Part shown: in pieces, positions 1 through 64,000 of the stretch
How positions within the stretch are numbered: the first letter of the stretch is position 1
How the letters are laid out: every line of letters starts with the position of its first letter
IMG/VR virus record: IMGVR_UViG_2563366911_000001
Direction: 5' to 3' (one strand)
From: a virus
Lineage: Duplodnaviria; Heunggongvirae; Uroviricota; Caudoviricetes
DNA length: 64,000 nucleotides
Made by a program: the position numbers and the translations under genes
Notes under the pieces: model-generated
Told to the model about the DNA's origin: nothing
The model's input: only the letters and a program-made list of their open reading frames with translations
Database searches by the model: none

Positions 1-1275
1 TTCCTCAATAGTTTCATTACCCTTATCCAGTCTCATACGACCAGATTTTACGGCCTCTGCGGCTTGAACGTTGGCATAAGCACGTTTATCAAAGTACAGG
101 CTCTTATCTTCACGGCTATGCATCTTTTTACCCCAGCGTATACGCTGTACGGTAATACCATAATACTCGTACATCAGATCCGCCGTTGCTTTACCCAGCC
201 CATCGCCGTCTATCGCTATGGTGATATTTGGGAATCGCTCAGGATTACATTCTGCGAAAATTTTGGCGGCAAGCTGCGTTTCTGTAACGTCTGTGTATTC
301 CAGCATTCGATAGTTGATTACACGGCGTTTATTTCTCTGGCCGGACACCATCATGATATTGATAACGGACTTATCCCGTCCCGTACCACCAGCAACGTCC
401 ACACATGCAAGCCAGCCCCATCCTTTGGCAATCTTGACTTTCCGCCGCGTCGCACGTTCAACCTCATCACGTCCAAGAAGGAAGCCATCCTGTGATTTAG
501 GGAATAGTCCGCGTACCTTAATCATGTACATAGGGTTATCACGCCCGCCGTACTCCGCCAGCTTCATTTTGATAAATGCTGGCGTTACCAGCGGTGATTC
601 CTCACTGTTAAGCGTGATCGCCGTATAAACGCCATCAGGGTTACCAGGACGCTTGGCCAGTTTATGGTGAGTATCGTAGAAATAGCCGCTTGGGCGTGTA
701 GGCTGTGACAGTAATAAGATGCGGTTATCCTGTCCGGTAAGAGCACCGGTGATGATACCGAAAGCTCTATCACTGACACCGGAGGCTTCATCGATAATAT
801 ACAGAAGATGATCTGCGTGTTCACCGGCGAGAGCTTCTTCACTTCCCAGACGAAAGCCCTTCGGTACTACAGTCCATACACCTTTACCAGTAACCTCATA
901 GAAAGCGGTTTCTGTCAGAACAAAATAATCAGCAAGCCATGGAAAACGGCTGGTGGCAGTAGCCCAGTTTATCTTGATGTACTTGAATATACCGGTCATT
1001 ACCTGCTGAATTTTGTTCGCAACGATAATGGCGCGGGCACCGGGATACATGATTATGAACAACATGATCATGATAGAAGTCATGTCTGATTTCCCGGTAC
1101 CGTGACCAGACGAAACAGATGTCTTGCTACCCTGTTCCTGCACAGACTCAATAATCAGATCCTGCTGCCAGGTAGGTGTTTTGCCGAACAAAACATCAGC
1201 GGCAGCAATCCAGTCATAACGATATAGCGCCACCAGCTCGCGCCAACGTGGATCCGTTACGCAACTTCTGGCCAT
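1..1275 (-). CDS. pacB: Terminase large subunit (PacB-like), partial; 3' end lies beyond the window edge
   Basis: Open frame from ATG at 1275 to position 1 on minus strand (not in ORF track because unterminated); hand translation gives Walker-A-like SSGHGTGKS; start overlaps pacA stop (TAATG). Confidence 0.8.
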
Positions 1276-2468
1276 TAATCATCATCCCCGTATAGCTTGC
1301 GGGTAACTTCTTCGTCTTCCTCCTCGTCTTCGTCCAGGTCTTGTTCCAGCCATGGGTCGTTTGATACACCTTCAGTATCAACATCTCCATAACCGCCTGT
1401 ATCAACGATATCGGCGATTTCTTCCCTACGCTGCTCAATCCACAATGCGGCATCGGCGCGGCGGTTGGCGGCCCGTTCTCGCGCAACTTTGTCCAGATCT
1501 TCAAGAGAAGGGCCACCGACGGCTGTTTGCCTTTCCTCATCATCGGTATTGGTCTTAGGAGCACGCAGATCGGCTTTGATTTGCTCCAGCATCAGGGGCG
1601 GCACTTTTCCGCCATGCGCCTCGATGAATTCAGCTGCTTCCAGCACTGACCAGTTATTTTCACGCTTTCGTTCGTATGCCAGCTTAACAATGCCAGCTTG
1701 CCCCATAGATAAAGCGTGCTTTTCCGCCTCCCGGCTTTCTTTTCGATAGTTATTCCGGATGCTGTAAATGGTGTTGATCAGGCTGCTTATCTGCGCGGAA
1801 CAGCTGTTTAGCATGCTCGCGATACGATATTCAGGCGGAGTCCCTTCATCATCGTCTTTTTGCTGATCGCGCATTTCCTGCACCAGACGAATACACGTAT
1901 CCCTGGCGTTCTCCAGCATAAGGAGATGAGAAAGAGACTTTTCCAGAAGAGTGGTTTCCAGAACATCGGCCCCGGACCGACGCAACATAGCGCGCGCGGC
2001 CTTCCGCGCTTCAACGTTATCTATCAGGTAATCGCCAGCTTCGAATTCAAAGCGTTCACCATCATCATCCAGGGTGTCGCGTTCCAGGCGATCACGTAAG
2101 GTCCGGTGGGCGCGGGTGATCACGTCATGATCATCAGAACGATCATTTATGCGCTTATTTTGGCGCTTCGCATTCTCGACTGCGGCACTGACAACGGCAT
2201 TAACCCTTTGTTTTTCCGCTATTTCAGCCGCAATGTGATCACCTGCATGTTGATCATTAGAGTGATCAATGATCATGCTTTTTAGTGGCTTCCTGACTGG
2301 CTTATTTGGCTTGCGGCTGTCCGCTGTCCTGGTGTCTTCTTTGAAGGCACGGAGATAACGACGTGCAGTATTAGGGTTAAGATTAAACTCGGCGGCATAC
2401 TGTGCGATGGTGTAACCACCATCTCGCGCCAGGCGAGCAAAATTCTTCTTGTGATCGTCCCAGGTCAC
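1275..2468 (-). CDS. pacA: Terminase small subunit / pac-cleavage protein (PacA-like), 397 aa
   Basis: GTG start; N-terminus [28 protein letters not shown] with HTH-like segment, very acidic C-terminus; pac-like hexamer clusters inside the gene. Confidence 0.8.
2117..2276. other. pac-like packaging site: two clusters (3 + 4) of TGATCA(Y) hexamers carrying GATC Dam sites
   Basis: tgatcac 2117, tgatcat 2128, cgatcat 2140; tgatcac 2236, tgatcat 2251, tgatcaa 2263, tgatcat 2270; located in the 5' part of pacA. Confidence 0.6.
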
Positions 2469-2511
2469 TTATGCTTCCTTTCGTAAAAACTCTTTTTGAC
2501 GCGAGGGTAAC

Positions 2512-2520
2512 GAAAGTCAC
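2512..2520 (-). promoter_or_regulatory. GTGACTTTC element 44 bp upstream of pacA start; possible late-promoter element
   Basis: Same 9-mer occurs as an inverted pair at 41952-41972 upstream of the head gene. Confidence 0.3.
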
Positions 2521-2553
2521 ATGTCAAAAGGCCCGGAACGGGCAAGCAATCAA

Positions 2554-3006
2554 TCAGATACGTGCGGATGTGGCATTACCGTAATGACGGTGCTGACGGG
2601 CCACCTTATTGAAAAGTTGACGCGCCATTACCCAAGGCTGGTGCTCCCGGCGTTCCTTTTCGTCCTGCGTCATATAGAGTTCGTTCTGGAGTTTTTCATC
2701 AAACCGGCGCGGAGCGCGGCTACGGCGAAAGAATTCAGGATTCAGAGAGTGGATCTGAAATCTACGTGGGCGTGTACTGTCATCAATCAAAACAGACGAA
2801 TACTTAGACACAGCGATAGCCTTTAAGCGCAGATAAACATCGCGCTTATCGACATCCAGATGCGGGTATTCCTTTTCAAGAATTGCTGCGAGTTCTTTCG
2901 CTGATAGAAGAGATTTAGTGCGGATCATGTAATCCGCAATCTCGTACGATGTTATTCGTGAGTGATTTATTTCCATGAAGTGGCGTCCCTGCCAGTTAAG
3001 TAACAT
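2554..3006 (-). CDS. lpa: Lpa-like late promoter activator (assigned by position between a C1-type operator and pacA), 150 aa
   Basis: ORF with GGTGA Shine-Dalgarno; position and size match the P1 lpa slot; no motif recognised. Confidence 0.5.
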   Translation of the reverse strand: MLLNWQGRHFMEINHSRITSYEIADYMIRTKSLLSAKELAAILEKEYPHLDVDKRDVYLRLKAIAVSKYSSVLIDDSTRPRRFQIHSLNPEFFRRSRAPRRFDEKLQNELYMTQDEKERREHQPWVMARQLFNKVARQHRHYGNATSARI

Positions 3007-3077
3007 CCTGTCACCTACTGATTAGCCCATGTCAACTAATCAACGTGGAATATAATACCCTCGATTAAAGAAATAGC

Positions 3078-3096
3078 AATACATTAGAGCAATTTT
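3078..3096 (-). promoter_or_regulatory. C1-type operator-like site (ATTGCTCTAATGTATT) upstream of the lpa-like gene
   Basis: 13 of 17 match to the operator consensus; contains -35-like TTGCTC. Confidence 0.4.
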
Positions 3097-4138
3097 ATCT
3101 AACGCTCGACGAGTGACTTGTGATAGCGCCGACTCCAAGCGCGTAATCAAAGAACAATCGTTGATGCATCGCCAGCCTACCGTGCGTCTTCTCCCAATTA
3201 TCGCGGTCACGCTCAATATCACGCTGGCATGACTGGCACAGAGGAATTGCGTAAATGTCATGCGCGCATAATCGACTATGACGAACGATATAAGGCGTAA
3301 TGTGAGCGCCAGCTCCCGCCGCTCCACACCCACAGCATGGACGGGAAGCAACAAAGTCCATGTACTCAGGTAATTTTAGCGATTGCAGTTTTGGTATTTT
3401 GAAATGCGCCATGCCAGGGTCGGAGTCAACATCCACAGGGCATACTTTTTCACGCATCGGCGCGGCGCGTTCTTCCATCATCTGAACATATGCTGTAGCG
3501 CGATCGTCATACGGGCGAATATCCGCCTCTTTCAGAGGTCCGCTATCCTGCGTTGCGGCTTTCATCTTATTTATTGATATACGGCAAACTTCTTCCGGCA
3601 TCAGGTGCATCATGTTGCGCATGAAAGCCCACCAGCACAGTTCCTGAATACTTAAATCATGGCCATCTGAAAGCCCCATTTCCTGACGGGCGACATCCAG
3701 TATCCAGTTAACGCGATTATTATGCAGCGTTTCTTTCAGCTCATTAAAACCACGCATCCGGTAATGGTTATCGTGATGCCAGCACAACAACACCGCGCTA
3801 TTGTCTCGTTCTGCGTGGACAATATGGTTGTCACACCAGCTACGATCTGCGGCCTGGCATTGCCCCTCTTTCCTGCGCAACCACGCCACCAGCGCGTCAA
3901 TTCCACCAATACGGCGAAACAGTTCATCGCTGTTAAAAAACGGCTGCAACGCCTCATTTGTTGCCATAGTTTGCTCGGAAACAACGAGGCCGTCGTCCAT
4001 GTGCTCGATTAACTCACGCGGCACCGGCTCCATAATAAATTTACGGCCAGCCTCCACCAGCTTTCTGACTTCCTGATCCACTTTGAATGTGGCGACGCCA
4101 AGCTCTTTTTGTACAAAGGGAGTAATTACGGCTTTCAC
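3095..4138 (-). CDS. Hypothetical protein, 347 aa, Cys/His-rich C-terminus (possible Zn-binding or HNH-like)
   Basis: Long ORF; C-terminal CCGCG...H...C...C-x2-C cluster. Confidence 0.7.
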
Positions 4139-4165
4139 ATCACACCTTTCATCACTGATTGGGCT

Positions 4166-4366
4166 TTATCTGCTGCCCGGCATTCTCTGTTTAAGCACAA
4201 CCATTTCCTGACGGCATAACACAGCAATAGCAGTCCTGGCTCCAATTTGCTTACCAACCAGGTATTGCTTTACCTCGCGGCGACTCACGCCATCAAGAAG
4301 CATCTTTAACGCTTCACGGGACAATTTGTTGTATTTGCGTGCCATTAATCTACTCCGCAGAACCAT
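4166..4366 (-). CDS. Small basic hypothetical protein (about 59-66 aa)
   Basis: Short ORF immediately downstream of doc; start uncertain. Confidence 0.4.
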
Positions 4367-4730
4367 ACAATCTACGCAACGTGTCGGCGACAGAAGATAC
4401 AGATATCTCGCCAGTCGCAGCGCCTACAGTAAGGTCTGCCAGTTCAGGTGAATCAAATACCTGCACCCCGTTACGGCGTAGAAATAGCAGCGCGCTGTTT
4501 AGCGCGGTACGCTTATTGGCATCATTGAATATATGCCCTCTCGCTGTAGCCACCAGGTAGGTGGCGGAGACTTCGAAAAGGTCGGTGATCTCTTCGTAGG
4601 CAACTCTGGCCTGAACTCTCCCGATAATGGCCTCTGCCCTGCCCGGATCTGACATGCCAGGCAGGCCGCCGTAGCGGCTTATATTCGCATCATGAAGCGC
4701 AATAAGTTCTTCCGGTGATATATGCCTCAT
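4350..4730 (-). CDS. doc: Doc toxin (Fic/Doc family), 126 aa
   Basis: [26 protein letters not shown]-terminus and [11 protein letters not shown] Fic-type motif; start overlaps phd stop. Confidence 0.9.
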
Positions 4731-4957
4731 TATCGGTTAACCAGTTCCTTGTTGGTGGAGTCCAGGGTGTCAAACAGGGATGCAAATTCAGCATCCAGCG
4801 CCGCTTTTTTGTAGGCTTCGAAAGTAGCCTTGCTGACAATTACTGCTGGCTCACGGCCTCTGCGGGTGATTTCAACCTCTTCCCCGGCTTCAACATTGTT
4901 GAGCACTTCAGAAAGGTTGCCGCGCGCGGTACGGAAGTTAATGGATTGCATAAACAC
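4730..4957 (-). CDS. phd: Phd antitoxin (probable start at 4951, 73 aa)
   Basis: [32 protein letters not shown]; translationally coupled to doc. Confidence 0.9.
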
Positions 4958-5023
4958 CTCGTGTACTCGTTATGTGTACACAATTATAAACCTCACAGGC
5001 ATAAAGCACCAGCCCTTTGCAGC

Positions 5024-5413
5024 TTAAATAACCGGACAATCATCAAACTCCCCACTTCGGGCATCATTGATGACATGAGTGATCACACCAAAAACAGCAT
5101 TACTGCCCGTGCATCCATCGTCATCTACTGGTAACGCCTCTTTCTTCCCGGTGCTTAAATCCTCCAGGTGCTGGCGCGGATACTTCCTGTATCTCTTTAT
5201 GCGATATTCACCCTCCATAGCGCACACAAGCAGCGAACCATCAACTGGAGTAAGCGAAGAATCAACCACCAGCAAAGCACCCTGCAATATTCCCTCACGG
5301 TGATGGCTATCAGCTGCCCGCATGAAGTAGGTTGCTGATGGATGTCTAATTATCTGCTGATCAAGAGAAATTCGGCTTTCAACATAATCCGCCGCAGGAG
5401 AAGGGAAACCCAT
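5024..5413 (-). CDS. humD: UmuD'-like S24 peptidase (HumD-like), 129 aa
   Basis: GFPSPAADYVE...HPSATYFMRA matches UmuD without its N-terminal 20 residues; LexA box upstream. Confidence 0.85.
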   Translation of the reverse strand: MGFPSPAADYVESRISLDQQIIRHPSATYFMRAADSHHREGILQGALLVVDSSLTPVDGSLLVCAMEGEYRIKRYRKYPRQHLEDLSTGKKEALPVDDDGCTGSNAVFGVITHVINDARSGEFDDCPVI

Positions 5414-5431
5414 AGCGTTTTACCTCAAAAA

Positions 5432-5451
5432 TACTGTTTATCTGTACAGTA
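5432..5451. promoter_or_regulatory. LexA (SOS) box TACTGT-N8-ACAGTA in the divergent promoter region
   Basis: tactgtttatctgtacagta: CTGT-N8-ACAG core, 19 bp upstream of humD start and 137 bp upstream of the 5588 gene. Confidence 0.7.
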
Positions 5452-5587
5452 TACATTAAAGAAGCACCTTTGGTGCAAACGCGTTATGTACATCAACCAC
5501 CGCTGATGATTTTTGTGCGCTTTGCTACTATTCATCACCGCGGGATCAGCGTAACCTCGTTGCCAATCAGTTAATAAGGAATTAGCT

Positions 5588-6172
5588 ATGCCTAATCGCA
5601 TTCCTCTCGATCCTGTATTGCCCAAAAATTTTGACTGCACTCCTAACGAGAAACGCTCTAAAGCTCAGCTGGACGCCTGGTGGGACCATCCATATGGGGT
5701 TACACAACCTGACGGGAAAATTGTAGTTTATTGTCTGAATGGTGGGGCGTGGGACCGTCCATCCGTGCTTTGTTTGGCAGATAACTATGATGAAGCCTGT
5801 GAACTTGCCGAAAGACAGCAGGCAAGCTGGGTAAAAACACGGTCTGAACCGACATTCATGTTTTCAAAAGAACCGCCATTTATACTGGCGAGGATGCCGC
5901 AGCGACCGGATCATCAACAAGAAATTGTTGCTGAATTTTCCTCAAGGGATGAGATGAATCTCTTCTCATTAAAGCAGGAAGAAAGGGATCGCGTCGAAGT
6001 GTCTCCAACTCTCGACCACAACCGGATGAACCTGGCCCAGCTCGCCTGGTACAGCAAAGAATTAGAGATGTCTATTTCCCGGCTTGAAAACGAAAAAGCC
6101 GCTATCCAAGTCCAGCACGAAGTAGTTCTGAACCGGATTAGAGAAATGCAAAACGATAACAGGGGATTTTGA
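5588..6172 (+). CDS. Hypothetical protein, 194 aa
   Basis: ORF divergent from humD; coiled-coil-like C-terminus; no domain recognised. Confidence 0.6.
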   Translation: MPNRIPLDPVLPKNFDCTPNEKRSKAQLDAWWDHPYGVTQPDGKIVVYCLNGGAWDRPSVLCLADNYDEACELAERQQASWVKTRSEPTFMFSKEPPFILARMPQRPDHQQEIVAEFSSRDEMNLFSLKQEERDRVEVSPTLDHNRMNLAQLAWYSKELEMSISRLENEKAAIQVQHEVVLNRIREMQNDNRGF

Positions 6173-6529
6173 ATGGCTAAAATCGAGTACCATCGCGATC
6201 GCGGTAATTACCTGGAAATATACGATCATGAATCTCTTAACGATATCAACGATGCGTTATATGAATACTGTGAAAAAACGAGCATCACAGATGCACCTGA
6301 TGCATTTGTCGAGCTGCCGGTATATCTCCGCGACATCTATGCAATACGAACACCGCCCGTATCGGTGATTCACATTGGCTATGTCCGCCTGTCCATCAAA
6401 GAAGATGAAGATCGTTATATCGTGCGCCACTATACATTGGACAGAAAAGAACTTCCTAATGAATGGAACATGAGTAATTTCTACAACGGTGAATATGGCT
6501 TAAAATCCGCTAATAATTTACGGTCATAA
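6173..6529 (+). CDS. Hypothetical protein, 118 aa, adjacent to the 194-aa gene
   Basis: ATG 1 nt after preceding stop; no domain recognised. Confidence 0.6.
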   Translation: MAKIEYHRDRGNYLEIYDHESLNDINDALYEYCEKTSITDAPDAFVELPVYLRDIYAIRTPPVSVIHIGYVRLSIKEDEDRYIVRHYTLDRKELPNEWNMSNFYNGEYGLKSANNLRS

Positions 6530-6655
6530 TCTATACAGGCATGTATAACAACAATGAGCCTATTAGCTGTCAACAACGTTATTTTCTCAAATAAGAAAAA
6601 GCAGAAAACAAATTGTTTAAGGTCACAAATTGTGGCCTTGATGGAGGAGGGAGGC

Positions 6656-6870
6656 TTATTGGCTATGGCTAAAAATCAAATTAGACACTTCATGTTGCTG
6701 TAGCTCATCAAGATCCGAGGCCACAAAACCTTTTCCGAAAAACTTCACAAGTAACTCACTAGCCGCATCATTGTCACCTATTACACGAAAGTCATACGGC
6801 AACGTCGCAAGCTGACGATGTAATCCTGCTGAGAAAGTCGAATCTAACAGCGCCCAGAATTCCCACCGCA
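6656..6870 (-). pseudogene. Possible C-terminal gene remnant (about 70 codons, no in-frame start)
   Basis: Frame reads ...ILRWEFWALLDSTFSAGLHRQLATLPYDFRVIGDNDAASELLVKFFGKGFVASDLDELQQHEVSNLIFSHSQ-stop, preceded by an in-frame stop and AT-rich non-coding DNA. Confidence 0.3.
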
Positions 6871-7391
6871 GGATAATACTCGCCTCTTAATACTGTATAT
6901 ATGTTGTTACGATATGTTTTTCTGTCTCTAAAAAAAGATGTTAATAGAATGCTAACCATTGAAGGGGATAAAAATATACAATTCCAACAAACGTTATTTT
7001 TAACAATTTTTTTCTTTGCGTTGACTTTCCCGGACACCTTGTCTGACCGAAGGTGCGCGAAAGCCACTTTTTCCTTCCTGAGTTATCCACAAAGTTATGC
7101 ACTTGCAAGAGGGCCATTTTCTACATATTGTGGTGGCTAACAGATGAAATGAATGTAGATTAATTGAAGATAAGGAGAAAATTTGAGATGCAATCATGAC
7201 GTTAATAGATAGGGTCTGCATTACAGACCCCACCCGCATCAAGGAATTAGCCGTTCCCTGATGTTTTTCCGAAAACATGTGCCGTAAGCTCACGTTAACG
7301 ACTTTCATTCACCGAATCCAACTATATAGGGGTTGGGTTTCTACGTCAACGTGAGCAAGTGCACCTTTACATTTGACAAGGAACCACCTGA

Positions 7392-7529
7392 ATGAACGCT
7401 TTTTTTCAGTTCCTGAGTGCATTTTTAGATGCGCCTATTATTAGCCAGATTCTGGCTATTATCCTCATCATCGTTTTGATTTTGCTTTTAAGGTCAGTAA
7501 AAGATGGAATTATGCACTGGCTTACTTAA
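7392..7529 (+). CDS. Small hydrophobic peptide, 45 aa, single predicted TM helix
   Basis: ATG 9 nt after AAGGA; MNAFFQFLSAFLDAPIISQILAIILIIVLILLLRSVKDGIMHWLT; followed by palindrome aatgtttcagtgaaacatt; below the ORF-track length cut-off. Confidence 0.4.
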   Translation: MNAFFQFLSAFLDAPIISQILAIILIIVLILLLRSVKDGIMHWLT

Positions 7530-7604
7530 TGTTTCAGTGAAACATTAAAATCTCCTTGATGTGGAAACAATCATTTTCTGTATGTGCTGGTGGGCACCTG
7601 TAGT

Positions 7605-7967
7605 TCAGCTTTCGTTGACATTTAACTTCGTCTTTGCTTTCTCCACCAGCAACTTCCAGATGCCTATTTCATTAGCAGCCGCCTTGATGGCGGCATAAAA
7701 AGCATCTTGCTGATCGTAACGCTGGATCTGTTTTTTCAGTTTTGCCTCCACCAATTTAATTTCATTACGTGCTTTCTGAAGCCGCATCACCGCCCGGTTA
7801 CGTCTGTTCTTGTATAGCGTGTTAATCTCTGACAATTGTTTTAATTTGCCAGCCTGACTGCGGATTATCGCCTCCCTGGCTTCTGCCGTGCGTCTCATCT
7901 GATCTCTTAAGAGTTCACCGTTTTCGATAATTCTTTCAAGGTGTTTGATGTGATCTGCAACTCTCAT
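7605..7967 (-). CDS. Hypothetical coiled-coil protein, 120 aa
   Basis: ORF, last gene of the long minus-strand block. Confidence 0.6.
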   Translation of the reverse strand: MRVADHIKHLERIIENGELLRDQMRRTAEAREAIIRSQAGKLKQLSEINTLYKNRRNRAVMRLQKARNEIKLVEAKLKKQIQRYDQQDAFYAAIKAAANEIGIWKLLVEKAKTKLNVNES

Positions 7968-8638
7968 ACTTCACCCTCGCTTGTATCACCAGCGTCCACC
8001 AACGACAATAAAGCCCTGGCCATCTTATGAACCAACAGTGCATCAATAATGCCAAGCGTATGCCCCGGCTTAATGTTTAATGCCGCCTCAAGGTGACACC
8101 TTTCCAGGTCACTTTTCTCGGCTTGTTTATGATGATCTGGCGTAATAACGTCGCCCAAAACACGGCTAATTCTTTCTCGTAATTGCTGGGTGCCAGCACA
8201 CTTGATCGCTGTATCGTGGAGACGGTTAACCAGTTCGCGATAAACATGCGGCTTAATGCGGATACGTTCACCGGTGACGCCCTTTCCTGGCGCTGGCACC
8301 GAACTATCCGGAATATCCGGATAGTTGCCAGCCTCGTAAGCTACCCGCAGCCAGTGCATGAATGTTTCAGTGGACACACAACCACAGTCCACATCGATTT
8401 TTCCGCGTTGCTGTTCCAGCCACTGCTCAAAATTCAATCTACACGTATTACTTTCATGTTGCTCTTTTTGTCTCAAGGCCAGCACCTGTTGGGCCAGTTC
8501 CAGAACGATACCGGGTGACGCTAACCTCTCAAATTCCAATAAATAGTTTGCGTCAGGATGACAAGTAGCCTCGCCTGCAAAAAATACCAATTGCTGTAAG
8601 TATGCTGTCGTTAGAGTAGTCATTTCTTTTTGCGCCAT
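7964..8638 (-). CDS. Hypothetical protein, 224 aa
   Basis: ORF with 4-nt overlap to the downstream gene. Confidence 0.6.
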   Translation of the reverse strand: MAQKEMTTLTTAYLQQLVFFAGEATCHPDANYLLEFERLASPGIVLELAQQVLALRQKEQHESNTCRLNFEQWLEQQRGKIDVDCGCVSTETFMHWLRVAYEAGNYPDIPDSSVPAPGKGVTGERIRIKPHVYRELVNRLHDTAIKCAGTQQLRERISRVLGDVITPDHHKQAEKSDLERCHLEAALNIKPGHTLGIIDALLVHKMARALLSLVDAGDTSEGEV

Positions 8639-8994
8639 TTCTTTTCACATTCCTTAGTCCATTTTTCAATGTTCATTTTGGCAATATCGGTCATTCCATC
8701 ACCTAAGAAATACTTTCTCCGGTATGTCTTGCACTTAAACCACACTACAACAGCCACCAGCCAGAAAATAAAAGGCCATACAGCAATACCAACGACAGCC
8801 GCGATAAAGCCCAATATCCATAAATGAAGCTCTCCAACTTCTGTTTCCGGCAATATTCTTAAAGAATTAAACAGCAGGCTGAACGAATGGTCGTATGCAT
8901 TGGCAGTATAAGACATGCAATCCATATAATTAAAGTCATAGCCTGCGGCTGCCGCCCATAATGGGCGGTCAAGAAAATGTTTTAGTGTCATCAT
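8620..8994 (-). CDS. Small membrane protein, 124 aa
   Basis: Hydrophobic segment ILGFIAAVVGIAVWPFIFWLVAVVVWF, Lys-rich C-terminus. Confidence 0.55.
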   Translation of the reverse strand: MMTLKHFLDRPLWAAAAGYDFNYMDCMSYTANAYDHSFSLLFNSLRILPETEVGELHLWILGFIAAVVGIAVWPFIFWLVAVVVWFKCKTYRRKYFLGDGMTDIAKMNIEKWTKECEKKWRKKK

Positions 8995-9000
8995 ATAAAT

Positions 9001-9390
9001 TTAAGGTTCAGACCAGTTATCTTCAATAGCAATGCTTAATCTTTGTAGCCATTCTGCTAATTTCAGCATTGCTTCTCTTTCGCTTAAACCACGAGGAAAA
9101 TCATCAAGCGAAATTGTTGGCTTGAATCCACCGTAATTATCCATTTCAACTGTCAGATTTTGTTCCAGCACGGTATTTCTTACGCGGCTATTGTGCCGGA
9201 GCAAATATACTGAGCGTGATTTATTGGTTTTGTGGTCTAGCTTATATTCGGTAAGTATCATCTGGCTTTTGCCATGACTATTACCTCTCCACATACTTAC
9301 CTCACTTAATAAAACAACTCCATGCGTAGTTGATGATTTTTTCCCACGCAATATAAATCTGCACTCCGGCAGTAAAACCAAAGCCAACAA
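9001..9390 (-). CDS. Hypothetical protein, 129 aa
   Basis: ORF in operon context. Confidence 0.5.
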   Translation of the reverse strand: MLALVLLPECRFILRGKKSSTTHGVVLLSEVSMWRGNSHGKSQMILTEYKLDHKTNKSRSVYLLRHNSRVRNTVLEQNLTVEMDNYGGFKPTISLDDFPRGLSEREAMLKLAEWLQRLSIAIEDNWSEP

Positions 9391-9472
9391 TTGCTGAAAA
9401 AATCAAAACATTTACTTTTGACATTATAAATTTTCTCTCGGTGTCGTAGGTGATAGCACCATAATTGATAAT

Positions 9473-9724
9473 TTAGTGAGTTAGCAGTTCCATTTTTTTG
9501 ATGATTTCCGCATGAGCATCATCGTTATCAACACTTAGCTCGTTTAATGCTTCTCGCACTACATCAACTTCTTCAGGCTGAAAGAAGTCGTCGCGGTAAT
9601 CACCAAATAGAACCGAAACCAGCCTGCCACCAGCAACATCAAGATTGGCGCTAACAGGTGGCTCTTTGCCATCCTCAAATTCGACTACAAAAGTTATTTT
9701 TCCCATCGTTACCACCAGCGACAA
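9473..9724 (-). CDS. Small acidic hypothetical protein, 83 aa
   Basis: ORF in operon context. Confidence 0.5.
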   Translation of the reverse strand: MSLVVTMGKITFVVEFEDGKEPPVSANLDVAGGRLVSVLFGDYRDDFFQPEEVDVVREALNELSVDNDDAHAEIIKKMELLTH

Positions 9725-9788
9725 ATTGAATACAAACCCAGTGCTGCCGCCATCACAATTCCTACCGTGGTGAATGCTTCAGGCCAGC

Positions 9789-10505
9789 TCATTGATTCAC
9801 CTCCTGCGGCGGTTCTGGTAGCGGCATCCAGTGTGACGGTTTCCACGACGCACCAGGAATTATCCACCCATCATTAGCGTCAGGATGCCCGGGGATGTAA
9901 GTAGCCCATTTCATTCGCCAGTCACCTTTCCTGTCAAACTCCACGGCAACAAGAACGGCTGTTTTGGTATTCGGCATTCGCTCACTACAGCTTATCCAAC
10001 CATCCGGAGTTGCCGGAGAGTTGCCCGATAGCTGGTTCAACTTGTAAGTTTGGCTTACAGGTTCGGCACCATGAAGCATGGCGTCGCTCCGCTCTATGCC
10101 ATCCAGCGCGATTCGCAGTGCCTGAATTGTGGTAGAGCTATCGTTTGGGGCTATTCCATATCGCTCGAATACAGCTAAATGGTTGCGCATAATCTCAGGC
10201 GTAAGCTCTTTGTAAGCATAAGCAAGAGGCTCTGATGCATTATCCGGCACAACCGACGCAGGCGCGGCAGCATAAACAGGAATAACGTCCGCTTGCTCTT
10301 TATTGCTTTCATCCGTTAAAGACCAGAATAATTTCCCGGCCGGATGTTTGAAAATATAAGCAACTGGATCTGCTTCCAGCGATGCCAGCGCAATTCGTGC
10401 CAGTTCTTCCGCTTCTTCTGCTGGCAGTACAACGTTGCTACCAGGTCCGTATGTTTCGCGCCACTGCTTGATTGTCAGTAGTCGCTCTTTGGTAATAGTG
10501 ATCAT
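9789..10505 (-). CDS. DUF551-like phage protein, 238 aa
   Basis: C-terminal DGWISCSERMP...HWMPLPEPP pattern; N-terminal module shared with the 11380-11742 protein. Confidence 0.65.
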   Translation of the reverse strand: MITITKERLLTIKQWRETYGPGSNVVLPAEEAEELARIALASLEADPVAYIFKHPAGKLFWSLTDESNKEQADVIPVYAAAPASVVPDNASEPLAYAYKELTPEIMRNHLAVFERYGIAPNDSSTTIQALRIALDGIERSDAMLHGAEPVSQTYKLNQLSGNSPATPDGWISCSERMPNTKTAVLVAVEFDRKGDWRMKWATYIPGHPDANDGWIIPGASWKPSHWMPLPEPPQEVNQ

Positions 10506-11068
10506 GCCGCGTTTCCTTCTTTCTTATTAACAATTACACCGTCATATATTTCATTAAGGTGCCCTCTCAACTCCATGCGCCTTAATGCAGATAACATGTA
10601 ATCGCATTCAACCTGCTTATTCCCAATAAAAGGTTTATCTTCAGGGTTACCCCAACAGCAATTCCCCTTGGGCCATCCATGTACTTTCCGTACTCTTCCG
10701 TTAACAACGTGAAGTAATCCCCAGCCGGGAGGTAAATCCTCAACTGAAATAATTCCCGGCTCACTAATAAAGAATCGCCAGTCGCCCATTCCAAGAGACG
10801 GATTTTTACGAAAACGCTTTTTTCTATCTGCCAACAAGTCAGCACGAGAACACTTCGCCTCTATCAGGCATGATGCTGAATTTCTGAATCCCATAGCATC
10901 TGGCTGTTCTCCGGTACTGGTTACAGCTATAAAGCGGTCATGAAAACAAACCTTGAACCCGTTGCGCTTAAGGAACTTATACGCAATCTGACAGAGTTCG
11001 CGGTGTGTTAACGCCATATCACTCTCCTTTAGTGCGCAAGTGGTTTTTCCAGCGGTTTTGCGCCGCAC
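10502..11068 (-). CDS. PD-(D/E)xK-type nuclease-like protein (probable start near 11017)
   Basis: PDAMGF...LIEAKCSRADL resembles a PD-ExK catalytic core. Confidence 0.55.
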   Translation of the reverse strand: MRRKTAGKTTCALKESDMALTHRELCQIAYKFLKRNGFKVCFHDRFIAVTSTGEQPDAMGFRNSASCLIEAKCSRADLLADRKKRFRKNPSLGMGDWRFFISEPGIISVEDLPPGWGLLHVVNGRVRKVHGWPKGNCCWGNPEDKPFIGNKQVECDYMLSALRRMELRGHLNEIYDGVIVNKKEGNAA

Positions 11069-11379
11069 TGGGCTTTTTGCAACAACTGTGACCCATCACC
11101 CCGCAACACCCCGCCAACCTCACTCGTCTGTTACTAATCCTCAACCAGCGCCAGATCCCAACACCGTTTCTGCGAGCTAACAGAATCTTTGCCTTACGGT
11201 TTTTCATCGCTTTGCTCTCCTGCGTCTCTTTGCTGCTCGTCGTGCCGCTGCAATACCGGTATGGCGGCGCTTTGGTGCCGGGATGATGTTGTCAGCCATC
11301 AGGACATGTGGCTTTGCAATTAGCGCAGAAGCCCAAAAACGAGTCGGGTACGGTAACAAGCCGAAAAATGCCACACGCA

Positions 11380-11742
11380 TTACTCACCTCCCTTACCCTG
11401 AAGCATGGCAGCGCGGCAGGCGTTCCAGCCATCAACATAATCAAACGTATTGCTATCGTCTGGCTCGATTTCATCCGGCACTACCGGCTCTGGTTGGATA
11501 GTGACGTTGGCAAAGGCAGCACGCAAACCGGCCTTAATTTCCTCTACTTCATCAGCGCCTAGCGATGAATCTGACAATGCGTGATGGAATGCGTAAGCCA
11601 TGTCGTCGTTTACTGCAACCGGTTCGGCTTCCAGTGATGCCAGCGCAATTCGTGCCAGTTCCATTTGTTCGCCACGGGTAAGCCCGTTATCAAGCGGATT
11701 TTTAATGAATAATTCGATACGTTCTTTGGTAATAGTGGTCAT
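11380..11742 (-). CDS. Hypothetical protein, 120 aa, paralogous N-terminal module
   Basis: MTTITKERIELF...ELARIALASLEAEPVA shared with the 9789-10505 N-terminus. Confidence 0.6.
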   Translation of the reverse strand: MTTITKERIELFIKNPLDNGLTRGEQMELARIALASLEAEPVAVNDDMAYAFHHALSDSSLGADEVEEIKAGLRAAFANVTIQPEPVVPDEIEPDDSNTFDYVDGWNACRAAMLQGKGGE

Positions 11743-12029
11743 TTGTTAATCCTCAAAACTTTATGCCCGGGCGCAAAAGCACGTGTTTTGTCTTTACTTA
11801 TTCGCCACCCGTCTTTACGGGCCTCTTTTGCACAACCAGACCATGACGTACCGATATACTCACCGAAGTCTGGCACTGGATATACACCTTCCGTACACTG
11901 GCGGCAGTCACAATAGAGATGCATGGTGTAACTTGCAGCGATAGCCATATCACTCTCCTTTGATGCGAATGCCAGGGGCGCGTGGCACATTAACTTCCAC
12001 GATGCGCACAGTTGGTTTGTACATCTCAA
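11739..12029 (-). CDS. Small Cys-rich protein (probable start near 11951)
   Basis: HLYCDCRQCTEG...WSGC pattern. Confidence 0.4.
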   Translation of the reverse strand: MRCTNQLCASWKLMCHAPLAFASKESDMAIAASYTMHLYCDCRQCTEGVYPVPDFGEYIGTSWSGCAKEARKDGWRISKDKTRAFAPGHKVLRINK

Positions 12030-12582
12030 TCGCAGTCAGCCAGTCAGCGCCAGTCATGCGCTTTTCTGCATCGCCATTAGTCCACTTAACCGGTACACCA
12101 ATAGCCTTCATCGCGATTTCTATTTCCCCGGCAATGGCGCTTTTTCCGCAACCAGTAAAACCAGATACAACGACCAGAACTTCACCTTTGGCTGGTTTTA
12201 TTTCCCGCTCCTCCAGTTCAGCAATGCGCTTACTCCCATCCGAGATAACACCTTCGTAATACTCACGCTGCTCGTTGAGTTTTGATTTTGTCTCCTCAAG
12301 CTCAACTCTCAGCTTCCCAACCGTAAGCGCAATATCCTCGTTCTCCTGGTCGCGGGATTTGATGTATTGCTGGTTCCTTTCCCGTTCATCCAGTAGTGCC
12401 AGCACGGTTTCTGGTCCGGCCAGAAATTTGAAGGCGTTGAGCGCATCAATATCCACACCGTAATCTTTAAGTTCCTGTTCACTTAACAAATCATCATCAG
12501 CTGGCAACATTAACAGGCGTTCCATTGCTGGAATTGCACGTTCCGCCACCTCACGCAGTGCCTGGTAATTAATTTCGCTCAC
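11950..12582 (-). CDS. Ead/Ea22-like protein, paralog 1, 210 aa
   Basis: MSEINYQALREVAERAIP N-terminus, coiled-coil centre. Confidence 0.65.
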   Translation of the reverse strand: MSEINYQALREVAERAIPAMERLLMLPADDDLLSEQELKDYGVDIDALNAFKFLAGPETVLALLDERERNQQYIKSRDQENEDIALTVGKLRVELEETKSKLNEQREYYEGVISDGSKRIAELEEREIKPAKGEVLVVVSGFTGCGKSAIAGEIEIAMKAIGVPVKWTNGDAEKRMTGADWLTAIEMYKPTVRIVEVNVPRAPGIRIKGE

Positions 12583-13292
12583 TGGTTGCCTCCTTTGCGA
12601 AGCTGGGCAGCAAAGTCAACTAACCACTCAGTCATTTCAACCTTCCCTACCAGGTCTGAACCAGGGTGCATACAGCAATCACTCTGCGCCGCTTTGAAAT
12701 CCTTACACTCATATTCTTGGGCCACCAGATTTTTTGCAGCTTCTATAGCAGCATCCACCCCCTGCGCCCGCACTTCAGACAGGAAAGCATCGGTGGCTGG
12801 AATTTGCGGCATCCCTCCGTCTGTTGCGCAGATATACGCATCAGATATTTCATCCTGCCGGCCATCAAACACGTAGCAACAGCCCCTGATAAACAGCTTC
12901 ATGGAGGCATTCTCCACTGCCAGCGCCGTGCGATTACCCTCCAGCTCTGCAATGCGCTGTTTTGCGGCATCCAGTTCAATCGACAATTTTTCCAACTGCT
13001 CTTGATGCTTCTTGTATTCCTGATATGCGTGCCAAGACTGACCTTTGCGCACACTATTAGTGATATCAGTAATCTGTTCTGGTGTTAGCGTGGTCAGTGG
13101 CTGTGATGGGAAAATAAGCACTTTCCCGGAATCCCAATCAAAACCAGCGTGAATTGACTGAACCTCAACTGAAGGTGTTGAACCAATGCTGCCAGGCGAA
13201 TGAACAACGATTGTTACATCCATATCGCGACGATGGCTGTGGTTGTTGGACAAAATACGATTCACCAACTCAGAAAATTTGGAAAATTTCAT
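12579..13292 (-). CDS. Ead/Ea22-like protein, paralog 2, 237 aa
   Basis: Coiled-coil centre and TDAFLSEVRAQGVDAAIEA block shared with the 13576-14283 protein. Confidence 0.65.
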   Translation of the reverse strand: MKFSKFSELVNRILSNNHSHRRDMDVTIVVHSPGSIGSTPSVEVQSIHAGFDWDSGKVLIFPSQPLTTLTPEQITDITNSVRKGQSWHAYQEYKKHQEQLEKLSIELDAAKQRIAELEGNRTALAVENASMKLFIRGCCYVFDGRQDEISDAYICATDGGMPQIPATDAFLSEVRAQGVDAAIEAAKNLVAQEYECKDFKAAQSDCCMHPGSDLVGKVEMTEWLVDFAAQLRKGGNQ

Positions 13293-13612
13293 GCTGATTC
13301 CCCTTTCTCTGCTCTCTCCTGTCGGAACATCACTATCATCAGGTCGCCTTTTGTCGCTATCCTGGCTGTTGTACCTGGTTCAATGCGGCTAAGCTCAAAT
13401 GCGTCATAGAACGCTTCTAATGCCTTCTGGCGTAGTTCCTGTTTGCGCCGTTTTTTCCACTGTTTTAGGAAAATGGAACCCAGCCATCGCCATGTGCGGG
13501 ACATGATGTAAAGCCAACCGAGAAGTGCCAGACCGGTATTTAGGAGCGTATCGATCGTTATTGTCGTGTCGATATTCACTGGCTGCTTCCTTTGCGAATC
13601 TGTTCCGCCCAT
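13289..13612 (-). CDS. Small membrane protein, 107 aa
   Basis: TM segment LLNTGLALLGWLYIM; lies between two Ea22-like genes. Confidence 0.5.
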   Translation of the reverse strand: MGGTDSQRKQPVNIDTTITIDTLLNTGLALLGWLYIMSRTWRWLGSIFLKQWKKRRKQELRQKALEAFYDAFELSRIEPGTTARIATKGDLMIVMFRQERAEKGESA

Positions 13613-14283
13613 TCTTCAAGGGATTTCTCCGCATATTCACCAGACAGGCCATCAATCGGATGCGCTTCATTAGCCAACTCTTCTTTCGCTGACAAAATCA
13701 TGCGTGTAACGTCGAAAACTTCACGCAAAGACTTATTGATAAATCCGTGATTGAACGCAGCAGCAAGACGGCTGGCGGTATAGTTAATCCCCTCGTTGCG
13801 TGCTTCCGCACGAATTTCAGCCAGAAAAGCATCGGTAGCTGGAGTTTCGCTGTGGTGTAGGGCATCGTTGATAATCATTGCAGCAACACCAGCCTGCCCT
13901 GCATCCGTGACCGACACATGCTCAAGAGTTACGGCCATTGCGTGTTTCAGCCCGGCGTTCTCTGCCACCAGCGCAGCGAGATTAGTCTCAAGCTCTGAAA
14001 TTCGGCACGTGGCATCAATATTTGTGTCCTCCAAGCACTTAATTTCACCAAGCAGCTCCAGTGCAACCTTTGGGTTGAACGCGGCAACATGACGAGCGTT
14101 GTTCTCTGCATTTTTCTGTCCATCAAAGCCGGTCCATTTGATAACGTCTTCACATCGTTCATCACCGGGCGTGTGCACCGCATAAGTACCAGTATCCGTC
14201 GAAATAAATGCGACCCATTCGTCTGGTGTTGCCTTTTCTGCCGCCTCACGCAGTACCTGATAGTCAATTGTCATTCTCGCCAT
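13576..14283 (-). CDS. Ead/Ea22-like protein, paralog 3, 235 aa
   Basis: IDYQVLREAAEKATP N-terminus and TDAFLAEIRAEARNEGI block. Confidence 0.65.
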   Translation of the reverse strand: MARMTIDYQVLREAAEKATPDEWVAFISTDTGTYAVHTPGDERCEDVIKWTGFDGQKNAENNARHVAAFNPKVALELLGEIKCLEDTNIDATCRISELETNLAALVAENAGLKHAMAVTLEHVSVTDAGQAGVAAMIINDALHHSETPATDAFLAEIRAEARNEGINYTASRLAAAFNHGFINKSLREVFDVTRMILSAKEELANEAHPIDGLSGEYAEKSLEEWAEQIRKGSSQ

Positions 14284-14915
14284 CCTTCACAGTTGTAATC
14301 ACTACAGCCTTCAAAATCATATGGGCTGTACTGCCAGGTTATTTTTCCGCAATGCGGACAATTCCAACGCACCTTCCCGCTTCGCGACTTCTTTCTTCTG
14401 TTCTGCTCTTTCAACCAGTCAGGCATGACCAAACCTGCGCCCTGAACCATTGTTCTGCGGTTAAAGTTATTGATATTGAACGTCCGGCGCTTTGCTGCAT
14501 CAGCAATGGAAAATGGCAACCAAACTATTCCTGGTTCGTTTTTGTTGGCGACGCTAAAGATGGTCGCTTTACTGAAGTCATCTGTTGGCAATCCACCGTG
14601 TTGAAGCCAGTAAACATCGTTGCCGTTCCAGCTACCTTTTTTGTAGGCCACATACGCAGTGCAATCTGACTCAATCAGGCTTTCTGTAGGGATGTACTGG
14701 CAATCAACGTGCCACACAGCCATTGCATCCACACTATCGGCACAAACAGGCTGATCGATATCTCGCCCACAATTCCAGGCTTTTTGGGCTTCTTCCAGCG
14801 TGTAAACATGAGCGCGATCGATATCAGAACTGTAACCATTGCCGTTATGGCAATGGAATGAGGCGTTATTACCCACAGTTTCACGCAAGCACATCATGTA
14901 AAAACGGTTACTCAC
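14271..14915 (-). CDS. Hypothetical protein with C-terminal Zn-ribbon-like motif, 214 aa
   Basis: NCPHCGK...CSDYNCEG at the C-terminus. Confidence 0.6.
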   Translation of the reverse strand: MSNRFYMMCLRETVGNNASFHCHNGNGYSSDIDRAHVYTLEEAQKAWNCGRDIDQPVCADSVDAMAVWHVDCQYIPTESLIESDCTAYVAYKKGSWNGNDVYWLQHGGLPTDDFSKATIFSVANKNEPGIVWLPFSIADAAKRRTFNINNFNRRTMVQGAGLVMPDWLKEQNRRKKSRSGKVRWNCPHCGKITWQYSPYDFEGCSDYNCEGWRE

Positions 14916-15192
14916 TGGTTGCCTCCGCTTCCCACGTTTTCAGACTTTCACCACAGAACGGGCAAAATGAAACTCGAATAGGCGATTTAGAAAATTCACC
15001 AGACCGCAGCATGATCAGGTCTCGTGAATGAATTAATTCATGGTTATAGATTTTGTATTTCAGCAGACCTTTTCGCGTCGTGTATTCAGCGTCATGCTCC
15101 AGGGATTGTGCCAACGCCGCGCACGGTTCTATCTTGTTGCCATTAATTTGGCATTTTGACTCACTCACTGGTTGCCCCCTGAATACGCTCAA
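14908..15192 (-). CDS. Hypothetical protein, 94 aa
   Basis: ORF with TTG start, CPFCG motif; overlaps the upstream gene by 32 nt. Confidence 0.4.
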   Translation of the reverse strand: MSVFRGQPVSESKCQINGNKIEPCAALAQSLEHDAEYTTRKGLLKYKIYNHELIHSRDLIMLRSGEFSKSPIRVSFCPFCGESLKTWEAEATSE

Positions 15193-15742
15193 ACTCGATT
15201 ACCCACACCCAGGGATTAGCGTTCCAACTATCTTCGCCATAAATTGATTTCCATAGGCTACGGAAACCTGGGTAATGCTTATCGCCAATGAGGGTCGATT
15301 CTGTTGGTGCGCCCTCAGTCCTTGCATCGCATTCGCTGATATCGTTCAACCGCTCAACGCGCACGTTGGTAATTTCCAGAAGAATGCGCGATGCCCAGCG
15401 CGGCATGTGAATTGATGGCGTCCACTTTTCTGATACTGGTTTATTACAAACCTCGACCGGAACCCGGTGCGTTTGTTCTGTCCAGGAGTTACGCACACTT
15501 GCGCGATAAACCAGCGTTGCGACGTCCGTCGCTTTGCCATGTACCCGGTAGGTTTCGCGAACCCAAATACGATCGCCCGGTTGACCATATGGACAATGCT
15601 TGGCAAGCAACTCTGCGGCCACTGCCCGTCCATAGAATTTTTCTTCAACAATCCTGCGAGTCTGTGTTTTATTCCCGCCAAGAATTGCCCGGACCATCTC
15701 ATCGTTAAAAATCATGCCGCGCTCTTTCACTTCGCCTTTCAT
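15161..15742 (-). CDS. Conserved phage protein, 193 aa
   Basis: MIFNDEMVRAILGGNKTQTRR N-terminal signature; tightly coupled to the upstream 28-aa ORF. Confidence 0.65.
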   Translation of the reverse strand: MKGEVKERGMIFNDEMVRAILGGNKTQTRRIVEEKFYGRAVAAELLAKHCPYGQPGDRIWVRETYRVHGKATDVATLVYRASVRNSWTEQTHRVPVEVCNKPVSEKWTPSIHMPRWASRILLEITNVRVERLNDISECDARTEGAPTESTLIGDKHYPGFRSLWKSIYGEDSWNANPWVWVIEFERIQGATSE

Positions 15743-15751
15743 GCATCCCCC

Positions 15752-15838
15752 TTACCCATGTGCGACGATGCCGCCAAAAGTGATAGAGAACAGCCAGAAA
15801 TAGATCGCGGCCATAATGATTTTGAATGCCGTGTTCAT
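15752..15838 (-). CDS. 28-aa hydrophobic peptide (MNTAFKIIMAAIYFWLFSITFGGIVAHG)
   Basis: AGGAG Shine-Dalgarno 9 nt upstream; stop 9 nt before the next ATG; sits just downstream of a C1-operator promoter; below ORF-track cut-off. Confidence 0.35.
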   Translation of the reverse strand: MNTAFKIIMAAIYFWLFSITFGGIVAHG

Positions 15839-15879
15839 ATTTTCAGCTCCTGTGATTGATTGGATACATGCCGCGCCTT

Positions 15880-15936
15880 GCGGCATGTTTTTATTTTCAC
15901 TTTCTCTGTTTTAAAAATCAAGATTTATTAGAGCAA
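15880..15936 (-). promoter_or_regulatory. C1-type operator (ATTGCTCTAATAAATCT, 15920-15936) overlapping a sigma70-like promoter (TTGCTC-17-TAAAAC), then a hairpin
   Basis: 16 of 17 match to operator consensus; -35 lies inside the operator; identical -10 to the 18062-18078 promoter. Confidence 0.55.
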
Positions 15937-16443
15937 TTATTGTTGATGAAGAAGCGCGTTTTCATACTCCCTGACCATTAACGTAAGTACGCCGTGACTC
16001 CTGAAAATACGCGCCACTTCAATCTTATCTTCCAGCGCGAACGCGATTTTACTTAGACCAATTTTCTTAAGGAGATCAATCTTTGCTGGGCCGTCATTTC
16101 TGTCATCGGTGGCAGGACGCATAGATAGCAAAGGCTCAGCCCCGTTTGTTACGTACTTCCGCAGCCAGGCTCGTGTTTTATCCCTTGCGATCTCACAGCG
16201 CCCAGTTACAAACCAGACCGTGTAAACGTTAAATAACTGGCGCACCATATCAATAACTGGAGTGATGGGTGTATCGGTGTCACAGGCGAGATTAAACTCG
16301 TTCCAGTCCTTTGTTAATGCACCTTTACCTGGTGGCGGAAGCAAATGCAGTCTGTCTTCAGTTGCCTCTGATATTGTTCCATCAATATCGACTATGACGA
16401 TATACGGACGTTCCTGGCGTGCGTGTTTATTGAAAATACTCAA
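15937..16443 (-). CDS. HAD-superfamily phosphatase-like protein, 168 aa
   Basis: IVIVDIDGT motif I near the N-terminus, later VTGR and K...D motifs. Confidence 0.7.
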   Translation of the reverse strand: MSIFNKHARQERPYIVIVDIDGTISEATEDRLHLLPPPGKGALTKDWNEFNLACDTDTPITPVIDMVRQLFNVYTVWFVTGRCEIARDKTRAWLRKYVTNGAEPLLSMRPATDDRNDGPAKIDLLKKIGLSKIAFALEDKIEVARIFRSHGVLTLMVREYENALLHQQ

Positions 16444-16467
16444 ATGCCCTCCTCATTGGACGAAAAA

Positions 16468-16496
16468 AATGCTGGTGGGCGCACTCCACCAGCATT
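16468..16496. terminator. Intergenic palindromic hairpin AATGCTGGTGG-gcgcact-CCACCAGCATT containing inverted Chi octamers
   Basis: 11-bp perfect inverted repeat between two minus-strand genes; A-run before, no strong T-tract after. Confidence 0.35.
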
Positions 16497-16515
16497 AAAA
16501 GTGACACTGTAACTA

Positions 16516-17778
16516 TCAGCGGACGTAAATAGTGCCGCCGTTCTCTTTTTCCCATGCATCGCTACGTGCATAGCAAACATCGAGAAGTCTTCTTGCCGCT
16601 GTTTCCTCTAAACCCAATTCGACAACCAACTGCTCATGACGGCGGGTAACCACATCAAACAGGGTATGCAGCCCTTTAGCTGCCAGATCATCAATAAATT
16701 CCGGTTCGAACGGCAGCTCTGCCTCTGCCAACATAACCTCTTGCGCCCACTCAACTCGACGGACTAGTTCCGGGCGGCGGCTTTCCATCTCTTTACAGAT
16801 CAATTCATGGAAGAACTCTACCCAACCTTCCGGCTGGAACTCGCGGAAAATGGCCAACGGCTGGAAGTTTGGCATCAACCATTCGTTGATCCGGATATCA
16901 ATGGCATAGCCCATGTCGCAGCAGAACTGATAAGCAAAGTCCAGCTTAGAAACGATATAAGGACGCTCGTTATTGAACTCTTTAGGCGATGAGATCCCAT
17001 AAGCCAGGAGGCGCGGGAAGAAGGAGATTTGCCCTAACGTCGGATGAAGTTTGCTTGCAGGGAAACGGCGCTCAGTAATGCCATACATTTCCTTCTTGAG
17101 CGTCGCAAATTTGGCATTCTCATTAACCAGCGCGGTAACCTCTGCTTTTTTATTAGCAAATGCCACGCGCGCTTCGCTTGCATCTTTAATAGTTTTTTTG
17201 AGCTGTTGGTTAAGGTCGGCGACCTGCTTACGCAGTTCCTGTCGCTCGCTTTTAGCTTTGTTATAGCGTTTCTCAAGGTTAAAAGGATCAAGTTTCATGA
17301 TCTCTTTATATTGAGATTTTAGCGTTGAAATCTGTGAGTTCCGCAGTTCAACCATCGCGGTCATTTCATTGAGTTTTGTTTCCAGCTCAATGCTTATACG
17401 TTCGGCATTATCAGCACGCTGGTTGGCGTCATGTGTCGCATCGTCGATCGCGTCCTGTTGCTGGCGTTTCAAATGTTCAATTTGCAGCTGAAGCTCTTCA
17501 ATTTCTTTACCCTTCAGACCGAGATCCAACTGCATATTTTCAGCTGCATCTACCAGGGAGTTATGGCTATCAGCTTCTGCGTTATAAACATCAATAAGCT
17601 GTGCGTGAAGCATCTCCGCTGACTGAACCGCATTATCAAAAAAACGTGCTGTGAGGTCATCACAACTAACGCGGCGTTGCGCGGCCCGGATGTTCTGGAT
17701 AATGGCCGGGATACCGGCATTCAGGACGTCAGGGATAGATACATTTTCGATTGATTGGTTTTGTGCTGAAGTGCTCAT
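16516..17778 (-). CDS. Hypothetical protein with long N-terminal coiled coil, 420 aa
   Basis: Heptad-rich region about residues 70-230; C-terminal globular region of unknown fold. Confidence 0.7.
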   Translation of the reverse strand: MSTSAQNQSIENVSIPDVLNAGIPAIIQNIRAAQRRVSCDDLTARFFDNAVQSAEMLHAQLIDVYNAEADSHNSLVDAAENMQLDLGLKGKEIEELQLQIEHLKRQQQDAIDDATHDANQRADNAERISIELETKLNEMTAMVELRNSQISTLKSQYKEIMKLDPFNLEKRYNKAKSERQELRKQVADLNQQLKKTIKDASEARVAFANKKAEVTALVNENAKFATLKKEMYGITERRFPASKLHPTLGQISFFPRLLAYGISSPKEFNNERPYIVSKLDFAYQFCCDMGYAIDIRINEWLMPNFQPLAIFREFQPEGWVEFFHELICKEMESRRPELVRRVEWAQEVMLAEAELPFEPEFIDDLAAKGLHTLFDVVTRRHEQLVVELGLEETAARRLLDVCYARSDAWEKENGGTIYVR

Positions 17779-17779
17779 T

Positions 17780-17998
17780 TCAAAGTTCCGTATTAGCTTG
17801 TGCTTCGGTCATTTTTCCTAAGTATGAAGGTGGAAGGACTACGCAATTTGTATCCAGCCCCTCACCCAGGGCAGCCTGTAAAATTCTGGCTAAGGAGAGT
17901 CTCTTGTTGCGATACCGGGTGATGACATGCCTGATATCGCCGGACGGCGTAACAAAGGCGATCAGCCAGTAGTGATATTTCCGTCGGAATGGCCACAT
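17780..17998 (-). CDS. Small hypothetical protein, 72 aa, first gene of a C1-operator-controlled operon
   Basis: AAGGTG Shine-Dalgarno 5 nt upstream of ATG at 17998. Confidence 0.5.
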   Translation of the reverse strand: MWPFRRKYHYWLIAFVTPSGDIRHVITRYRNKRLSLARILQAALGEGLDTNCVVLPPSYLGKMTEAQANTEL

Positions 17999-18012
17999 AG
18001 TGCACCTTATGG

Positions 18013-18078
18013 ATTGCTCTAATAAAAAACGTGATGAGTGTACATCACGTTTTAAAAATATGGAATTATTAGAGCAAT
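18013..18078. promoter_or_regulatory. Pair of inverted C1-type operators (18013-18029 and 18062-18078) flanking a palindrome; minus-strand promoter TTGCTC-17-TAAAAC
   Basis: ATTGCTCTAATAAAAAA and reverse ATTGCTCTAATAATTCC; central palindrome ACGTGATG-n-CATCACGT. Confidence 0.6.
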
Positions 18079-18079
18079 A

Positions 18080-18781
18080 TTATTCTGATTCTTGCTCAAA
18101 AAACGCGCTAATGAGAGGAAGCCAATCCTCTGACACTTCACGCGGTCGCGGTTTGCCATGGAAGAAGATTATTCGGCAGTCTTTTGGTAATGCCCCATTC
18201 CCCCTGGAGTAGCGCGCACTTGCATATTTCGAACCAGGTTCCACAACATCGGCCTTGTAACTTACAAACCATCCCGGATACAGATCCTGAAATGCTGGTG
18301 TATCATCGCCCATAACCTTCCGTAAGAACCCCTGATCACCCCAGCATTCAGTAGTAACACAACGAGCAATCCAACCTTCCGGATCTTGCCAGAATGCACT
18401 CCAGATATGCGCTTTTACACTATTTGGTATCCACAGGGCACCGCTGCCACGATATTGTGGATGGTAAAAATCCCTAAGCATGGTGAAGCTGGTTGGTGGA
18501 TGCTCTAGGATTGGGCGTATATCACCGGCAATAACCGTGTCCAAATCCAGATAGAACAGATCATCGGTTATATCCGGTCGGAACAACTCTATTTTCGCCC
18601 ACCAGCCACGGCACTTTTGCCACTGGTTGATCAATGGGACAACTTTGACGCCAGGTACATGTAAACGCTTCAGGTCTGTCAGGCAAATAATTTCATAGCC
18701 TTTTGGCAGTTGATTAACCAGCCACTGCACATCGGAAGCGTTATAGTCACCACCAGAGCGAAAAACTAAAGCAATCTTCAT
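18080..18781 (-). CDS. Putative GT-A-like nucleotide-sugar transferase, 233 aa
   Basis: DxD-like [12 protein letters not shown] motif in an alpha/beta context; assignment tentative. Confidence 0.5.
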
Positions 18782-31363: not shown

Positions 31364-31439
31364 AAACCGGCATTGGCGATGGTGGATGGATTTGAACCAT
31401 CGACCCGTTGATTAACAGTCAACCGCTCTAACCGCTGAG
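31364..31439 (-). tRNA. tRNA-Asn (GUU)
   Basis: 76 nt, anticodon loop CTGTTAA, GGTTCAAATCC T-arm, encoded CCA; 2-nt spacer to tRNA-Thr. Confidence 0.85.
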
Positions 31440-31915
31440 CTACACCATCACTTGCCGGGTACGTCTCCGGCGAGGGCTTCCACCTCCGTATGCTTTTCGG
31501 CGCACCGCGCCCTGGCTGCAATTCGGTAACAGGGGATGCACAACCCTGGCTTCCAGCGTGATTAGCGCCTTCAGCATGACGGGATATACCCGTAAATTCG
31601 TGGAACTGTACCCAAAGTGCTGTTAAGCACCGCTGTTACGCTGAAAAGAAAACGCAACAGGAAAGGACGCTGACCAACAGATGGCCCCTTCTCGTTCATC
31701 TGGTTAATCACACCAGCGCCCTTACCTGTTGTGCCTCCCCGTTCCCTAATACACAGACGGGGACACTCTGCGGTCGATTTTTTTGACGGGGGACGACTCA
31801 TACCCCGTGGCATCTGGTTTCTTAGGCCGCTACCATCATCAGATCATCGTTTGCATTTACTTTAATGGTCAGTTTCTAAACCGCCGCAAAGTCGCTAACC
31901 ATGACGAAAACCCTG

Positions 31916-31941
31916 AAAAAAACGCCCACCCGAAGATGGGC
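31916..31941 (-). terminator. Strong intrinsic terminator/attenuator in the leader between the C1-controlled promoter and the tRNA genes
   Basis: GCCCATC-TTCG-GGTGGGC hairpin followed by T7 on the minus strand. Confidence 0.6.
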
Positions 31942-32089
31942 AAACTGGAAGCTCGTAACGCACTTCGGAGTTGCCACTTAGGCGCATGGTCAACCTGGCA
32001 ACTCGGTGGTTTGTCTGGGAGGACTAGGCCCAGCCATGCTTACCGCCGCGCCTGTCGCGGCTAACAGCTAAATCGCGCTATAAATCACG

Positions 32090-32135
32090 ATTCATTGAGG
32101 CGATATTACACTAATAAATTTATTAGAGCAATATA
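32090..32135 (-). promoter_or_regulatory. Overlapping palindromic C1-type operators with promoter TTGCTC-17-TAATAT for the tRNA/SPFH/ban operon
   Basis: ATTACACTAATAAATTT (plus) and ATTGCTCTAATAAATT (minus) overlap at 32105-32132. Confidence 0.6.
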
Positions 32136-34387
32136 CCCAAAACGTCATGAGCTACACCTCGAGTGTCCCCCTTACAAGACACAGAACGTCTGGCAAAAAG
32201 AGGTTCCACTCTGAAGCCACTGTCATGATAAAGCTCTCTGATGTTTGGCGCGCCACTGTTAGTAATGAGAACCTTTGCACCTCGACGATGAGCATCCGTC
32301 AACAGAGACACCAGGCGTTTTTGCTCTTCAAACTTAAAGTCATGACCGGAATAGTTCGTGAATCCCTCTGTATTTGGAAGCGGTTCATACGGCGGATCGC
32401 AAAAGATGACATCTCCTTCTCCGGCAGCTTCAATCACCGCTGCAAAATCACCGCATACAAACTCAGACCGCCCTTCCGCACCGAGGAAGGTTTCCATCTC
32501 CTGTAATGGGAAATACGGAGTTTTATACTTCCCATAACCGACATTGAACTCACCGGCCTGGTTGTAACGCGTCAATCCGTTAAAACAATGTCGGTTCAGG
32601 AACAAAAACGCCGCTGCGCGATGTAAATCATCATAGACTTGTTTGTTAAACGCATTCCGTACTGCCAGGTATCCTTCCTGTGTGTTGTAGTCCTGGAAGA
32701 AACGATGTGCCAGAGTGATAAGTGAATGCGCCTCGCGTTGCAGAGTCTTGTAAAAGTTAATCAGGTCAGCATTCACATCATTTAGCAGATTTTCCTGGTA
32801 TCCGGCATTCATGAAGACAGCTCCGCCACCAACGAAAGGTTCAATCAGGCGCTTCCCTTCTGGCAAATAGCGAAAGATTTGTTCCAGAACACCAAATTTT
32901 CCACCAGCCCATTTGAATATGGACCGTTCGAATTCTGCCGCTGGTTTAACTTTTCGCTCTTTTGTTTCACTTCCTTCTTTCTGCCGACATACGGCCTTAG
33001 TAATCCGATCGCCAATCCAGCGCATTACTGGTATTGCCATACTATTGCCGATCGCTTTGTAACGCGGTCCGTCAGCTGCAAGCATCGCGGCCTCTTCTTC
33101 GCTTAAATCTGGATAGTGATTGCGAAGATATGCCAGTTCATCTGAATTAACTTTTTTACGCTTTTCCGTCGGGATCAACGTATGCCCATCAGGAAAACCT
33201 TGCAGCCTTTCACATTCGACAGGGGTAAGACGGCGGACAGCTACTTCTGCGTTTCTTACTTCATAGCAAACAGCTGTTGGATTTTTAGCCATTAGAGATG
33301 GTGAAGTATTCTTAGTTGCAGCATGTTGTGTACCGCTCATACGCTCAGGAAAAGCCAATGTAACAAGATGCTCATGGCTTTCTTGCTCACGTGCCCGCAA
33401 TGTACCATGCCCTTCTGACCAAAAACCTGCTCCTGTGCTGCTAAAAACGGCAAGGTCAGTGGCATCTTTAAAGTCTCTTGCCTTTACTGTCGATGCGGTT
33501 TCATCGTCAATATATTCCCCAAATGCCGCCATCCTGAAACCGTTTACGGCTTTCGTCGATTTCATACCGGGGGACATGCCAGCGTGTAGGCATGGATTTA
33601 GGCTTTCGCCACTGATTGCAGCGCCATTTGCAGTAATGGCGGAAGCGATTTCCTTCTTTTTTCGGCTCGGCGCAATATTCCGGCGCACGCCTTCGAACTC
33701 AAAAAGTACCGTTGCGGGATCGAGGTCTGTTCGAGCACTTGCGACAACAAACACGCGTCGGCGTCGTTGTGCCACTCCGAAGTATTGGGCATCAAGGATT
33801 CTCCAGGCCACCTTTCGCTGCGGTCCATAAATACAACCACACTGTGGCCACTTTGGAGCATGGCAACCGGTTTTGCCATCCCACCGCCAGAACGCGTTAC
33901 TTTTTCCTGATTCAGGTCGATCACCTGGTTCAAATGGCGCATCTTCTCCAGCCAATCCGGCAAGGAAACATCCGAAGGCGTTATCTGCCGATGACAAGAC
34001 TCCTGGGACATTTTCCCAGACGATAACGGCTGGTTTGAGAAATGACTCAGCCCGTTTGTCGTCAATTGCATTTGCAAGCTCCACATACTTTAAAGTTAGC
34101 GCGCCACGCTCATCATCAAGCCCACCACGTAATCCAGCGATACTGAATGCCTGACAAGGTGTTCCCCCGACGAGCACATCAGGGGATTCGATTTCCCCAG
34201 CCAGGACTTTTTTGGCAAGTTTTGTCATGTCGCCAAGGTTGGCGACATGGGGCCAGCGGTGCGCAAGAACGGCAGATGGAAAAGGCTCGATTTCAGCAAA
34301 CCACGCCGGACGCATACCCAACGGTTCCCAGGCAATACTCGCGGCTTCAATTCCACTGCAAACAGATCCATAGCACAGCTCTTTCAC
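32123..34387 (-). CDS. dmt: Bifunctional DNA methyltransferase: N-terminal C5-cytosine MTase fused to C-terminal Dam-like N6-adenine MTase, 754 aa
   Basis: C5 motifs [20 protein letters not shown]; C-terminal [17 protein letters not shown] and DPPY. Confidence 0.9.
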
Positions 34388-35403
34388 TGCTTAGCCTCTC
34401 CACCAAGGGCATTTACCAGAGCATCAACCAGGCACGAAATTTCACTGGTCAACAGGAAGAAATCTGCGTCCAGTCGCTGCGCTACATCTTCACTATCAAT
34501 ATCAGAGTTCTGCTCAAGCAATTCATCCGCAAATTTGACGCTGGTAAGGCTGAAGTTATGGTCCAGTGTAAATTTAATGCGGTTCTGCCAGTCGAGTGCC
34601 AACTTAGTGACGAGCTTGCCAGCTTCCAGGTGTGTGGAAATTTCATCGCTTCCCAAATCCTGCTTTTTCACTCGGGCAATACCGCCATCCTCAAGCACTG
34701 CCTTAAGTTCTGCCGCATCCCCCATTTGAAATCCCTGTGGAGCACTACCATCACGTACCCAGTCGGTCAGCGTTAATTCAATGGGATTTTCAACACTCAG
34801 GGGAACAACAGGAAGAGAACCCAGAGACTTACGCATAAGCGCGAGCATATCCTCTGCCTGCCGCGCGCTGGCATTGATATAGATACGTTTAGTTGAACCG
34901 TCGTAGATCGCCTGGATAACAGAAAACTTTGAAAAAGCCCGTGGCAGAAGAGAATGCAGAACTTCGTCTTTCAGGGAGTCCTTCTCTGTTTTCTTCAGTT
35001 TACGCGCTTGTTCTTGCTCAAGTTTTTCAATTTTTTCTTGAATAGCTCGCTGGATAACCGGCGGGGGAAGAATTTTTGTTTCGCGCTTTGCTTCAACAAG
35101 GATAAAACCATTTCCATGCATAGCGATAACTTCGGAATTATCACCAAATGGAGATACAAAACCGAACTTGGCCATATCCTGACTACCGCATGGCGTGAAA
35201 AGGATCATTTTCTTTTTATCTTCTAAGTCGGTCAGATCCGCCTCACGAGAAAGTTTATAAATAGTAATGTTTTTCCAGTGCTTAAACATGTTGTAACCCT
35301 TGAATATCAACCACAGAAAGCTCGTCTTTGTAGAAAAAGGCCAGGTTGTGGCACCCCCTCGTTTGAGCGTATGAGCTGGGACCAATTTCGTTCTTCCAGA
35401 CAA
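34384..35403 (-). CDS. hrdC: RdgC-like recombination-associated protein (probable start at 35292, about 303 aa)
   Basis: [12 protein letters not shown]...[13 protein letters not shown]...[22 protein letters not shown] matches E. coli RdgC along its length. Confidence 0.9.
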
Positions 35404-35638
35404 ATGGCTTCAAATCCGTACGGCGAAGCATAAAAACGCGATTTGTTCCGCTCTGATTCCCAATGAGGCAAAAGCCTTCTTTCACCTTGATAGCCTGCAA
35501 GTTGTCGAGTTCACCGCTGGTTACACGGCTATCGAACTCTTTGCGGCTTATTAGCTCCATCTGCATCTGACGACTCCAAACAAATGCCCATTGAAGGGCG
35601 ATGGCTGAATGGTACCGAAAATACGACATAAAAAACAA
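35282..35638 (-). CDS. Small protein upstream of the RdgC-like gene (probable start near 35566, about 95 aa)
   Basis: Listed start lies inside the operator; internal ATG has a GGAG Shine-Dalgarno. Confidence 0.45.
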
Positions 35639-35653
35639 TATTTATTAGAGCAA
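35637..35653 (-). promoter_or_regulatory. C1-type operator ATTGCTCTAATAAATAT with promoter TTGCTC-17-TATGTC
   Basis: 16 of 17 match to operator consensus. Confidence 0.6.
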
Positions 35654-35735
35654 TTTTGCAATAGTTGAACTCCGTGTAGACCACAAACAACCTGAGTTAA
35701 AATAACGAAAATCAGAGCAAATAATTGGTGATGAC

Positions 35736-36020
35736 GTGGCAAGTATTGCAACAAAAGACAGCATTTGTTCGGGGCACGGAGGATTCCCATCCAGGCCTCC
35801 TGTAGAGAGTGAACCACTACTTAAAGTCAACGGAGTCGAAGTGTTAGTTGATGGTAAGCAATATGCACAGCATACCGATGGAAACAGTACGCACGGTGGG
35901 CAAGCTATATCAACCAGGGCATGGTTTACCGTCAATGGTAAAGGGATCGTATGCGTTGGTGACCCTGTTTCATGCGGATCTACCGTAGCGTCCGGAGACG
36001 GCCTGGTTCAGGTAAGTTAG
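35736..36020 (+). CDS. PAAR-like spike-tip protein, 94 aa
   Basis: ICSGHGG...VCVGDPVSCGS pattern typical of PAAR-repeat proteins; GTG start. Confidence 0.55.
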   Translation: MASIATKDSICSGHGGFPSRPPVESEPLLKVNGVEVLVDGKQYAQHTDGNSTHGGQAISTRAWFTVNGKGIVCVGDPVSCGSTVASGDGLVQVS

Positions 36021-36817
36021 GAGATATCATGCTGGAAAAAGACTACCAGTTATCCGCATATAAAAAATTGGCCGCCGCCGGTGGGATGAAAACACCTGGT
36101 GCCATAACATCGGCACGAAACAGTGCTAACACGGCAAAACAGCTTGCAGAAGAATTGATCGGATTAATTTTGGATACAATTGTCTATCCCGACACTATTA
36201 CCAGCTATGTTTCAACGATCAGAACAACCACAACCGGCTTAACGAACATTGGAGAACTGGCAACTAAGCACGCGGACCTGTTGGCTGGTTATGCAGATCT
36301 GTCAATGCTGCTTCAACTCGATATTGGTTGGGATGTTTACTGCCGTGCTAATGAGCGAGAAGTATCAGAACTGCCGATCTCTATTGCCATTGGTGATGTG
36401 ACTATTACTAAATCGCTTGAGGACGCTGTAAACGCGCTTAATACATCAAGTTTAGTCGCTGCTATGGGGGAGATTAACCAGACCCTTAACACTGGCTCAG
36501 GAAGCTCGTCAGGCTCTGGTTCAGGCGGCGGCACTGCCACTCCCCCACCAGCACTAACAGAAGAGCAAATTGAATCTCTGAAAGTAGCAACTGAACAGTT
36601 TGAAGTTGTTTTCAACCAGACAACAGCGCCCACAACTGCGTTACAACAGCAGTATGAACGAGCGAATGAAAGCGCCAACGTAGCCATAACTGCTTATAAC
36701 CATGCTATCGGTACCGCGCTTGCGGAAGCATCAGCAAATAAGGCCAGCACAGCCAGCGCAGTTGCCGCTTTGGTTCCTGATTCTGTTCTTGATGAATTAA
36801 ACAAAGCGGCACAGTAA
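35972..36817 (+). CDS. Hypothetical protein with Gly/Ser-rich linker (probable start at 36029, about 262 aa)
   Basis: ORF; GSGSSSGSGSGGG low-complexity linker. Confidence 0.6.
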   Translation: MRIYRSVRRRPGSGKLGDIMLEKDYQLSAYKKLAAAGGMKTPGAITSARNSANTAKQLAEELIGLILDTIVYPDTITSYVSTIRTTTTGLTNIGELATKHADLLAGYADLSMLLQLDIGWDVYCRANEREVSELPISIAIGDVTITKSLEDAVNALNTSSLVAAMGEINQTLNTGSGSSSGSGSGGGTATPPPALTEEQIESLKVATEQFEVVFNQTTAPTTALQQQYERANESANVAITAYNHAIGTALAEASANKASTASAVAALVPDSVLDELNKAAQ

Positions 36818-36829
36818 CAAAGGACTTCA

Positions 36830-37285
36830 TTGATAATTTTTCTTCAGGAGGAAGACATGTCATTCTTTTCTACGTTAAAAACAGCTTTGTCTTTGAAGGA
36901 GAAACTTGCTGCTACTGGTGTTCTTGTTCTGATTTGCGCACTTGTTGGTGCTGGGTTTGCATGGGAACGTCATCAGCTAAAGCAAGCCATGGAGAAAATT
37001 GGCAGTCTTGATCAGGCTGTTAAGGAACGTGATAAGTCAATAATGGATCTTAACCAGGCCATTGAGACGATGAACAAAGCAGAGCAACATTTTCACAGCC
37101 AGGAAGTGAAAAATGAATCAGAACAAGCCAAGTATGCTGACAGGCAAATGGAACGAAAAGCTGAAGTTCAGAAACAACTGGTTGCGGCGGGTAATGTTCG
37201 CCAGCGTATTCCTGCTGACACTCAGCGGTTGCTCCGGGAGTCGATCAGCGAATTTAACGCCGACGCCGACGCCGACAAAGGTTAA
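36830..37285 (+). CDS. Rz-like inner-membrane spanin candidate (probable start 36857)
   Basis: N-terminal TM helix GVLVLICALVGAGFAW then periplasmic coiled coil. Confidence 0.55.
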   Translation: MIIFLQEEDMSFFSTLKTALSLKEKLAATGVLVLICALVGAGFAWERHQLKQAMEKIGSLDQAVKERDKSIMDLNQAIETMNKAEQHFHSQEVKNESEQAKYADRQMERKAEVQKQLVAAGNVRQRIPADTQRLLRESISEFNADADADKG

Positions 37286-37451
37286 CCACCCTGCCCCCAA
37301 AAGTGCATTTATGTGCAGGATGCCAGAATTTAGCAGTGAATATTTTGATGATCTGCCAGCCTATATCCTTGATACAGAAACGATGCTGAAGGGGATTAAC
37401 AGGAAGAATCGCAACGTTAATGATTACAACCGCGCTATCAGCGGTAACTAA
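37113..37451 (+). CDS. Rz1-like outer-membrane lipoprotein spanin candidate (probable start near 37194), overlapping the Rz-like gene out of frame
   Basis: Lipobox LTLSGC and Pro-rich TPTPTPTKVNHPAP. Confidence 0.5.
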   Translation: MNQNKPSMLTGKWNEKLKFRNNWLRRVMFASVFLLTLSGCSGSRSANLTPTPTPTKVNHPAPKSAFMCRMPEFSSEYFDDLPAYILDTETMLKGINRKNRNVNDYNRAISGN

Positions 37452-37462
37452 AAGGGATTTTT

Positions 37463-37855
37463 ATGTCTGATAAAGTAACAGTAAAGCAAACTATCAACAA
37501 AGCGACTTCAATCTACAAAATTGAGCACATCACTGTTGGCAAGCCAGGATCTGAACAATACCGTCATGCTTTCGAGCTTGCCGATCAGCTTGGTTTAAAA
37601 CACCCGGATTGCATCGAGCATGTATTTCCGACCTATGCTGATGAGCAATGTACTCATGTTCTTACCGAAGAGGATTTTTTCAGCACTGAAGAACGAGAAG
37701 GCGTTGATCGCTGCATTGGTGTGATTTGTTCTTCGGTAAGTGATGAGTTATTCCCTAATGTGCCTGAATATGGTGGTATTGGATACCAATTCCTGTACGA
37801 GGGCGATGAGCTTAAATGCTATGAACATGGTCTTCTCATCGAAAGCGTAGAATAA
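37463..37855 (+). CDS. Hypothetical protein, 130 aa
   Basis: ORF, last gene before oriR. Confidence 0.6.
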   Translation: MSDKVTVKQTINKATSIYKIEHITVGKPGSEQYRHAFELADQLGLKHPDCIEHVFPTYADEQCTHVLTEEDFFSTEEREGVDRCIGVICSSVSDELFPNVPEYGGIGYQFLYEGDELKCYEHGLLIESVE

Positions 37856-37869
37856 TACGACTGCCTTCC

Positions 37870-37894
37870 AACCGGCTACGTTGGCCGGTTTTTC
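37870..37894 (+). terminator. Candidate intrinsic terminator after the 37463-37855 gene
   Basis: AACCGGC-tacgtt-GCCGGTT hairpin followed by TTTT. Confidence 0.45.
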
Positions 37895-37896
37895 AC

Positions 37897-38160
37897 TTAT
37901 CCACATTATCCACTGGATAGATCCAATAATCAGGTCCATACAGATCCCAATTAGATCCATATAGATCCCTGATCGTTGCAGGCCGCGCCACGTCTGGCTT
38001 AGAAGTGTATCGCGATGTGTGCTGGAGGGAAAACGATGTGTGTTGGAGGGATAAAAATGTGTGCTGACGGGTTGCTAATGTGTGCTGGCGGGATATAGGA
38101 TGTGTGCTGACGGGAAAGCCTGGGTAGTTATCACCACTTATAAAAACTATCCACACAATT
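37897..38160. other. Plasmid replication origin (oriR-like): tandem DnaA boxes, five GATC heptamers, five 19-bp iterons (incC), downstream DnaA box
   Basis: TTATCCACA/TTATCCACT at 37897-37914; five GATC at 37920-37974; iterons GATGTGTGCTGGAGGGAAA-like at 38014, 38035, 38056, 38078, 38099; CTATCCACA at 38148. Confidence 0.85.
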
Positions 38161-38173
38161 CGGAAAAAGTAAT

Positions 38174-39034
38174 ATGAATCAATCATTTATCTCCGATATT
38201 CTTTACGCAGACATTGAAAGTAAGGCAAAAGAACTAACAGTTAATTCAAACAACACTGTCCAGCCTGTAGCGTTGATGCGCTTGGGGGTATTCGTTCCGA
38301 AGCCATCAAAGAGCAAAGGAGAAAGTAAAGAGATTGATGCCACCAAAGCGTTTTCCCAGCTGGAGATAGCTAAAGCCGAGGGTTACGATGATATTAAAAT
38401 CACCGGTCCTCGACTCGATATGGATACTGATTTCAAAACGTGGATCGGTGTCATCTACGCGTTCAGCAAATACGGCTTGTCCTCAAACACCATCCAGTTA
38501 TCGTTTCAGGAATTCGCTAAAGCCTGTGGTTTCCCCTCAAAACGTCTGGATGCGAAACTGCGTTTAACCATTCATGAATCACTTGGACGCTTACGTAACA
38601 AGGGTATCGCTTTTAAGCGCGGAAAAGATGCTAAAGGCGGCTATCAGACTGGTCTGCTAAAGGTCGGTCGTTTTGATGCTGACCTTGATCTGATAGAGCT
38701 GGAGGCTGATTCGAAGTTGTGGGAGCTGTTCCAGCTTGATTATCGCGTTCTGTTGCAACACCACGCCTTGCGTGCCCTTCCGAAGAAAGAAGCTGCACAA
38801 GCCATTTACACTTTCATCGAAAGCCTTCCGCAGAACCCGTTGCCGCTATCGTTCGCGCGAATCCGTGAGCGCCTGGCTTTGCAGTCAGCTGTTGGCGAGC
38901 AAAACCGTATCATTAAGAAAGCGATAGAACAGCTTAAAACAATCGGCTATCTCGACTGTTCTATTGAGAAGAAAGGCCGGGAAAGTTTTGTAATCGTCCA
39001 TTCTCGCAATCCAAAGCTGAAACTCCCCGAATAA
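38174..39034 (+). CDS. repA: Plasmid replication initiator RepA, 286 aa
   Basis: Flanked by incC-like and incA-like iteron arrays. Confidence 0.9.
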   Translation: MNQSFISDILYADIESKAKELTVNSNNTVQPVALMRLGVFVPKPSKSKGESKEIDATKAFSQLEIAKAEGYDDIKITGPRLDMDTDFKTWIGVIYAFSKYGLSSNTIQLSFQEFAKACGFPSKRLDAKLRLTIHESLGRLRNKGIAFKRGKDAKGGYQTGLLKVGRFDADLDLIELEADSKLWELFQLDYRVLLQHHALRALPKKEAAQAIYTFIESLPQNPLPLSFARIRERLALQSAVGEQNRIIKKAIEQLKTIGYLDCSIEKKGRESFVIVHSRNPKLKLPE

Positions 39035-39317
39035 GTGTGTGCTGGAGGGAAACCGCATTAAAAAGATGTGTGCTGCCGGGAAGGCTTGTCCAATTTCCTG
39101 TTTTTGATGTGCGCTGGAGGGGAACGCCCCTCAGTTTGCCCAGACTTTCCCTCCAGCACACATCTGTCCATCCGCTTTTCCCTCCAGTGCACATGTAATT
39201 CTCTGCCTTTCCCTCCAGCACACATATTTGATACCAGCGATCCCTCCACAGCACATAATTCAATGCGACTTCCCTCTATCGCACATCTTAGACTTTTATT
39301 CTCCCTCCAGCACACAT
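39035..39317. repeat. incA-like copy-control locus: nine 19-bp iterons in two oppositely oriented groups (3 + 6)
   Basis: GTGTGCTGGAGGGAAA-type repeats forward at 39035, 39065, 39105; reverse at 39145, 39176, 39207, 39238, 39268, 39298. Confidence 0.85.
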
Positions 39318-39591
39318 CGAAGCTGCCGGGCAAGCCGTTCTCACCAGTTGATAGAGAGTGAAGCTTGGCTGCCCATTGAAGCAGGAAATCACCAAAATGA
39401 TTCAGGCTACAACCTGAACGTAGAAGAAATCCGCGTCCTTTATGCGTGGAGGATGCCAAAGCATGTTGTGACACACTTGGCAAAGGAGTAAGCATGCAGA
39501 GAATGCTATGTACAAGCATCTACGCATACATTATTATTTTATGCAGCATTTTTAATTAAATTCAAAAATACAGCATAAAGGATGACTTTCG

Positions 39592-40788
39592 ATGAGTGAT
39601 TCCAGCCAGCTTCACAAGGTTGCTCAAAGAGCAAACAGAATGCTCAATGTTCTGACTGAACAAGTACAGTTGCAAAAGGATGAGCTACACGCGAACGAGT
39701 TTTACCAGGTCTATGCGAAAGCGGCACTGGCAAAATTGCCTCTACTGACTCGAGCGAACGTTGACTATGCCGTAAGTGAAATGGAAGAAAAGGGTTATGT
39801 TTTCGATAAACGCCCTGCTGGCTCTTCAATGAAATATGCGATGTCAATTCAGAACATCATTGACATATATGAACATCGCGGAGTGCCAAAATACCGGGAT
39901 CGCTACAGCGAAGCGTATGTGATTTTCATCTCCAATCTTAAAGGCGGTGTGTCAAAAACTGTATCGACGGTTTCTCTGGCGCATGCAATGCGTGCTCACC
40001 CTCATCTTCTTATGGAGGATTTAAGGATTCTGGTTATTGACCTTGATCCGCAATCTTCAGCAACGATGTTTTTAAGCCATAAACACTCTATTGGTATCGT
40101 AAACGCAACATCTGCACAGGCTATGTTGCAGAATGTAAGCCGTGAAGAGCTGTTAGAGGAGTTTATTGTTCCTTCTGTTGTACCTGGGGTTGACGTTATG
40201 CCTGCGTCGATTGACGATGCCTTTATTGCATCCGATTGGAGAGAGCTGTGCAATGAGCATCTACCGGGTCAGAACATCCATGCTGTCCTGAAAGAAAATG
40301 TGATTGATAAGCTGAAGAGCGATTATGACTTTATCCTCGTTGATAGTGGTCCTCACCTTGACGCCTTCCTGAAAAATGCTTTGGCCTCGGCCAATATACT
40401 GTTTACACCTCTGCCGCCAGCAACTGTCGATTTCCACTCATCGCTTAAATACGTTGCCCGCCTTCCTGAGTTGGTAAAACTCATTTCGGATGAAGGCTGC
40501 GAGTGCCAGCTTGCGACTAACATTGGTTTTATGTCCAAGTTGAGTAACAAGGCAGATCATAAGTATTGCCATAGCCTGGCTAAAGAAGTGTTCGGTGGGG
40601 ATATGCTCGATGTCGTCCTCCCTCGCCTTGACGGTTTTGAACGTTGCGGCGAGTCTTTTGACACTGTTATTTCAGCTAACCCGGCAACGTATGTTGGTAG
40701 TGCTGATGCATTGAAGAACGCGCGAATTGCCGCGGAAGATTTTGCTAAAGCAGTTTTTGACCGTATTGAATTTATCAGATCTAACTGA
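39592..40788 (+). CDS. parA: Partition ATPase ParA, 398 aa
   Basis: Deviant Walker A KGGVSKT, N-terminal DNA-binding extension. Confidence 0.9.
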   Translation: MSDSSQLHKVAQRANRMLNVLTEQVQLQKDELHANEFYQVYAKAALAKLPLLTRANVDYAVSEMEEKGYVFDKRPAGSSMKYAMSIQNIIDIYEHRGVPKYRDRYSEAYVIFISNLKGGVSKTVSTVSLAHAMRAHPHLLMEDLRILVIDLDPQSSATMFLSHKHSIGIVNATSAQAMLQNVSREELLEEFIVPSVVPGVDVMPASIDDAFIASDWRELCNEHLPGQNIHAVLKENVIDKLKSDYDFILVDSGPHLDAFLKNALASANILFTPLPPATVDFHSSLKYVARLPELVKLISDEGCECQLATNIGFMSKLSNKADHKYCHSLAKEVFGGDMLDVVLPRLDGFERCGESFDTVISANPATYVGSADALKNARIAAEDFAKAVFDRIEFIRSN

Positions 40789-40804
40789 GGAGTAAGAACC
40801 CCCC

Positions 40805-41806
40805 ATGTCAAAGAAAAACAGACCAACAATTGGGCGAACCCTTAATCCTTCAATATTAAGCGGATTTGATAGTTCTTCAGCCTCTGGCGATCGAGTCGAG
40901 CAGGTATTCAAGTTATCAACTGGTCGCCAGGCCACATTTATTGAAGAGGTAATACCTCCGAACCAGGTAGAAAGCGATACCTTTGTTGATCAGCATAACA
41001 ACGGGCGTGACCAGGCATCTCTTACGCCAAAATCATTAAAAAGTATCCGAAGCACTATTAAGCATCAGCAATTTTACCCTGCAATAGGTGTTAGACGGGC
41101 TACAGGGAAAATTGAAATTTTGGATGGTTCCCGGCGTCGAGCTTCTGCCATCTTAGAGAACGTAGGGTTGCGGGTTTTAGTCACGGACCAGGAGATCAGC
41201 GTTCAGGAAGCGCAAAATTTAGCGAAAGACGTTCAGACAGCATTGCAGCACAGCATTCGAGAAATAGGTCTGCGTTTGATGCGAATGAAAAATGATGGGA
41301 TGAGTCAGAAGGATATTGCAGCCAAAGAAGGGCTGTCTCAGGCGAAGGTCACGCGTGCTCTCCAGGCAGCGAGTGCTCCGGAAGAATTAGTCGCCCTTTT
41401 CCCTGTGCAGTCGGAATTAACCTTTTCGGACTACAAAACGCTTTGTGCTGTTGGCGACGAAATGGGGAACAAGAATTTAGAGTTTGATCAGCTTATTCAA
41501 AACATATCCCCGGAAATAAACGACATCTTATCCATTGAAGAAATGGCCGAAGATGAAGTTAAAAATAAAATCCTGCGCTTGATAACAAAGGAAGCCTCAC
41601 TACTCACGGATAAAGGTTCTAAAGATAAGTCCGTAGTTACTGAATTATGGAAATTTGAGGACAAGGATCGCTTTGCAAGGAAGCGCGTGAAAGGCCGTGC
41701 ATTTTCTTATGAGTTTAATCGACTTTCAAAAGAGCTACAGGAAGAACTCGACAGGATGATTGGGCATATCCTTAGAAAGAGCCTCGATAAAAAGCCGAAG
41801 CCTTAA
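40805..41806 (+). CDS. parB: Partition protein ParB, 333 aa
   Basis: ParB-type HTH region; followed by parS. Confidence 0.9.
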   Translation: MSKKNRPTIGRTLNPSILSGFDSSSASGDRVEQVFKLSTGRQATFIEEVIPPNQVESDTFVDQHNNGRDQASLTPKSLKSIRSTIKHQQFYPAIGVRRATGKIEILDGSRRRASAILENVGLRVLVTDQEISVQEAQNLAKDVQTALQHSIREIGLRLMRMKNDGMSQKDIAAKEGLSQAKVTRALQAASAPEELVALFPVQSELTFSDYKTLCAVGDEMGNKNLEFDQLIQNISPEINDILSIEEMAEDEVKNKILRLITKEASLLTDKGSKDKSVVTELWKFEDKDRFARKRVKGRAFSYEFNRLSKELQEELDRMIGHILRKSLDKKPKP

Positions 41807-41810
41807 ACTT

Positions 41811-41893
41811 TCGCCATTCAAATTTCACTATTAACCTACTGTTTTTAAAGTAAATCCATCTAAAATTTCAAGGTGAAATCGCCACGATTTCAC
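41811..41893. other. parS centromere: BoxB/BoxA left arm, AT-rich IHF-like core, BoxA-BoxA(inverted)-BoxB-BoxA right arm
   Basis: TCGCCA at 41811 and 41879; ATTTCAC at 41823 and 41887; ATTTCAA 41865; GTGAAAT 41873. Confidence 0.75.
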
Positions 41894-41951
41894 CTTGGAT
41901 TTTACCTTCCGCCCCTACTCCCGAAAAAAATAAAAAAAATGCTTGTCACGA

Positions 41952-41972
41952 GAAAGTCAACAAGTGACTTTC
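41952..41972 (+). promoter_or_regulatory. Inverted repeat GAAAGTCA-acaag-TGACTTTC followed by TAAAAT; candidate late promoter
   Basis: Palindrome 40 bp upstream of the 42011 TTG start; half-site identical to the element upstream of pacA. Confidence 0.35.
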
Positions 41973-42010
41973 AATAAAATCTCTTCCGAAAAGGGATTCA
42001 CACAAGTGCC

Positions 42011-43738
42011 TTGTGTTTAAGGAAGAGTAAATTGAGTAACTTACGCGAATACCAGAATCGTATTGCAGATATCGCAAAACGCTCTAAAGCTGTGCTTGGC
42101 TGGGCAAGCACTGCGCAGTTCGGTACTGATAACCAATTCATTAAAGATGATGCCGCGCGTGCCGCATCTATCCTTGAAGCTGCACGTAAAGACCCGGTTT
42201 TTGCGGGTATCTCTGATAATGCCACCGCTCAAATCGCTACAGCGTGGGCAAGTGCACTGGCTGACTACGCCGCAGCACATAAATCTATGCCGCGTCCGGA
42301 AATTCTGGCCTCCTGCCACCAGACGCTGGAAAACTGCCTGATTGAGTCCACCCGCAATAGCATGGATGCCACTAATAAAGCGATGCTGGAATCCGTCGCA
42401 GCAGAGATGATGAGCGTTTCTGACGGTGTTATGCGTCTGCCTTTATTCCTCGCGATGATCCTGCCTGTTCAGTTGGGGGCAGCTACCGCTGATGCGTGTA
42501 CCTTCATTCCGGTTACGCGTGACCAGTCCGACATCTATGAAGTCTTTAACGTGGCAGGTTCCTCTTTTGGTTCTTATGCTGCTGGTGATGTTCTGGACAT
42601 GCAATCCGTCGGTGTGTACAGCCAGTTACGCCGCCGCTATGTGCTGGTGGCAAGCTCCGATGGCACCAGCAAAACCGCAACCTTCAAGATGGAAGACTTC
42701 GAAGGCCAGAATGTACCAATCCGAAAAGGTCGCACTAATATCTACGTTAACCGTATTAAGTCTGTTGTTGATAACGGTTCCGGCAGCCTACTTCACTCGT
42801 TTACTAATGCTGCTGGTGAGCAAATCACTGTTACCTGCTCTCTGAACTACAACATTGGTCAGATTGCCCTGTCGTTCTCCAAAGCGCCGGATAAAGGCAC
42901 TGAGATCGCAATTGAGACGGAAATCAATATTGAAGCCGCTCCTGAGCTGATCCCGCTGATCAACCACGAAATGAAGAAATACACCCTGTTCCCAAGCCAG
43001 TTCGTTATCGCGGCTGAGCACACGGTACAGGCGGCGTATGAAGCACAGCGTGAATTTGGTCTGGACCTGGGTTCCCTACAGTTCCGCACCCTGAAGGAAT
43101 ACCTGTCTCATGAACAGGATATGCTGCGTCTTCGCATCATGATCTGGCGTACTCTTGCGACCGACACCTTTGACATCGCTCTGCCGGTTAACCAGTCCTT
43201 TGATGTATGGGCAACCATCATTCGTGGCAAATTCCAGACTGTATATCGCGACATTATTGAGCGCGTTAAATCTTCTGGTGCGATGGGGATGTTTGCTGGT
43301 GCTGATGCAGCATCTTTCTTCAAACAGTTGCCGAAGGATTTCTTCCAGCCAGCCGAAGACTATATCCAGACTCCGTATGTTCACTACATCGGTACCCTGT
43401 TCGGTAACGTGAAAGTGTACGAAGTACCTGCTGGTATTTGTAAGAACTTAACGACAGAGAACATTCAGTTCAGCTCGATGGATGTGCTGTGCTACGTCCG
43501 TGATGAAAATCCGGGTAAAGCAGGCTTCGTGACTGGTGATGCTGTCCCGGCCATCCCGTTCCAGCATCCGACCACTCCGGCGCTGGTCAACCGTACCACG
43601 CTGTGGGGTTCGGCTATCAACGATATGCACCCACGCAACGGCGCTGATTACTTCACTCGTGTAACGCTGACAATGGCCAAAAAAGGCGGGCTTAACTTCA
43701 TTAGCGGCGACACGATTGATGCCGGTGACTCTGAGTAA
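42011..43738 (+). CDS. Putative major head protein, 575 aa (TTG start)
   Basis: Large ORF first after parS, followed by sheath-like gene; assignment by position and size. Confidence 0.55.
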   Translation: MCLRKSKLSNLREYQNRIADIAKRSKAVLGWASTAQFGTDNQFIKDDAARAASILEAARKDPVFAGISDNATAQIATAWASALADYAAAHKSMPRPEILASCHQTLENCLIESTRNSMDATNKAMLESVAAEMMSVSDGVMRLPLFLAMILPVQLGAATADACTFIPVTRDQSDIYEVFNVAGSSFGSYAAGDVLDMQSVGVYSQLRRRYVLVASSDGTSKTATFKMEDFEGQNVPIRKGRTNIYVNRIKSVVDNGSGSLLHSFTNAAGEQITVTCSLNYNIGQIALSFSKAPDKGTEIAIETEINIEAAPELIPLINHEMKKYTLFPSQFVIAAEHTVQAAYEAQREFGLDLGSLQFRTLKEYLSHEQDMLRLRIMIWRTLATDTFDIALPVNQSFDVWATIIRGKFQTVYRDIIERVKSSGAMGMFAGADAASFFKQLPKDFFQPAEDYIQTPYVHYIGTLFGNVKVYEVPAGICKNLTTENIQFSSMDVLCYVRDENPGKAGFVTGDAVPAIPFQHPTTPALVNRTTLWGSAINDMHPRNGADYFTRVTLTMAKKGGLNFISGDTIDAGDSE

Positions 43739-43798
43739 TCAGGGGAAGTTCTCCGTTTAACATAGCGCCCCCGTGCGGGGCGCATAACAGGGAAAGTT

Positions 43799-45388
43799 AT
43801 GTCTCAATATTCAATTCAACAGTCATTAGGTAATGCATCCGGCGTCGCGGTTAGCCCGATCAATGCCGATGCGACGTTATCTACCGGTGTTGCATTAAAT
43901 AGCAGCTTATGGGCTGGTATTGGCGTATTTGCGCGTGGCAAGCCGTTTACTGTTCTTGCGGTTACTGAGTCCAATTACGAAGATGTTCTCGGCGAACCGC
44001 TGAAGCCGTCTTCCGGCTCACAGTTCGAACCAATTCGCCATGTATACGAAGCTATTCAGCAAACGTCTGGTTATGTTGTTCGCGCTGTTCCGGATGATGC
44101 GAAGTTCCCGATTATTATGTTCGATGAATCAGGCGAACCGGCTTACAGTGCGTTGCCATACGGTTCTGAAATTGAACTTGATAGTGGCGAAGCCTTTGCT
44201 ATCTACGTTGATGATGGTGATCCGTGTATTTCACCTACCCGTGAGTTAACCATCGAAACGGCAACAGCGGACAGCGCGGGTAATGAACGCTTCCTCTTAA
44301 AACTGACCCAGACGACTTCGCTCGGCGTGGTAACGACCCTGGAGACACACACTGTGTCTTTGGCGGAAGAAGCGAAAGATGACATGGGCCGCTTGTGTTA
44401 TCTGCCTACGGCTCTGGAAGCCCGTTCTAAATATCTGCGCGCGGTTGTTAATGAAGAGCTGATTTCGACAGCGAAAGTAACAAACAAAAAATCGTTGGCG
44501 TTCACTGGCGGTACCAACGGCGATCAGTCGAAAATCTCAACCGCTGCGTACCTGCGTGCGGTTAAAGTGCTGAATAATGCGCCGTACATGTACACCGCTG
44601 TTCTTGGCTTGGGCTGCTATGACAATGCGGCTATCACCGCATTAGGTAAAATCTGTGCAGATCGCCTGATTGATGGCTTCTTTGATGTCAAACCGACATT
44701 GACGTACACGGAAGCGCTCTCTGCTGTTGAAGATACCGGTTTACTTGGTACCGATTATGTAAGCTGTGCTGTCTATCACTACCCGTTCTCCTGCAAAGAC
44801 AAATGGACCCAATCCCGTGTGGTCTTTGGTCTGTCTGGCGTGGCGTATGCGGCGAAAGCTCGTGGCGTCAAGAAAAACTCTGATGTCGGCGGTTGGCATT
44901 ACTCACCGGCTGGTGAAGAACGTGCCGTCATTGCTCGTGCGTCAATTCAACCGCTGTATCCGGAAGATACCCCTGACGAAGAAGCAATGGTCAAGGGCCG
45001 TCTCAATAAAGTATCTGTTGGCACCTCTGGCCAGATGATCATCGACGATGCTTTAACTTGCTGCACGCAGGATAACTATCTGCACTTCCAGCACGTCCCA
45101 TCCCTGATGAATGCAATCAGCCGTTTCTTTGTCCAGTTAGCCCGACAGATGAAGCATAGCCCGGACGGTATTACTGCGGCTGGCCTGACTAAAGGGATGA
45201 CCAAACTTTTAGATCGCTTTGTCGCCTCCGGCGCTCTGGTGGCTCCTCGTGATCCTGATGCTGACGGTACAGAACCGTATGTGCTGAAAGTTACGCAGGC
45301 GGAATTCGATAAATGGGAAGTAGTCTGGGCCTGCTGCCCGACTGGCGTAGCCCGTCGTATCCAGGGCGTACCGCTGCTTATTAAGTAA
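43799..45388 (+). CDS. Putative contractile tail sheath protein, 529 aa
   Basis: Size and position within structural operon. Confidence 0.55.
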   Translation: MSQYSIQQSLGNASGVAVSPINADATLSTGVALNSSLWAGIGVFARGKPFTVLAVTESNYEDVLGEPLKPSSGSQFEPIRHVYEAIQQTSGYVVRAVPDDAKFPIIMFDESGEPAYSALPYGSEIELDSGEAFAIYVDDGDPCISPTRELTIETATADSAGNERFLLKLTQTTSLGVVTTLETHTVSLAEEAKDDMGRLCYLPTALEARSKYLRAVVNEELISTAKVTNKKSLAFTGGTNGDQSKISTAAYLRAVKVLNNAPYMYTAVLGLGCYDNAAITALGKICADRLIDGFFDVKPTLTYTEALSAVEDTGLLGTDYVSCAVYHYPFSCKDKWTQSRVVFGLSGVAYAAKARGVKKNSDVGGWHYSPAGEERAVIARASIQPLYPEDTPDEEAMVKGRLNKVSVGTSGQMIIDDALTCCTQDNYLHFQHVPSLMNAISRFFVQLARQMKHSPDGITAAGLTKGMTKLLDRFVASGALVAPRDPDADGTEPYVLKVTQAEFDKWEVVWACCPTGVARRIQGVPLLIK

Positions 45389-45397
45389 GGGAATACA

Positions 45398-46213
45398 ATG
45401 AGCAAAAACTTTTTTCAATCCGGGGCATTTTTGGGGAATGGACTGTCTCGTTTCGCTTTGAACTCTGATCCTGTGCAGCTGATGGAGTCTGCCCGAGCAA
45501 GCGCTGAACCGCCAACAGATCCGGTTATTAATAATAATCCGGAACCGGCGGCACAGACTAACGATAACGTTCCATCTGCCCAGGCTCCTGAGCAAATCCT
45601 GGAAGGGAAAGACGGTAAAGAATGGACCGTCGAACAGGCGCACCAGATGATTCTGGAAGCTGCAAATCGAAGTGCTATGCAAAATGCGTTGAGTGATGCG
45701 GCCGACGCCGTTTTCGCCTGGGCTGATAGCGGTGATCTGACTTTCGACTCCCTTGATGGTTTCGTTCAGGCTATCGCTGGTATCTCTGATGACGACGACT
45801 CCGAAGTTACAGAAGAACAGGACGATGCCTATAACGAAGCATGGGCAAATGTTGCTGACTTCCTCGCAGCATGCGGTGTAGATGATGACCTGATCGAAGC
45901 ACTGGCTGACGATGAAGACGACGACGCAGCTGCTGATGTTGGTGCCTCTATCGCTGGTTTAGATAGCGACGACCGCGACGAACTGGAAGCGGCGTTTGTT
46001 GTTGCTGGCACTTCTGATGAAATGCTGACTGAAGCATTTAAGAAGGTTGTTCGTAACGGTGAGATCAAACTCATCCGTAAACGCCTGCGTAAAAAACGTC
46101 TGACTGCGGCTCAAAAATCGGCGCTGAAAAAAGCGCGTCGAAAAGCCCAGACCGGCGCGGCAAAACTTGCCCGCAAAAAGTCAATGAAACTGCGCCGTAA
46201 GCGCCTTGGCTAA
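45398..46213 (+). CDS. Acidic hypothetical structural protein with Lys/Arg-rich C-terminus, 271 aa
   Basis: ORF; Asp-rich centre, basic tail. Confidence 0.55.
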   Translation: MSKNFFQSGAFLGNGLSRFALNSDPVQLMESARASAEPPTDPVINNNPEPAAQTNDNVPSAQAPEQILEGKDGKEWTVEQAHQMILEAANRSAMQNALSDAADAVFAWADSGDLTFDSLDGFVQAIAGISDDDDSEVTEEQDDAYNEAWANVADFLAACGVDDDLIEALADDEDDDAAADVGASIAGLDSDDRDELEAAFVVAGTSDEMLTEAFKKVVRNGEIKLIRKRLRKKRLTAAQKSALKKARRKAQTGAAKLARKKSMKLRRKRLG

Positions 46214-46248
46214 AGGAGGAGGCCGGAGAACTCCGGCCTTTAACTTGA

Positions 46249-46830
46249 ATGGCACCTATTCCTTATGGGGTTTACAGCCAGGCTGACGGTGTATCGCCAT
46301 ATCTGAAAGTTACTTTAACGAACTCTCAGTACCAGGTTACCGGATATATCAGCCAGGGAGCGGCAATGAACATGGCCCAGAATTGGGAAGCGCCGTTTAC
46401 CGGTATGTCCATGGGATCTGTTGCTGGTGCCTTCAGTGGTTTTGCGCAGGTTGGTACTGAAACAACGTCGGTTGCCCGTTGGAACAGCTTAATGGTTTGG
46501 GAAGGGGGAACACCGCCGACTTTCACGCTGCCAGTAACTTTCATCGCTTTGTTTGACCCATTCACGGAGGTTTCAGGAGCTATCGCCGCATTGTCAGCGA
46601 TGATTAGCCCGGAACTTAAAGATGCCAGTATTGGTGGTCGAATCCCGGAGCGTGTGACGCTAAACATTGGTCGCCGGATCAACATCATTGATGTCGCTAT
46701 CCAGGACATAAGTTTCGATCTCGATGCGCCCAGGGACAGCAATGGACATTTCCTGAAAAACACCGTCAACCTCCAGTTGACCGGTTCTTCGATATATAAC
46801 AGCTCCGATATTGTTCGGGCGTTCCAGTAA
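46249..46830 (+). CDS. Hypothetical structural protein, 193 aa
   Basis: ORF in structural operon. Confidence 0.5.
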   Translation: MAPIPYGVYSQADGVSPYLKVTLTNSQYQVTGYISQGAAMNMAQNWEAPFTGMSMGSVAGAFSGFAQVGTETTSVARWNSLMVWEGGTPPTFTLPVTFIALFDPFTEVSGAIAALSAMISPELKDASIGGRIPERVTLNIGRRINIIDVAIQDISFDLDAPRDSNGHFLKNTVNLQLTGSSIYNSSDIVRAFQ

Positions 46831-46841
46831 AAGGATTTTAT

Positions 46842-47351
46842 ATGGGGCACAATAACACTAAGGGAAACCGTAAATTTATTAAGGGCCGCTATACTGCCAA
46901 CGCGGCCAAAGGCGAACGACTGGTATCTTCTGAATTCCAGCTCACTTTTGCAGGCCATGAAGATATCAGCGTACTGGTTCGCACGTCGCAAATTCCTGAA
47001 ATGACCCGCGAGGATGTGGAGGACTATGGTCCGAATGGTGTGAAGTTCAACCAGCACGGACCAATTCGAAACTCTGGGGAAATCCAGGTCCAGTGCGTGG
47101 AGACTATCGAAGGCGATATTCTTCAGTTCATCAAGGATCGCATTGCGGCGAAGGACTATGTTGATATCACGATGGCTGCTACCCCTGAATCCAAATCTTC
47201 CGGGGTTAACGCTGTGACAAAAGCTGCTACAACAATTGAAATGTTGGACTGCAAAATCTACAGTGATGCAATCGACTTTAGTACCGAAGATGTGACTGCC
47301 GCTGTGCGCCCGTCACTTCGTATCGTCTACAACTGGATTGAGTGGGATTAA
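46842..47351 (+). CDS. Putative tail tube protein (T4 gp19-like), 169 aa
   Basis: Size and weak pattern similarity to myovirus tube proteins. Confidence 0.45.
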   Translation: MGHNNTKGNRKFIKGRYTANAAKGERLVSSEFQLTFAGHEDISVLVRTSQIPEMTREDVEDYGPNGVKFNQHGPIRNSGEIQVQCVETIEGDILQFIKDRIAAKDYVDITMAATPESKSSGVNAVTKAATTIEMLDCKIYSDAIDFSTEDVTAAVRPSLRIVYNWIEWD

Positions 47352-47371
47352 GAGTCATCCCTTGTATTTTA

Positions 47372-47396
47372 AAGCTCCTTCGGGAGCTTTTTTATT
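47372..47396 (+). terminator. Intrinsic terminator ending the structural operon
   Basis: AAAGCTCC-ttcg-GGAGCTTTTTT. Confidence 0.75.
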
Positions 47397-47467
47397 TGGA
47401 GAGGAAAGGGTGCATTGAGGATACCTGACACACGAAGAGTGGCGAGGATCTCTCCCCGCCAGGTCTC

Positions 47468-47623
47468 TTACCTTTCAGATTCGTAGGCTGTGAAGACAGT
47501 GACCTCCGTCTGGCCGGTTCGGATTCGTACCTCGCAGAGGTCTTTCCTCGTTACCAGTGCCGTCACAATGACGGTTAAACAGATGACGATCAGAGCGATT
47601 AACATCGCTTTTTGCTGCTTCAT
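47468..47623 (-). CDS. hok: Hok/Gef-family type I toxin, 51 aa (not in ORF track)
   Basis: MKQQKAMLIALIVICLTVIVTALVTRKDLCEVRIRTGQTEVTVFTAYESER matches Hok family (LIVCLT...TRKSLCEIR...AYES). Confidence 0.8.
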   Translation of the reverse strand: MKQQKAMLIALIVICLTVIVTALVTRKDLCEVRIRTGQTEVTVFTAYESER

Positions 47624-47681
47624 AGCCTGCTTCTCCTTGACCTTTTGGTCGGTAAGAGGCTAATCTACGTATGCTAAGCAT
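47475..47681 (-). CDS. mok: Mok-like overlapping reading frame spanning hok
   Basis: Out-of-frame ORF starting upstream of hok and ending with it. Confidence 0.5.
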   Translation of the reverse strand: MLSIRRLASYRPKGQGEAGYEAAKSDVNRSDRHLFNRHCDGTGNEERPLRGTNPNRPDGGHCLHSLRI

Positions 47682-47730
47682 AGATATGGCCTCAGATTAA
47701 TGTTAAGCGTCTTGCAGGACGCGTAATGTT
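47640..47730 (+). ncRNA. sok: Candidate Sok-like antisense RNA (approximate bounds)
   Basis: Antisense to the mok start region; TTGACC-n18-TAATCT promoter-like element; hairpin GCGTCttgcaGGACGC. Confidence 0.3.
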
Positions 47731-47804
47731 ATCTGGGGCTTTCTTCTATCTGCTTTTCGGGTAATGCCTGAAGCAGATAGCCTCAAGCACCCGCAACGAT
47801 TGTA

Positions 47805-48131
47805 TCAATGTCTGGCTTTTTTTCTATAGAAATCACCTGGAAGGGTGAATATCCACATCAGAAGAAATGTTGCAGCAAACATGATCCCTAATGGCCAGAC
47901 CGCGCCAAAGAAAATCCATACTAAGATCTCCTCTGCTCGTTCTTTGCGGTCGATATCGACAAGCATTTTTCGGCTGATCATGTATACACAGAAGCCAATA
48001 CAAACATATCCTGCAAAAGCGATCGCTAACTGTAAAAAATCAGATTGCATCTCCGACCTCAAACTGAAAACGCCAGGTGACTCCAGATTAGAGCAATCTA
48101 TCACCCTCTGAATCCTGCCGGTATACCCCAT
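47805..48131 (-). CDS. Small multi-TM membrane protein (81-108 aa)
   Basis: Hydrophobic helices; immediately downstream of repL. Confidence 0.55.
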   Translation of the reverse strand: MGYTGRIQRVIDCSNLESPGVFSLRSEMQSDFLQLAIAFAGYVCIGFCVYMISRKMLVDIDRKERAEEILVWIFFGAVWPLGIMFAATFLLMWIFTLPGDFYRKKARH

Positions 48132-48946
48132 TGTTCGTTATCTTTATTTTTGGCTAAAACCGCATTAAGAGCTTCGTTTACCGTCATGCAATGCGGCAGA
48201 TTATCGAAGTTTGATATCCCGCCAATATCAGGAGAACGCTTGTCCTTCAGGTAAGCATATTTCCGCGCTGCCGCCTCTACTTTCTGCTTGAACTCATGTT
48301 TTTGAGCGCGTTTTTTGGATAACCGCAGATTGTCAGCCTTTACTTTTGCCTCAGCGATCCATGAAGTCAATTTTTTGAGTCTGGTCGTTCCGGCACCGCC
48401 GGAAACTGATCTTTTTGTTTTTTTAACTTGTGACTTCTTATTCTTTATTGCCACGTCATCCTGACAGGGGGAGGGGGTATCATTTTGACATGGGGGTGTG
48501 GATAAAAAATTAAATAAAACCAATGTCTTAGCAAGAACAGCTTTAACCTTGGTTGCCGCTGAAGAGATCTTTAATTTGCTTTCAATCAGCGCATTTTTGG
48601 CTTGTTGTGCGAAGGCCAAAAAGGATGGTGTAAACCGGTACAGGTTAGCGCGACGTTCACGGTGATCGCCGATAACAATCTCTACAGACAGGATTCCTTT
48701 GTTTACAGCTTCACGGAATGCACGAACGACGGTTGATTGGCTATAACCAGTTTCTGCCGCGATCAGGCGGTGAGGCTTGTGAATGAAGTATTCACTGGTT
48801 GTTGCCGCTAGATTTGCACATTGCGACAGGATATGCCCGGCGCTACGGGATAGACCGGAGTGTGTTACAAAGCAGGCCAATTCATAGCCAGAAAAAGTAA
48901 AATCGCTCATCGTTATACAGCTCAGGAAAGTGACTTTAGCCAGCAT
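48101..48946 (-). CDS. repL: Lytic replication initiator RepL-like, 281 aa
   Basis: Size and position downstream of kilA; HTH-like segment GYSQSTVVRAFREAVNKGIL. Confidence 0.75.
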   Translation of the reverse strand: MLAKVTFLSCITMSDFTFSGYELACFVTHSGLSRSAGHILSQCANLAATTSEYFIHKPHRLIAAETGYSQSTVVRAFREAVNKGILSVEIVIGDHRERRANLYRFTPSFLAFAQQAKNALIESKLKISSAATKVKAVLAKTLVLFNFLSTPPCQNDTPSPCQDDVAIKNKKSQVKKTKRSVSGGAGTTRLKKLTSWIAEAKVKADNLRLSKKRAQKHEFKQKVEAAARKYAYLKDKRSPDIGGISNFDNLPHCMTVNEALNAVLAKNKDNEQWGIPAGFRG

Positions 48947-48975
48947 TACAATGCTGGTGGTTCTTACTACGTCTG

Positions 48976-49776
48976 TTAGCGCGTTGCCGCGACAGGTACC
49001 AGCACACCAGCATCAAGCAATCGCTTCATCAGCCACTGCTGACCTTTGCCGGTTATACGAGTCGTGAAAGAAATCCTGCTTCCATTGCTTGTATCGATCA
49101 CGGTTTCTTTAAGGGTGAAATACCCACGGGATATGTATTCTTGTTTGGGGACGTTCCTGCGTTCACCGGTTGCGATCAGAATTCCGTTATCACGCAACCA
49201 GGTGAAGAGATAGTTTTGGCCCAGACCGAGCACTTTGGCATAGTTGCCGATTAGAACCCCGCTGGCGGTAGCAACGCGTTCGGCGAATTCGACTTTAGGT
49301 GCATCCATAAGCATTTTTTGCTCCAGCCGTTGCTTTTGCTCTGCCAGGTCGGCAGCCAAACGGAGAGCTTCAGGGAGACTCTGCGGAATAGCAGGTTGTA
49401 ATCTTCCGGCTCGATAGTCGATAAATGTCTGGTTTACCTTCAGCCGAAACGCGGGAGAAATCCAACCAGCGTACTCCACTGCGAGCAATTCATGGGCAAA
49501 AGTGCCGCCGCCACGGCCTTCGAACGAAACTATGCAATTCTGCATAGTTTCTTTTTCAAGCTCTTCGATGAGCTGTTTAGCTGACAGCGTTCTTAGCCAT
49601 TGAGCTGGCGCTTTATGGGCACCGAGTCCGCTCGCTCTGTGTAGAGCATTAAGGTTGTAACGGCCAGCGCGGTCGGTCGTAATTTCAACACCACAAATAA
49701 CGGGCAGAGTGGTTGAAGGATCGACATTTTGATGAAGGTTTGATATATTCATATCCGCATTGAATGTTTGTTGCAT
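48976..49776 (-). CDS. kilA: KilA-like protein: KilA-N domain plus antirepressor-type C-terminal domain, 266 aa
   Basis: C-terminal 130 aa are homologous to the C-terminus of the ant-like protein. Confidence 0.8.
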   Translation of the reverse strand: MQQTFNADMNISNLHQNVDPSTTLPVICGVEITTDRAGRYNLNALHRASGLGAHKAPAQWLRTLSAKQLIEELEKETMQNCIVSFEGRGGGTFAHELLAVEYAGWISPAFRLKVNQTFIDYRAGRLQPAIPQSLPEALRLAADLAEQKQRLEQKMLMDAPKVEFAERVATASGVLIGNYAKVLGLGQNYLFTWLRDNGILIATGERRNVPKQEYISRGYFTLKETVIDTSNGSRISFTTRITGKGQQWLMKRLLDAGVLVPVAATR

Positions 49777-49845
49777 TTTTTCTCCAAATTTGCATCAACC
49801 TTCAATCACCAGCTCGAAATGGTGATTCTTTGCACTTAGAAAACG

Positions 49846-49865
49846 AAATTTATTAGAGCAAATTT
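49846..49865 (-). promoter_or_regulatory. C1-type operator (TTTGCTCTAATAAATTT) upstream of kilA-repL
   Basis: 16 of 17 match to operator consensus, about 70 bp upstream of the kilA start. Confidence 0.6.
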
Positions 49866-49940
49866 TTCTGACTCGATCCAGATCGGGTTGGACGATCTGC
49901 TCAGAAACCTGCCAGTTTGCTGGCAGGTTTTTTTCTTTTG

Positions 49941-50984
49941 TTAACCTATTGCTACTGGTTTTAACAAACCAGCATCAAGTAGCTTGCGAGTTAACCACTG
50001 CTGGCCTTTACCCGTTAATTGGGGCGTCAGCCGTATCTGGTAGCCATTTTCATCATCCAGCACCACTTCTTTCACCGTGAAATACCCGGCGTTGATGTAC
50101 TGTTGGCGCGGTACGTTTTTGCGCGCACCAAAAGCCATGAGAATGCCGTTCTGGCGCAACCATGAGAAAAGGGCGTTTTGCTTAAGTCCAACGACCTTTG
50201 CAAAGTTCCCGATCAGGATTCCATTGGCCACTGATACCCGGTCGGCAAAATCGACTTTAGGGGCTGCGGCCACCAGCTGTTGTTCCAGCTGCATTTTCTG
50301 TTCTGCCAACTCGGCAGCCAGGCGTAGAGCTTCTGGTAATGTTTGGGGGATCGATGGGGCAGGGGAGTTTGCCTGCTGCAATTCTTCCAGTTTGTCGATC
50401 AGCGAACGGCGGACGGCTTTTGATTCGCGTGCGGCGACTCGCAGGGCTTGTTTGTAGGTCATGGTTATGACAACCATAGGCGTACCGCCACCTGGCGGCA
50501 CGGTTGCACTTTTTGTGTAACCGTCCTCACCTTCTAATTCGTCGAGTATTTTTTCGATGAATTTGTTGTTCCGAACCTCTGGTTCCCCACATAACTTACG
50601 CGCTTCATTGACCATCTTTAACAGTGTCAGGCTGTCGATTGTGTCTCCGGTGTTGGGGATAATATTCACGGCTGGTGCTGGCGTAGCTGACGTAACAGGT
50701 GCTGGTTTTTCAACATTCAAATTATTACCGGTCATTCTATGTGCCTCCTTTCTCATTTCTGCTGCCACTGTTGCGTAACGTAGACGTCCTTGTTCAATCA
50801 AATAATCCCTGATCTCGGCTATCAGTAGCCTGTTGATCACAGCCTTATCTATCCGGGTATAAAAACGCTTGGTTATCATGAAATAGTTGGCAATTGCGCC
50901 GGGGATCTCCCGTGTCGGCATACAGGCAGTATGCAGGGCGATCGCTTCGGCTATTTCATTCCGGGTGACGAGAGGTTTTTTCAT
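49941..50984 (-). CDS. ant1: Antirepressor Ant-like, 347 aa
   Basis: Size; C-terminal antirepressor domain shared with KilA-like; preceded by icd-like ORF and c4-like RNA. Confidence 0.8.
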   Translation of the reverse strand: MKKPLVTRNEIAEAIALHTACMPTREIPGAIANYFMITKRFYTRIDKAVINRLLIAEIRDYLIEQGRLRYATVAAEMRKEAHRMTGNNLNVEKPAPVTSATPAPAVNIIPNTGDTIDSLTLLKMVNEARKLCGEPEVRNNKFIEKILDELEGEDGYTKSATVPPGGGTPMVVITMTYKQALRVAARESKAVRRSLIDKLEELQQANSPAPSIPQTLPEALRLAAELAEQKMQLEQQLVAAAPKVDFADRVSVANGILIGNFAKVVGLKQNALFSWLRQNGILMAFGARKNVPRQQYINAGYFTVKEVVLDDENGYQIRLTPQLTGKGQQWLTRKLLDAGLLKPVAIG

Positions 50985-51202
50985 AAACCCCCCTGAACGT
51001 CGGCAGAGAAGGGGAGGCTCCAGTAACTAAGTGAATTGCGCGAGTTAGTTGAAAAACGGGCAGTAAAAATGCAGGGGCCATCAGGCAATTGAGAGCGTGC
51101 TTCGTCTTCTGTTGCAGCGATAACGAAGTGATAGTGGTGTTTTTTACAGGAATAGAAACGCCAGATGAATTCTTGGCGTGCGCAAGGATTGGCATTAACC
51201 AT
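50981..51202 (-). CDS. icd: Icd-like small protein, 73 aa, overlapping the ant start
   Basis: 73-codon ORF whose stop overlaps the ant ATG. Confidence 0.55.
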   Translation of the reverse strand: MVNANPCARQEFIWRFYSCKKHHYHFVIAATEDEARSQLPDGPCIFTARFSTNSRNSLSYWSLPFSADVQGGL

Positions 51203-51204
51203 AG

Positions 51205-51295
51205 TTACGGCCTCGTAAGTTGATAAACAACCTGCGACCCGCTGCTAAACAGGTGGCAGGACGTGACGGGGTTAGCAGACTGGCACTTACGAAAC
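51205..51295 (-). ncRNA. c4: c4-like antisense regulatory RNA (approximate bounds)
   Basis: Two short stems TTCGTAAGT/ACTTACGAG and CTGCTAAC/GTTTAGCAG; copies of GTTTAGCAG and ACTTACG recur about 130 nt upstream. Confidence 0.45.
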
Positions 51296-62169: not shown

Positions 62170-62604
62170 ATGTCTGACGTCTCAACAAACCTCTATAAGA
62201 GTCAGTTGTTGGACTATTACTATCAGCGGCGCGCTGAATCGTCCATTAACAAAGGCTCTCGATTTTTAATCAGCAAGGCCGTTTTCGGTACCAGTTCACT
62301 GGTTACTAAGAAAGGAGATGGCACTTATGAGATTGGAGAACTGCCAAAGGCTTTCGATCTGGCAGAACTGACCAGTCAATTTTGCACCATCAACCTCGTC
62401 CCAACCTACTCAGACGGGATAATTACTGTCCGAATGGACCTTGATCAAAGCCAGTTGCAGGAAGGGAAAAACTACCCATTCAACACTCTGGTTGTTCTGG
62501 ATAACGAGAACAAGCCAATCGCCATTATTTGTGTCCAGGAAGACTCGTTGTATGTGGGCAAAACATATACCGCAGTTATGGCCATAAACACGACAACAGC
62601 ATAA
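62170..62604 (+). CDS. Small tail-fibre-associated protein (gpR-like by position), 144 aa
   Basis: Immediately upstream of the tail-fibre gene. Confidence 0.5.
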   Translation: MSDVSTNLYKSQLLDYYYQRRAESSINKGSRFLISKAVFGTSSLVTKKGDGTYEIGELPKAFDLAELTSQFCTINLVPTYSDGIITVRMDLDQSQLQEGKNYPFNTLVVLDNENKPIAIICVQEDSLYVGKTYTAVMAINTTTA

Positions 62605-62615
62605 GGATATGCTTG

Positions 62616-64000
62616 ATGAATGACGTTACAGTTGTTACATCAGTTACTTACCCATCACCCGAGTCGTTGGCTCTGGTGGCTGATGTGCAATACCACGAAC
62701 CATATCTGTCAGCCGCGCTAAACCGAAAATTCAGGGGGATTGTTGACCCGGGATTTTATGCCGGTTTCTTACCTAAGCCTGGCGGTGGGATGAACCTGTT
62801 AATCACCTCAGTGGATGGTGATAAAACCGCAGGCGCGGCGTCGGTGGATATTGGTGAATTCTACCAGGTAACTATTCAGCAACGTAAGGATATTTCTCTT
62901 GCACTTAGTGCAGGCAAGAAATATGCAATTGTGCTGAAGGGAAGATACCTCCTTGGAGAAGATACCTATCAGGTGAATACCGCGTCACATATTCATGCGG
63001 CTGAATTTGTTGCCAGAACCTATACCGATTCATATCAGTTAGGAGATGGAGAGCTGCTTGTTTGTACGGTGAATATCCCTGCTGGCGTATCAGCCATTAC
63101 CCAGGAGATGATTGATACATCCGAGCGTATTAACCGCACGATCGGCATTGATATTTCAGACTCTGTAACCAGTAGCAGAAGTGATGTTGCTGCAAGTTCG
63201 CTGGCAGTTAAAAAAGCCTACGATCTGGCGAAAAGCAAGTATACGGCGCAGGATGCAAGCACAACGCAAAAGGGATTAGTTCAGCTCAGTAGCGAAACTA
63301 ACAGCGACAGCGAAACAATGGCGGCTACCCCTAAAGCCGTTAAGTCTGTAAAAGATCTTGCTGATACCAAAGCGCCAATAGAAAGCCCGAGTCTGACAGG
63401 AACGCCAAGCGCGCCGACGGCAGCGCAAGGTACAAACAGCACGCAGATAGCAAATACAGCCTTTGTTAAGGCAGCTATAACTGCACTTATCAACGGTGCA
63501 CCTGGCACACTGGATACACTTAAAGAAATAGCTGCTGCGATCAATAACGACCCGAATTTCAGCACAACTGTCAACAATGCTCTGGCCCTTAAAGCGCCTT
63601 TAGCAAGTCCTGCATTAACGGGAATACCTACTGCGCCTACCGCTGCACAGGGTACGAATAACACGCAGATTGCTACGACCGCTTATGTAAGAGCTGCCAT
63701 ATCCGCACTGGTCGGCTCATCACCTGAAGCTCTTGATACCCTGAATGAGCTTGCAGCAGCACTGGGCAATGACCCGAACTTTGCGACAACAATGACAAAT
63801 GCGCTGGCAGGGAAACAGCCACTTGATGCAACTTTAACCGCGCTTGCTGGTCTTGCGACAGGCGCAAATAAATTGCCGTACTTTACCGGTACAGACACTG
63901 TTTCTCAGACTGACTTAACGTCAGTCGGTCGCGATATTCTGGCCAAAACAAGCGTTCTTGCTGTTATCCAATACCTTGGTTTAAGAGAACTCGGTACCAG
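62616..64000 (+). CDS. Tail fibre protein (S-like), N-terminal part; runs off the window edge
   Basis: Unterminated frame from ATG 62616; tandem tail-fibre repeats (PSLTGTPSAPTAAQGTNSTQIANTAFV / PALTGIPTAPTAAQGTNNTQIATTAYV). Confidence 0.8.
   Translation, partial: MNDVTVVTSVTYPSPESLALVADVQYHEPYLSAALNRKFRGIVDPGFYAGFLPKPGGGMNLLITSVDGDKTAGAASVDIGEFYQVTIQQRKDISLALSAGKKYAIVLKGRYLLGEDTYQVNTASHIHAAEFVARTYTDSYQLGDGELLVCTVNIPAGVSAITQEMIDTSERINRTIGIDISDSVTSSRSDVAASSLAVKKAYDLAKSKYTAQDASTTQKGLVQLSSETNSDSETMAATPKAVKSVKDLADTKAPIESPSLTGTPSAPTAAQGTNSTQIANTAFVKAAITALINGAPGTLDTLKEIAAAINNDPNFSTTVNNALALKAPLASPALTGIPTAPTAAQGTNNTQIATTAYVRAAISALVGSSPEALDTLNELAAALGNDPNFATTMTNALAGKQPLDATLTALAGLATGANKLPYFTGTDTVSQTDLTSVGRDILAKTSVLAVIQYLGLRELGT

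What the first reader, a model, noticed from the sequence alone, without database searches (positions are those of the whole stretch)
6530..7604. AT-rich non-coding island with gene remnant, nested palindromes and a 45-aa hydrophobic ORF
About 1 kb between the SOS-regulated pair and the minus-strand block has no long ORF. It contains a C-terminal fragment of a decayed gene (6656-6870, no start), palindromes (AAACAAATTGTTTAA overlapping GGTCACAAATTGTGGCC near 6605-6640; AATGTTTCAGTGAAACATT at 7528-7546) and a ribosome-binding-site-preceded 45-codon ORF for a single-TM peptide (7392-7529). The architecture resembles a type I toxin or small membrane effector locus, or a scar of cargo exchange.
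Basis: seen in the sequence. Interest (0 to 1): 0.5.

Follow-up and report, generated by a model that had tools for sequence, protein, structure and literature searches.

The report
Recombination scar plus conserved small-peptide cassette
This 1-kb "gap" in a P7/P1-type phage-plasmid has two parts: a dead recombination scar, and a conserved cassette that uses a promoter copied from the host's nrdA gene, a tightly conserved RNA leader holding an opposite-strand promoter, and a 45-residue membrane peptide, which looks like an undescribed antisense-controlled toxin-type module that nobody has tested.

Summary
The interval is AT-rich (39.3% GC against 47.4%). It contains a C-terminal gene fragment, the stated palindromes, and a 45-codon membrane ORF with a ribosome-binding site.

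The window is a P7/SJ46-like P1-family phage-plasmid, and the interval has two parts.

- **6530-6992 is a scar.** It holds the last 66 codons of a 174-aa gene that is intact in phage PhiR41_1, with that gene's terminator-like palindromes. It also holds a relic of a second humD start with half a LexA box. P7 carries IS903 here; this window has the empty site.
- **6993-7604 is a conserved cassette** found in three clades of two phage-plasmid families.
  - About 130 bp come from the E. coli nrdA promoter. The two DnaA boxes and the -35 are 100% identical to E. coli in all clades.
  - A leader of about 253 nt follows. Its 187-nt core evolves about five times slower than neutral sites.
  - An invariant minus-strand sigma-70 promoter sits inside that core.
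  - The 45-aa ORF is intact in all 19 sequence variants (dN/dS about 0.45).

The minus-strand genes annotated in P1 and P7 (upfM/N/O, upf91.x) are not conserved.

Best reading: an antisense-controlled small membrane peptide, similar in layout to hok/sok or ldr/rdl, whose transcription is tied to host DnaA. Toxicity and the antisense RNA are untested. The main rival is that the minus-strand promoter simply serves the hot gene.

The parts
6606..6637 (.). Two adjacent palindromes (AAACAAATTGTTT at 6606-6618; GGTCACAAATTGTGGCC at 6621-6637). They form a terminator-like 3' flank of the decayed minus-strand gene, lying between it and the convergent upf93.6.
   Evidence: Sequence read. The core ACAAATTGT occurs at 6608 and 6625. 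The stretch lies within the 90%-identical DNA shared with PhiR41_1 downstream of XSB42472. On the minus strand the hairpins are followed by a U-rich tract (read from the sequence; inference).
6656..6867 (-). Remnant of a 174-aa gene. It keeps the C-terminal 66 codons and the stop codon and has no start codon.
   Evidence: tblastn of PhiR41_1 XSB42472 gives 88% identity over residues 109-174, E 9e-38. blastn matches 6603-6867 at 90%. The full-length protein has no Pfam hit.
6784..6792 (.). CACGAAAGT, the 9-bp target that is duplicated on either side of IS903 in phage P7. This window holds the uninterrupted (empty) site.
   Evidence: P7 alignment breakpoints and flanking sequence.
6868..6992 (-). 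Relic of a second humD 5' end and its operator. About three humD codons remain, the start codon is destroyed, and half of the LexA box is deleted (TACTGTATAT remains at 6891-6900). AT-rich spacer follows.
   Evidence: Alignment with the humD start and LexA box of phage Cyrano shows a 13-bp and an 11-bp deletion in the window. blastn matches 6873-7107 to Cyrano at 82%.
6993..7131 (+). Promoter derived from the E. coli nrdA upstream region. DnaA box 1 is TTATCCACA at 7083-7091, DnaA box 2 is TTATGCACT at 7095-7103, the -35 is TTGCAA at 7103-7108, and the -10 is TATTGT at 7126-7131 after a 17-nt spacer. The inferred transcription start is near 7139.
   Evidence: 94.6% identity to E. coli over 130 bp. 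The sub-stretch 7040-7121 (82 bp) matches all 5426 complete E. coli genomes, upstream of nrdA. GenBank M95666 annotates it as 'nrdA-like promoter' with a 'dnaA box' on this strand. The 26 bp at 7083-7108 are 100% identical to E. coli in all clades. Between clades K is 0.13 against about 0.4 for neutral sites.
7139..7391 (+). Predicted 5' leader of the peptide mRNA. Its fast-evolving 5' end (7132-7169) carries indels. The 187-nt core (7170-7356) is constrained. The last part (7357-7391) is variable and carries the SD.
   Evidence: Segment identities. K for the core is 0.097, against 0.38-0.48 in flanking non-coding DNA and dS of 0.49-0.77 in neighbouring genes. The fold has a z-score of -4.75.
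7174..7200 (+). Upstream SD-like element (AAGGAG) followed by a mini-ORF, ATG CAA TCA TGA. In the pYLPM7a-type clade it is ATG TAA. It sits in a 22-nt block that is invariant.
   Evidence: Alignments. The consensus fold pairs 7173-7180 with 7404-7414 inside the ORF. Its role is inferred.
7212..7230 (+). Hairpin H1, GGGUCUG-CAUUA-CAGACCC.
   Evidence: It carries the one clean compensatory change, U-A to C-G at 7215/7227.
7238..7262 (+). Hairpin H2, AUCA-GGAAU...GUUCC-UGAU. The loop sequence varies between clades while the stem does not.
7288..7356 (+). Long hairpin H3 (arms GCTCACGTTAACG and CGTCAACGTGAGC) enclosing an inner hairpin at 7314-7340. It overlaps the antisense promoter.
   Evidence: Inverted repeat I2, 92% complementary. 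Consensus folds. The C-G to U-G change at 7289/7355 keeps the pair only on the + strand.
7321..7349 (-). Antisense sigma-70 promoter, TTGACG-17-TATAGT (10 of 12 consensus matches). The inferred start is near 7313-7314, reading leftwards through the leader core.
   Evidence: It is the top promoter-like site in the window, in P1 and in pYLPM7a. Both hexamers are invariant in all 19 variants. The P1 record predicted it as 'PupfN'.
7200..7314 (-). Predicted cis-antisense RNA body. The 3' end is unknown because no canonical terminator was found.
   Evidence: The fold of 7190-7314(-) gives -44.5 kcal/mol with a z-score of -4.13. No terminator-like site was found on this strand.
7392..7529 (+). 45-aa single-pass membrane peptide gene, MNAFFQFLSAFLDAPIISQILAIILIIVLILLLRSVKDGIMHWLT, with SD AAGGA at 7378-7382.
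   Evidence: Intact and 45 codons long in 19 unique variants; dN/dS 0.43-0.45 between clades. Annotated as J46_0085 in SJ46 and as WP_000123562.1 in RefSeq P1-type plasmids. Hydropathy.
7528..7546 (.). Palindrome AATGTTTCAGTGAAACATT, overlapping the ORF stop codon. It is a hairpin at the 3' end of the ORF and has no U-tract.
   Evidence: Seen as a self-match. In the pYLPM7a-type clade it is kept only as a weaker hairpin.

Best explanation
The interval is composite.

**Left part, 6530-6992.** This is non-functional debris from repeated cargo exchange in a known variable region of P1-like phage-plasmids. It holds the 3' third of a 174-aa gene with its terminator hairpins, fused to a relic of a second humD start and half a LexA box.

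**Right part, 6993-7604.** This is a conserved cassette with four components:
1. A promoter copied from the host nrdA gene. It keeps the upstream region, the two DnaA boxes and the -35, but not the NrdR boxes.
2. An mRNA with a leader of about 253 nt.
3. A 187-nt leader core that folds into three hairpins and contains, on the other strand, a strong sigma-70 promoter. RNA from that promoter is perfectly complementary to the leader.
4. A 45-aa single-pass inner-membrane peptide encoded downstream.

**Most likely mechanism (inferred).** This is an antisense-controlled, type I toxin-antitoxin-like module built like hok/sok or ldr/rdl. The cis-antisense RNA pairs with the leader and keeps the peptide mRNA untranslated or unstable. 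In addition, the SD (AAGGAA) can be sequestered by GUUCCU in codons 6-8, and the invariant upstream AAGGAG element can compete for that same sequence. Transcription of the peptide mRNA follows host DnaA status rather than the phage C1 repressor or LexA.

**Shown here:**
- the homologies;
- the conservation pattern and substitution rates;
- the integrity of the ORF;
- the presence and invariance of both promoters' hexamers.

**Inferred:**
- that both promoters fire;
- the ends of the RNAs;
- antisense repression;
- any toxicity or biological role, such as addiction, abortive infection or a replication-stress response.

**How the confidence splits.** The composite anatomy (a scar plus a conserved promoter-leader-peptide cassette) is about 0.85. 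The type I toxin-antitoxin-like mechanism is about 0.4. The figure given is for the statement as a whole.
For: **Identity of the region**
- 99.5-99.6% to P7 and SJ46 over 6400-7700.
- Annotations of P1, P7, M95666 and SJ46.

**Scar**
- Gene remnant.
- humD/LexA relic.
- IS903 empty site with a 9-bp target duplication in P7.
- The region is listed among the hypervariable regions of P1-like phage-plasmids (PMC9603915).

**Promoter**
- 130 bp at 94.6% to the E. coli nrdA upstream region; its sub-stretch 7040-7121 matches every one of 5426 complete E. coli genomes.
- DnaA boxes plus -35 are 100% identical to E. coli in all three clades, although neutral divergence between clades is about 0.4-0.5.
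- The same promoter also sits in front of different cargo in phage Cyrano.

**Leader**
- K is 0.097 in 7170-7356, against 0.38-0.48 in adjacent non-coding DNA and dS of 0.49-0.77 in hot, humD and the ORF.
- Substitutions fall in loops and linkers or keep base pairs, with one compensatory pair.
- Folding z-scores are -4.75 on the + strand and -4.13 on the - strand.

**Antisense promoter**
- 10 of 12 consensus matches, the best promoter-like site in each clade, with invariant hexamers.

**ORF**
- Intact, indel-free and 45 codons long in 19 variants, with synonymous changes within clades and dN/dS 0.43-0.45 between clades.
- SD retained with a different sequence in the third clade.
- Strongly hydrophobic, with positive charges after the membrane segment.

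**Other points**
- The minus-strand ORFs upfM/N/O are not conserved.
- No C1 operator lies in the region, so the cassette is not obviously silenced in the prophage.
- In Cyrano, a different small-toxin-like unit (a weak AgrB-like hit plus a 27-aa hydrophobic ORF) occupies the same slot.
Against: - No transcript, translation or toxicity data exist for either strand, and I found no paper on this locus.
- No canonical terminator follows the antisense promoter. In P1 and pYLPM7a-type elements the hot gene lies downstream on that strand, so the promoter may simply be hot's sigma-70 promoter.
- Covariation support for the RNA structure is thin. There is one clean compensatory pair, and most pairs never vary.
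- The peptide matches no known toxin family in Pfam, PHROGs or NCBIfam and does not align with Ldr. Rfam finds no known antitoxin RNA.
- The -10 of the nrdA-like promoter is weak (TATTGT; TACTGT or TACCGT in the third clade).
- dN/dS of 0.45 indicates only moderate constraint.
- In one plasmid lineage the ORF is cut after codon 31 by a different cargo junction.
- upfN and upfO were non-essential for P1 plaque formation in a CRISPRi screen. A deletion survey cited there lists upfM, upfN and upfO as non-essential; upfM was not tested by CRISPRi (PMC10695390). This is compatible with an accessory module but gives no positive support.
Confidence: 0.5

Rival explanations
1. The 45-aa ORF encodes a harmless small membrane protein, for example an accessory modulator expressed with host replication genes. 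The minus-strand promoter is the lysogenic sigma-70 promoter of the hot (Pol III theta homologue) operon. The antisense overlap would then be a by-product of two face-to-face promoters, giving at most mutual transcriptional interference rather than a toxin-antitoxin pair. In this window hot has been lost, so the promoter reads into debris.
For: - hot lies downstream of the minus-strand promoter in P1 and pYLPM7a-type elements, with no terminator-like site in between.
- The P1 record treats upfM-upfN-upfO-hot as leftward genes with predicted promoters.
- hot is absent from this window.
- The peptide resembles no known toxin.
- Many small membrane proteins are not toxins (general knowledge).
Against: - The conserved block ends sharply at 7170 and 7356. 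It does not continue towards hot: the stretch 7132-7169 between the core and the DnaA boxes is the least conserved, at 52% identity with indels.
- Several predicted helices are rich in G-U pairs and form only on the + strand.
- The invariant SD-ATG block at 7174-7191 makes sense only on the + strand.
Confidence: 0.3
2. The real genes are the minus-strand ORFs of the classical annotations (P1 upfM, upfN, upfO; P7 upf91.3-91.7), and the plus-strand 45-codon ORF is a chance reading frame.
For: These ORFs are annotated in NC_005856 and AF503408, and minus-strand promoters are predicted there.
Against: - upfM is absent from the pYLPM7a-type clade.
- upfN is 65 aa in P1, 102 aa in this window and 31-42 aa with a different C-terminus in the third clade. 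A 1-nt indel shifts its frame.
- The plus-strand ORF, by contrast, keeps its length, start, SD and hydrophobic pattern in all 19 variants.
- PGAP and the SJ46 authors call the plus-strand ORF.
Confidence: 0.04
3. The conserved block works at the DNA level. The DnaA boxes and neighbouring sequence would titrate or recruit DnaA (or Fis/IHF) for replication control or prophage maintenance, or would serve as a recombination hot spot with the host chromosome. The ORF and the RNAs would be incidental.
For: - The 26-bp block of DnaA boxes and -35 is perfectly conserved.
- The block neighbours replication and repair genes (hot, humD).
- The P7-type copy is 93% identical to E. coli upstream of the boxes, against 71% in P1. 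This suggests ongoing exchange with the chromosome.
Against: - The strongest and longest constraint (187 nt, K 0.097) lies 80-270 bp downstream of the boxes and contains no DnaA box.
- The known P1 origins lie elsewhere (general knowledge of oriR and oriL).
- The ORF's reading frame is preserved across 25% nucleotide divergence.
Confidence: 0.07
4. The whole 1-kb interval is decaying junk between functional blocks, and all the features in it are chance.
For: - The left half really is debris.
- P7 tolerates an IS903 insertion in it.
- The region is dispensable for lytic growth (PMC10695390).
Against: - The right half is retained in 229 PLSDB plasmids at 80% query coverage or more.
- It is also present in 216 of 5426 complete E. 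coli genomes.
- It is shared by two different phage-plasmid families.
- Its substitution rates are about five times below neutral in the leader core, and the ORF is preserved.
Confidence: 0.03

Closest known systems
hok/sok (plasmid R1 parB) type I toxin-antitoxin
   Same: - A small single-pass membrane peptide (45 aa here; Hok is about 50 aa, from my own knowledge).
- An mRNA of about 400 nt with a long structured leader.
- A strong antisense promoter inside the leader, well upstream of the toxin start.
- A predicted hairpin that sequesters the SD.
- An upstream translation-initiation element.
- A possible 5'-3' fold-back (CATCAAGGA at 7238 with TCCTTGATG at 7551).
- Carried by a plasmid-state element next to another addiction system (phd-doc).
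   Different: - No sequence homology to Hok/Gef (Pfam).
- No mok-like ORF overlaps the toxin start. The upstream ORFs end 130 nt or more before it.
- The antisense RNA has no clear terminator.
- The fold-back is not significant on its own, since about 0.3 such 9-mers are expected by chance, and it is only partly kept in the third clade.
- The toxin promoter is a copy of a host promoter with DnaA boxes.
ldr/rdl (long direct repeat) type I toxin-antitoxin loci of E. coli
   Same: The antisense RNA is encoded opposite the 5' untranslated region rather than the coding region. The peptide is small and hydrophobic, with an Ala-Pro motif ahead of the membrane segment (my own recollection of Ldr sequences, so a lead only).
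   Different: BLASTP finds no alignment with LdrA as I recalled it. There is no Pfam Ldr_toxin hit and no Rfam hit. ldr/rdl is chromosomal and arranged in repeats, whereas this cassette is a single copy on phage-plasmids.
E. coli nrdAB promoter
   Same: 94.6% identity over about 130 bp, covering the upstream AT-rich region, both DnaA boxes and the -35 TTGCAA. The orientation towards a downstream gene is preserved.
   Different: Homology stops in the spacer before the -10. The -10 differs (TATTGT against TATCTT). The functional NrdR boxes 1 and 2, which lie downstream of the promoter in E. coli (PMC12176259), are not included. The promoter drives a 45-aa peptide mRNA instead of ribonucleotide reductase.
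P1 upfM-upfN-upfO / P7 upf91.3-upf91.7 annotated region
   Same: It is the same DNA: 92-96% identical to P1 and 99.6% to P7. The nrdA-like promoter, the DnaA boxes and 'PupfN' were already noted in those records.
   Different: Comparative evidence does not support those minus-strand reading frames and supports the unannotated plus-strand ORF instead. This window lacks hot (present in P1) and IS903 (present in P7).
dinQ/agrB-type loci (compared through phage Cyrano)
   Same: Cyrano occupies the same genomic slot (right of humD, behind the same nrdA-like promoter) with a small hydrophobic ORF, a repeat-based arrangement of sRNA and target, and a weak AgrB hit.
   Different: No homology links Cyrano's unit to this window's leader or peptide beyond a shared 10-mer. 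Here the antisense RNA is cis-encoded, not trans-acting through a repeat.

Membership tests
Type I toxin-antitoxin system (generic) | A small (<60 aa) hydrophobic protein with a predicted transmembrane helix | tested here: met
   45 aa, GRAVY 1.56, hydrophobic core at residues 19-33, positive residues after it. The ORF is conserved in 19 variants.
Type I toxin-antitoxin system (generic) | An antisense RNA gene complementary to the toxin mRNA | tested here: inconclusive
   There is an invariant 10/12 sigma-70 promoter on the opposite strand inside the leader, and the predicted RNA is well structured. No terminator was found and there are no expression data. The transcript may instead continue to hot.
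Type I toxin-antitoxin system (generic) | Overexpression of the peptide is toxic or growth-arresting | not testable with these tools
   This needs inducible expression in E. coli.
Type I toxin-antitoxin system (generic) | The RNA antitoxin represses toxin translation or destabilises its mRNA | not testable with these tools
   This needs genetics and Northern blots. Only complementarity can be shown here, and it is perfect because the RNA is cis-encoded.
Hok/Gef family (hok/sok) | Sequence homology of the toxin to Hok/Gef | tested here: not met
   No Pfam hit at E <= 1 other than a chance viral match, and no NCBIfam hit.
Hok/Gef family (hok/sok) | A mok-like leader ORF that overlaps the toxin start and couples its translation | tested here: not met
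   The upstream small ORFs (7189-7200, 7196-7261, 7277-7354) end well before 7392. Their amino-acid changes track RNA-stem compensation, not coding constraint.
Hok/Gef family (hok/sok) | A match to the Sok antisense RNA or hok mRNA family in Rfam | tested here: not met
   There are no Rfam matches at E <= 1 over 5000-9000. At E <= 10 over 6950-7650 there are only chance-level hits.
Ldr/Fst toxin superfamily | Sequence homology of the toxin | tested here: not met
   BLASTP against LdrA (sequence from memory) gives no alignment. No Pfam hit.
E. coli nrdAB promoter (as a derived copy) | Nucleotide homology that includes both DnaA boxes and the -35 | tested here: met
   94.6% over 130 bp. The 26 bp at 7083-7108 are 100% identical to E. 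coli. The matching E. coli DNA lies upstream of nrdA.
E. coli nrdAB promoter (as a derived copy) | NrdR boxes 1 and 2 downstream of the promoter | tested here: not met
   Homology ends before the -10, and identity downstream of the -10 is 21%. The position of the boxes is taken from PMC12176259.
E. coli nrdAB promoter (as a derived copy) | DnaA-dependent promoter activity | not testable with these tools
   This needs reporter fusions or DnaA footprinting.
P1 upfM/upfN/upfO protein-coding genes | A reading frame conserved among related elements | tested here: not met
   The minus-strand ORFs differ in length, start and C-terminus, or are absent, in the three clades.
C1-controlled P1 operon | A C1 operator (ATTGCTCTAATAAATTT) at the promoter | tested here: not met
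   The window has 10 operator-like sites at 3 or fewer mismatches. None lies between 3094 and 15920.

The most novel reading that the evidence does not exclude
The cassette is a previously undescribed type I toxin-antitoxin family specific to enterobacterial phage-plasmids. Its membrane toxin would be transcribed from a hijacked copy of the host nrdA promoter. The prophage would therefore read the host's DnaA and replication-initiation status directly, independently of LexA and of the phage repressor. When replication is perturbed or the antisense RNA is lost, the balance would tip towards membrane damage, giving a replication-stress-triggered addiction or abortive-infection switch.
Probability: 0.25. 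Interest if true: 0.7.

Novelty: new member of a known kind. Interest (0 to 1): 0.45.

Why it matters
P1 is one of the most used and best annotated phages, yet the evidence here suggests that three of its long-standing "upf" genes are mis-called. The conserved elements of the region are instead a 45-aa membrane peptide on the other strand and a strongly constrained RNA leader with an internal antisense promoter.

About 4% of complete E. coli genomes carry the cassette on phage-plasmids that often also carry resistance genes.

If it is a toxin-antitoxin or stress switch driven by a captured host DnaA-box promoter, three things follow:
- It would be a second maintenance or defence module next to phd-doc.
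- It would be a clear case of a mobile element borrowing a host cell-cycle promoter.
- It would be a new small-toxin family that protein databases largely miss, because the ORF is only 45 codons long.

If it is not, the practical result is still a corrected annotation and a documented recombination scar.

Tried and rejected
**Searches that found nothing useful**
- Rfam on 5000-9000 at E <= 1 gave nothing. On 6950-7650 at E <= 10 it gave only chance-level hits: BsrG at 15 bits and a fungal snoRNA.
- Pfam, PHROGs and NCBIfam gave no family for the 45-aa peptide or its pYLPM7a-type variant.
- The word-indexed search of 5.8 billion proteins and full HMMER against 1.84 billion representatives returned only four truncated or frameshifted copies of the same gene.
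- Genome contigs gave no confirmed relative by peptide pattern and no hit to a 20-mer from the leader.
- Viral contigs and metagenome contigs returned only the same three clades. No further diversity was available for covariation analysis.

**Ideas tested and dropped**
- Kinship with Ldr: rejected by BLASTP.
- A C1 operator in the region: none found.
- NrdR control: rejected, because homology to nrdA stops before the -10 and the true boxes lie downstream of it.
- Homology between Cyrano's small-toxin leader and this leader: only a shared 10-mer.
- The upstream ORFs at 7196-7261 and 7277-7354 as leader peptides: rejected as coding, because the substitutions are almost all non-synonymous and pair up as stem compensation.
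- The 5'-3' fold-back (9 bp): kept only as a lead, since about 0.3 such matches are expected by chance in a 420-nt RNA.
- The IncFII 33-aa ORF: a possible distant relative, but it sits in a different operon-like context and shows no antisense architecture.

**Literature**
- No paper on this locus was found.
- The P1 genome paper and the paper on hot expression are not held in the library.
Full report
**What the window is**

The stretch 6400-7700 is 99.5-99.6% identical to phage P7 and to Salmonella phage SJ46. From 7053 rightwards it is 96% identical to phage P1. The neighbourhood is the P1/P7 block:
- doc (4350-4730, minus strand), phd (4730-4957, minus) and humD (5024-5413, minus);
- a LexA box;
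- a Lxr homologue (5588-6172, plus strand, 93% identical to P1 Lxr) and upf93.6 (6173-6529, plus);
- the interval under study;
- the pmgV homologue (7605-7967, minus).

A survey of P1-like phage-plasmids lists pmgT-humD among their hypervariable regions (PMC9603915).

**Checking the observation**

- GC content is 39.3% against 47.4% for the window, which puts it in the lowest 2.9% of equal-sized windows.
- No ORF longer than 102 aa is present, and none of the longer ones is conserved.
- The palindromes are at 6606-6618, 6621-6637 and 7528-7546.
- The shared core ACAAATTGT occurs twice, 17 bp apart. Its count in the window (3 against 0.91 expected) is reached in 5 of 100 shuffles, so it is not significant by itself.
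- The 45-codon ORF at 7392-7529 has SD AAGGA nine bases upstream of the ATG and encodes a strongly hydrophobic peptide.

**The left part (6530-6992) is a scar**

Minus-strand 6659-6856, with its stop at 6656-6658, encodes residues 109-174 of a 174-aa protein that is intact in phage PhiR41_1, next to that phage's umuD/humD homologue. Identity is 88% and E is 9e-38. DNA homology at 90% runs from 6603 to 6867. It therefore includes the two palindromes, which lie just downstream of the stop codon. On the minus strand they are followed by a U-rich tract. They are most simply the terminator of the decayed gene, shared with the convergent upf93.6 (the terminator role is inferred). The full-length protein has no Pfam family.

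Immediately to the right, 6873-6992 aligns with the humD start and LexA operator of phage Cyrano. A 13-bp deletion has removed the start codon, and an 11-bp deletion has removed half of the LexA box. This window has its own intact humD 1.5 kb to the left, so this is a relic of a second copy.

In P7, IS903 sits inside the remnant gene, flanked by a 9-bp duplication of CACGAAAGT. This window has the uninterrupted site at 6784-6792. The hot gene, which occupies this position in P1, is absent from the whole window.

All of this fits repeated replacement of cargo by recombination.

**The right part starts with a piece of the host chromosome**

Window 6993-7121 is 94.6% identical to the DNA upstream of E. 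coli nrdA. An 82-bp query from it (7040-7121) matches all 5426 complete E. coli genomes at 96-99%. The piece contains two DnaA boxes (TTATCCACA at 7083-7091 and TTATGCACT at 7095-7103) and the -35 TTGCAA (7103-7108). Homology fades in the spacer, and the -10 here is TATTGT (7126-7131).

GenBank M95666 already annotates this as an "nrdA-like promoter" with a DnaA box, pointing rightwards. The functional NrdR boxes of nrdAB lie downstream of the promoter (PMC12176259), so they are outside the captured piece. The 26 bp covering the boxes and the -35 are 100% identical to E. coli in the P7-type, P1-type and pYLPM7a-type clades. Upstream of the boxes, the P7-type copy is 93% identical to E. coli, P1 is 71% and pYLPM7a is 59%. 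This suggests an old capture, possibly refreshed by exchange with the host chromosome in the P7 lineage.

**Comparative material**

Searches of phage, plasmid, E. coli, viral-contig and metagenome collections gave 68 copies and 19 distinct sequences of 7030-7620. They fall into three clades:
- P7-type;
- P1-type (about 92% identical);
- a type found in roughly 110-kb phage-plasmids that carry metG and apbC, represented by pYLPM7a (about 77% identical). In these the block sits between hot and a type I restriction-modification operon.

The block is present at 80% query coverage or more in 229 PLSDB plasmids and in 216 of 5426 complete E. coli genomes. No more distant relatives were found.

**Which strand codes**

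The plus-strand ORF is 45 codons long, free of indels and open in all 19 variants.
- Within the P1-type clade the changes are synonymous (GCT to GCG, ATT to ATC).
- Between clades dS is 0.49 and dN is 0.22, giving dN/dS of 0.45.
- The N-terminal FFQFLSAFL-AP--SQ-LAI motif and the hydrophobic character are kept.
- The SD is kept with a different sequence (AAGGAA against GAGGAT).

The SJ46 authors and PGAP call this ORF (J46_0085 and WP_000123562.1).

The minus-strand genes of the classical annotations are not conserved. upfM has no counterpart in the third clade. upfN is 65, 102 or 31-42 aa long, with unrelated C-termini and a frame-shifting indel.

**The leader**

Neutral divergence between P1 and pYLPM7a can be calibrated from dS of hot (0.52), humD (0.77) and the 45-aa ORF (0.49). 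It can also be calibrated from adjacent non-coding DNA, where K is 0.38-0.48. Against that background:
- the promoter core has K = 0.13;
- the 187-nt leader core (7170-7356) has K = 0.097, about five times slower than neutral;
- the 38 nt between the -10 and the core are the least conserved, at 52% identity with an 18-column indel.

The core folds into three hairpins: H1 (7212-7230), H2 (7238-7262) and H3 (7288-7356, with an inner hairpin). The whole predicted mRNA folds with a z-score of -4.75. Substitutions fall in loops and linkers or keep pairing. One pair is truly compensatory (U-A to C-G at 7215/7227), and several changes are wobble-compatible only on the plus strand. Most pairs never vary, however, so the covariation evidence is thin. 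Only one clean double change supports the fold, and the shuffle controls are uninformative with three lineages.

A 22-nt block, GATAAGGAGAAAATTTGAGATG (7170-7191), is invariant. It is a strong SD followed by a start codon. The ORF it opens is three codons long (MQS), or a bare start-stop in the third clade.

In the consensus fold this AAGGAG element pairs with UUUC...UUCC in codons 4-8 of the peptide gene (7404-7414). In single-sequence folds the genuine SD pairs with the same GUUCCU. This suggests, but does not show, a competition that switches translation.

**The antisense promoter**

Inside H3, on the minus strand, lies TTGACG-17-TATAGT (7349-7321). It matches 10 of 12 consensus positions, is the best promoter-like site in each of the three clades, and both hexamers are invariant in all variants. 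The P1 record predicted it as "PupfN".

RNA starting near 7313 would be perfectly complementary to the leader, and the first 125 nt fold with a z-score of -4.13. No canonical terminator follows it.

In P1 and pYLPM7a-type elements, hot lies further along that strand. The promoter could therefore be hot's lysogenic promoter, which is the main rival reading. Against that, the constrained block stops abruptly at 7170 instead of continuing towards hot.

No C1 operator lies in or near the interval. No LexA box serves it either; the only one nearby is the half-deleted relic. The cassette is therefore not visibly under phage-repressor or SOS control.

**Mechanism proposed**

- *Shown:* a host-derived DnaA-box promoter, a constrained leader, an invariant opposite-strand promoter, and a conserved 45-aa membrane ORF.
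- *Inferred:* the nrdA-like promoter makes an mRNA of 400 nt or more. The cis-antisense RNA pairs with the leader and blocks translation or triggers decay. When released, the peptide inserts into the inner membrane. Expression follows host DnaA status.

This layout is that of type I toxin-antitoxin loci whose antisense RNA lies opposite the 5' leader, such as hok/sok and ldr/rdl.

Membership of those families is not supported. There is no homology to Hok, Ldr or any family in Pfam, PHROGs or NCBIfam, no Rfam match and no mok-like overlapping ORF.

**Circumstantial support**

Phage Cyrano has the same nrdA-like promoter at the same position but different cargo:
- an RNA unit of about 85 nt ending in a strong bidirectional terminator;
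- a weak full-length AgrB-like match on the other strand (27.6 bits, below Rfam's threshold);
- a 16-nt direct repeat linking that RNA to the leader of a 27-aa hydrophobic ORF.

The slot therefore seems to collect small-toxin-like units. The evidence for this is weak and was not pursued.

**What is known and what is new**

Already on record, in the GenBank records from 1993 and 2004, are the nrdA-like promoter, the DnaA boxes, the predicted minus-strand promoter and the "upf" ORFs. CRISPRi found upfN and upfO non-essential for lytic growth, and a deletion survey cited in that paper lists upfM, upfN and upfO as non-essential; upfM was not tested by CRISPRi (PMC10695390).

I found no paper that:
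- treats the plus-strand ORF, the leader or the antisense arrangement as a unit;
- describes a type I system in P1;
- contains the peptide sequence.

**Verdict**

The "scar" reading is right for the left 460 bp. The "small membrane peptide or type I-like locus" reading is plausible and now better founded for the right 600 bp, but no experiment supports it.

I rate the finding as moderately interesting. It corrects a classical annotation and gives a concrete, cheaply testable candidate for a new antisense-controlled small-peptide module driven by a captured host cell-cycle promoter.

Noticed in passing
L005 (phage Cyrano OV696614) 3060-3700: At the same position, right of humD, Cyrano has the same nrdA-like promoter but with the E. 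coli-type -10 (TATCTT). It is followed by about 85 nt and a strong bidirectional terminator (3270-3300). On the minus strand at 3267-3348 there is a weak full-length Rfam AgrB match (27.6 bits, E 0.52). A direct repeat TAAGTATCTGGCGACT occurs at 3339 and 3512. A 27-aa hydrophobic ORF, MVNLLFKIVPPMFAIIKAIIEYVNQRP (3601-3684), has its own SD and terminator. Together these look like a dinQ/agrB-style type I toxin-antitoxin locus. The peptide has no NCBIfam hit.
   Followed up: partly
L107 2492-2593 (K. pneumoniae IncFII plasmid pNDM4-191773); L108 (E. asburiae plasmid): An unannotated 33-aa ORF, MVLLLDAFLSAPLLSQCAATVFLLLLIWLKKME, with a good SD. It is 57% identical over 28 aa to the pYLPM7a-type 45-aa peptide (pairwise E 2e-10; database-wide E about 0.1). 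It occurs in Klebsiella, Enterobacter and Citrobacter IncFII plasmids. Its stop overlaps the start of a further small ORF, and a putative ~80-aa membrane-protein ORF lies further downstream. It may be a distant relative in a different context.
   Followed up: partly
window 6784-6792: This window carries the intact target site of the IS903 copy that interrupts the same relic gene in the reference P7 genome. In that respect the element here is a pre-insertion P7-like form.
   Followed up: yes
L131 (GCA_902846855.1 contig) 2501-2707: In one P1-type plasmid the 45-aa ORF is cut after codon 31, and the downstream DNA is replaced by different cargo (Ead/Ea22-like genes). The leader and hot are retained. 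A recombination junction can therefore fall inside the peptide gene. Three other database entries are frameshifted or truncated copies.
   Followed up: partly
window 6993-7082: The part of the nrdA-like region upstream of the DnaA boxes is 93% identical to E. coli in this P7-type element, but only 71% in P1 and 59% in pYLPM7a. This hints at later gene conversion with the host chromosome across this 130-bp homology.
   Followed up: partly
window 7132-7169: The stretch between the -10 and the conserved leader core is a hot spot of change. It is 79% identical even between P7-type and P1-type, whose flanks are 98% identical. The third clade has a 17-nt insertion, and one P7-type variant has a 4-nt insertion. 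I have no explanation for this.
   Followed up: no
window 4321-4329: A third copy of ACAAATTGT lies just downstream of the doc stop codon. It may be another small terminator hairpin of the same kind as those at 6608 and 6625.
   Followed up: no
window 6941-7117 (-): The mechanical 58-aa ORF here (P7 upf91.6) overlaps the nrdA-like DNA. It corresponds to the small E. coli ORF ypaB, which RefSeq annotates opposite the nrdA promoter. It is probably carried along with the captured promoter rather than being a gene of the phage.
   Followed up: no
window 3077-51531: Ten matches to the P1 C1 operator consensus at 3 or fewer mismatches, against 0.32 expected. One is a perfect site at 32116-32132 that overlaps a second site on the other strand. 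This confirms a P1-type immunity circuit across the window. None of the sites lies near the finding.
   Followed up: no

Follow-up and report, generated by a model that had tools for sequence, protein, structure and literature searches.

The minus-strand block at 7605-15742 of IMGVR_UViG_2563366911_000001, a P1/P7-type phage-plasmid analysed here as a window of 64,000 nt, is genuine but ordinary: it is the known hypervariable, repressor-controlled accessory operon of P1-like phage-plasmids. It probably represents the cassette array of a C1-repressed early operon that starts at Op88/OpmgT after pap (pmgT-pmgU-pmgV in P1, the 'hea operon' in P7), with cassettes belonging to the lambdoid pool and with P1 as the exception through deletion. 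The 17 closely packed genes all run in the same direction between pap on one side and the upf/lxr/humD segment on the other, with flanks showing 95-98% identity to P1 and P7; coding sequence makes up 96% of the array, and 11 of its 16 gene junctions overlap. In nucleotide comparison P1 homology ends at 8339 and restarts at 15651, so that the block ends (7605-8339 and 15651-15742) are P1-homologous and the non-P1 portion spans 8340-15650. The original prediction that the block is much larger than its P1 counterpart is borne out by these 7.3 kb missing from canonical P1, where the block genes are not present in syntenic order. Position, operator and leader, and variable content are all those of the pap-pmgV locus described as the P7 hea operon, RD-5 or region 8.

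Operator, leader and genes of the locus

The features are listed from the operator to the exit gene.

15921-15937, minus: C1 repressor operator (P1 Op88/OpmgT; P7 Op(hea)), which overlaps both the predicted pmgT promoters and the stop codon of pap
15752-15838, minus: unannotated hydrophobic leader ORF, 28 codons (MNTAFKIIMAAIYFWLFSITFGGIVAHG), preceded by the ribosome-binding site AGGAG; 9 nt separate its end from the first array gene
15161-15742, minus: entry gene, divergent PmgT-family protein, 193 aa (P7 Upf86.8), 98% identical to P7 across the gene
14908-15192, minus: 94-aa protein with 4 Cys (P7 Upf87.4), from ORF and P7 homology
14271-14915, minus: 214-aa protein with Cys-rich, zinc-ribbon-like C-terminal tail (phrog_2457; P7 Upf87.6), PHROG E 1.6e-119
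13576-14283, minus: Ead/Ea22-family protein, 235 aa, PF13935 E 4e-24, 86.2 bits
13289-13579, minus: small DUF4752 protein with hydrophobic segment, PF15944 E 2.4e-42, annotated with 96 aa in CP099272
12579-13292, minus: 237-aa coiled-coil protein (phrog_368), PHROG E 1.7e-74, no Pfam match
11950-12582, minus: Ead/Ea22-family protein, 210 aa, PF13935 E 4.7e-38, 131.3 bits
11739-11948, minus: 69-aa protein with 4 Cys (phrog_926), PHROG E 2e-36, residues 28-96 of a longer ORF
11380-11742, minus: 120-aa protein with 'TITKERL...ELARIALASLEA' N-terminal module, common to the DUF551 protein; PHROG matches
11204-11380, minus: small, highly basic protein of 58 aa, whose self-contained cassette (11188-11394) is recurrent
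10502-11017, minus: predicted PD-(D/E)xK nuclease, 171 aa (P7 Upf89.0; phrog_9263/631), from structure model and invariant motif
9789-10505, minus: 238-aa protein with C-terminal DUF551 domain, PF04448 E 2.2e-21, residues 169-234
9473-9706, minus: 77-aa protein (phrog_3876), PHROG E 7e-53, annotated in CP099272
9001-9294, minus: 97-aa protein (phrog_1258), PHROG E 1.8e-49, annotated in CP099272
8620-8994, minus: 124-aa protein with long hydrophobic stretch (phrog_2638), PHROG E 5e-63
7964-8638, minus: full-length 'long PmgU', 224 aa; P1 PmgU equals its C-terminal 111 aa
7605-7967, minus: PmgV (P7 Upf90.8), 120 aa, the gene that forms the conserved exit of the operon, phrog_4403 E 1e-77, inside a segment 94.6% identical to P1

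The operator has one mismatch to the C1 consensus ATTGCTCTAATAAATTT, which matches the window 10 times against 0.32 expected. The 206-nt leader is 99% identical to the P1 region with the annotated operator (OpmgT) and promoters (PpmgT), and the P7 annotation places the operator of the 'hea operon', Op(hea), at the equivalent site. The leader-ORF peptide is identical in six P1-like loci; this conservation is uninformative, as the DNA of these loci is itself 97-99.5% identical. IncF plasmids retain an 84-bp fragment of the leader ORF, a relic located downstream of hsdR.

The entry protein is 47% identical to residues 1-232 of P1 PmgT, with the first 30 aa and one internal block identical. It matched no Pfam family, including ASCH, at E<=5, and its AF2 model (pLDDT 49.8) is too poor for a fold to be read; the 'GGNKTQTRR' stretch of the PmgT family presumably resembles an ASCH motif. 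At the other end, P1 PmgU is 95% identical to residues 114-224 of long PmgU, and P1 nucleotide homology within the gene begins at 8339, which is codon 100. Among the smaller products, family searches gave no significant match for the 94-aa protein (14908-15192), and only weak zinc-finger Pfam matches were obtained for the 214-aa protein, whose gene also occurs, 98.4% identical, in the Stx2c phage. The gene for the 69-aa protein is annotated with 210 nt in CP099272 and in a lambdoid prophage, and RefSeq relatives carry 177-nt CDSs at positions matching the 58-aa gene; the Stx2c phage, TL-2011b and CP069885 all contain the cassette of this gene with 96-98% identity.

Three tandem Ead/Ea22 paralogs separated by a small membrane protein had been proposed. 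The ORFs at 11950-12582 and 13576-14283 are true members, exceeding the Pfam gathering threshold of 27 bits for PF13935 (Ead_Ea22); the middle ORF, 12579-13292, has no PF13935 match at E<=5, and its 237-aa product is like the 235-aa Ead protein only in the C-terminal ~140 aa (28% identity over 144 aa, E 3e-8). Since the two true members have only a ~15-aa N-terminal motif in common by BLASTP, they are modular relatives rather than tandem duplicates. Of the three ORFs, the second and the third have the DUF4752 gene between them. Modularity extends to other products: the 120-aa protein is 41% identical over 98 aa (E 2e-9) to the DUF551 protein, and elsewhere the nuclease domain is found fused behind an Ead N-domain.

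The DUF551 assignment was confirmed by the PF04448 match, and that of the nuclease stands as a prediction. The model of the 171-aa protein has a restriction-endonuclease-like alpha-beta-beta-beta-alpha-beta core fold, and its D...ExK motif (P39-D40 and E53-A-K55) has D40, E53 and K55 invariant in 27 homologs of 59-88% identity, which together support a predicted PD-(D/E)xK nuclease. A VRR-NUC nuclease and a TraR/DksA zinc finger at 20802-21628, originally taken for further lambdoid genes, proved to be the P1 core genes pmgM (20802-21380) and pmgL (21383-21628), about 98% identical to P1. RefSeq names P1 PmgM as VRR-NUC, with a VRR_NUC score here of 21.2 bits against a Pfam cutoff of 23.8; PmgL has no TraR/DksA match at E<=5 and a weak treble-clef hint.

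The label of 'moron' does not fit. Like morons in the Hendrix/Juhala sense, the block consists of extra non-essential genes that separate neighbours of a related phage; however, it lies inside a repressed operon and has neither transcription signals of its own nor a compositional shift, and the adjacency of the flanking genes in P1 is itself a deletion product. No promoter/terminator pair was found on the minus strand of the block in a crude consensus scan, from which internal or non-sigma-70 promoters (e.g., Lpa-dependent late promoters) could escape, and the same scan counted 8 promoter-like sites against 14.7 expected from shuffling. GC content is 0.476 in the block and 0.474 in its surroundings, and the tetranucleotide distance of the block, rank 4 of 44 chunks, is inside the range of the others. 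Because the genes stand behind the C1 operator as one operon without their own promoter/terminator pair, they are read as a repressed early operon and not as an insert expressed in the lysogen; the array would be silent in the lysogen and produce a single early transcript after C1 inactivation.

Cassettes in lambdoid prophages and P1-like plasmids

Between int/xis and cI, lambdoid prophages have cassettes of the block in the same order, with a nucleotide identity of 94-99.6%. The Stx2c phage has five collinear pieces in common with the block at 96-99.6% identity. In the chromosomal lambdoid prophage L006 (98% identity) the arrangement is int - dGTPase - HTH - DUF551 ... Ead/Ea22 - 244 aa - DUF4752 ... 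yfdR/Q/P - cI - cro, so that the order DUF551, small ORFs, Ead/Ea22, 237-aa homolog, DUF4752 matches the block; in TL-2011b the cassettes instead follow the replication genes. Of 5426 complete E. coli genomes, 3353 contain pieces of the block, which map to 7857 places on chromosomes and 778 on plasmids. These comparisons support placing the cassettes in a lambdoid accessory-gene pool, and the abundance suggests that the lambdoid reservoir is larger than the P1-like one. A close known counterpart is the lambdoid ea / exo-xis region (lambda ea22 and orf63, the latter DUF1382; P22 ead), which forms the distal end of the lambdoid early-left operon and has Ead/Ea22, DUF551, DUF4752 and small ORFs in common with the array and is alike in order, identity (94-99.6%), repressor-controlled early expression and dispensability. 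The two differ in control, pL with N antitermination in the lambdoid phages and a C1-controlled P1 promoter on a plasmid prophage here, and the array of the window has no flanking int, xis or recombination genes, unlike the lambdoid region.

Within the P1-like family, P7 matches the window at 14238-22000 (98% identity) and 4000-8454, and CP099272, an independent complete plasmid, matches 4000-14926 at 99.9%; the two overlap by 689 bp. The element thus appears, by alignment, to combine P7-type flanks with a CP099272-type centre (8455-14237). The P7 'hea operon' (upf86.8 to upf90.8; NC_050152 / AF503408) has the same site after pap and the C1 operator, first three genes (Upf86.8, Upf87.4, Upf87.6) that are 98% identical, and an Ead/Ea22 gene, the PD-(D/E)xK gene upf89.0 and pmgV (Upf90.8). 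Its array is 4.3 kb, whereas that of the window is 8.1 kb; P7 is without the second Ead/Ea22 gene, DUF4752, the 237-aa protein and several small ORFs of the centre, and has an IS903 nearby that is absent from the window. In PLSDB, 807 records match the block with a best coverage of 93%, the exact array having no full-length match there. Comparable arrays occupy the same site in hundreds of complete plasmids, and the pmgV-pap span ranges from about 2.1-2.2 kb up to 9.2 kb in those sampled; the genes of other arrays at the locus include those for an adenine methyltransferase, a PAPS-reductase-family protein and a dATP/dGTP pyrophosphohydrolase, and in some elements a type I R-M system. A cassette array is the usual state of P1-like elements at this locus, as judged from the 807 PLSDB records. 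Breakpoints recur at 14926 (5 relatives), 15651 (4), 11188 (4), 11394 (3), 12293 (3; end of the Ead N-domain), ~10020 (4; start of the DUF551 domain) and ~10363 (4).

The interval is the one already described as 'RD-5', the variable region between pap and lxr in P1-like phage-plasmids (Venturini 2019, PMC6906374), and as 'region 8', the variable interval pmgT-humD (PMC9603915). In these reports clusters of unknown genes take the place of pmgT and neighbouring pmg genes, and in JL22 they include an Ea22 gene; a text search of both did not find the word 'lambdoid', and one terms the change a 'replacement' of pmgT and does not mention a deletion in P1.

The short form of P1 and competing explanations

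P1 looks short at this locus because it carries a deletion. P1 and the window agree in their leader and operator, which are identical, in the first 30 pmgT codons, in the C-terminal half of pmgU and in pmgV; P1 has no cassettes, its pmgT (309 aa) being a chimeric ORF and its pmgU (111 aa) a 5'-truncated remnant. The intact PmgT of CP099272 (241 aa) is 97% identical to residues 1-232 of P1 PmgT and ends in ...ANPWVWVIEFERIQ before the stop codon, whereas P1 pmgT reads on after codon 232 through internal sequence of long pmgU, out of frame with it. P1 PmgT has thereby lost the last 9 codons of the intact form, and P1 pmgU is without its first ~100 codons. In two IncY plasmids the intact 241-aa pmgT and full-length pmgU stand 5.8-7.5 kb apart, which brings these plasmids near to an exact undeleted parent of P1. 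Of 47 matching plasmids only 5 contain the 80-nt joint of P1, which is otherwise confined to 3 laboratory P1 records; in the remaining 42 plasmids the alignment breaks exactly at the joint. The pmgT/pmgU junction of P1 accordingly reads as a deletion scar, with a polarity taken from the comparison of contemporary plasmids and not from a rooted phylogeny. A deletion with 2-nt microhomology would have joined pmgT codon 232 to long pmgU at about codon 100, in a different frame and with loss of the array.

This polarity bears on the view that a lambdoid 'moron' block was recently inserted into a P1-like backbone, the short P1 form being ancestral and the present element a gain-of-cargo derivative. 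The absence of the block genes from canonical P1 and their near-identity to lambdoid prophage genes would favour it, but the scar in P1, with both genes intact in relatives, the rarity of the joint against 807 matching PLSDB records, and the position behind the C1 operator with no compositional anomaly or promoter/terminator of its own in the consensus scan make it improbable. The proposal of a mosaic with lambdoid phages survives as far as the near-identical cassettes are concerned, but not as acquisition by a P1 backbone, the short P1 form being a deletion joint. An assembly chimera of a P1-like plasmid and a lambdoid prophage from one host has nothing but the high identity to prophage DNA in its favour and hardly deserves credence, as the overlapping matches to CP099272 and P7 cover the region and comparable arrays occur at the same site in so many complete plasmids.

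Two further readings concern function. An island for defence or superinfection exclusion, which the plasmid prophage would express and which would shield the lysogen from other phages, would agree with the hypervariability of the locus, the type I R-M system there in some P1-like elements, the leader relic flanking hsdR in IncF plasmids, and the predicted nuclease and small proteins with hydrophobic segments. It is nonetheless quite unlikely: no array protein matched a PADLOC defence model, the upstream C1 operator argues against expression from a repressed prophage, and the homologous lambdoid cassettes sit in a repressed early-left operon. The morphogenetic role implied by the P1 names ('putative morphogenetic function') comes from historical annotation and is very improbable, as pmgT, pmgU and pmgV of P1, like lambda ea22 and orf63, were non-essential in a CRISPRi screen (PMC10695390), gene content differs in nearly every relative, pmgT and pmgU are deletion remnants in P1 itself, and cassette homologs lie in non-structural early regions of lambdoid phages.

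Exchange and role of the array

Under the preferred reading of a C1-repressed cassette array, the locus has a conserved entry, made up of operator, leader and the initial ~30 codons of a PmgT-family gene, and at its other end a conserved exit (the C-terminal half of long pmgU, then pmgV). The small accessory genes between the two vary and are translationally coupled. They belong to the pool at the int-proximal end of the lambdoid early-left operon, the lambda ea/exo-xis position. Arrays may be reshuffled via homologous recombination, between P1-like elements through the conserved ends and between a P1-like plasmid and a co-resident lambdoid prophage through shared cassettes and repeated N-terminal modules; use of the latter would explain why junctions coincide with the borders of genes or domains. 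A DNA- or defence-related accessory role fits, as methyltransferase, PAPS-reductase-family, pyrophosphohydrolase and R-M genes are found in other arrays. From their position, variability and neighbours, the products are likely to be dispensable and to modulate host physiology, host defences or the choice between lysis and lysogeny, rather than to be morphogenetic proteins, and the array may thus supply P1-like phage-plasmids with dispensable early host-takeover or counter-defence genes.

Backbone and gene content of the array

The region around the block is that of a P1/P7-type phage-plasmid; megablast coverage with window 4000-22000 amounts to 78% for SJ46, 73% for P7 and 55% for canonical P1, at 97.6-98.5% identity. 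Backbone genes were assigned by local BLAST against the annotated P1 record.

Backbone genes of the window by local BLAST against P1
5024-5413, minus strand, humD
5588-6172, plus strand, lxr homolog
6984-7967, upfO/N/M segment and pmgV
15937-16443, pap
16516-17778, pmgS
18778-19470, ppp
20802-21380, pmgM
21383-21628, pmgL
21775-22152, gene 26

The VRR-NUC and TraR genes that the original prediction had placed just beyond the block as lambdoid features are the P1 core genes pmgM and pmgL; the VRR_NUC score of pmgM lies slightly under the Pfam threshold, and Pfam gave no TraR/DksA match in pmgL. The nearest complete record is the IncY plasmid CP099272, with 99.9% identity across 4000-14926. In PLSDB, the best record covers 93% of this exact array and none matches it at full length. 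An array at the pap-pmgV site is the common state in P1-like elements: 807 PLSDB records match the block and the pmgV-pap span in sampled plasmids extends from about 2.1-2.2 kb up to 9.2 kb.

The block (7605-15742) consists of 17 co-directional minus-strand ORFs with a coding density of about 96% and stop/start overlaps at 11 of the 16 junctions. Searches of all block proteins against Pfam, NCBIfam and PHROGs recovered only three named families, Ead_Ea22 (twice), DUF551 and DUF4752; the remaining ORFs all fall in PHROGs of unknown function.

Pfam families in the block
9789-10505, minus strand, DUF551
11950-12582, minus strand, Ead_Ea22
13289-13612, minus strand, DUF4752
13576-14283, minus strand, Ead_Ea22

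The DUF551-like protein expected in the block was thereby confirmed, and of the three tandem Ead/Ea22 paralogs proposed at the outset two are retained; the middle ORF (12579-13292) is not a member and has only a C-terminal module in common with the third protein, 13576-14283 (28% identity, E 3e-8). Tandem duplication of the Ead genes was ruled out: since BLASTP finds only a motif of about 15 aa at the N-termini of the two true members, the Ead-type ORFs are best regarded as modular relatives rather than duplicates. Sequence searches against solved structures with the 171-, 193- and 214-aa proteins yielded no significant match. For the first gene of the array, the PmgT-like entry gene, AF2 modelling from a shallow alignment of homologs that are at least 82% identical attained a pLDDT of only 49.8, too low for use.

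Adjoining the array, 5414-7604 is a second, smaller variable spot (GC about 0.41-0.42) of P7 type, in which the lxr-like gene (5588-6172, plus strand) is followed by an Upf93.6-like gene (6173-6529, plus strand) and the P7 IS903 is missing; hot, the P1 DNA polymerase III theta homolog, is absent from it. In the related loci L007-L009, hot is present and lxr absent. L007 (NZ_CP093011.1, 4408189-4435627), which is part of an E. coli chromosome assembly, looks like a complete P1-like element and has a cassette array of its own; it is either a phage-plasmid that has integrated, as described by Pfeifer and Rocha 2024, or the result of a join made in assembly.

Elsewhere in the window, the lowest GC is found in 51001-54500 (0.36 at 52-54 kb). 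This stretch adjoins the C4 antisense RNA with the a1/b1 sites that it targets (51249-51454) and contains an ORF of 357 aa (52701-53774) in which a bacterial SH3 domain is present; by position it probably represents the variable region that lies next to sim/immI in P1-like elements. An Rfam sok match (115 bits, 47618-47792, minus strand) belongs to a hok/sok-type type I toxin-antitoxin module (47468-47792, minus strand), whose 51-aa ORF at 47468-47623 looks like a Hok toxin; the module lies downstream of a 281-aa ORF (48101-48946), assigned as repL by position only, at the site that is occupied in P1 by the variable rlfA-rlfB-pmgF region. A 754-aa ORF (32123-34387, minus strand) combines C-5 cytosine and D12-class N6-adenine DNA methyltransferase domains and, judged by its position, is expected to be the homolog of P1 dmt; at 32116-32132 lies a C1 operator that fits the consensus perfectly.

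The pmgT/pmgU joint of P1

By BLAST, homology to P1 ends at window position 8339 and restarts at 15651, such that 7.3 kb of the window corresponds to about 0.6 kb within P1 pmgT. The entry gene (15161-15742) is Upf86.8 of P7 and a divergent PmgT homolog, 47% identical overall with its first 30 residues identical. At the opposite end, P1 PmgU corresponds at 95% identity to the C-terminal 111 residues of a 224-aa gene (7964-8638), the long pmgU, which precedes pmgV. The joint in P1 reads GCTAATCCCTGGGTT followed directly by ACGAGGCTGGC, the left side being the 3' end of a pmgT gene and the right side codon ~100 of long pmgU. In CP099272 pmgT is intact and encodes 241 aa, which match residues 1-232 of P1 PmgT at 97% identity and finish with ANPWVWVIEFERIQ before the stop codon. 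The frames differ across the joint, with P1 "PmgT" crossing pmgU out of frame for 77 codons, and the pmgU frame in P1 stays open upstream of the annotated start. Such a structure is what a deletion with 2-nt microhomology leaves behind.

A probe of 80 nt spanning the joint matched 47 plasmids as well as the three laboratory P1 records. The complete joint was present only in these P1 records and in 5 of the 47 plasmids; the other 42 hold exactly one half of the probe, broken at position 40/41. Two IncY plasmids hold both P1-identical halves, separated by 5.8 and 7.5 kb; there, an intact pmgT and a pmgU of 310 aa flank some 14-18 annotated genes. The structure of the joint, its rarity and the separation of its halves in the IncY plasmids together argue that the short P1 arrangement is the derived state. 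In reference P1 (NC_005856, 14489-15558), the joint lies at about 15183 and the gene models of pmgT (309 aa) and pmgU (111 aa) have 196 nt in common; intact versions in relatives measure 241 aa for pmgT and 224-310 aa for pmgU. The two reference genes appear to be deletion remnants, one with a chimeric out-of-frame tail and one truncated at its 5' end, and these P1 reference entries, whose "putative morphogenetic" names continue to be propagated, would be unfit as a wild-type model of the operon. The P1 structure paper (PMC9024508) does not mention pmgT or pmgU.

Lambdoid cassettes and mosaic junctions

The core of the original prediction, kinship of the block with lambdoid phages, is borne out by collinear, near-identical pieces in an Stx2c-converting phage and a chromosomal lambdoid prophage. 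The former has five such pieces in common with the block (207-1190 bp, 96-99.6% identity). The prophage carries, in order, DUF551, small ORFs, a 69-aa protein, Ead/Ea22, a 244-aa homolog of the block's 237-aa protein, and DUF4752; these cassettes are 98% identical to the window and lie between integrase/excisionase-like genes and yfdR/Q/P-cI-cro, the position of the ea/exo-xis genes in lambda. The podovirus-like TL-2011b has some of these cassettes behind its replication genes, and the pool is therefore not tied to a single docking site. Of 5426 complete E. coli genomes, 3353 contain pieces of the core (9796-14926), which are found at 7857 places on chromosomes and 778 on plasmids. Compositional profiling, suggested initially as a check, does not set the block apart from the backbone (GC 0.476 vs 0.474; tetranucleotide distance rank 4 of 44 chunks), as would be expected had the two types of phage shared their hosts for a long time.

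The ends of HSPs were mapped against nine relatives, and the same coordinates recur.

Recurrent junctions in the array
~10020, start of the DUF551 domain, 4 relatives
~10363, end of the TITKERL module, 4 relatives
11188 and 11394, both ends of a 58-aa cassette, 4 and 3 relatives
12293, end of the Ead N-terminal domain, 3 relatives
14926, gene boundary, 5 relatives
15651, codon 31 of pmgT, 4 relatives

The TITKERL N-terminal module is common to the DUF551 protein and a 120-aa protein. Homologs of the predicted nuclease (10502-11017) occur elsewhere behind an Ead N-domain or in one protein with a DUF551 domain, which suggests that the Ead N-domain may be a portable adapter for different effector domains. 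These fusions are proteins P0087, P0088, P0100 and P0020, from Salmonella and other hosts. The mosaic pattern is accounted for by homologous recombination that uses the conserved ends, the cassettes held in common and the N-terminal modules that recur. The window itself is recombinant, with P7-type flanks (4000-8454 and 14238-22000) and a CP099272-type centre, one crossover falling within 14238-14926, a stretch common to P7 and CP099272. A chimera of assembly was ruled out, as independent complete records overlap across the junctions. The locus offers a clean natural case of genes moving between a prophage that is a plasmid and lambdoid prophages that are integrated, and its junctions coincide with the borders of genes and domains.

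Regulation, function and significance

A C1 operator with one mismatch to consensus (15921-15937, minus strand) overlaps the pap stop codon; ten operator-like sites were found in the window vs 0.32 expected. The 206-nt leader is 99% identical to P1. In the P1 record the operator site bears the name OpmgT (formerly Op88) and is accompanied by two predicted promoters; the P7 record annotates the same site as Op(hea). No consensus promoter/terminator pairs were found inside the array in a crude consensus scan. Because of the operator, the P1-type leader and the lack of internal pairs in that scan, the block is better read as a single C1-repressed early operon than as the set of morons first proposed.

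Within the leader (15743-15920), between the operator and the first array gene, lies an unannotated 28-codon hydrophobic ORF (15752-15838, minus strand; MNTAFKIIMAAIYFWLFSITFGGIVAHG) with an AGGAG ribosome-binding site, which may encode a leader peptide or else a small peptide of the membrane. P1, P7 and four further P1-like loci all encode the identical peptide, but this says little on selection since the DNA of those loci is 97-99.5% identical. An 84-bp piece of the leader (15748-15831) has 98.8% identity to sequence directly downstream of hsdR (locus L010, 5001-5084), and this hsdR-adjacent piece occurs in numerous large plasmids other than P1, most of them IncF-sized records; the same likeness is noted in the P1 record for R124/3 and EcoDXXI. 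The P1-like phages vB_EcoM-673R5 and phi456 carry restriction-modification genes in the interval, of type I in 673R5. The leader piece and these genes indicate that the locus also exchanges with plasmid restriction-modification islands.

P1 pmgT, pmgU and pmgV, as well as lambda ea22 and orf63, were non-essential in a CRISPRi screen (PMC10695390). In PMC7093339, lambda Ea22 is reported as pro-lysogeny and other exo-xis genes as pro-lysis. Other P1-like arrays at the site encode an adenine methyltransferase, a PAPS-reductase-family protein, a dATP/dGTP pyrophosphohydrolase or a complete type I restriction-modification system; PADLOC gave no defence-model matches for ten block proteins. We infer with moderate confidence that the array supplies dispensable early proteins that modulate the physiology or the defences of the host or the choice between lysis and lysogeny. 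The old designation "putative morphogenetic function" finds no support.

It is possible, if unlikely, that the pap-pmgV locus and the lambdoid int-proximal early-left region are two docking sites for one early-expressed cassette pool, whose members combine a conserved N-terminal adapter with an interchangeable effector domain and act in host takeover or counter-defence. Candidate adapters are the TITKERL module and the N-domain of Ead/Ea22, joined to a coiled-coil, DUF551 or PD-(D/E)xK nuclease domain. If this were true, the operon would have escaped notice through seventy years of work on P1 genetics, because reference P1 appears to be a deletion derivative.

The locus is already published as a hotspot, as RD-5, "between pap and lxr", in Venturini et al. 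2019 (PMC6906374), and as "region 8 (pmgT ... humD)" in PMC9603915, where JL22 pmgT is described as "replaced" by a cluster with an Ea22 gene. The P7 GenBank record already notes one gene as similar to Ead of phage P22, and Pfeifer and Rocha found about 30% of P1-like phage-plasmid genes to be recently exchanged (PMC10879196). Beyond these sources, the present analysis relates the array explicitly to the int-proximal part of the early-left region in lambdoid phages, finds that junctions recur where genes and domains meet, and presents reference P1 pmgT/pmgU as a probable deletion joint. Current understanding of phage-plasmid biology is unchanged, since both recent exchange involving P1-like elements and the variable region were already published, and the main value is practical, for annotation and interpretation. 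The locus is a defined, repressor-controlled, dispensable site for studying and swapping the lambdoid ea/exo-xis genes (Ead/Ea22, DUF551, DUF4752 and the predicted nuclease), a poorly understood group.

Follow-up and report, generated by a model that had tools for sequence, protein, structure and literature searches.

The putatively C1-controlled pmgR–pmgS–pap segment of a probable P7-like plasmid prophage, with a small conserved gene heading the next operon

The segment between positions 15752 and 17998 of the virus record IMGVR_UViG_2563366911_000001 is very probably the pmgR–pmgS–pap segment of a P7-like plasmid prophage of the P1 family, together with the head of the next operon. The whole stretch of DNA analysed, hereafter the window, comprises 64,000 nucleotides. 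Over its part from 15400 to 18300 (2.9 kb), it shares 98.4% identity with phage P7 and about 97.5% with P1. The open reading frames (ORFs), the hairpin, and the operators match annotated features of P1 (AF234172) and P7 (AF503408) base for base. In the ORF list, the four minus-strand ORFs lie where the initial annotation had placed them, at 17780-17998, 16516-17778, 15937-16443 and 15752-15838. A profile scan of viral contigs based on the Pap alignment retrieved 80 loci, every one at least 92% identical, and the same scan of genome contigs retrieved three. The pmgR–pmgS–pap genes, their operators and the operon structure are already known; since they have long been part of the P1 and P7 reference annotations, they carry little weight as a discovery. 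Literature on Op88/pmgT and on phage tRNA repair was searched, and nothing was found about this locus. An Rfam search of positions 15000-18600 gave sub-threshold noise only.

The repressor operators proposed in the initial annotation turned out to be the annotated C1 operators Op86a and Op86b (OpmgRa/b) and Op88 (OpmgT or Op(hea)). The operator motif ATTGCTCTAATAA is found at 18062-18078 (minus strand), 18013-18029 (plus strand) and 15921-15937 (minus strand). All three sites match the 17-bp asymmetric C1 operator ATTGCTCTAATAAATTT and coincide with annotated protein_bind features of P1 and P7. When the whole window was scanned with the 17-mer, allowing up to three mismatches, 10 sites were obtained against 0.32 expected, a number reached in none of 100 shuffles. 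C1 binding at these operators and derepression on induction are taken from notes of the P1 record, which cite earlier deposited operator sequences. The features of this record were mapped onto the window at an offset of +12686 (Op86a being L001 5376-5392).

Op86a (OpmgRa; Op(sht[a]) in P7), with the sequence ATTGCTCTAATAATTCC, was located by the consensus scan and as a P1 protein_bind feature at 18062..18078 on the minus strand. According to the P1 record, it includes the -35 hexamer of the predicted minus-strand promoter PpmgR (TTGCTC, 18077-18072), whose -10 hexamer (TAAAAC) is found at 18054-18049. Op86b (OpmgRb) has the inverted orientation (18013..18029, plus strand) and lies 15 nt upstream of the pmgR ATG, both in the scan and in the P1 and P7 records. 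Between the -10 hexamer and Op86b, folding predicts a stable minus-strand hairpin flanked by an A-run and a T-run (AAAACGUGAUG...CAUCACGUUUU, 18026..18053; -13.4 kcal/mol, z -5.3). This hairpin overlaps the promoter and probably terminates the upstream ppp-pmgQ operon. As for Op88 (OpmgT; Op(hea) in P7), both the scan and the records place it at 15921..15937 on the minus strand (ATTGCTCTAATAAATCT), beginning at the last base of the pap stop codon. Two predicted sigma-70 promoters are given in the P1 record within 15893..15936 on the same strand: P2pmgT (-35 TTGCTC at 15936-15931, -10 TAAAAC at 15913-15908) and P1pmgT (-35 TTGATT at 15921-15916, -10 GAAAAT at 15898-15893). These promoter blocks are kept in four other lineages. 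Relatives conserve the hexamers of PpmgR and P1/P2pmgT; a generic consensus promoter scan called neither PpmgR nor P1/P2pmgT. At the predicted 5' end of the Op88 transcript is a 9-bp GC-rich hairpin (15866..15888, minus strand; -16.3 kcal/mol, z -4.3), which on the plus strand was called terminator-like and is followed by TTTTATTTT. A hairpin is also present at this place in the lineages L093, L006, L092 and L095, with a sequence that differs.

The first gene of the segment, pmgR (shtA in P7; 17780..17998, minus strand), is supported by the ORF list, the P1 and P7 records and PHROG 3177. It encodes a protein of 72 aa, for which no sequence match was found in the PDB. Homologs of 72-76 aa are located directly before pmgS in every P1-like locus examined. 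The second gene, pmgS (shtB in P7; 16516..17778, minus strand; ORF list, P1/P7 records, PHROG and models), encodes 420 aa. Its product starts with a conserved helix (RRVxCDDLxxRFF). In the AlphaFold model, helices 41-160 and 167-232 form a helical hairpin with a conserved LDP apex, which bears out the long coiled coil described in the initial annotation. A confidently modelled beta/alpha middle domain spans about aa 250-350, and the model of aa 220-420 reached a pLDDT of 90.5 and a pTM of 0.84. The C-terminal domain, which had been called unrecognised, deserves this description only in part. The middle domain has no structural match in the PDB, but the last 60 or so residues (about aa 352-412; 16543..16725, minus strand) are, by profile and fold match, an (HhH)2 domain of the Rad51/RadA/RAD51C N-terminal type, with two consecutive helix-hairpin-helix motifs (Pfam HHH_5). 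Of 99 representatives of the PmgS family, most have 350-470 aa and the same layout. PADLOC and NCBIfam gave weak matches of the coiled coil (LmuB, JetC, SMC, Rad50), considered compositional, and no match for PmgR, Pap or Upf86.8.

By their names, PmgR and PmgS would have a role in morphogenesis or in the virion; evidence exists on both sides. The P1 record speaks of a putative morphogenetic function, the P7 names ShtA and ShtB refer to sheath assembly and contraction, and the PHROG is labelled "PmgS-like head morphogenesis". Moreover, a pmgR knockout produced unjoined heads and tails and was complemented in trans, and the gene is needed for infectious virions (PMC9024508). In P1-like genomes, PmgS is always accompanied by PmgR, and both genes are among the 21 most conserved in 77 P1-like phage-plasmids. 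On the other side, pmgS is listed as dispensable (PMC10695390, table), and neither the text nor the tables of PMC9024508 mention PmgS among the virion proteins. The operon carries C1 operators and lacks a late-promoter box: no -22 box (AAGTTACTT, at most one mismatch) is present in 15000-19000, and a late promoter for the pmgR-pmgS operon was rejected, as no AAGTTACTT-like box is nearby. The domains of PmgS are a coiled coil and a DNA-binding type (HhH)2. Furthermore, distant relatives of PmgS occur in early, non-structural surroundings. One follows RecT and YqaJ in a lambdoid early-left operon, others stand beside Rv2179c-like exonucleases, and another is in a nin-like region; in these early recombination, nin-like or plasmid-like regions there is no PmgR gene. 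The "morphogenetic" label is doubtful because of these contexts, and a virion role for the two proteins is considered unlikely. The chances are about even that PmgS serves the early programme as an accessory protein, a DNA-binding dimer with a coiled coil, which would probably not be part of the virion. That pmgR is early and repressor-controlled, yet needed for head-tail joining, is a point against this best explanation.

The initial annotation had placed the small protein, the 420-aa protein and the HAD phosphatase in a single operon. A strong conserved intrinsic terminator, however, precedes pap. The terminator scan and folding identified it at 16461..16496 on the minus strand, with an 11-bp stem (16496-16468) and seven T residues (16467-16461); its hairpin folds with -18.1 kcal/mol (z = -5.3). 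In the P1 record (AF234172), Op86 controls just pmgR and pmgS. On these two grounds, pap is at best a read-through member of the operon. RNA-seq of an hfq deletion showed pmgS and pap to be changed alike and pmgR differently, a pattern which fits poorly with a simple pmgR-pmgS unit followed by an attenuated pap. The Chi-containing palindromic hairpin reported between the genes for the 420-aa protein and the HAD phosphatase is present, with Chi (GCTGGTGG) on both strands (minus 16493-16486, plus 16471-16478), but Chi is not conserved. Three other lineages (L006, L092 and L095) keep the hairpin and the T-run after pmgS and have no Chi; a function of Chi as part of the terminator was therefore rejected.

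The third gene, pap (15937..16443, minus strand), has a TTG start behind GAGGAGGG and encodes a stand-alone PNKP-type HAD phosphatase of 168 aa, as indicated by Pfam, motifs and PHROG 415. The earlier call of a HAD phosphatase was confirmed and narrowed to the PNKP-type nucleic-acid 3'-phosphatase family. Pap matches Pfam HAD_PNKP (PF25109) with 45.8 bits (curated cut-off 27.6; E 9e-12), and homology to T4 Pnk was found: the profile of the Pap family detects Pnkp1 at 3.3e-6 and the T4 Pnk phosphatase domain at 1.1e-5 / 8.3e-5. HAD motifs I-IV (D19-x-D21-G-T23, T80-G81-R82, K121 and E138-D139) are invariant or nearly so in 11 sequences; motif IV reads E-D, not D-D. Relatives of Pap were found in 1185 phage records. 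No biochemical report on P1 Pap was found in the literature searched, and pap is listed as dispensable, its knockout or knock-down having no plaque phenotype on laboratory hosts (PMC10695390, table). Judging by its homologs, Pap would depend on magnesium and remove 3'-phosphates from the ends of DNA or RNA or from 3'-nucleotides, a reading held to be somewhat better than even. Being most likely a 3'-phosphatase, it would be an end-healing enzyme and not a complete repair system.

A link between the phosphatase, the phage tRNAs and RNA repair had been suggested in the initial annotation. Pap would then be the healing half of a T4-like RNA repair, restoring phage or host tRNAs cut by anticodon nucleases. 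Its homologs do include the phosphatase domains of T4 Pnkp and of Pnkp1, which belongs to a bacterial RNA-repair complex, and the window has three tRNA genes. The pap gene of L005 lies two genes downstream of one for a 3'-5' exoribonuclease-like protein (Rv2179c-like, E 3e-50), both being in one gene string. The tRNA genes are 13-15 kb distant in another operon, however, and in Pfam the 168 aa of Pap hold the phosphatase domain only, with no kinase domain. A separate homolog of the T1 kinase was not found in the window either (tblastn, best E 0.9). Because neither a kinase domain nor a T1-type kinase homolog was found, the RNA-repair idea is without support, and the normal plaques after loss of pap also speak against it. 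Removal of a 3'-phosphate without 5'-phosphorylation leaves ends that cannot be joined by RtcB or by ATP-dependent ligases, and the annotations of P1 and P7 are not known to include an RNA ligase. RNA repair is thus rated very unlikely.

In another reading, Pap would be a small-molecule phosphatase acting on a sugar phosphate or nucleotide, in keeping with a possible glycosylation or sugar-nucleotide theme of its surroundings. For instance, the pap gene of L008 stands immediately after a gene for a CTP_transf_3 cytidylyltransferase. PmgQ, encoded just upstream of the segment, belongs to a PHROG named glycosyltransferase, and a faint MptE-like match was obtained for a relative of pmgO/pmgP, genes which lie upstream. 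Besides nucleic-acid ends, the T4 enzyme hydrolyses 3'-dNMPs. The context matches are, however, weak or limited to a single locus, P1 and P7 themselves have no cytidylyltransferase, and the sequence family of Pap is specifically HAD_PNKP. A small-molecule substrate is therefore considered improbable, and the 3'-phosphatase reading is preferred.

The Op88 operon starts with a 28-codon gene for a single-helix hydrophobic peptide (MNTAFKIIMAAIYFWLFSITFGGIVAHG; 15752..15838, minus strand), identified from the ORF list, homologs and pN/pS. It has AGGAG 8 nt upstream of its start, and its stop lies 9 nt before the next ATG (15742). The coupling to the next gene, read from the letters, was borne out, and the ORF proved to be conserved: homologs of 48-65 aa occupy the same position in four further lineages, the start codon at 15838 is the sole conserved one among the candidates, and the transition to the next gene is a 9-nt gap or an ATGA/GTGA overlap. 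Many automatic annotations name it "membrane protein" or "hypothetical", and many pipelines give a wrong start, which yields 44 aa. This longer form was rejected, since the ATG from which it starts is part of the hairpin, lacks a Shine-Dalgarno sequence and is not found in other lineages. The peptide has no Pfam, PHROG or Rfam match, and the ORF is absent from the lineages L005, L011 and L008.

The 28-codon ORF is a genuine gene for a protein, which may act in the membrane or mainly as a translational coupler for variable cargo. It is also conceivable that it has no peptide function and is either a leader delivering ribosomes to the cargo or a chance ORF in a conserved 5' leader. The tight conservation of the coupling is in keeping with this, as are the lineages which lack the ORF and have the same leader. 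Within the P1 lineage, about five non-synonymous and three synonymous variants were counted, and many variants differ in their C-terminal tails, which include accidental fusions. Between lineages, by contrast, the ORF is under purifying selection (pN/pS 0.20/0.85 and 0.03/0.53), and K6, A11 and W15 of the hydrophobic helix are invariant; a pure coupler needs no transmembrane sequence. A leader or chance ORF is hence regarded as possible but doubtful, and a selected peptide is favoured.

Small hydrophobic peptides are known from phages and prophages and as type I toxins, e.g., TisB, ShoB and Ibs. The hairpin and T-run seen on the plus strand at 15866-15888 might form the end of an antisense RNA; the scan called no promoter there on this strand, the T-run is not conserved in other lineages, and no Rfam match was obtained. 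Conservation across lineages does not support an antisense RNA or type I toxin reading of this hairpin.

Four nucleotides after the stop of the small ORF lies a mosaic junction (15748..15751, no strand assigned), recognised by alignment breaks, at which the hypervariable region H starts. Homology to P1-like elements ends exactly there in 26 of the 86 aligned loci, and the region from pmgT to humD has been described as variable (PMC9603915). In the window, the cargo is the P7-type gene upf86.8 (15161..15742, minus strand; 193 aa, PHROG 874, no Pfam match), taken from the ORF list and the P7 record. Alternative cargo after the junction includes a convergent hsdR. On IncF plasmids, this junction recurs as an 84-bp relic next to genes for type I restriction. 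These 84-bp matches were rejected as independent copies of the small gene, being IS1-truncated relics beside convergent hsdR.

Following the P1 and P7 annotation, C1 on Op86a/b and Op88 would block, in the lysogen, two sigma-70 promoters with -35 hexamers in or beside the operators. After derepression, PpmgR would transcribe pmgR and pmgS. Most transcripts would stop at the conserved terminator after pmgS, and pap would be supplied via read-through. A second transcript, from the Op88 promoter, would carry the stabilising hairpin, then the conserved AATCAATCA-GGAG leader and then the 28-aa membrane peptide, whose termination may be coupled to the initiation of whichever cargo gene follows, as the conserved spacing and overlap suggest.

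A more far-reaching proposal is speculative and has a low probability. PmgS could represent an unrecognised phage and plasmid family (antiparallel coiled coil with LDP apex, new beta/alpha domain, (HhH)2) which binds DNA ends or recombination intermediates. It might work with RecT/YqaJ, with an Rv2179c-like exonuclease and, in P1, with Pap, in an early module for processing DNA ends or evading nucleases. Independently of this, the 28-aa peptide could be a conserved "adaptor gene", with one repressor-controlled promoter and leader driving interchangeable cargo and a recombination hotspot right after its stop.

These results bear on current annotations. The database labels "morphogenetic / head morphogenesis" for PmgS-like proteins and "polynucleotide kinase" for Pap-like proteins are probably wrong, as PmgS resembles an early DNA-binding protein and Pap is a phosphatase without a kinase. 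The small selected gene for a predicted membrane peptide at the head of the Op88 operon, seen in the window, is missing from the P1 and P7 reference annotations. The junction marks the boundary between the conserved core and the hypervariable region H of P1-like phage-plasmids; together with the IncF 84-bp relic, it can help to trace how phage-plasmids and conjugative plasmids exchange modules.

Among known systems, Pap, whose function is read from homology, compares best with T4 polynucleotide kinase/phosphatase (PDB 1ltq, 5uj0) and Pnkp1 (4xrp), as the HAD fold family, DxDGT, (S/T)GR, the Lys and the acidic pair align. It differs from both in standing alone, without a kinase domain or a known ligase partner, and in its E-D instead of D-D in motif IV. 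Stand-alone PNKP-like phosphatases of about 140-180 aa in T1-like phages, Webervirus and other phages (PHROG 415) are 30-40% identical to Pap and share "RLHLLP" after motif I. In T1, a separate "putative kinase" gene adjoins the phosphatase gene, split off by a homing endonuclease, whereas this window has none. The closest likenesses of the PmgS C-terminus are the (HhH)2 of the Rad51/RadA/RAD51C N-terminus and those of the RNA polymerase alpha CTD and the NusA AR domains. Unlike Rad51/RadA, PmgS has no ATPase core, and its (HhH)2 is C-terminal, behind the coiled coil and the unmatched middle domain; the canonical GIG hairpin is kept in distant relatives and lost in the P1 copy. The product of the small ORF resembles TisB/ShoB/Ibs-like peptides in its size of 28 aa, its single hydrophobic helix and its predicted repression in the lysogen. 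It differs from type I toxins in that no conserved antisense RNA was found and the terminator-like hairpin on the plus strand occurs in the P1 lineage alone. The locus as a whole has its counterparts in pmgR-pmgS-pap of P1 with Op86a/b and Op88 (AF234172) and in shtA-shtB-pap of P7 with Op(sht) and Op(hea) (AF503408), the identity being 97-98% over the two phages. Both agree with it in the order and lengths of the genes, in the positions of the operators and in the terminator. Past the small ORF, the window is arranged as in P7, with upf86.8, unlike P1, where pmgT takes this position and only the first codons are common to both genes.

Alignment places this locus, already known and annotated, in a P7-like plasmid prophage. 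ORFs are packed closely together on the minus strand of 15100-18800. Over its whole length, 15400-18300 can be aligned with phage P7 (AF503408), at 98.4% identity. Phage P1 (AF234172/3) aligns from 15687 upward at about 97.5% identity; downstream of 15687, the window is P7-type with upf86.8, whereas P1 has pmgT in that place. Shifted by one constant offset, the features of the P1 record each coincide with a feature of the initial annotation, whose observations were correct in every detail. This mapping places pmgR at 17780-17998, pmgS at 16516-17778 and pap at 15937-16443, all on the minus strand, the C1 operators OpmgRa/b (former Op86a/b) at 18062-18078 and 18013-18029, and the C1 operator OpmgT (former Op88) at 15921-15937. 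The P7 counterparts of pmgR and pmgS are called shtA and shtB, while pap keeps its name; the operators there are Op(sht) and Op(hea). As for the interpretation, the proposed repressor regulation and enzyme family held, but the operon membership of pap and the link to RNA repair were overstated. The present analysis adds the domain layout of PmgS and its context, a Pap without kinase, a conserved terminator, and a selected but unannotated small gene with its junction. These points are refinements of the pmgR-pmgS-pap locus, not discoveries.

The 17-mer operator consensus occurs at 10 sites in the window with three or fewer mismatches, against 0.32 expected, and the core ATTGCTCTAATAA is common to all three local sites. 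The annotated promoters were not called by a generic sigma-70 scan, so the case for their function is made by the P1 record and by hexamer conservation in relatives. Within 15000-19000, there is no copy of AAGTTACTT, the box of P1 late promoters as defined from the annotated LPhot. By its sequence, this unit would be early and repressor-controlled. Compared with shuffled sequences, stable hairpins are found after pmgS (the terminator; -18.1 kcal/mol, z -5.3), between the PpmgR -10 and Op86b (-13.4 kcal/mol, z -5.3) and where the Op88 transcript is predicted to begin (-16.3 kcal/mol, z -4.3). Read as plus strand, this last hairpin (15866-15888) precedes TTTTATTTT and is scored as an intrinsic terminator. 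Its surroundings show no gene or promoter on that strand, and in other lineages the T-run is not kept. The hairpin between the PpmgR -10 and Op86b (18026-18053, minus strand) has an A-run and a T-run on its flanks. It looks like the terminator of the upstream ppp-pmgQ operon, possibly bidirectional and overlapping the next promoter; in the diverged P1-like contigs L005 and L011, a terminator overlaps an Op88-type promoter in like manner. Hints of a link to sugar transfer come from the upstream neighbours themselves (pmgQ, ppp, pmgP, pmgO; 18080-20638). PmgQ is a member of a PHROG named glycosyltransferase, PmgO and PmgP both carry GSGPS motifs, and a pmgO/pmgP relative (L005 38-604) has a faint MptE-like (DUF115) match. 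A CTP_transf_3 cytidylyltransferase gene lies near pap in distant relatives (L007 10588-11352; L008 10460-11227).

Between pmgS and pap lies an 11-bp GC-rich stem followed by seven T. Three diverged lineages (L006, L092, L095) keep a hairpin with T-run there, built from another stem sequence. The Chi octamer within the hairpin occupies both strands in P1/P7 alone; L095 has it on one strand. Hence, the terminator is the conserved feature and Chi is incidental. According to the P1 record, Op86 control covers pmgR and pmgS, so pap, which starts with TTG behind GAGGAGGG, needs read-through or an unrecognised promoter. Its assignment to the operon was thus too strong, as the conserved terminator separates it from pmgS. 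The terminator is absent from the pmgR-to-pap string of L005, where the contiguous order is pmgR, pmgS, a gene for an Rv2179c-like 3'-5' exonuclease, a 101-aa ORF and, last, pap. In an RNA-seq preprint, pmgS and pap were grouped together, apart from pmgR; a simple operon model does not explain this grouping.

The 28-codon ORF at 15752-15838 (minus strand), first gene of the Op88 operon, is annotated in neither the P1 nor the P7 reference record. It does appear in automatic annotations, usually as a "membrane protein" of 44 aa; the start codon for that longer reading falls within the hairpin and is confined to the P1 lineage. P1 and P7 are identical here save one synonymous change. Diverged P1-like contigs have a homolog at the same place, of 65 aa in L093 (beginning MNTAFKLAMAAFYFWIFCIAFNGLV) and 53 aa in L006, L095 and L092 (beginning MQVLIKLAVTAFFVWLFTVAVTSFKPD), with a shared upstream order of operator, -35, -10, hairpin and AATCAATCA-GGAG leader. 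Uncorrected pN/pS values are 0.20/0.85 for P1 against L093 and 0.03/0.53 for L006 against L095. The only conserved start codon is the one with a Shine-Dalgarno sequence upstream, and the stop lies 9 nt from the next start or overlaps it (ATGA/GTGA). Given the homologs in place, the pN/pS values and the conserved start, the ORF is a genuine gene under selection that encodes one hydrophobic helix; conservation, which the initial annotation had named as a test of this ORF, was indeed found. The peptide has no match in Pfam or PHROG. A strictly essential role is made less likely by three things: the variants within the P1 lineage (A10S/T, G22C/D/S), at least eight different C-terminal tails after ...IVAHG (proteins P0189-P0200), and the lack of the ORF in the L005, L011 and L008 lineages, where the leader is kept and an HTH protein comes first. 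Some of the tails are DUF551 domains fused in frame (P0197, P0200); together with the other tails, these fusions suggest that junction recombination sometimes removes the stop codon.

Homology ends at 15748, four bases past this stop, in 26 of the 86 aligned loci. In one locus class, the junction is followed by a type I hsdR in convergent orientation. Flanked by an IS1 copy and this hsdR, a remnant of only 84 bp of the small ORF persists on about 280 plasmids, most of them IncF. These relics (window 15748-15831; 3501-3584 in the loci L003/L004) explain similarity notes in the P1 record. In some P1-like phage-plasmids, the intact ORF is immediately followed by the same hsdR (L040 4696-7948). 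Together, the two arrangements point to a restriction module exchanged between phage-plasmids and conjugative plasmids. In a survey of 77 P1-like phage-plasmids, pmgR and pmgS were among the 21 most conserved genes, whereas pmgT to humD formed a hypervariable region (PMC9603915). Therefore, the locus straddles the border between conserved core and cargo, with the small ORF as the last conserved element. The P7-type cargo downstream encodes an Ead/Ea22-like protein (13576-14283; Pfam E 4e-24); with upf86.8 (15161-15742), it indicates that the variable region carries lambdoid-type early accessory genes.

PmgR homologs of 72-76 aa are encoded directly 5' of pmgS in all P1-like contigs examined, even where PmgS is only 27% identical. 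PmgR had no hit in Pfam and no match among PDB sequences, and the protein was undetected in virions (PMC9024508). For PmgS, a word-indexed search returned P1-like relatives only, while an exhaustive profile search with the C-terminal half reached 99 cluster representatives, most of them 350-470 aa long with the matched region at the C-terminus. All relatives fall in PHROG 1660, the name of which merely copies the P1 label. The full-length model has helices at 15-34, 41-160 and 167-232, with a break at an invariant K-x4-LDP motif (family-wide form (L/M)(D/E)P(E/D)). Residues 220-420 were modelled from 30 diverse sequences (pLDDT 90.5, pTM 0.84); the beta/alpha middle domain (~aa 250-350) had no match in PDB or BFVD. 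The last ~60 residues form an (HhH)2 domain, the profile of which matched, among PDB sequences, the RAD51 N-terminal domain (E 1.5e-7), RNA polymerase alpha CTD (2.8e-5) and NusA (6.8e-5). Distant members match Pfam HHH_5 and keep the canonical GIG hairpin. In a lambdoid prophage, the gene of such a member comes directly after RecT and a YqaJ-type exonuclease in the early-left operon, and a TrfA-type element has one next to an Rv2179c-like exonuclease. Others lie among NUDIX, DUF4942, DUF3850 and NinX genes upstream of a terminase gene, or beside integrase and HU. A PmgR gene is adjacent in none of these contexts. Moreover, pmgS is dispensable (PMC10695390). Taken together, we infer that PmgS is an early, probably dimeric, DNA-binding accessory protein and not a structural one. 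Genes for Rv2179c-like 3'-5' exonucleases are adjacent to PmgS-like genes, or not far from them, in two unrelated contexts, the P1-like contig L005 (4135-4683) and the TrfA-type element L098 (8258-9070). Many distant PmgS-like proteins (e.g., P0069, P0076, P0077, P0078, P0091, P0097) end in ...AA (e.g., HSEAA, REAA, EKAA, QTAA), reminiscent of ssrA-type degradation tags, unlike the ...IYVR of P1/P7 PmgS.

Pap was rightly placed among HAD enzymes. It scores above threshold for Pfam HAD_PNKP, and its motifs DIDGT, TGR, K121 and E138-D139 are invariant in the family. The family profile matches Pnkp1 (3.3e-6), the isolated T4 phosphatase domain 5uj0 (1.1e-5) and residues 183-292 of T4 Pnk 1ltq (8.3e-5); the SGR and D-D pair of the T4/Pnkp1-type enzymes align with TGR and E-D in Pap. 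Of the relatives, which were found in 1185 phage records, most are stand-alone genes; many of these phosphatase-only entries are mis-labelled "polynucleotide kinase" in databases. Pap is most likely a 3'-phosphatase for nucleic-acid ends or 3'-nucleotides. The initial annotation had tied it to the tRNAs of the phage. These three genes (Met/CAT anticodon, Thr-TGT, Asn-GTT; 29221-29296 and 31296-31449) match in type those of P1 (trnI, trnT, trnA), and they lie 13-15 kb from pmgR-pmgS-pap in a separate transcription unit. A lone 3'-phosphatase would yield 3'-OH/5'-OH ends, which neither RtcB nor ATP-dependent ligases can seal. The tie to the tRNAs is unsupported, as the window holds no homolog of the separate kinase of T1, and Pap is not a complete repair system. 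In T1, by comparison, Pnkp is split: a gene for a homing endonuclease stands between that of the stand-alone phosphatase and a separate gene labelled 'putative kinase' (L104 2444-4030).

Follow-up and report, generated by a model that had tools for sequence, protein, structure and literature searches.

At the strong intrinsic terminator downstream of the ban promoter (Pban) of this phage P1 sequence, a C1-repressed RNA of ~181 nt, a counterpart of long DicF, probably has its 3' end, with the distal genes being reached by read-through. Judged from its sequence, the leader is a mosaic, in which an RNA domain of the DicF locus is joined to an sRNA-type 3' end. A 'dicF-like' setting of the terminator is already on record at the annotation level, namely in the P1 GenBank record, which flags a 'dicF-like region' ending at the 31916 terminator. 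New is that the homology concerns the 5' domain of long DicF, which is conserved and folded, and not DicF, and that the P1 sRNA body is distinct from DicF. As the Rfam DicF model has no match in P1, the term DicF-like is limited here to the architecture and the 5' domain.

The window, i.e., the whole stretch of 64,000 nt that was analysed (IMG/VR record IMGVR_UViG_2563366911_000001), is 99.4-99.7% identical to phage P1 over positions 31300-32300. The annotation of P1 (NC_005856) was transferred to it by coordinate mapping, and all features discussed lie on the minus strand (Table 1). The palindromic operator/promoter with a TAATAT -10 box, which an earlier note on this DNA had recognised at 32105-32132, is the annotated C1 operator Obanab with the promoters P1ban and P2ban. 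Mutations of the bac type, which make the operator Op72 constitutive, lead to ban expression in lysogens. The P1 record states that Obanab with P1ban/P2ban controls ban, and the P7 record places the tRNAs under the control of Op(ban). Since the annotators of P1 and P7 thus put the tRNAs and ban under Oban, any Pban transcription of these genes must cross the terminator. To this extent the proposal of the earlier note that the terminator gates their expression stands, but the structure of a switchable attenuator was not found.

Table 1. Positions of the features between the ban operator and the first tRNA genes in the window
Feature	Position	Strand	Description
Divalent C1 operator Obanab (former Op72ab)	32132-32105		exact in the mapping of NC_005856
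P1ban promoter	-35 at 32131-32126, -10 TAATAT at 32108-32103	minus	overlapped by operator
dmt stop codon	32125-32123	minus	inside the Oban operator (ORF end)
P2ban promoter	-10 at 32122-32117	minus	overlapped by operator
Predicted 5' leader of Pban transcript	32096-32066	minus	small hairpin AAUCGUGAU...CGCGAUU; from the fold of 32100-31914
Conserved structured RNA domain	32065-31962	minus	covariance model R1, 103.9 bits, E 2e-20
Domain hairpin P1	32061-32045	minus	alignment/fold
Domain helix P2, CGGU/ACCG	32045-32042 with 32007-32004	minus	4 bp, closes the junction
Domain variable hairpin	32033-32015	minus	sequence and length vary
Domain hairpin P3, GUUGCCA/UGGCAAC	32002-31996 with 31976-31970	minus	7 bp
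P1-specific sRNA body	31969-31943	minus	small hairpin GAAGU..GCUUC, then single-stranded CAGUUU
Intrinsic terminator	31942-31916	minus	7-8 bp stem, UUCG tetraloop, G, U7: GCCCAUC 31941-31935, loop UUCG 31934-31931, GGUGGGC 31930-31924, G, T7 31922-31916
Conserved tmRNA-like RNA	31913-31653	minus	starts 2-3 nt after the T-run
tmRNA-like 5' region GGGUUUUCGUCAUGGUUAGCGAC and resume context UAAAU	within 31913-31653	minus
Tag frame GCA..UAA	31854-31822	minus	ANDDLMMVAA*; stop codon in hairpin
H-type pseudoknot	CGGGG 31807-31803 with CCCCG 31791-31787; GUCG 31797-31794 with CGAC 31776-31773	minus
Second pseudoknot-like element, then long hairpin CACAACAGG..CCUGUUGCG	hairpin 31733-31653	minus
Non-coding sequence up to tRNA-Asn	31652-31450	minus	conserved among P1-, P7- and D6-like elements
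tRNA-Asn	31449-31374	minus	ARAGORN, Rfam; first annotated gene downstream
tRNA-Thr	31371-31296	minus	ARAGORN, Rfam

The 7-bp stem, TTCG tetraloop and T7 run seen in the earlier note are present at 31941-31916, fold independently and are conserved in P1-like relatives. The stem contains four to five GC pairs among its 7-8 bp, and the folding energy of the hairpin (-11.3 to -12.8 kcal/mol) is close to that of the trpA terminator folded in the same way (-13.5 kcal/mol). With its GC-rich stem-loop followed by a U-tract, the element is predicted to be a canonical strong Rho-independent terminator and is in itself ordinary. Terminator-like matches in the region are overall at chance level (6 observed against 4.4 +/- 2.4 expected), but the 31916 terminator is the top-scoring match, with more stem pairs and more G-C pairs than the others. 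On the minus strand from Pban as far as position 24000, no other match has an uninterrupted run of seven T, and no other canonical terminator was found. It is retained in P1 and P7 and in the E. albertii, E. fergusonii and D6-like relatives. In the D6-like phage-plasmids, both Pban and the domain are missing and the sequence upstream of the terminator is unrelated. The terminator does lie downstream of Pban, although the T-run ends ~181 nt from the predicted start site (~32096, placed by the position of the -10 box) rather than the ~170 nt given before. It also lies upstream of the tRNAs, but not directly before tRNA-Asn as had been stated: 466 nt of conserved non-coding sequence (31915-31450) lie in between, and the first element after the terminator is a tmRNA-like RNA, the tRNAs following later. 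Most likely, the hairpin is the 3' end of a short RNA, in agreement with the short leader RNA that the earlier note had envisaged.

The upstream part of this RNA is a conserved structured domain of ~100 nt, for which a covariance model (R1) was built from the domain alignment and finds one copy in the window. RNAalifold combined with manual inspection yields a fold of four helices, which is 98.6% paired across 20 distinct sequences and shows compensatory changes in four pairs, while sliding the helices by one to three columns reduces pairing to 31-57%. The E. fergusonii P1-like plasmid adds two further compensatory pairs in P3 and lacks the first hairpin. The P3 loop of 19 nt is almost invariant (GGUUGACCAURCGCYURAG). 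A candidate pseudoknot, GCAUGG/CCAUGC (GYAUGG with the loop sequence CCAURC), has one covarying pair in its favour and is unproven; in a targeted search, whose sampling is biased because the search patterns fixed parts of the sequence, the five natural variants of the 5' strand comprised one wobble-compatible change and four uncompensated mismatches. At both thresholds used, gathering and E<=10, Rfam contains no family that matches the 5' domain or the P1 sRNA body. A coding role was considered for the domain and rejected, because the MARR mini-ORF of the lambdoid copies is missing from P1.

P1 positions 32060-31966 share 76-78% identity with the sequence directly upstream of DicF in a lambdoid dic locus. 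In one lambdoid locus (L003), the P1-like part (3001-3097) lies directly upstream of a genuine DicF (3122-3173), and this adjacency of the DicF model match and the P1-like part indicates that the homology concerns the ~100-nt element and not DicF. The domain is present in 43 lambdoid phage records (74-79% identity) and in at least 120 viral contigs; its lambdoid setting is the early-left operon. In all annotated cases examined, the repressor comes first, followed by the domain, the sRNA and its terminator, and finally dicB/kil or recombination/exonuclease genes. All loci read by eye have an sRNA-like hairpin with a run of U5-7 within ~70-110 nt of the domain, a census that rests on reading sequences, as a regular-expression terminator finder missed DicF-type stems. 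At least seven different and unrelated sRNA bodies and terminators are paired with the domain, at a domain-to-terminator spacing of 20 to 40 nt. Their diversity and the hairpin with U-run at every locus read suggest that the domain is a portable 5' module for operon-embedded sRNA-terminator units. In alignments of P1-like elements, the segment between the domain and the terminator, which in P1 holds the sRNA body, is variable.

DicF exists as a 53-nt species, with a 5' end generated by RNase E, and as a 190-nt species, with a 5' end generated by RNase III. The E. coli K-12 copy of the domain in prophage Qin (L136 2257-2362) is unannotated and lies between ydfC and dicF (2383-2435). From the position of dicF, the 190-nt RNA starts near 2246 and thus includes the domain, being composed of this element and DicF. 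No internal promoter of the dicBF operon was apparent in primer extension. Two origins were reported for DicF, namely termination and the processing of read-through transcripts, and Northern blots in K-12 detected nothing longer than ydfABC-dicF and no read-through past DicF, which suggests that read-through can be rare. The layout in P1 is that of a dicBF-type module, with a homologous domain directly before an sRNA hairpin-terminator in an operon under the control of the phage repressor. DicF itself (RF00039, gathering threshold 48 bits) was rejected as an identity for the P1 RNA, there being no match at E<=10 in 31250-32250, while genuine DicF in L003 scored 76.7 bits in the same Rfam search as a positive control. 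A predicted duplex between the 3' part of the P1 RNA and ftsZ (-60..+30) is no better than 29% of the shuffles; the DicF positive control is likewise non-significant in this comparison (12%).

These features fit a mechanism in which Pban would start a C1-repressed RNA that comprises ~100 structured nt, followed by a ~55-nt P1-specific sRNA-type hairpin with a U-tail. Polymerase that stops at the terminator would release a small RNA that RNase E may shorten, and polymerase that reads through would proceed to the tmRNA-like RNA, tRNA-Asn/Thr, tciABC, a third tRNA, ban and dbn. Transcripts leaving dmt probably end at the 31916 terminator as well, and because the dmt mRNA would also end there, the RNA could also derive from the dmt 3' UTR. 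The analysis demonstrates the sequence features, the homology, the fold and the operon layout, and from these we infer the start site, the termination efficiency, the processing and the role of the ~181-nt RNA.

The tmRNA-like RNA beyond the terminator carries a resume context and tag reading UAAAU GCA AAC GAU GAU CUG AUG AUG GUA GCG GCC UAA in P1. Twelve different tags were found; five of the sequences came from BLAST and not from a search with a tag pattern. All comprise 10 codons, with GCC, GCT or GCG as the last codon and TAA or TAG as the stop, and the last Ala codon varies synonymously. Homologous tags include ANDDLMMAAA, ANDDVVLMAA, ANDDYKLAAA, ANDDLMLQAA, ANDDLMLAAA, ANDDLMLMAA, ANDNTFLAVA and ANEEMYLAVA. 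The frame opens with an Ala resume codon, closes with (A/V)A and a stop, and is kept as a coding frame; one Salmonella plasmid copy (L132) departs from the ten codons plus stop in that its stop codon is lost. The pseudoknot structure is 97.9% paired, with compensatory changes in eight pairs, and all four pairs of its second stem covary. The 5' end, GGGUUUUCG-UCAUGGUUAGCGAC, resembles the 5' strand and D-loop analogue of E. coli tmRNA. The Rfam model tmRNA_permuted (RF04321) gives 24.1 bits for P1 and 39.6 bits for a Klebsiella phage-plasmid (L002), both below the gathering threshold of 47, and RF00023 reaches 14.9 bits, also below gathering, on the tag region of another homologue (L141). ARAGORN makes no tmRNA call at its default setting and does so only at -ps80, with tRNA domains that are inconsistent between homologues. 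A T-arm scan and a duplex search found no consistent T-arm, acceptor 3' strand or CCA partner near the RNA, nor was a consistent acceptor 3' strand found across the 64-kb window; a tRNA-like domain with an acceptor stem containing G3:U70, a T-arm and a 3' CCA is thus not discernible.

BLAST matches the RNA to 328 phage records, including members of the Drexlerviridae, Ackermannviridae, Schitoviridae and Chaseviridae and one Vibrio phage, and further homologues occur in P7, other P1-like plasmids, Klebsiella phage-plasmids and the genomes of Rosenbergiella, Erwinia, Pantoea and Rouxiella. The RNA is widespread, being carried by P1-, D6- and SSU5-type phage-plasmids as well as by the four phage families named. 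In the records inspected, the region is unannotated or covered by 'hypothetical protein' calls, and the literature searched, which offered partial coverage, contains no prior description of it. Coding from an AUG start upstream of the tag was rejected: this AUG is in frame in Rosenbergiella, but in P1 a UAG intervenes, in Erwinia the phase is wrong, and the other groups lack the AUG. No long minus-strand ORF with conservation support is found between the RNA and tRNA-Asn (31652-31450).

An addition to the proposed mechanism, which we consider rather unlikely, is that the domain acts in the manner of put, as a cis-acting RNA that makes the polymerase terminator-resistant, so that the terminator is mostly bypassed. 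The put RNA of phage HK022, which has two stems and ~70 nt, suppresses termination in cis, dependent on the zinc-binding domain of the RNA polymerase beta' subunit. The domain occupies the position expected of put, in an early operon, after the promoter and before terminators; it always precedes an intrinsic terminator that interrupts an operon, the distal genes of which still need expression. In P1 it starts ~30 nt past the predicted start site, as putL lies just downstream of PL, and in pPE4 the lack of an annotated same-strand ORF between dicA and the domain leaves no room for an N-like gene. The near-invariant P3 loop, flanked by covarying stems, would fit a contact surface. The words GCGCGGCGG and ACCAUGCG are common to putL and the domain, yet these 8-9-mers occur in another order and in other structural contexts. 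No homology to put was detectable in a covariance model search of HK022: over 22000-31000, with filters off, the best R1 match reached 7 bits (E>5); this search assumed that putR also lies in the interval, in which only putL was located. Also at odds with a put-like function are the D6-like phages, which carry the terminator without the domain, the K-12 Northern blots without a read-through transcript, and the variable spacing between domain and terminator.

Alternatively, the hairpin could be an ordinary operon-end terminator or insulator for uhr-hrdC-dmt (pmgS in D6), with the downstream genes using an unrecognised promoter. There is something to be said for this: dmt has no terminator of its own and ends inside Oban, the same terminator follows the late gene pmgS and a 750-nt spacer in D6, and in Pantoea eucrina, Vibrio phage pYD38-A and Klebsiella phage-plasmids the tmRNA-like RNA has a good sigma-70 promoter of its own at exactly the place of the P1 terminator. 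A preprint on P1vir in a delta-hfq host, moreover, reports dmt, hrdC and uhr as down and trnA, ban and dbn as up, opposite responses which show that the two sides are regulated separately. The 2-3 nt between the T-run and the conserved 5' end of the next RNA leave no room for a promoter, however, and the annotators of P1 and P7 assign ban and the tRNAs to Oban/Pban. A promoter scan of 31916-31450 found no promoter-like site, a result to be read with the low sensitivity of the scan, which missed Pban itself. Taken together, an independent downstream promoter in P1 is improbable.

The hairpin and U-run might instead mainly serve the downstream tmRNA-like RNA, whether by setting its 5' boundary, by acting in processing or stability or by throttling expression to a low level, with the DicF-like link in P1 being secondary. 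The mosaic junction with D6-like elements lies exactly where the hairpin begins on its 5' side. Hairpins of unrelated sequence with U6-7 end 2-3 nt before the conserved GG(G/A)GUUUUCG start in Erwinia phyllosphaerae and two Rosenbergiella species, and a long hairpin directly adjoins this start in Cronobacter phage CS01, Klebsiella phage Menlow and Pantoea alvi. Against this, several homologues have a promoter and no hairpin there, which places the hairpin outside the functional RNA, and a GC-rich stem with U7 is most simply a terminator. The occurrence of hairpins of unrelated sequence, or of a promoter or long hairpin, at the equivalent point is the reason to retain this explanation, to which we give little credence as the main function. 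Since the D6-like elements have the terminator without Pban and the domain, and unrelated hairpins occupy the same position in Erwinia and Rosenbergiella, the terminator may belong functionally to the downstream unit. A far-reaching combination, in which the terminator would be the hinge between two RNAs, with the domain as a new protein-independent antiterminator RNA that licenses passage to a previously undescribed tmRNA-like RNA, which in turn would interfere with or re-programme host ribosome rescue, is a long shot.

The least probable explanation is the attenuator of the earlier note, i.e., a conditional attenuator or riboswitch that switches between terminator and antiterminator folds and thereby gates the tRNAs and ban. 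Riboswitches usually consist of a structured RNA with a terminator behind it, and the 5' strand UGGGC of the variable hairpin (32032-32028), the only stretch complementary to the 5' strand of the terminator, could pair with its GCCCA. Neither P7 nor the lambdoid homologues keep this complementarity, as their variable hairpins and terminators have other sequences; a non-conserved sRNA body separates domain and terminator, and at least seven unrelated terminators occur downstream of the domain. No riboswitch or leader family of Rfam matches, and there is no conserved leader peptide, the lambdoid MARR mini-ORF being absent from P1. No mutually exclusive conserved terminator/antiterminator pairings were found, and the terminator folds alone in both the MFE and the centroid structure; together with the non-conserved pentamer, the variable spacer and the unrelated upstream sequence in D6-like elements, this makes a classical attenuator very unlikely.

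With the terminator read as the 3' end of the Pban RNA, the first product of the ban/tRNA operon is predicted to be a repressor-controlled sRNA of DicF architecture, and expression of the helicase and the tRNAs would hinge on escape from a strong terminator. The 5' two-thirds of long DicF, also in E. coli K-12, is a conserved folded module that moves between lambdoid phages and P1 and is joined to many sRNA 3' ends. Candidate roles for it are antitermination, processing or stability, all directly testable. The same locus exposes an unannotated family of tmRNA-like RNAs in hundreds of phage genomes, which, if these RNAs act on trans-translation, would represent a novel way for phages to interfere with ribosome rescue in the host.

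Among known systems, tmRNA (SsrA) resembles the downstream RNA in the UAAAU-GCA resume context, the 10-codon tag AN(D/E)(D/E/N)....(A/V)A, the stop codon of which lies in a hairpin, and the H-type pseudoknots directly after the tag. Unlike SsrA, the phage RNA has no T-arm, acceptor 3' strand or CCA partner, has a core of ~165-260 nt and is carried by many unrelated phage families. HK022 putL and putR are, like the domain, structured nascent RNAs of 70-100 nt in a phage early operon, located before terminators that must be passed; the P1 domain is likewise close to the promoter, and the phages that carry it have no obvious N-like protein partner. The domain differs from put in helix topology, in the absence of detectable sequence or structure homology and in being present as a single copy per genome. 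With the sRNAs that are released from the interior or the end of mRNAs and in which the Rho-independent terminator also serves as the Hfq-binding module, the P1 RNA shares the GC stem and the run of at least seven U, but it has its own repressor-controlled promoter and is followed by genes of the same operon after the terminator.

The closest counterpart is the 190-nt form of DicF from prophage Qin (Faubladier et al. 1990; Ragunathan et al. 2023), which likewise depends on a repressor-controlled promoter. Both RNAs contain the homologous domain of ~100 nt and end in an sRNA hairpin/U-tail terminator within an operon, with distal genes after it, and their lengths are similar (~181 nt in P1, 190 nt for long DicF). 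The 3' sRNA body and terminator of P1 are unrelated to those of DicF, and the 5' end in P1 is predicted to be the primary end from Pban, whereas that of long DicF is an RNase III cut. The distal genes also differ: dicBF leads to dicB, and the P1 operon leads to the tmRNA-like RNA, the tRNAs and a DnaB-type helicase.

The tmRNA-like RNA of P1 carries a ten-codon tag, ANDDLMMVAA*. BLAST recovered the RNA from several phage families, 328 records in all, and annotation for it is absent in all records inspected. The conserved phage RNA contains no tRNA-like domain. It is flanked by hairpins similar to those of P1 in Pantoea, Rouxiella and the Vibrio phage pYD38-A, and the second of the three long P1 hairpins (window ~31305-31205) encloses the T-arm-like sequence GAGGGUUCGAAUCCCU. 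The annotated ORFs plp and upl run antisense to tRNA-Thr and to a hairpin-rich non-coding stretch, with plp overlapping trnT, and both may be spurious ORF calls over RNA genes.

Coordinates of the RNA features and associated elements
Feature	Location	Strand	Remarks
tmRNA-like RNA	window 31913-31653	minus	tmRNA-type resume site, 10-codon tag, covarying pseudoknots
tmRNA-like RNA, further copies	L002 2992-3206; L138-L145; L224-L228
Three long hairpins	window ~31733-31653, ~31305-31205, ~31085-31010	minus	common base CACAACAGGUAAGGG...CCCUUACCGUUGUGAUGA
plp and upl (P1)	L001 4974-5543 = window ~31330-30760	plus	annotated ORFs
tRNA-like sequence, ~150 nt	L002 3253-3402; L004 counterpart ends about 3297-3326		Klebsiella phage-plasmids
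TnpB-family element insertion	L133 ~1160-1225 (E. coli IncY plasmid CP122779)
Sigma-70 promoter TTTACT-17-TATGAT, ~45-nt leader, terminator hairpin	L141 ~486-560 (Rosenbergiella epipactidis)		rated a good promoter
Conserved structured domain, ~100 nt	L136 2257-2362 = E. coli K-12 MG1655 1649256-1649361		between ydfC and dicF
Hairpin-rich non-coding stretch, ~750 nt	L137 1754-2500 (phage D6)		between pmgS and terminator common to P1
STnc100 matches	L003 3171-3380; L137 3803-3923; L141 1350-1437		Rfam, sub-threshold, 29-40 bits
sok antitoxin RNA; C4 antisense RNA and a1/b1 targets	window 47618-47792 and 51249-51454	minus	Rfam, above threshold

In the Klebsiella phage-plasmids, the tmRNA-like tag is followed, after about 170 nt, by the tRNA-like sequence. 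The latter combines an acceptor-type pairing (GGGUGAU/GUCACUC) with a T-arm (GCGGG-UUCGAUU-CCCGC) and ends in UCCA, or in UCCC in L002, one of these phage-plasmids; ARAGORN made no call on it. The tmRNA-like RNA in CP122779 begins abruptly at AAACTGACC because of the TnpB-family insertion and also has an internal deletion, and this copy is probably inactivated.

Rfam scores in the window reached 114.9 bits for sok, 70.8 bits for the C4 antisense RNA and 56.2 bits for its a1/b1 targets; C4 and these targets are the known immI elements of P1. Of the sub-threshold STnc100 matches, the one in the lambdoid locus lies downstream of DicF, while those in phage D6 and Rosenbergiella are found near the tRNA/tmRNA-like region. 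The conserved ~100-nt domain is unannotated in the K-12 reference genome, where it falls within the published 190-nt DicF species.

The order of elements can be compared with P1 in two further genomes. In phage D6, the ~750-nt stretch, to which Rfam gave no match, stands in place of Pban and the DicF-like module of P1. In Rosenbergiella epipactidis, a terminator hairpin is located immediately 5' of the tmRNA-like RNA, and promoter, short RNA, terminator and tmRNA-like RNA follow one another in the same order as in P1, although the sequences are unrelated.

Follow-up and report, generated by a model that had tools for sequence, protein, structure and literature searches.

Genes for a PAAR-like spike-tip protein and a spanin-like pair of envelope proteins lie next to a plasmid origin at positions 35736–37451 of a 64,000-nucleotide stretch of viral DNA (IMG/VR record IMGVR_UViG_2563366911_000001; the whole stretch is referred to here as the window). 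In a first-pass annotation made from the sequence alone, three plus-strand ORFs of this region had been singled out, one for a PAAR-like protein, one for an Rz-like transmembrane protein and one for a lipoprotein that overlaps the latter out of frame, and their separation from the baseplate and lysis genes had been called unusual. Their positions were confirmed by an ORF listing and by direct reading of the sequence. When a phage collection was searched by megablast with the region 35400–38200, full-length matches were obtained to P1 (OP279344, 98.0%; AF234172/NC_005856, 96.3%) and to P7 (95.4%). A base-by-base alignment with P1 has a mean column identity of 98% and contains one indel; the substitutions are scattered, with a concentration in the 3′ half of upfB. 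Relative to bacteriophage P1 (Punavirus P1; AF234172 nt 62950–65063), the genes upfC, upfB, ppfA, mlp and upfA are identical in order, strand and overlap, and the neighbours are shared as well, with uhr/hrdC/dmt on one flank and oriR/repA/par on the other. The AF234172 record gives dmt, hrdC and uhr on the opposite strand, followed by Op68/Odmt, upfC, upfB, ppfA, mlp, upfA, oriR, repA and parAB.

The same gene block is present in 760 PLSDB plasmids, mainly from E. coli (best match 99.7%). Among the 80 P1-like contigs fetched from IMG/VR, 74 carry the order hrdC(−) upfC upfB ppfA mlp upfA repA, and the other six are compatible with truncation at the contig ends. Cronobacter phage JK004, a diverged relative, has the five genes in equal order beside its own repA, with identities of 77% for UpfC, 59% for UpfB, 59% for PpfA and 62% for Mlp. 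Based on the megablast identity, the common gene order and the PLSDB and IMG/VR matches, the window is that of a P1-type phage-plasmid (genus Punavirus), and the locus is its upfC–upfB–ppfA–mlp–upfA block, located between the divergent dmt operon and oriR. Both the P1 identity and the ORFs are established. The unusual placement noted earlier is real, but it is not particular to this window, being a documented trait of P1 that extends across the genus. With very high confidence, the locus as a whole is best explained as the P1 block in which UpfC is the tip on gp5, UpfB sits on that tip and PpfA and Mlp make up a two-component spanin. All of these elements have already been described in P1, and neither their placement nor their identity is new. 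The discovery value is small, as P1 is a model phage and every element has been named in print: the UpfC tip in 2022, with cryo-EM in 2025–2026, the UpfB tripod in 2026, and PpfA and Mlp in lists of spanins since 2007. The value lies mainly in the annotation of these genes; in the majority of the 760 plasmid entries, and in many phage entries, they are still listed under "hypothetical protein", "alanine racemase", "phospholipase" or "endopeptidase".

The first gene of the block, upfC (35736..36020, plus strand), has a GTG start and encodes 94 residues. The suggestion that its product is PAAR-like is borne out by several searches. In a search against PDB sequences, UpfC is identical at 93 of 94 positions to chain 9vyi_A, which is named "UpfC" (1.7e-60), and it matches chains of T4 gp5.4 (5iv5, 8.6e-8; 4ku0, 1.2e-7) as well as the PAAR chain 4jiv_D (3.7e-4). 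Residues 1–93 match PHROG 281, "PAAR motif" (2e-30), and the Pfam model PF05488 (PAAR_motif) scores 26.4 bits (E = 8.5e-6), 0.6 bit short of its gathering score of 27. Membership of UpfC in this fold family is established, and the protein is a PAAR-type spike-tip protein homologous to T4 gp5.4. In an alignment to chain 9f4b_BA, His14, His46, His53 and Cys80 are conserved (contexts GH14, TH53GG and SC80G). Conserved His and Cys residues near the apex form the metal site of PAAR cones.

A PAAR protein encoded away from the tail genes could also be a moron product, made to serve the type VI secretion spike of a bacterium or to carry a toxin, and not part of the virion. The category that PHROG gives to family 281 is "moron, auxiliary metabolic gene and host takeover", the NCBIfam model closest to UpfC is a T6SS PAAR domain, and upfC is distant from the baseplate genes. 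In addition, UpfC escaped detection by virion mass spectrometry, and deletion of upfC leaves the phage viable with unaffected plaques (PMC9024508). However, the score of 36.3 bits against that NCBIfam model (T6SS_PAAR_dom) falls far under its cut-off of 124, so UpfC is not a T6SS equivalog; it is a bare 94-residue cone without an effector extension, and its nearest solved relatives outside P1 are phage spike tips. Following the identification of UpfC as a gp5.4-like tip by HHpred (Gonzales et al. 2022, PMC9024508), its role in the virion has been settled by published structures: two independent cryo-EM studies (PMC12810830, 2026 PLoS Pathogens; bioRxiv 10.1101/2025.07.21.665459, 2025), with a PDB chain deposited, show UpfC as a monomer on the needle formed by the gp5 trimer of P1. 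Absence of the PAAR-like protein from virions had been named in the first-pass annotation as the observation to look for against it, and that point is answered by its position on gp5 in the maps (PMC12810830). The assignment of UpfC to a type VI secretion spike or toxin carrier is rejected as effectively refuted by the virion structures, and its probability is negligible.

With UpfC as the virion spike tip, the protein that carries it is the central spike protein, encoded by gene 5 (25894..26526, plus strand) at a distance of 9.2 kb from upfC. The product of this ORF, which had been taken for the baseplate spike protein, is indeed P1 gp5: residues 1–210 match PDB chain 9vzk_q, "Gp5" (1.6e-136). 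UpfC is a PAAR-fold cone that sits as a monomer on the blunt end of the gp5 trimer, a β-helical spike, and so sharpens the point with which the contractile tail pierces the membrane. Like T4 gp5.4 and the PAAR-repeat proteins of type VI secretion systems (4KU0, 5IV5, 4JIV), UpfC is a monomer of about 95 residues with conserved His and Cys positions that caps the end of a trimeric β-helical spike (PMC12810830, PMC12407873). The gp5.4 gene of T4 is a neighbour of gene 5, but the two genes are 9.2 kb apart here; furthermore, P1 gp5 is devoid of a lysozyme domain, and trimers of UpfB are an added component of the P1 tip (PMC12810830). By analogy to T4 gp5.4, UpfC may matter chiefly on hosts with altered LPS (PMC12407873).

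The next gene, upfB (36029..36817, plus strand), encodes 262 residues from an ATG at 36029 behind an AGGAG Shine–Dalgarno sequence. It lies inside the span covered by the first-pass annotation and was left uninterpreted there. The longest possible ORF opens at 35972, and the upfB start in the P1 GenBank record gives a 281-residue protein that overlaps upfC. The JK004 homologue begins at the same MLEKDYQ as the ATG 36029 start, and the GenBank start is probably set too far upstream. UpfB matches PHROG 1559 (1e-137), and searches of PDB sequences and Pfam returned noise only, with no relatives. UpfB has been reported as a new "tripod" protein, of which three trimers are anchored at the spike tip; this placement was obtained by fitting an AlphaFold3 model into a map of medium resolution (PMC12810830). 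The adjacency of upfC and upfB on the genome matches the reported physical contact between their products, and UpfC, together with the reported UpfB tripod, forms the far end of the tail, which attacks the membrane.

Downstream of upfB, two genes share DNA in different frames. The full ppfA ORF spans 36830–37285, and its likely start is the ATG at 36857 behind an AGGAGG Shine–Dalgarno sequence, which gives a 142-residue protein (36857..37285, plus strand) with the features of an Rz-like i-spanin. Residues 17–35 (LAATGVLVLICALVGAGFA) make up a transmembrane helix and are the peak 19-residue window of the protein, with a mean Kyte–Doolittle value of 2.35. Based on this single N-terminal transmembrane domain, PpfA is predicted to have a type II topology. 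A single-sequence AF2 model (mean pLDDT of 79) contains helices at residues 4–116 and 120–139, with a break at Arg117–Pro119, and suggests that the periplasmic domain is mainly α-helical. No cysteine is present outside the transmembrane segment. The second gene, mlp (37113..37451, plus strand), encodes a 112-residue protein with the features of an o-spanin, that is, an Rz1-like outer-membrane lipoprotein. Its start lies in the +1 frame at 256 nt from the beginning of ppfA; the two genes have 173 nt in common (40% of ppfA), and mlp continues for 166 nt past the ppfA stop. Its ATG is preceded, at a distance of 6 nt, by the Shine–Dalgarno sequence AGGAAG. The lipobox LSGC occupies residues 37–40, with Cys40 as the lipidation position and Ser, not Asp, at position +2, and the mature part of 73 residues contains seven prolines; apart from Cys40, its one cysteine is C68. 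These sequence features are established.

Chance out-of-frame ORFs of about 100 residues do occur, as illustrated by the minus-strand ORF at 36337–36687 within upfB, for which there is no support, and mlp might likewise be a chance open frame in and after ppfA, with only one of the two frames translated. In contrast to such an ORF, mlp has its own Shine–Dalgarno sequence and a canonical lipobox. Over its 173 nt, the overlap DNA of JK004 has diverged from that of the window by 38 mismatches and two indels, and despite this divergence JK004 retains the entire mlp ORF, open from the equivalent ATG, with the lipobox kept as LSAC and with Cys68 kept. The C-terminal half of Mlp, which lies outside the overlap, is also strongly conserved in JK004. 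Furthermore, an overlapped ppfA/mlp pair is found in all 80 of the P1-like IMG/VR contigs fetched, and Mlp matches PHROG 30284, a family in the lysis category (2.6e-76). On the strength of this family match and of the conservation in JK004 and IMG/VR, the chance origin of mlp is rejected and can be given next to no probability; mlp is taken as a translated gene. The JK004 sequence has no internal Met before the lipobox, and the upstream ATG, at 37113 in the window, is therefore favoured as the true mlp start. The annotation of JK004 covers only the non-overlapping tail of mlp. Incomplete calling of o-spanin genes is a typical error of gene callers (PMC6139136).

Within the dual-coding overlap, the sequence GCCGAC is repeated three times (37259..37276, plus strand). 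The repeat reads ADADAD in PpfA and feeds a TPTPTPT tract in Mlp, such that each unit adds Ala-Asp at the PpfA C-terminus and Pro-Thr in the Mlp linker. P1 has two copies; as a result of the extra unit, PpfA has 142 residues here compared to 140 in P1, and Mlp has 112 compared to 110. Two copies are also present in 77 of the 80 IMG/VR contigs, with one copy in the remaining three, and the third unit is rare.

To place the pair among known spanins, both proteins were compared with profile families. PpfA matches PHROG 89, "Rz-like spanin" (2.6e-25). Among matches at E ≤ 1, no Rz or Rz1 Pfam family was found for either protein, and no NCBIfam cut-off for Rz, Rz1 or LysB was reached (TIGR03495, LysB, 18.5 bits versus a cut-off of 92.75). 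By tblastn against the phage collection, matches to PpfA are limited to punaviruses and JK004. The pair therefore resembles Rz/Rz1 in architecture and presumed mechanism, yet belongs to a separate sequence family (PHROG 89 and 30284), and spanins are known to form many unrelated families (PMC6139136). As in lambda Rz/Rz1, P2 LysB/LysC and T4 PseT.3/PseT.2, a type II inner-membrane helical protein is combined with a small proline-rich outer-membrane lipoprotein, and the genes likewise share DNA in different frames. In lambda, Rz1 is "embedded" in Rz, whereas the P1-type ppfA/mlp pair is of the "overlapped" class of spanin gene arrangements, with mlp extending past the ppfA stop. At least one periplasmic cysteine is present in 507 of 528 spanin pairs (PMC6139136), and here it is supplied by Mlp C68 alone; relative to the lambda, P2 and T4 pairs, PpfA is distinguished by the lack of a periplasmic Cys, with one in Mlp, and the genes by the lack of an adjacent holin or endolysin. 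Within 3 kb, no holin or endolysin gene was found, and the genes there are dmt, hrdC, uhr, upfC, upfB, upfA, repA and parAB. A location in a lysis cassette is typical for spanins and is not needed for membership among them.

In agreement with the earlier reading as an Rz-like transmembrane protein with an overlapping Rz1-like lipoprotein, which is upheld by the sequence features, PHROG 89, the helical model and the literature (PMC9025707), we infer that PpfA and Mlp are an i-spanin/o-spanin pair. In that literature, ppfA and mlp are named as the spanin genes of P1, which overlap partially and whose operon is not linked to lyz and lydAB, and their function is described as being without experimental verification (Bednarek et al. 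2022, PMC9025707); the identification itself is credited there to Summer et al. 2007. In the same paper, the labels o-spanin and i-spanin are given to ppfA and mlp, respectively, whereas the sequences show the opposite assignment. The mechanism that can be proposed derives from sequence features and family analogy only. The N-terminal helix of PpfA would hold the protein in the inner membrane, with the long helical rod reaching into the periplasm, and Mlp would receive its lipid at Cys40 and be delivered to the outer membrane. Once the murein had been degraded by Lyz, the SAR endolysin of P1, the periplasm-spanning PpfA–Mlp complex would be free to collapse, and this collapse would join and fuse the inner and outer membranes to complete lysis.

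A different function is conceivable for such a pair, namely that of envelope proteins expressed in the lysogen for superinfection exclusion or serum resistance, as is the case for Cor, Llp and Bor, and not for lysis. The original P1 names, "possible periplasmic function" and "membrane lipoprotein precursor", would fit this role, as would the location of ppfA and mlp, which adjoin oriR/repA/par and lie far from lyz and lydAB. The P1 record shows only predicted sigma-70 promoters (P1ppfA and P2ppfA) before ppfA, an Lpa-type late-promoter box is absent upstream of the block, and the spanin function is a prediction in the literature (PMC9025707). In a genome-wide CRISPRi screen, moreover, upfA, mlp, ppfA, upfB and upfC were non-essential for plaques. 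However, plaque neutrality is the usual behaviour of spanin mutants, and the lack of a plaque defect on knockdown is expected for both a spike tip and spanins under standard plating. The pair also displays the full set of two-component spanin features (type II helical rod, +1-frame proline-rich outer-membrane lipoprotein and periplasmic Cys), both proteins match lysis families of PHROG at the E-values given above, and the P1 literature consulted around PMC9025707 names no alternative spanin candidate. A lysogenic envelope role is rejected as very unlikely, with less certainty than the chance origin of mlp and the type VI secretion role of UpfC.

Between the divergent dmt operon and upfC, and 80 bp upstream of the latter, lies the C1 repressor operator Op68/Odmt (35638..35654, minus strand), which reads ATTGCTCTAATAAATAT on the minus strand; its position was carried over by alignment from the annotation of AF234172, and it is conserved in JK004. 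No upfC promoter is annotated in the P1 record AF234172. To search for late promoters, a model was derived from the annotated LP23 (−22 box AAGTGACTT and −10 box TAAAAT), and the window was scanned for AAGTNACTT with at most one mismatch. LP23 was recovered at 41962, and nothing was found within 35404–35735. For a block of virion and lysis genes, the lack of such a promoter hit before upfC is unexpected. A sigma-70 scan upstream of upfC yielded one weak site at 35697–35725, which is not conserved in JK004, and the total of sigma-70-like sites is no higher than in shuffled sequence. In the P1 RNA-seq literature that was found, the genes from upfC to upfA are not mentioned. As to the timing and promoter of block expression, an unlikely though conceivable arrangement is that the block may be one transcription unit without an Lpa-dependent late promoter, perhaps governed by Op68, in which the tip parts that serve entry are co-expressed with the spanins that serve exit. 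In that event, the spike tip and spanins would constitute an envelope-crossing module scheduled apart from the other virion and lysis genes, and variation in the GCCGAC repeat would change the lengths of both spanins together.

The last gene of the block, upfA (37463..37855, plus strand), encodes 130 residues. UpfA matches PHROG 1453, a family of unknown function (3.9e-61), and has no match in Pfam or NCBIfam. Immediately downstream of upfA, where oriR has its left edge, a terminator-like hairpin is found (37870..37890, plus strand), with a 9-bp stem that includes five GC pairs and a T-run tail (TTTTCACTTAT). Based on the P1 annotation mapped by alignment, oriR begins at about 37876, just after upfA, and the next ORF downstream of upfA in the ORF listing is that of RepA (38174–39034).

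In the introduction of PMC9025707, ppfA is named as the o-spanin gene and mlp as the i-spanin gene. Judged by the sequences of the two products, these labels are reversed, because the transmembrane helix is located in PpfA and the lipobox in Mlp, as predicted for an i-spanin and an o-spanin, respectively. The labels carried by these genes in many other records are also varied, and include "hypothetical", "alanine racemase", "phospholipase" and "endopeptidase Rz". In the record of Cronobacter phage JK004 (MZ188976, L082), a diverged relative with the same five genes in the same order, the mlp homologue is annotated only as its non-overlapping tail (L082 4458-4592). The full homologue is a 110-aa lipoprotein ORF (L082 4260-4592) that starts at position 4260, inside the ppfA homologue.

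Within the dual-coding overlap of ppfA and mlp, a GCCGAC hexamer repeat is observed (window 37259-37276). The repeat is present in three copies, compared with two in the P1 reference (AF234172). Among 80 IMG/VR relatives, 77 have two copies and the other three have one. With each additional unit, PpfA gains Ala-Asp and Mlp gains Pro-Thr, so that both products become longer.

For upfB, the GenBank record of P1 places the start at an ATG equivalent to window 35972, which gives a product of 281 aa and an overlap with upfC. A 262-aa product is more likely, since the ATG at 36029 is preceded by a strong AGGAG Shine-Dalgarno sequence and the JK004 homologue begins at the same point. The block is closed by upfA (window 37463-37855), which encodes an acidic protein of 130 aa with several Cys residues. 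This protein has no match in Pfam or NCBIfam, and its sole match is PHROG 1453, a family of unknown function. Of all genes in the block, upfA has diverged furthest in JK004, with 50% identity. Directly 3' of the upfA stop codon, a terminator-like hairpin composed of a 9-bp stem followed by a T-run (window 37870-37890) lies at or overlaps the left boundary of oriR. The presence of this hairpin points to insulation of the upfC-upfA block from the origin.

No promoter could be assigned to upfC-upfB in window 35404-35735, and none is given for these genes in the P1 annotation. The only sigma-70-like site ahead of upfC (window 35697-35725) is weak and non-conserved. The C1 operator Op68 (window 35638-35654), located between the divergent dmt operon and upfC, is retained in JK004. 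The -22 box of the Lpa-type late promoters, AAGTNACTT, is absent from window 35404-35735. Elsewhere in the window, exact matches to this box are found on the + strand at 41962-41970, 46307, 48928, 59037 and 62121. Of these, the one at 41962 is accounted for by the annotated late promoter LP23, and the remaining four may represent further late promoters.

Follow-up and report, generated by a model that had tools for sequence, protein, structure and literature searches.

The hok/mok/sok (parB) locus of plasmid R1, for which post-segregational killing has been proven by experiment, produces hok mRNAs of 441 and 398 nt that are processed to 361 nt. Its mok, of ~70 codons, overlaps hok in the +1 frame, its mRNA folds back from the 5′ to the 3′ end, and its Sok is a cis-antisense RNA of ~64–70 nt in which an unpaired 5′ tail precedes a single long hairpin (PMC1635323). 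Other members of the family are closer in sequence to the locus described here. In the Shiga-toxin phage 933W, and also in VT2-Sakai, Stx phages and Rac-type prophages, the system is hokW/mokW/sokW, with all three genes annotated. K-12 hokD (relF), located in the Qin prophage, has no promoter, leader, tac, mok start or sok because relBE abuts it, and its UACG Tyr codon is edited (PMC5630033). The hokC (gef)/mokC/sokC loci are chromosomal; according to 10.1101/2025.08.07.668861, which cites Pedersen & Gerdes 1999, chromosomal hokA, hokB and hokC with all regulatory elements were negative in post-segregational killing and rifampicin assays.

Here we describe a further member, present in a 64,000-nt stretch of DNA (the window). 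We put at about 85% the probability that positions 47366–47826 hold an intact hok/mok/sok type I toxin–antitoxin cassette of the hokD/hokW subgroup, situated in the repL–bplB cargo slot of a P1-like phage-plasmid. The assignment draws on sequence family, gene layout, consensus promoters, RNA folds with covariation, and distribution. A preliminary description had placed a hok/mok/sok-type locus at 47440–47730. The type I identification is supported in silico by the toxin family, the overlapping mok, the antisense gene and a covarying 5′–3′ fold-back, and the locus does lie there; however, the interval is too narrow for the whole unit (~47366–47826), because it leaves out the hok promoter and mRNA 5′ end (47792–47826), the fbi box (47408–47420) and the terminator (47371–47390).

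Comparison with known hok systems

Within the family, the cassette groups with the chromosomal and prophage loci hokD/hokW/hokC (86–91% nucleotide identity) and not with the R1/F plasmid subgroup. Its nearest relative, hokW of 933W, is 86.5% identical in nucleotides across exactly the transcript unit (47408–47804), is likewise phage-borne and agrees with the window in leader hairpin, tac/fbi and the architecture of Sok; HokW differs from the Hok of the window near the C terminus only. Whereas 933W is an integrated lambdoid phage, the window comes from an extrachromosomal P1-like plasmid prophage. In 933W, 57 nt separate the mok and hok AUGs, so that MokW is Hok with an N-terminal extension in the same frame. 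One extra T in the window (GGTCAAGG) raises this distance to 58 nt and shifts mok to the +1 frame, with its end 7 nt short of the hok stop; the same T converts the Sok −35 from TTGCCT (hokW) to TTGACC and extends the spacer to 18 nt. In R1, the mok-to-hok AUG distance is also 58 nt. The mok frame differs across the family, being +1 in the window and in-frame in the hokW and hokC types.

K-12 hokD is 91% identical in nucleotides to the window between a point shortly before the hok start and fbi (47637–47408) and has the same UACG Tyr codon, but the window has the complete regulatory set. Chromosomal hokC loci (L017–L023) are ~74% identical over the transcript and have the structural elements in common with the window; they differ in their in-frame mok and in a leader hairpin that an 18-nt deletion makes shorter in alignment A1 (27 diverse loci from Escherichia, Kluyvera, Citrobacter, Photorhabdus, Erwinia and others). 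The likeness to R1 is one of layout, namely +1-frame mok, tail-and-hairpin Sok, fold-back and similar mRNA size, with no megablast-level DNA similarity. The two Hok peptides are only 42% identical in amino acids. Post-segregational killing is an experimental result for R1 hok/sok and a possibility for the window allele and its subgroup.

The Hok toxin and the mok frame

The hok gene, on the minus strand at 47468–47623, encodes a 51-aa peptide (MKQQKAMLIALIVICLTVIVTALVTRKDLCEVRIRTGQTEVTVFTAYESER) that covers the full model of Pfam PF01848 HOK_GEF (1–42/42, 78.7 bits, E = 2.4e-22) and matches PHROG 251 ‘MokW-like host killing’ (E = 4.9e-32), which confirms the 51-codon Hok/Gef ORF recognized earlier. 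It has the size of a Hok/Gef toxin (~50 aa), an N-terminal transmembrane helix and the conserved C-terminal part. The peptide is identical to E. coli K-12 HokD/RelF at 48/51 residues, and the RefSeq entry at the identical locus is WP_001313475.1, ‘type I toxin-antitoxin system toxin HokD’. In NCBIfam, the models for the Hok subfamily and for HokA give scores under the curated thresholds (49.5/73 and 38.1/89 bits), and the name HokD therefore rests on peptide identity and the RefSeq label, not on an HMM equivalog. An alignment of the peptide with HokD, R1 Hok, SrnB and PndA shows that they have in common a conserved Cys, an Arg four residues before it and an AYE motif. The 94% identity to HokD/RelF suggests that Hok is toxic and that Sok would neutralize it. 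A hok Shine–Dalgarno sequence, AAGGAG (47633–47638, minus strand), is read from the sequence and is nearly invariant in A1. The gene had been described as missed by the ORF track; it is indeed absent there, but only through a 60-aa length cut-off, and the exact toxin gene is publicly annotated as hokD or MokW.

The longer mok-like ORF reported to overlap hok out of frame is present at 47475–47681 (minus strand, 68 codons, +1 relative to hok), with its start codon at a family-conserved column, and matches PHROG 37205 (E = 8e-21). It has its own Shine–Dalgarno sequence, GAGG (47690–47693, minus strand), 7 nt upstream, which is located at the base of the leader hairpin, is sequestered in the predicted fold and is invariant in 27/27 loci. 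In this overlapping layout, mok is predicted to be translationally coupled to hok.

The Sok antisense gene

On the plus strand, a Sok promoter predicted by eye consists of −35 TTGACC (47637–47642), an 18-nt spacer and −10 TAATCT (47661–47666). Its core is invariant in 27/27 loci (−35 TTG and −10 A2/T6, the complements of C154/A155/A156 and T131/A127), conservation that for the −35 can be partly explained by overlap with the hok Shine–Dalgarno sequence. A generic consensus promoter scan detected the hok promoter and missed this one, the −10 of which is weak (3/6). The promoter precedes a predicted Sok antisense RNA of ~70 nt (~47673–47746, plus strand), onto which the annotated sokW of 933W maps through A1 (47673–47743). 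This 74-nt stretch folds into a 15-nt single-stranded tail, a ~24-bp hairpin and UUCUUC (−29.9 kcal/mol, z = −5.4, 0/200 shuffles as stable), and the predicted RNA contains the complement of both the mok start codon and its Shine–Dalgarno sequence. Promoter, tail, hairpin, U-tail and coverage of the mok initiation region are those of a cis-antisense Sok, whose expression is predicted; the promoter-like and hairpin elements noticed earlier on this strand are thereby accounted for.

Rfam RF01794 (sok) has a sole match in the window, at 47618–47792 (114.9 bits; gathering score, 59). We rejected this match as the antitoxin gene: it is on the minus, hok-sense strand, with its 3′ end at the hok AUG, and thus marks the hok leader, the real Sok being its complement; the plus-strand match scores just 21 bits. 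A naive reading of the Rfam name puts the antitoxin on the wrong strand, and public records annotate the toxin only (as hokD), without mok or Sok.

Structure and conservation of the hok mRNA

The predicted hok promoter (47799–47826, minus strand, from the consensus scan) comprises −35 TAGAAA (47826–47821), a 16-nt spacer and an extended −10, TGaTACAAT (47807–47799), which stops 7 nt short of the conserved 5′ end, GGGUGC. The promoter overlaps the stop codon of an upstream 81-aa ORF, and homology to 933W hokW begins within it, at 47804. The full-length mRNA is predicted to span 47366–47792 on the minus strand; its length would be ~382 nt counted to the fbi box and ~427 nt counted to the terminator. 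In comparisons with 27+ diverse hok loci, homology starts within 1–3 nt of 47792 and stops at 47408, in fbi; in all loci compared, the conserved unit is the predicted hok transcript, from ~+1 to fbi. The terminator, a bidirectional intrinsic hairpin (AAAGCUCC-UUCG-GGAGCUUU, 47371–47390) common to bplB (plus strand) and hok (minus strand), is kept in every slot allele, and P1 homology reaches 47393.

The full-length mRNA has a minimum free energy (MFE) of −165.7 kcal/mol (z = −8.0) with its ends closed by tac and fbi. The tac element at the 5′ end (GGGUGCUUGAGG, 47781–47792, minus strand) pairs in the MFE structure with the complementary fold-back inhibition box, fbi (CCUCAAUGCACCC, 47408–47420, minus strand), in a 12-bp helix with a UA-to-CG double change; in A1, tac U4–A is replaced by C–G in 7 Photorhabdus loci. 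Across the 27 loci, 86.1% of cells are paired, compared with 38–44% when partners are slid, and 38 pairs show double changes; none of 500 shuffles attains the covariation score of the alignment. The tac–fbi helix (helix 1) is paired in 89.8% of cells, with double changes at 3 pairs, and the leader hairpin (helix 5) in 92.7%, with 6 covarying pairs; helices 6 and 7, around the mok AUG, are merely 58–62% paired. A GC-rich 3′-UTR hairpin between the hok stop and fbi (GGCGGGGAGAGAUCCUCGCC, 47441–47460, minus strand, helix 17) is 87.7% paired with 4 covarying pairs. The tac–fbi pairing, the conserved mRNA structure and the RF01794 match of 114.9 bits are together those of a compact hok mRNA fold. 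In nascent or 3′-truncated RNA, tac is predicted to form a local hairpin instead (nt 2–30, −17.7 kcal/mol, z = −5.1). Removal of the 3′ end alters the predicted 5′ fold by local refolding and does not clearly expose the mok Shine–Dalgarno sequence, and we set the truncated-mRNA MFE aside as evidence for an activation step.

Near the 3′ end of hok, a small hairpin (CAG-CCUACGAAU-CUG, 47476–47490, minus strand) holds the Tyr47 codon UAC (47485–47483) within UACG (47485–47482), at the position equivalent to Tyr46 of HokC/D/E. TACGAA is invariant in 27/27 loci and the stem covaries. These are the sequence and structural features of a TadA-edited hok, which suggests a candidate A-to-I site at which TadA may recode Tyr47 to Cys, an extra layer of toxicity tuning as in hokC/D/E.

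Host element and cargo slot

The element is a P1-like phage-plasmid (Punavirus) in its kilA–repL, repA with iterons, parAB, phd–doc, C4 RNA, C1 operators and collinearity with P1. As stated earlier for this element, phd–doc, parAB and iteron control are all present: phd at 4733–4951, doc at 4353–4730, repA at 38174–39034 with iterons on both sides, parA at 39592–40788 and parB at 40805–41806, with Pfam matches to Phd, Doc, Rep3, ParA and ParB. The window also contains the C4 immunity RNA, tRNAs and 10 C1-operator matches (0.3 expected). The cassette lies between bplB (end at 47351) and repL (48101–48946), adjoining the repL region as first described, and its flanks are 97–99% identical to P1/P7. 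BLAST breakpoints and the P1 annotation delimit a 693-bp cargo segment (47394–48086), containing the 81-aa ORF and hok/mok/sok, that replaces the 1826-bp pmgF–rlfB–rlfA segment of reference P1; there is no C1 operator between repL and hok, the P1 Orlf operator having been lost at the breakpoint.

The 81-aa ORF (47805–48050, minus strand; PGAP hypothetical WP_001426344.1; hydrophobic by eye) has no assigned function: it matches PHROG 3772, of unknown function (E = 6e-54), and gave no significant Pfam, NCBIfam or PADLOC match. It travels with the cassette in P1-like elements. We rejected it as part of the toxin–antitoxin unit, because other hok loci are homologous no further than 47804.

The identical cassette is present, labelled hokD, in 262 PLSDB plasmids and in 236/5,426 complete E. 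coli genomes, as well as in deposited P1-like phage records such as phi456 and Ro157c2YLVW. Since identical plasmids by the hundred already carry a hokD annotation, the cassette is already known, a real but ordinary find, and it leaves the current understanding of type I toxin–antitoxin systems unchanged. Our literature search for experimental studies of hok/sok in P1-like elements found none; Venturini et al. 2019 mention only ‘antibacterial toxin’ ORFs in place of rlfA–rlfB–pmgF. Reference P1 is unrepresentative here, as about half of natural P1-like plasmids carry hok/mok/sok where P1 has rlfA–rlfB–pmgF. The slot is tri-allelic, and hok+ is the commonest allele (262 of the ~507 repL-bearing PLSDB plasmids); the cassette is dispensable for the element, because ~1/4 of P1-like plasmids have lost hok at the slot and ~1/5 carry rlfA–rlfB–pmgF instead. 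The hok-less allele has a deletion of hok that begins at the start codon, and it retains the hok promoter, the leader and the promoter-bearing Sok gene (125 P1-like plasmids); the 5′ tail of this orphan Sok is identical to that of the window at 14–15/15 positions. A different toxin was considered for the hok-less alleles of RCS47, SJ46 and 673R5 and rejected: the ORF that follows the junction on the minus strand encodes 53 aa, is not hydrophobic and is an artefact, lying antisense to a plus-strand gene of 171–210 aa.

Proposed mechanism and biological role

By homology with the R1 paradigm (PMC1635323), we propose the following scheme, in which transcript ends, RNA half-lives, toxicity, editing and biological payoff are predictions. 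The promoter at 47826–47799 would constitutively produce an hok mRNA of ~380–430 nt, inert and long-lived because 5′ tac is paired with 3′ fbi and conserved helices enclose the ribosome-binding sites of both mok and hok. Slow 3′ trimming would strip fbi, and the RNA would refold into a translatable, Sok-binding form. While the element is present, the short, unstable Sok (~47673–47746) would pair across the mok Shine–Dalgarno sequence and AUG, keeping hok silent because ribosomes would reach hok only by translating mok, and the duplex would be destroyed by RNase III. Once the element is lost or transcription stops, Sok would decay first, the stored mRNA would be translated, and the 51-aa Hok would insert into the inner membrane and kill or arrest the cell.

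The most likely payoff, though unproven, is stabilization of the plasmid-prophage alongside phd–doc. A role as a second addiction system is plausible but unproven, because tested members of the chromosomal/prophage subgroup gave no post-segregational killing; since the cassette belongs to that subgroup, its intact anatomy is no guarantee of an addiction phenotype. If active, the cassette would add an RNA-controlled killer to a phd–doc element. This would be relevant to how P1-like plasmids persist; in E. coli from clinics and livestock, these plasmids carry blaCTX-M, mcr-1 and other resistance genes.

The cassette may instead be an intact but phenotypically silent, selfish hitch-hiker, transcribed and repressed like chromosomal hok loci, causing no post-segregational killing and spreading through a recombination-prone cargo slot. 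The negative assays of hokA, hokB and hokC cited above point this way, the element works with any of the three slot alleles, and the near-100% identity of the hundreds of copies may be a sign of recent spread and not of selection. Against this, hok+ is the commonest allele, no inactivating lesion was seen in the loci examined, and every regulatory element is preserved, including synonymous-site constraints (TACGAA, 27/27). HokD/RelF, 94% identical to the peptide of the window, is lethal when over-produced, as reported by Gerdes et al. (1986; ref. 10 in PMC1635323). We regard a silent cassette as possible, if on the unlikely side.

An active pair might also pay off in conflicts between mobile elements, through abortive infection or phage exclusion at host transcription shut-off, or in competition with incompatible P1-like plasmids. 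The nearest hok relatives are prophage-borne (933W, Rac and Qin), a further stabilizer is not obviously needed because the element already has phd–doc, parAB and iteron control, and a promoter-bearing sok without hok is the expected look of an anti-addiction or immunity allele. 10.1101/2025.08.07.668861 reports a four-fold enrichment of hok genes in prophages (23% observed versus 5% expected), but also that no hok enrichment near defence systems was found. PADLOC defence models matched neither Hok nor the 81-aa ORF nor the alternative-allele ORF, the T4 exclusion classically reported for R1 hok/sok was not reproduced in a 2026 re-test (PMC13047441), and no sequence feature distinguishes a conflict role from post-segregational killing; we consider such a role unlikely. 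More doubtful still is that the repL–bplB slot is an addiction/anti-addiction polymorphism, with the cassette serving competition between related phage-plasmids and not simple stabilization; cells from which a hok+ P1-like plasmid of the same incompatibility group is being displaced would be shielded from Hok by orphan Sok, if this is expressed.

Chance intergenic features or a decayed, functionless relic, which the 51-codon length of the ORF and the relic state of K-12 family copies might suggest, are effectively refuted by the Pfam (E = 2.4e-22) and Rfam (114.9 bits) matches, the covariation in 27 loci and the complete set of leader, mok, sok, tac and fbi.

A further observation concerns the 3′-UTR hairpin: the 10-mer GGATCTCTCC inside it (47446–47455), which occurs once in the window, is the target duplication of IS186B between bplB and repL in pSvP1 (PMC6906374).

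Identity of the locus

The hok toxin gene is an ORF of 51 codons on the minus strand (47468-47623; direct reading of 47366-47830 and ORF listing) that encodes MKQQKAMLIALIVICLTVIVTALVTRKDLCEVRIRTGQTEVTVFTAYESER. It covers the entire Pfam HOK_GEF model (78.7 bits, E=2.4e-22) and matches PHROG 251, 'MokW-like host killing' (E=4.9e-32); the peptide shares 48 of its 51 residues with E. coli K-12 HokD/RelF. The alignment to Hok that the preliminary description proposed as a check gave 42% identity with the Hok of plasmid R1. Overlapping hok is the mok frame, with 68 codons in the +1 frame relative to hok (47475-47681, minus strand; ORF listing). Both the Hok/Gef-family ORF and the out-of-frame mok-like ORF had been called from the sequence alone, and both stand. 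The Rfam model RF01794 matches at 47618-47792 on the minus strand (114.9 bits; gathering score 59), its sole match in the 64-kb window. Together, the toxin-family, HokD, mok-frame and Rfam matches confirm the locus far beyond chance, and we put the probability that it is a genuine hok/mok/sok locus at about 0.97.

The cassette is not new; it is an ordinary, already-annotated element, belonging to the chromosomal/prophage hokD/hokW/hokC subgroup. It is labelled hokD (WP_001313475.1) in RefSeq plasmids and 'MokW' in one P1-like phage record. Its nearest relative is hokW/mokW/sokW of phage 933W, where all three genes are annotated; in the window cassette, mok and Sok are absent from the public annotation.

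The hok mRNA and the Sok antisense RNA

Upstream of hok is a predicted promoter of the sigma-70 type whose -10 element is extended (TAGAAA, 16 nt, TGaTACAAT; 47826-47799, minus strand), and GGGUGCUUGAGG at 47792 begins 7 nt past the end of this promoter. A bidirectional terminator at 47371-47390 serves hok as well as bplB, the gene convergent with it. Among 47 BLAST-matched loci of other genomes, from Escherichia to Erwinia, similarity in nearly all full-length ones begins at most 1-3 nt from 47792 and ends at 47408, which makes the transcript the conserved unit. For the RNA that runs 427 nt from 47792 to the terminator, the predicted fold has z=-8.0; in this fold tac, the first 12 nt of the mRNA (47792-47781), pairs with the fold-back inhibition box fbi, CCUCAAUGCACCC (47420-47408). 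Taken alone, the first 31 nt fold into a stable hairpin of their own (-17.7 kcal/mol, z=-5.1), and when the RNA is shortened at its 3' end the predicted fold contains this hairpin instead of the tac-fbi helix. This predicted exchange is the type of refolding demanded by the R1 model, the later activation steps of which lie outside the prediction.

On the opposite strand, the antisense promoter-like and hairpin elements noticed earlier are borne out. The predicted Sok promoter, read from the sequence of the plus strand, comprises a -35 element TTGACC (47637-47642), an 18-nt spacer and a -10 element TAATCT (47661-47666). Downstream of it, the predicted Sok has a 15-nt free 5' tail, a hairpin of ~24 bp and UUCUUC (-29.9 kcal/mol, z=-5.4); its sequence complements both the start codon of mok (47681-47679) and the mok GAGG Shine-Dalgarno (SD) sequence (47693-47690). 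Through the alignment of hok loci described below, the annotated sokW RNA of 933W corresponds to window 47673-47743. In the same alignment, the TTG of the -35 element and A2 and T6 of the -10 element are unchanged in 27/27 loci, an invariance due in part to overlap with the hok SD. The RF01794 'sok' match has the orientation of hok and runs up to the hok AUG; it therefore marks the hok leader, and the antitoxin is its complement. Automated annotation by this model would put the antitoxin on the wrong strand.

Comparative support for structure, mok and a candidate editing site

We aligned the window with 26 loci (from the extracted loci L002 and L007-L050; about 67-88% identity) of 933W, Escherichia spp., Shigella, Kluyvera, Citrobacter, Photorhabdus, Erwinia and Kalamiella, and projected the minimum free energy structure of the window onto the alignment, with partners slid by 1-3 columns and 500 shuffles as controls. 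Paired cells made up 86.1%, compared with 38-44% for slid partners; both sides had changed at 38 of 134 pairs, and none of the 500 shuffles reached the observed covariation score. In the tac-fbi helix, a U-A pair is replaced by C-G in seven Photorhabdus loci. The leader hairpin is complementary to that of Sok and sequesters the mok SD; six of its pairs covary. Across the alignment, 90% pairing is seen in the helix over the region where hok starts, against a weaker 58-62% in those next to the mok AUG.

All 27 hok loci share the mok AUG and GAGG SD at fixed alignment columns, yet differ in the distance between the mok and hok AUGs (47623-47681 in the window). It is 58 nt, with mok in the +1 frame, in the window, one Enterobacteriaceae isolate and one Kluyvera locus; the mok of R1 is likewise in the +1 frame at 58 nt. 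At 57 nt (hokW, hokD, Photorhabdus and most hokC-type loci) the two are in frame and Mok is an N-extended Hok. In two of the four hokC-type loci, those of E. ruysiae and E. whittamii, and in three loci of Erwinia/Kalamiella, the distance is 56 nt; there mok has 19 codons and its stop overlaps the hok start. A single inserted T separates the window from its nearest relatives, and the same T improves the Sok -35 element. A variable frame behind a fixed AUG and SD is consistent with translation of mok as such being what matters, not the Mok peptide.

The Tyr47 codon UAC and the following G (47485-47482) form part of the loop of a hairpin with a 3-bp stem (47490-47476, minus strand). TACGAA is identical in 27/27 loci, synonymous positions included, and the stem covaries (UA:14/CG:12 and GC:18/AU:6). 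TadA edits the Tyr46 TACG site of hokC, hokD and hokE (Bar-Yaacov et al., PMC5630033), which the window UACG site matches. Judged by sequence, the window allele is a likely candidate for A-to-I editing.

Proposed mechanism and function

Beyond layout, folds and conservation, every step of the mechanism is proposed by homology with R1 (PMC1635323). The full-length hok mRNA would be compact, stable and untranslatable, and slow 3' processing would yield a form open to ribosomes or Sok. Abundant and very unstable, Sok would block translation of mok and hence of hok, and the Sok-mRNA duplex would be cut by RNase III. Upon gene loss, Sok would vanish first and Hok would be made. The predicted RNAs of the window (about 427 and 382 nt; Sok ~70 nt, its tail 15 nt) agree in size with those of R1 (441 and 398 nt, processed to 361 nt; Sok 64 nt with an 11-nt tail; PMC1635323).

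The cassette is probably an active toxin-antitoxin pair, and a second addiction system is plausible; that it measurably stabilizes the plasmid prophage seems to us slightly less likely than not. A recent survey (10.1101/2025.08.07.668861) that cites Pedersen & Gerdes 1999 gives the tested loci hokA, hokB and hokC as showing neither post-segregational killing nor activation by rifampicin, and the same source describes hok as enriched in prophages, with its function there unknown. The T4 exclusion reported earlier for R1 hok/sok failed to reproduce in 2026 (PMC13047441).

A tri-allelic slot between repL and bplB

The window is a P1-like phage-plasmid. The context of phd-doc, parAB and iterons stated in the preliminary description was found at 4353-4951 (phd-doc), at 39592-41806 (parA and parB) and on both sides of repA (38174-39034). 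Three tRNA genes and a C4 antisense RNA with a1/b1 targets (29224-29296, 31299-31449 and 51249-51454) are as expected for a P1-like genome, and ten C1-operator matches compare with 0.3 expected by chance.

In the slot, 693 bp (47394-48086) carrying an 81-aa ORF and hok/mok/sok stand in for 1826 bp of reference P1 (1495-3320 of the extracted locus L003) that contain pmgF, rlfB, rlfA and the Orlf operator. Substitution of rlfA-rlfB-pmgF in P1-like plasmids by ORFs 'including antibacterial toxin' has been described (Venturini et al. 2019, PMC6906374). One breakpoint directly follows the bplB terminator; the other is 14 nt beyond the stop codon of repL. Orlf, downstream of repL in P1, is gone at the breakpoint (48087-48100), the operator scan of the window found no C1 operator between repL and hok, and the nearest match is upstream of kilA (49846-49862); C1 control of the 81-aa ORF and hok is therefore possible only via kilA-repL read-through.

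The 81-aa ORF (47805-48050, minus strand) belongs to PHROG 3772, labelled unknown function, and is hydrophobic by eye; it has no above-threshold match in Pfam, NCBIfam or PADLOC. A longer, 108-aa version begins at 48131, probably not the real start, and overlaps the repL 3' end.

Among 507 PLSDB plasmids with repL, the slot is tri-allelic: 262 carry the 81-aa ORF and complete hok/sok, 125 lack hok and keep the leader and sok, and 99 have pmgF-rlfB-rlfA, making the allele of reference P1 the rarest. The full arrangement is also present in 236 of 5,426 complete E. coli genomes. The hok-less allele, exemplified by RCS47 (L052, 990-2016), SJ46 (L053, 994-2011) and 673R5 (L054, 993-1754; own coordinates of each locus; window equivalent 47394-47660), retains the 81-aa ORF, hok promoter, leader, mok start and Sok gene, with the orphan Sok promoter (TTGCTC-18-TAATCT) and hairpin intact. 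From the start codon on, hok is replaced by ~760 bp with a convergent gene of 171-210 aa (PHROG 7522, labelled unknown function). The 81-aa ORF is always present with either the hok or the orphan-sok allele in P1-like elements. Speculatively, orphan sok could be an anti-addiction allele.

In pSvP1, a target duplication of IS186B, GGATCTCTCC, is located between bplB and repL (Venturini 2019, PMC6906374); the window has a single copy, at 47446-47455, inside a GC-rich hairpin of the hok 3'-UTR. Insertion there would split fbi from the body of the hok mRNA. Hok loci of K-12 likewise have IS186 directly downstream.
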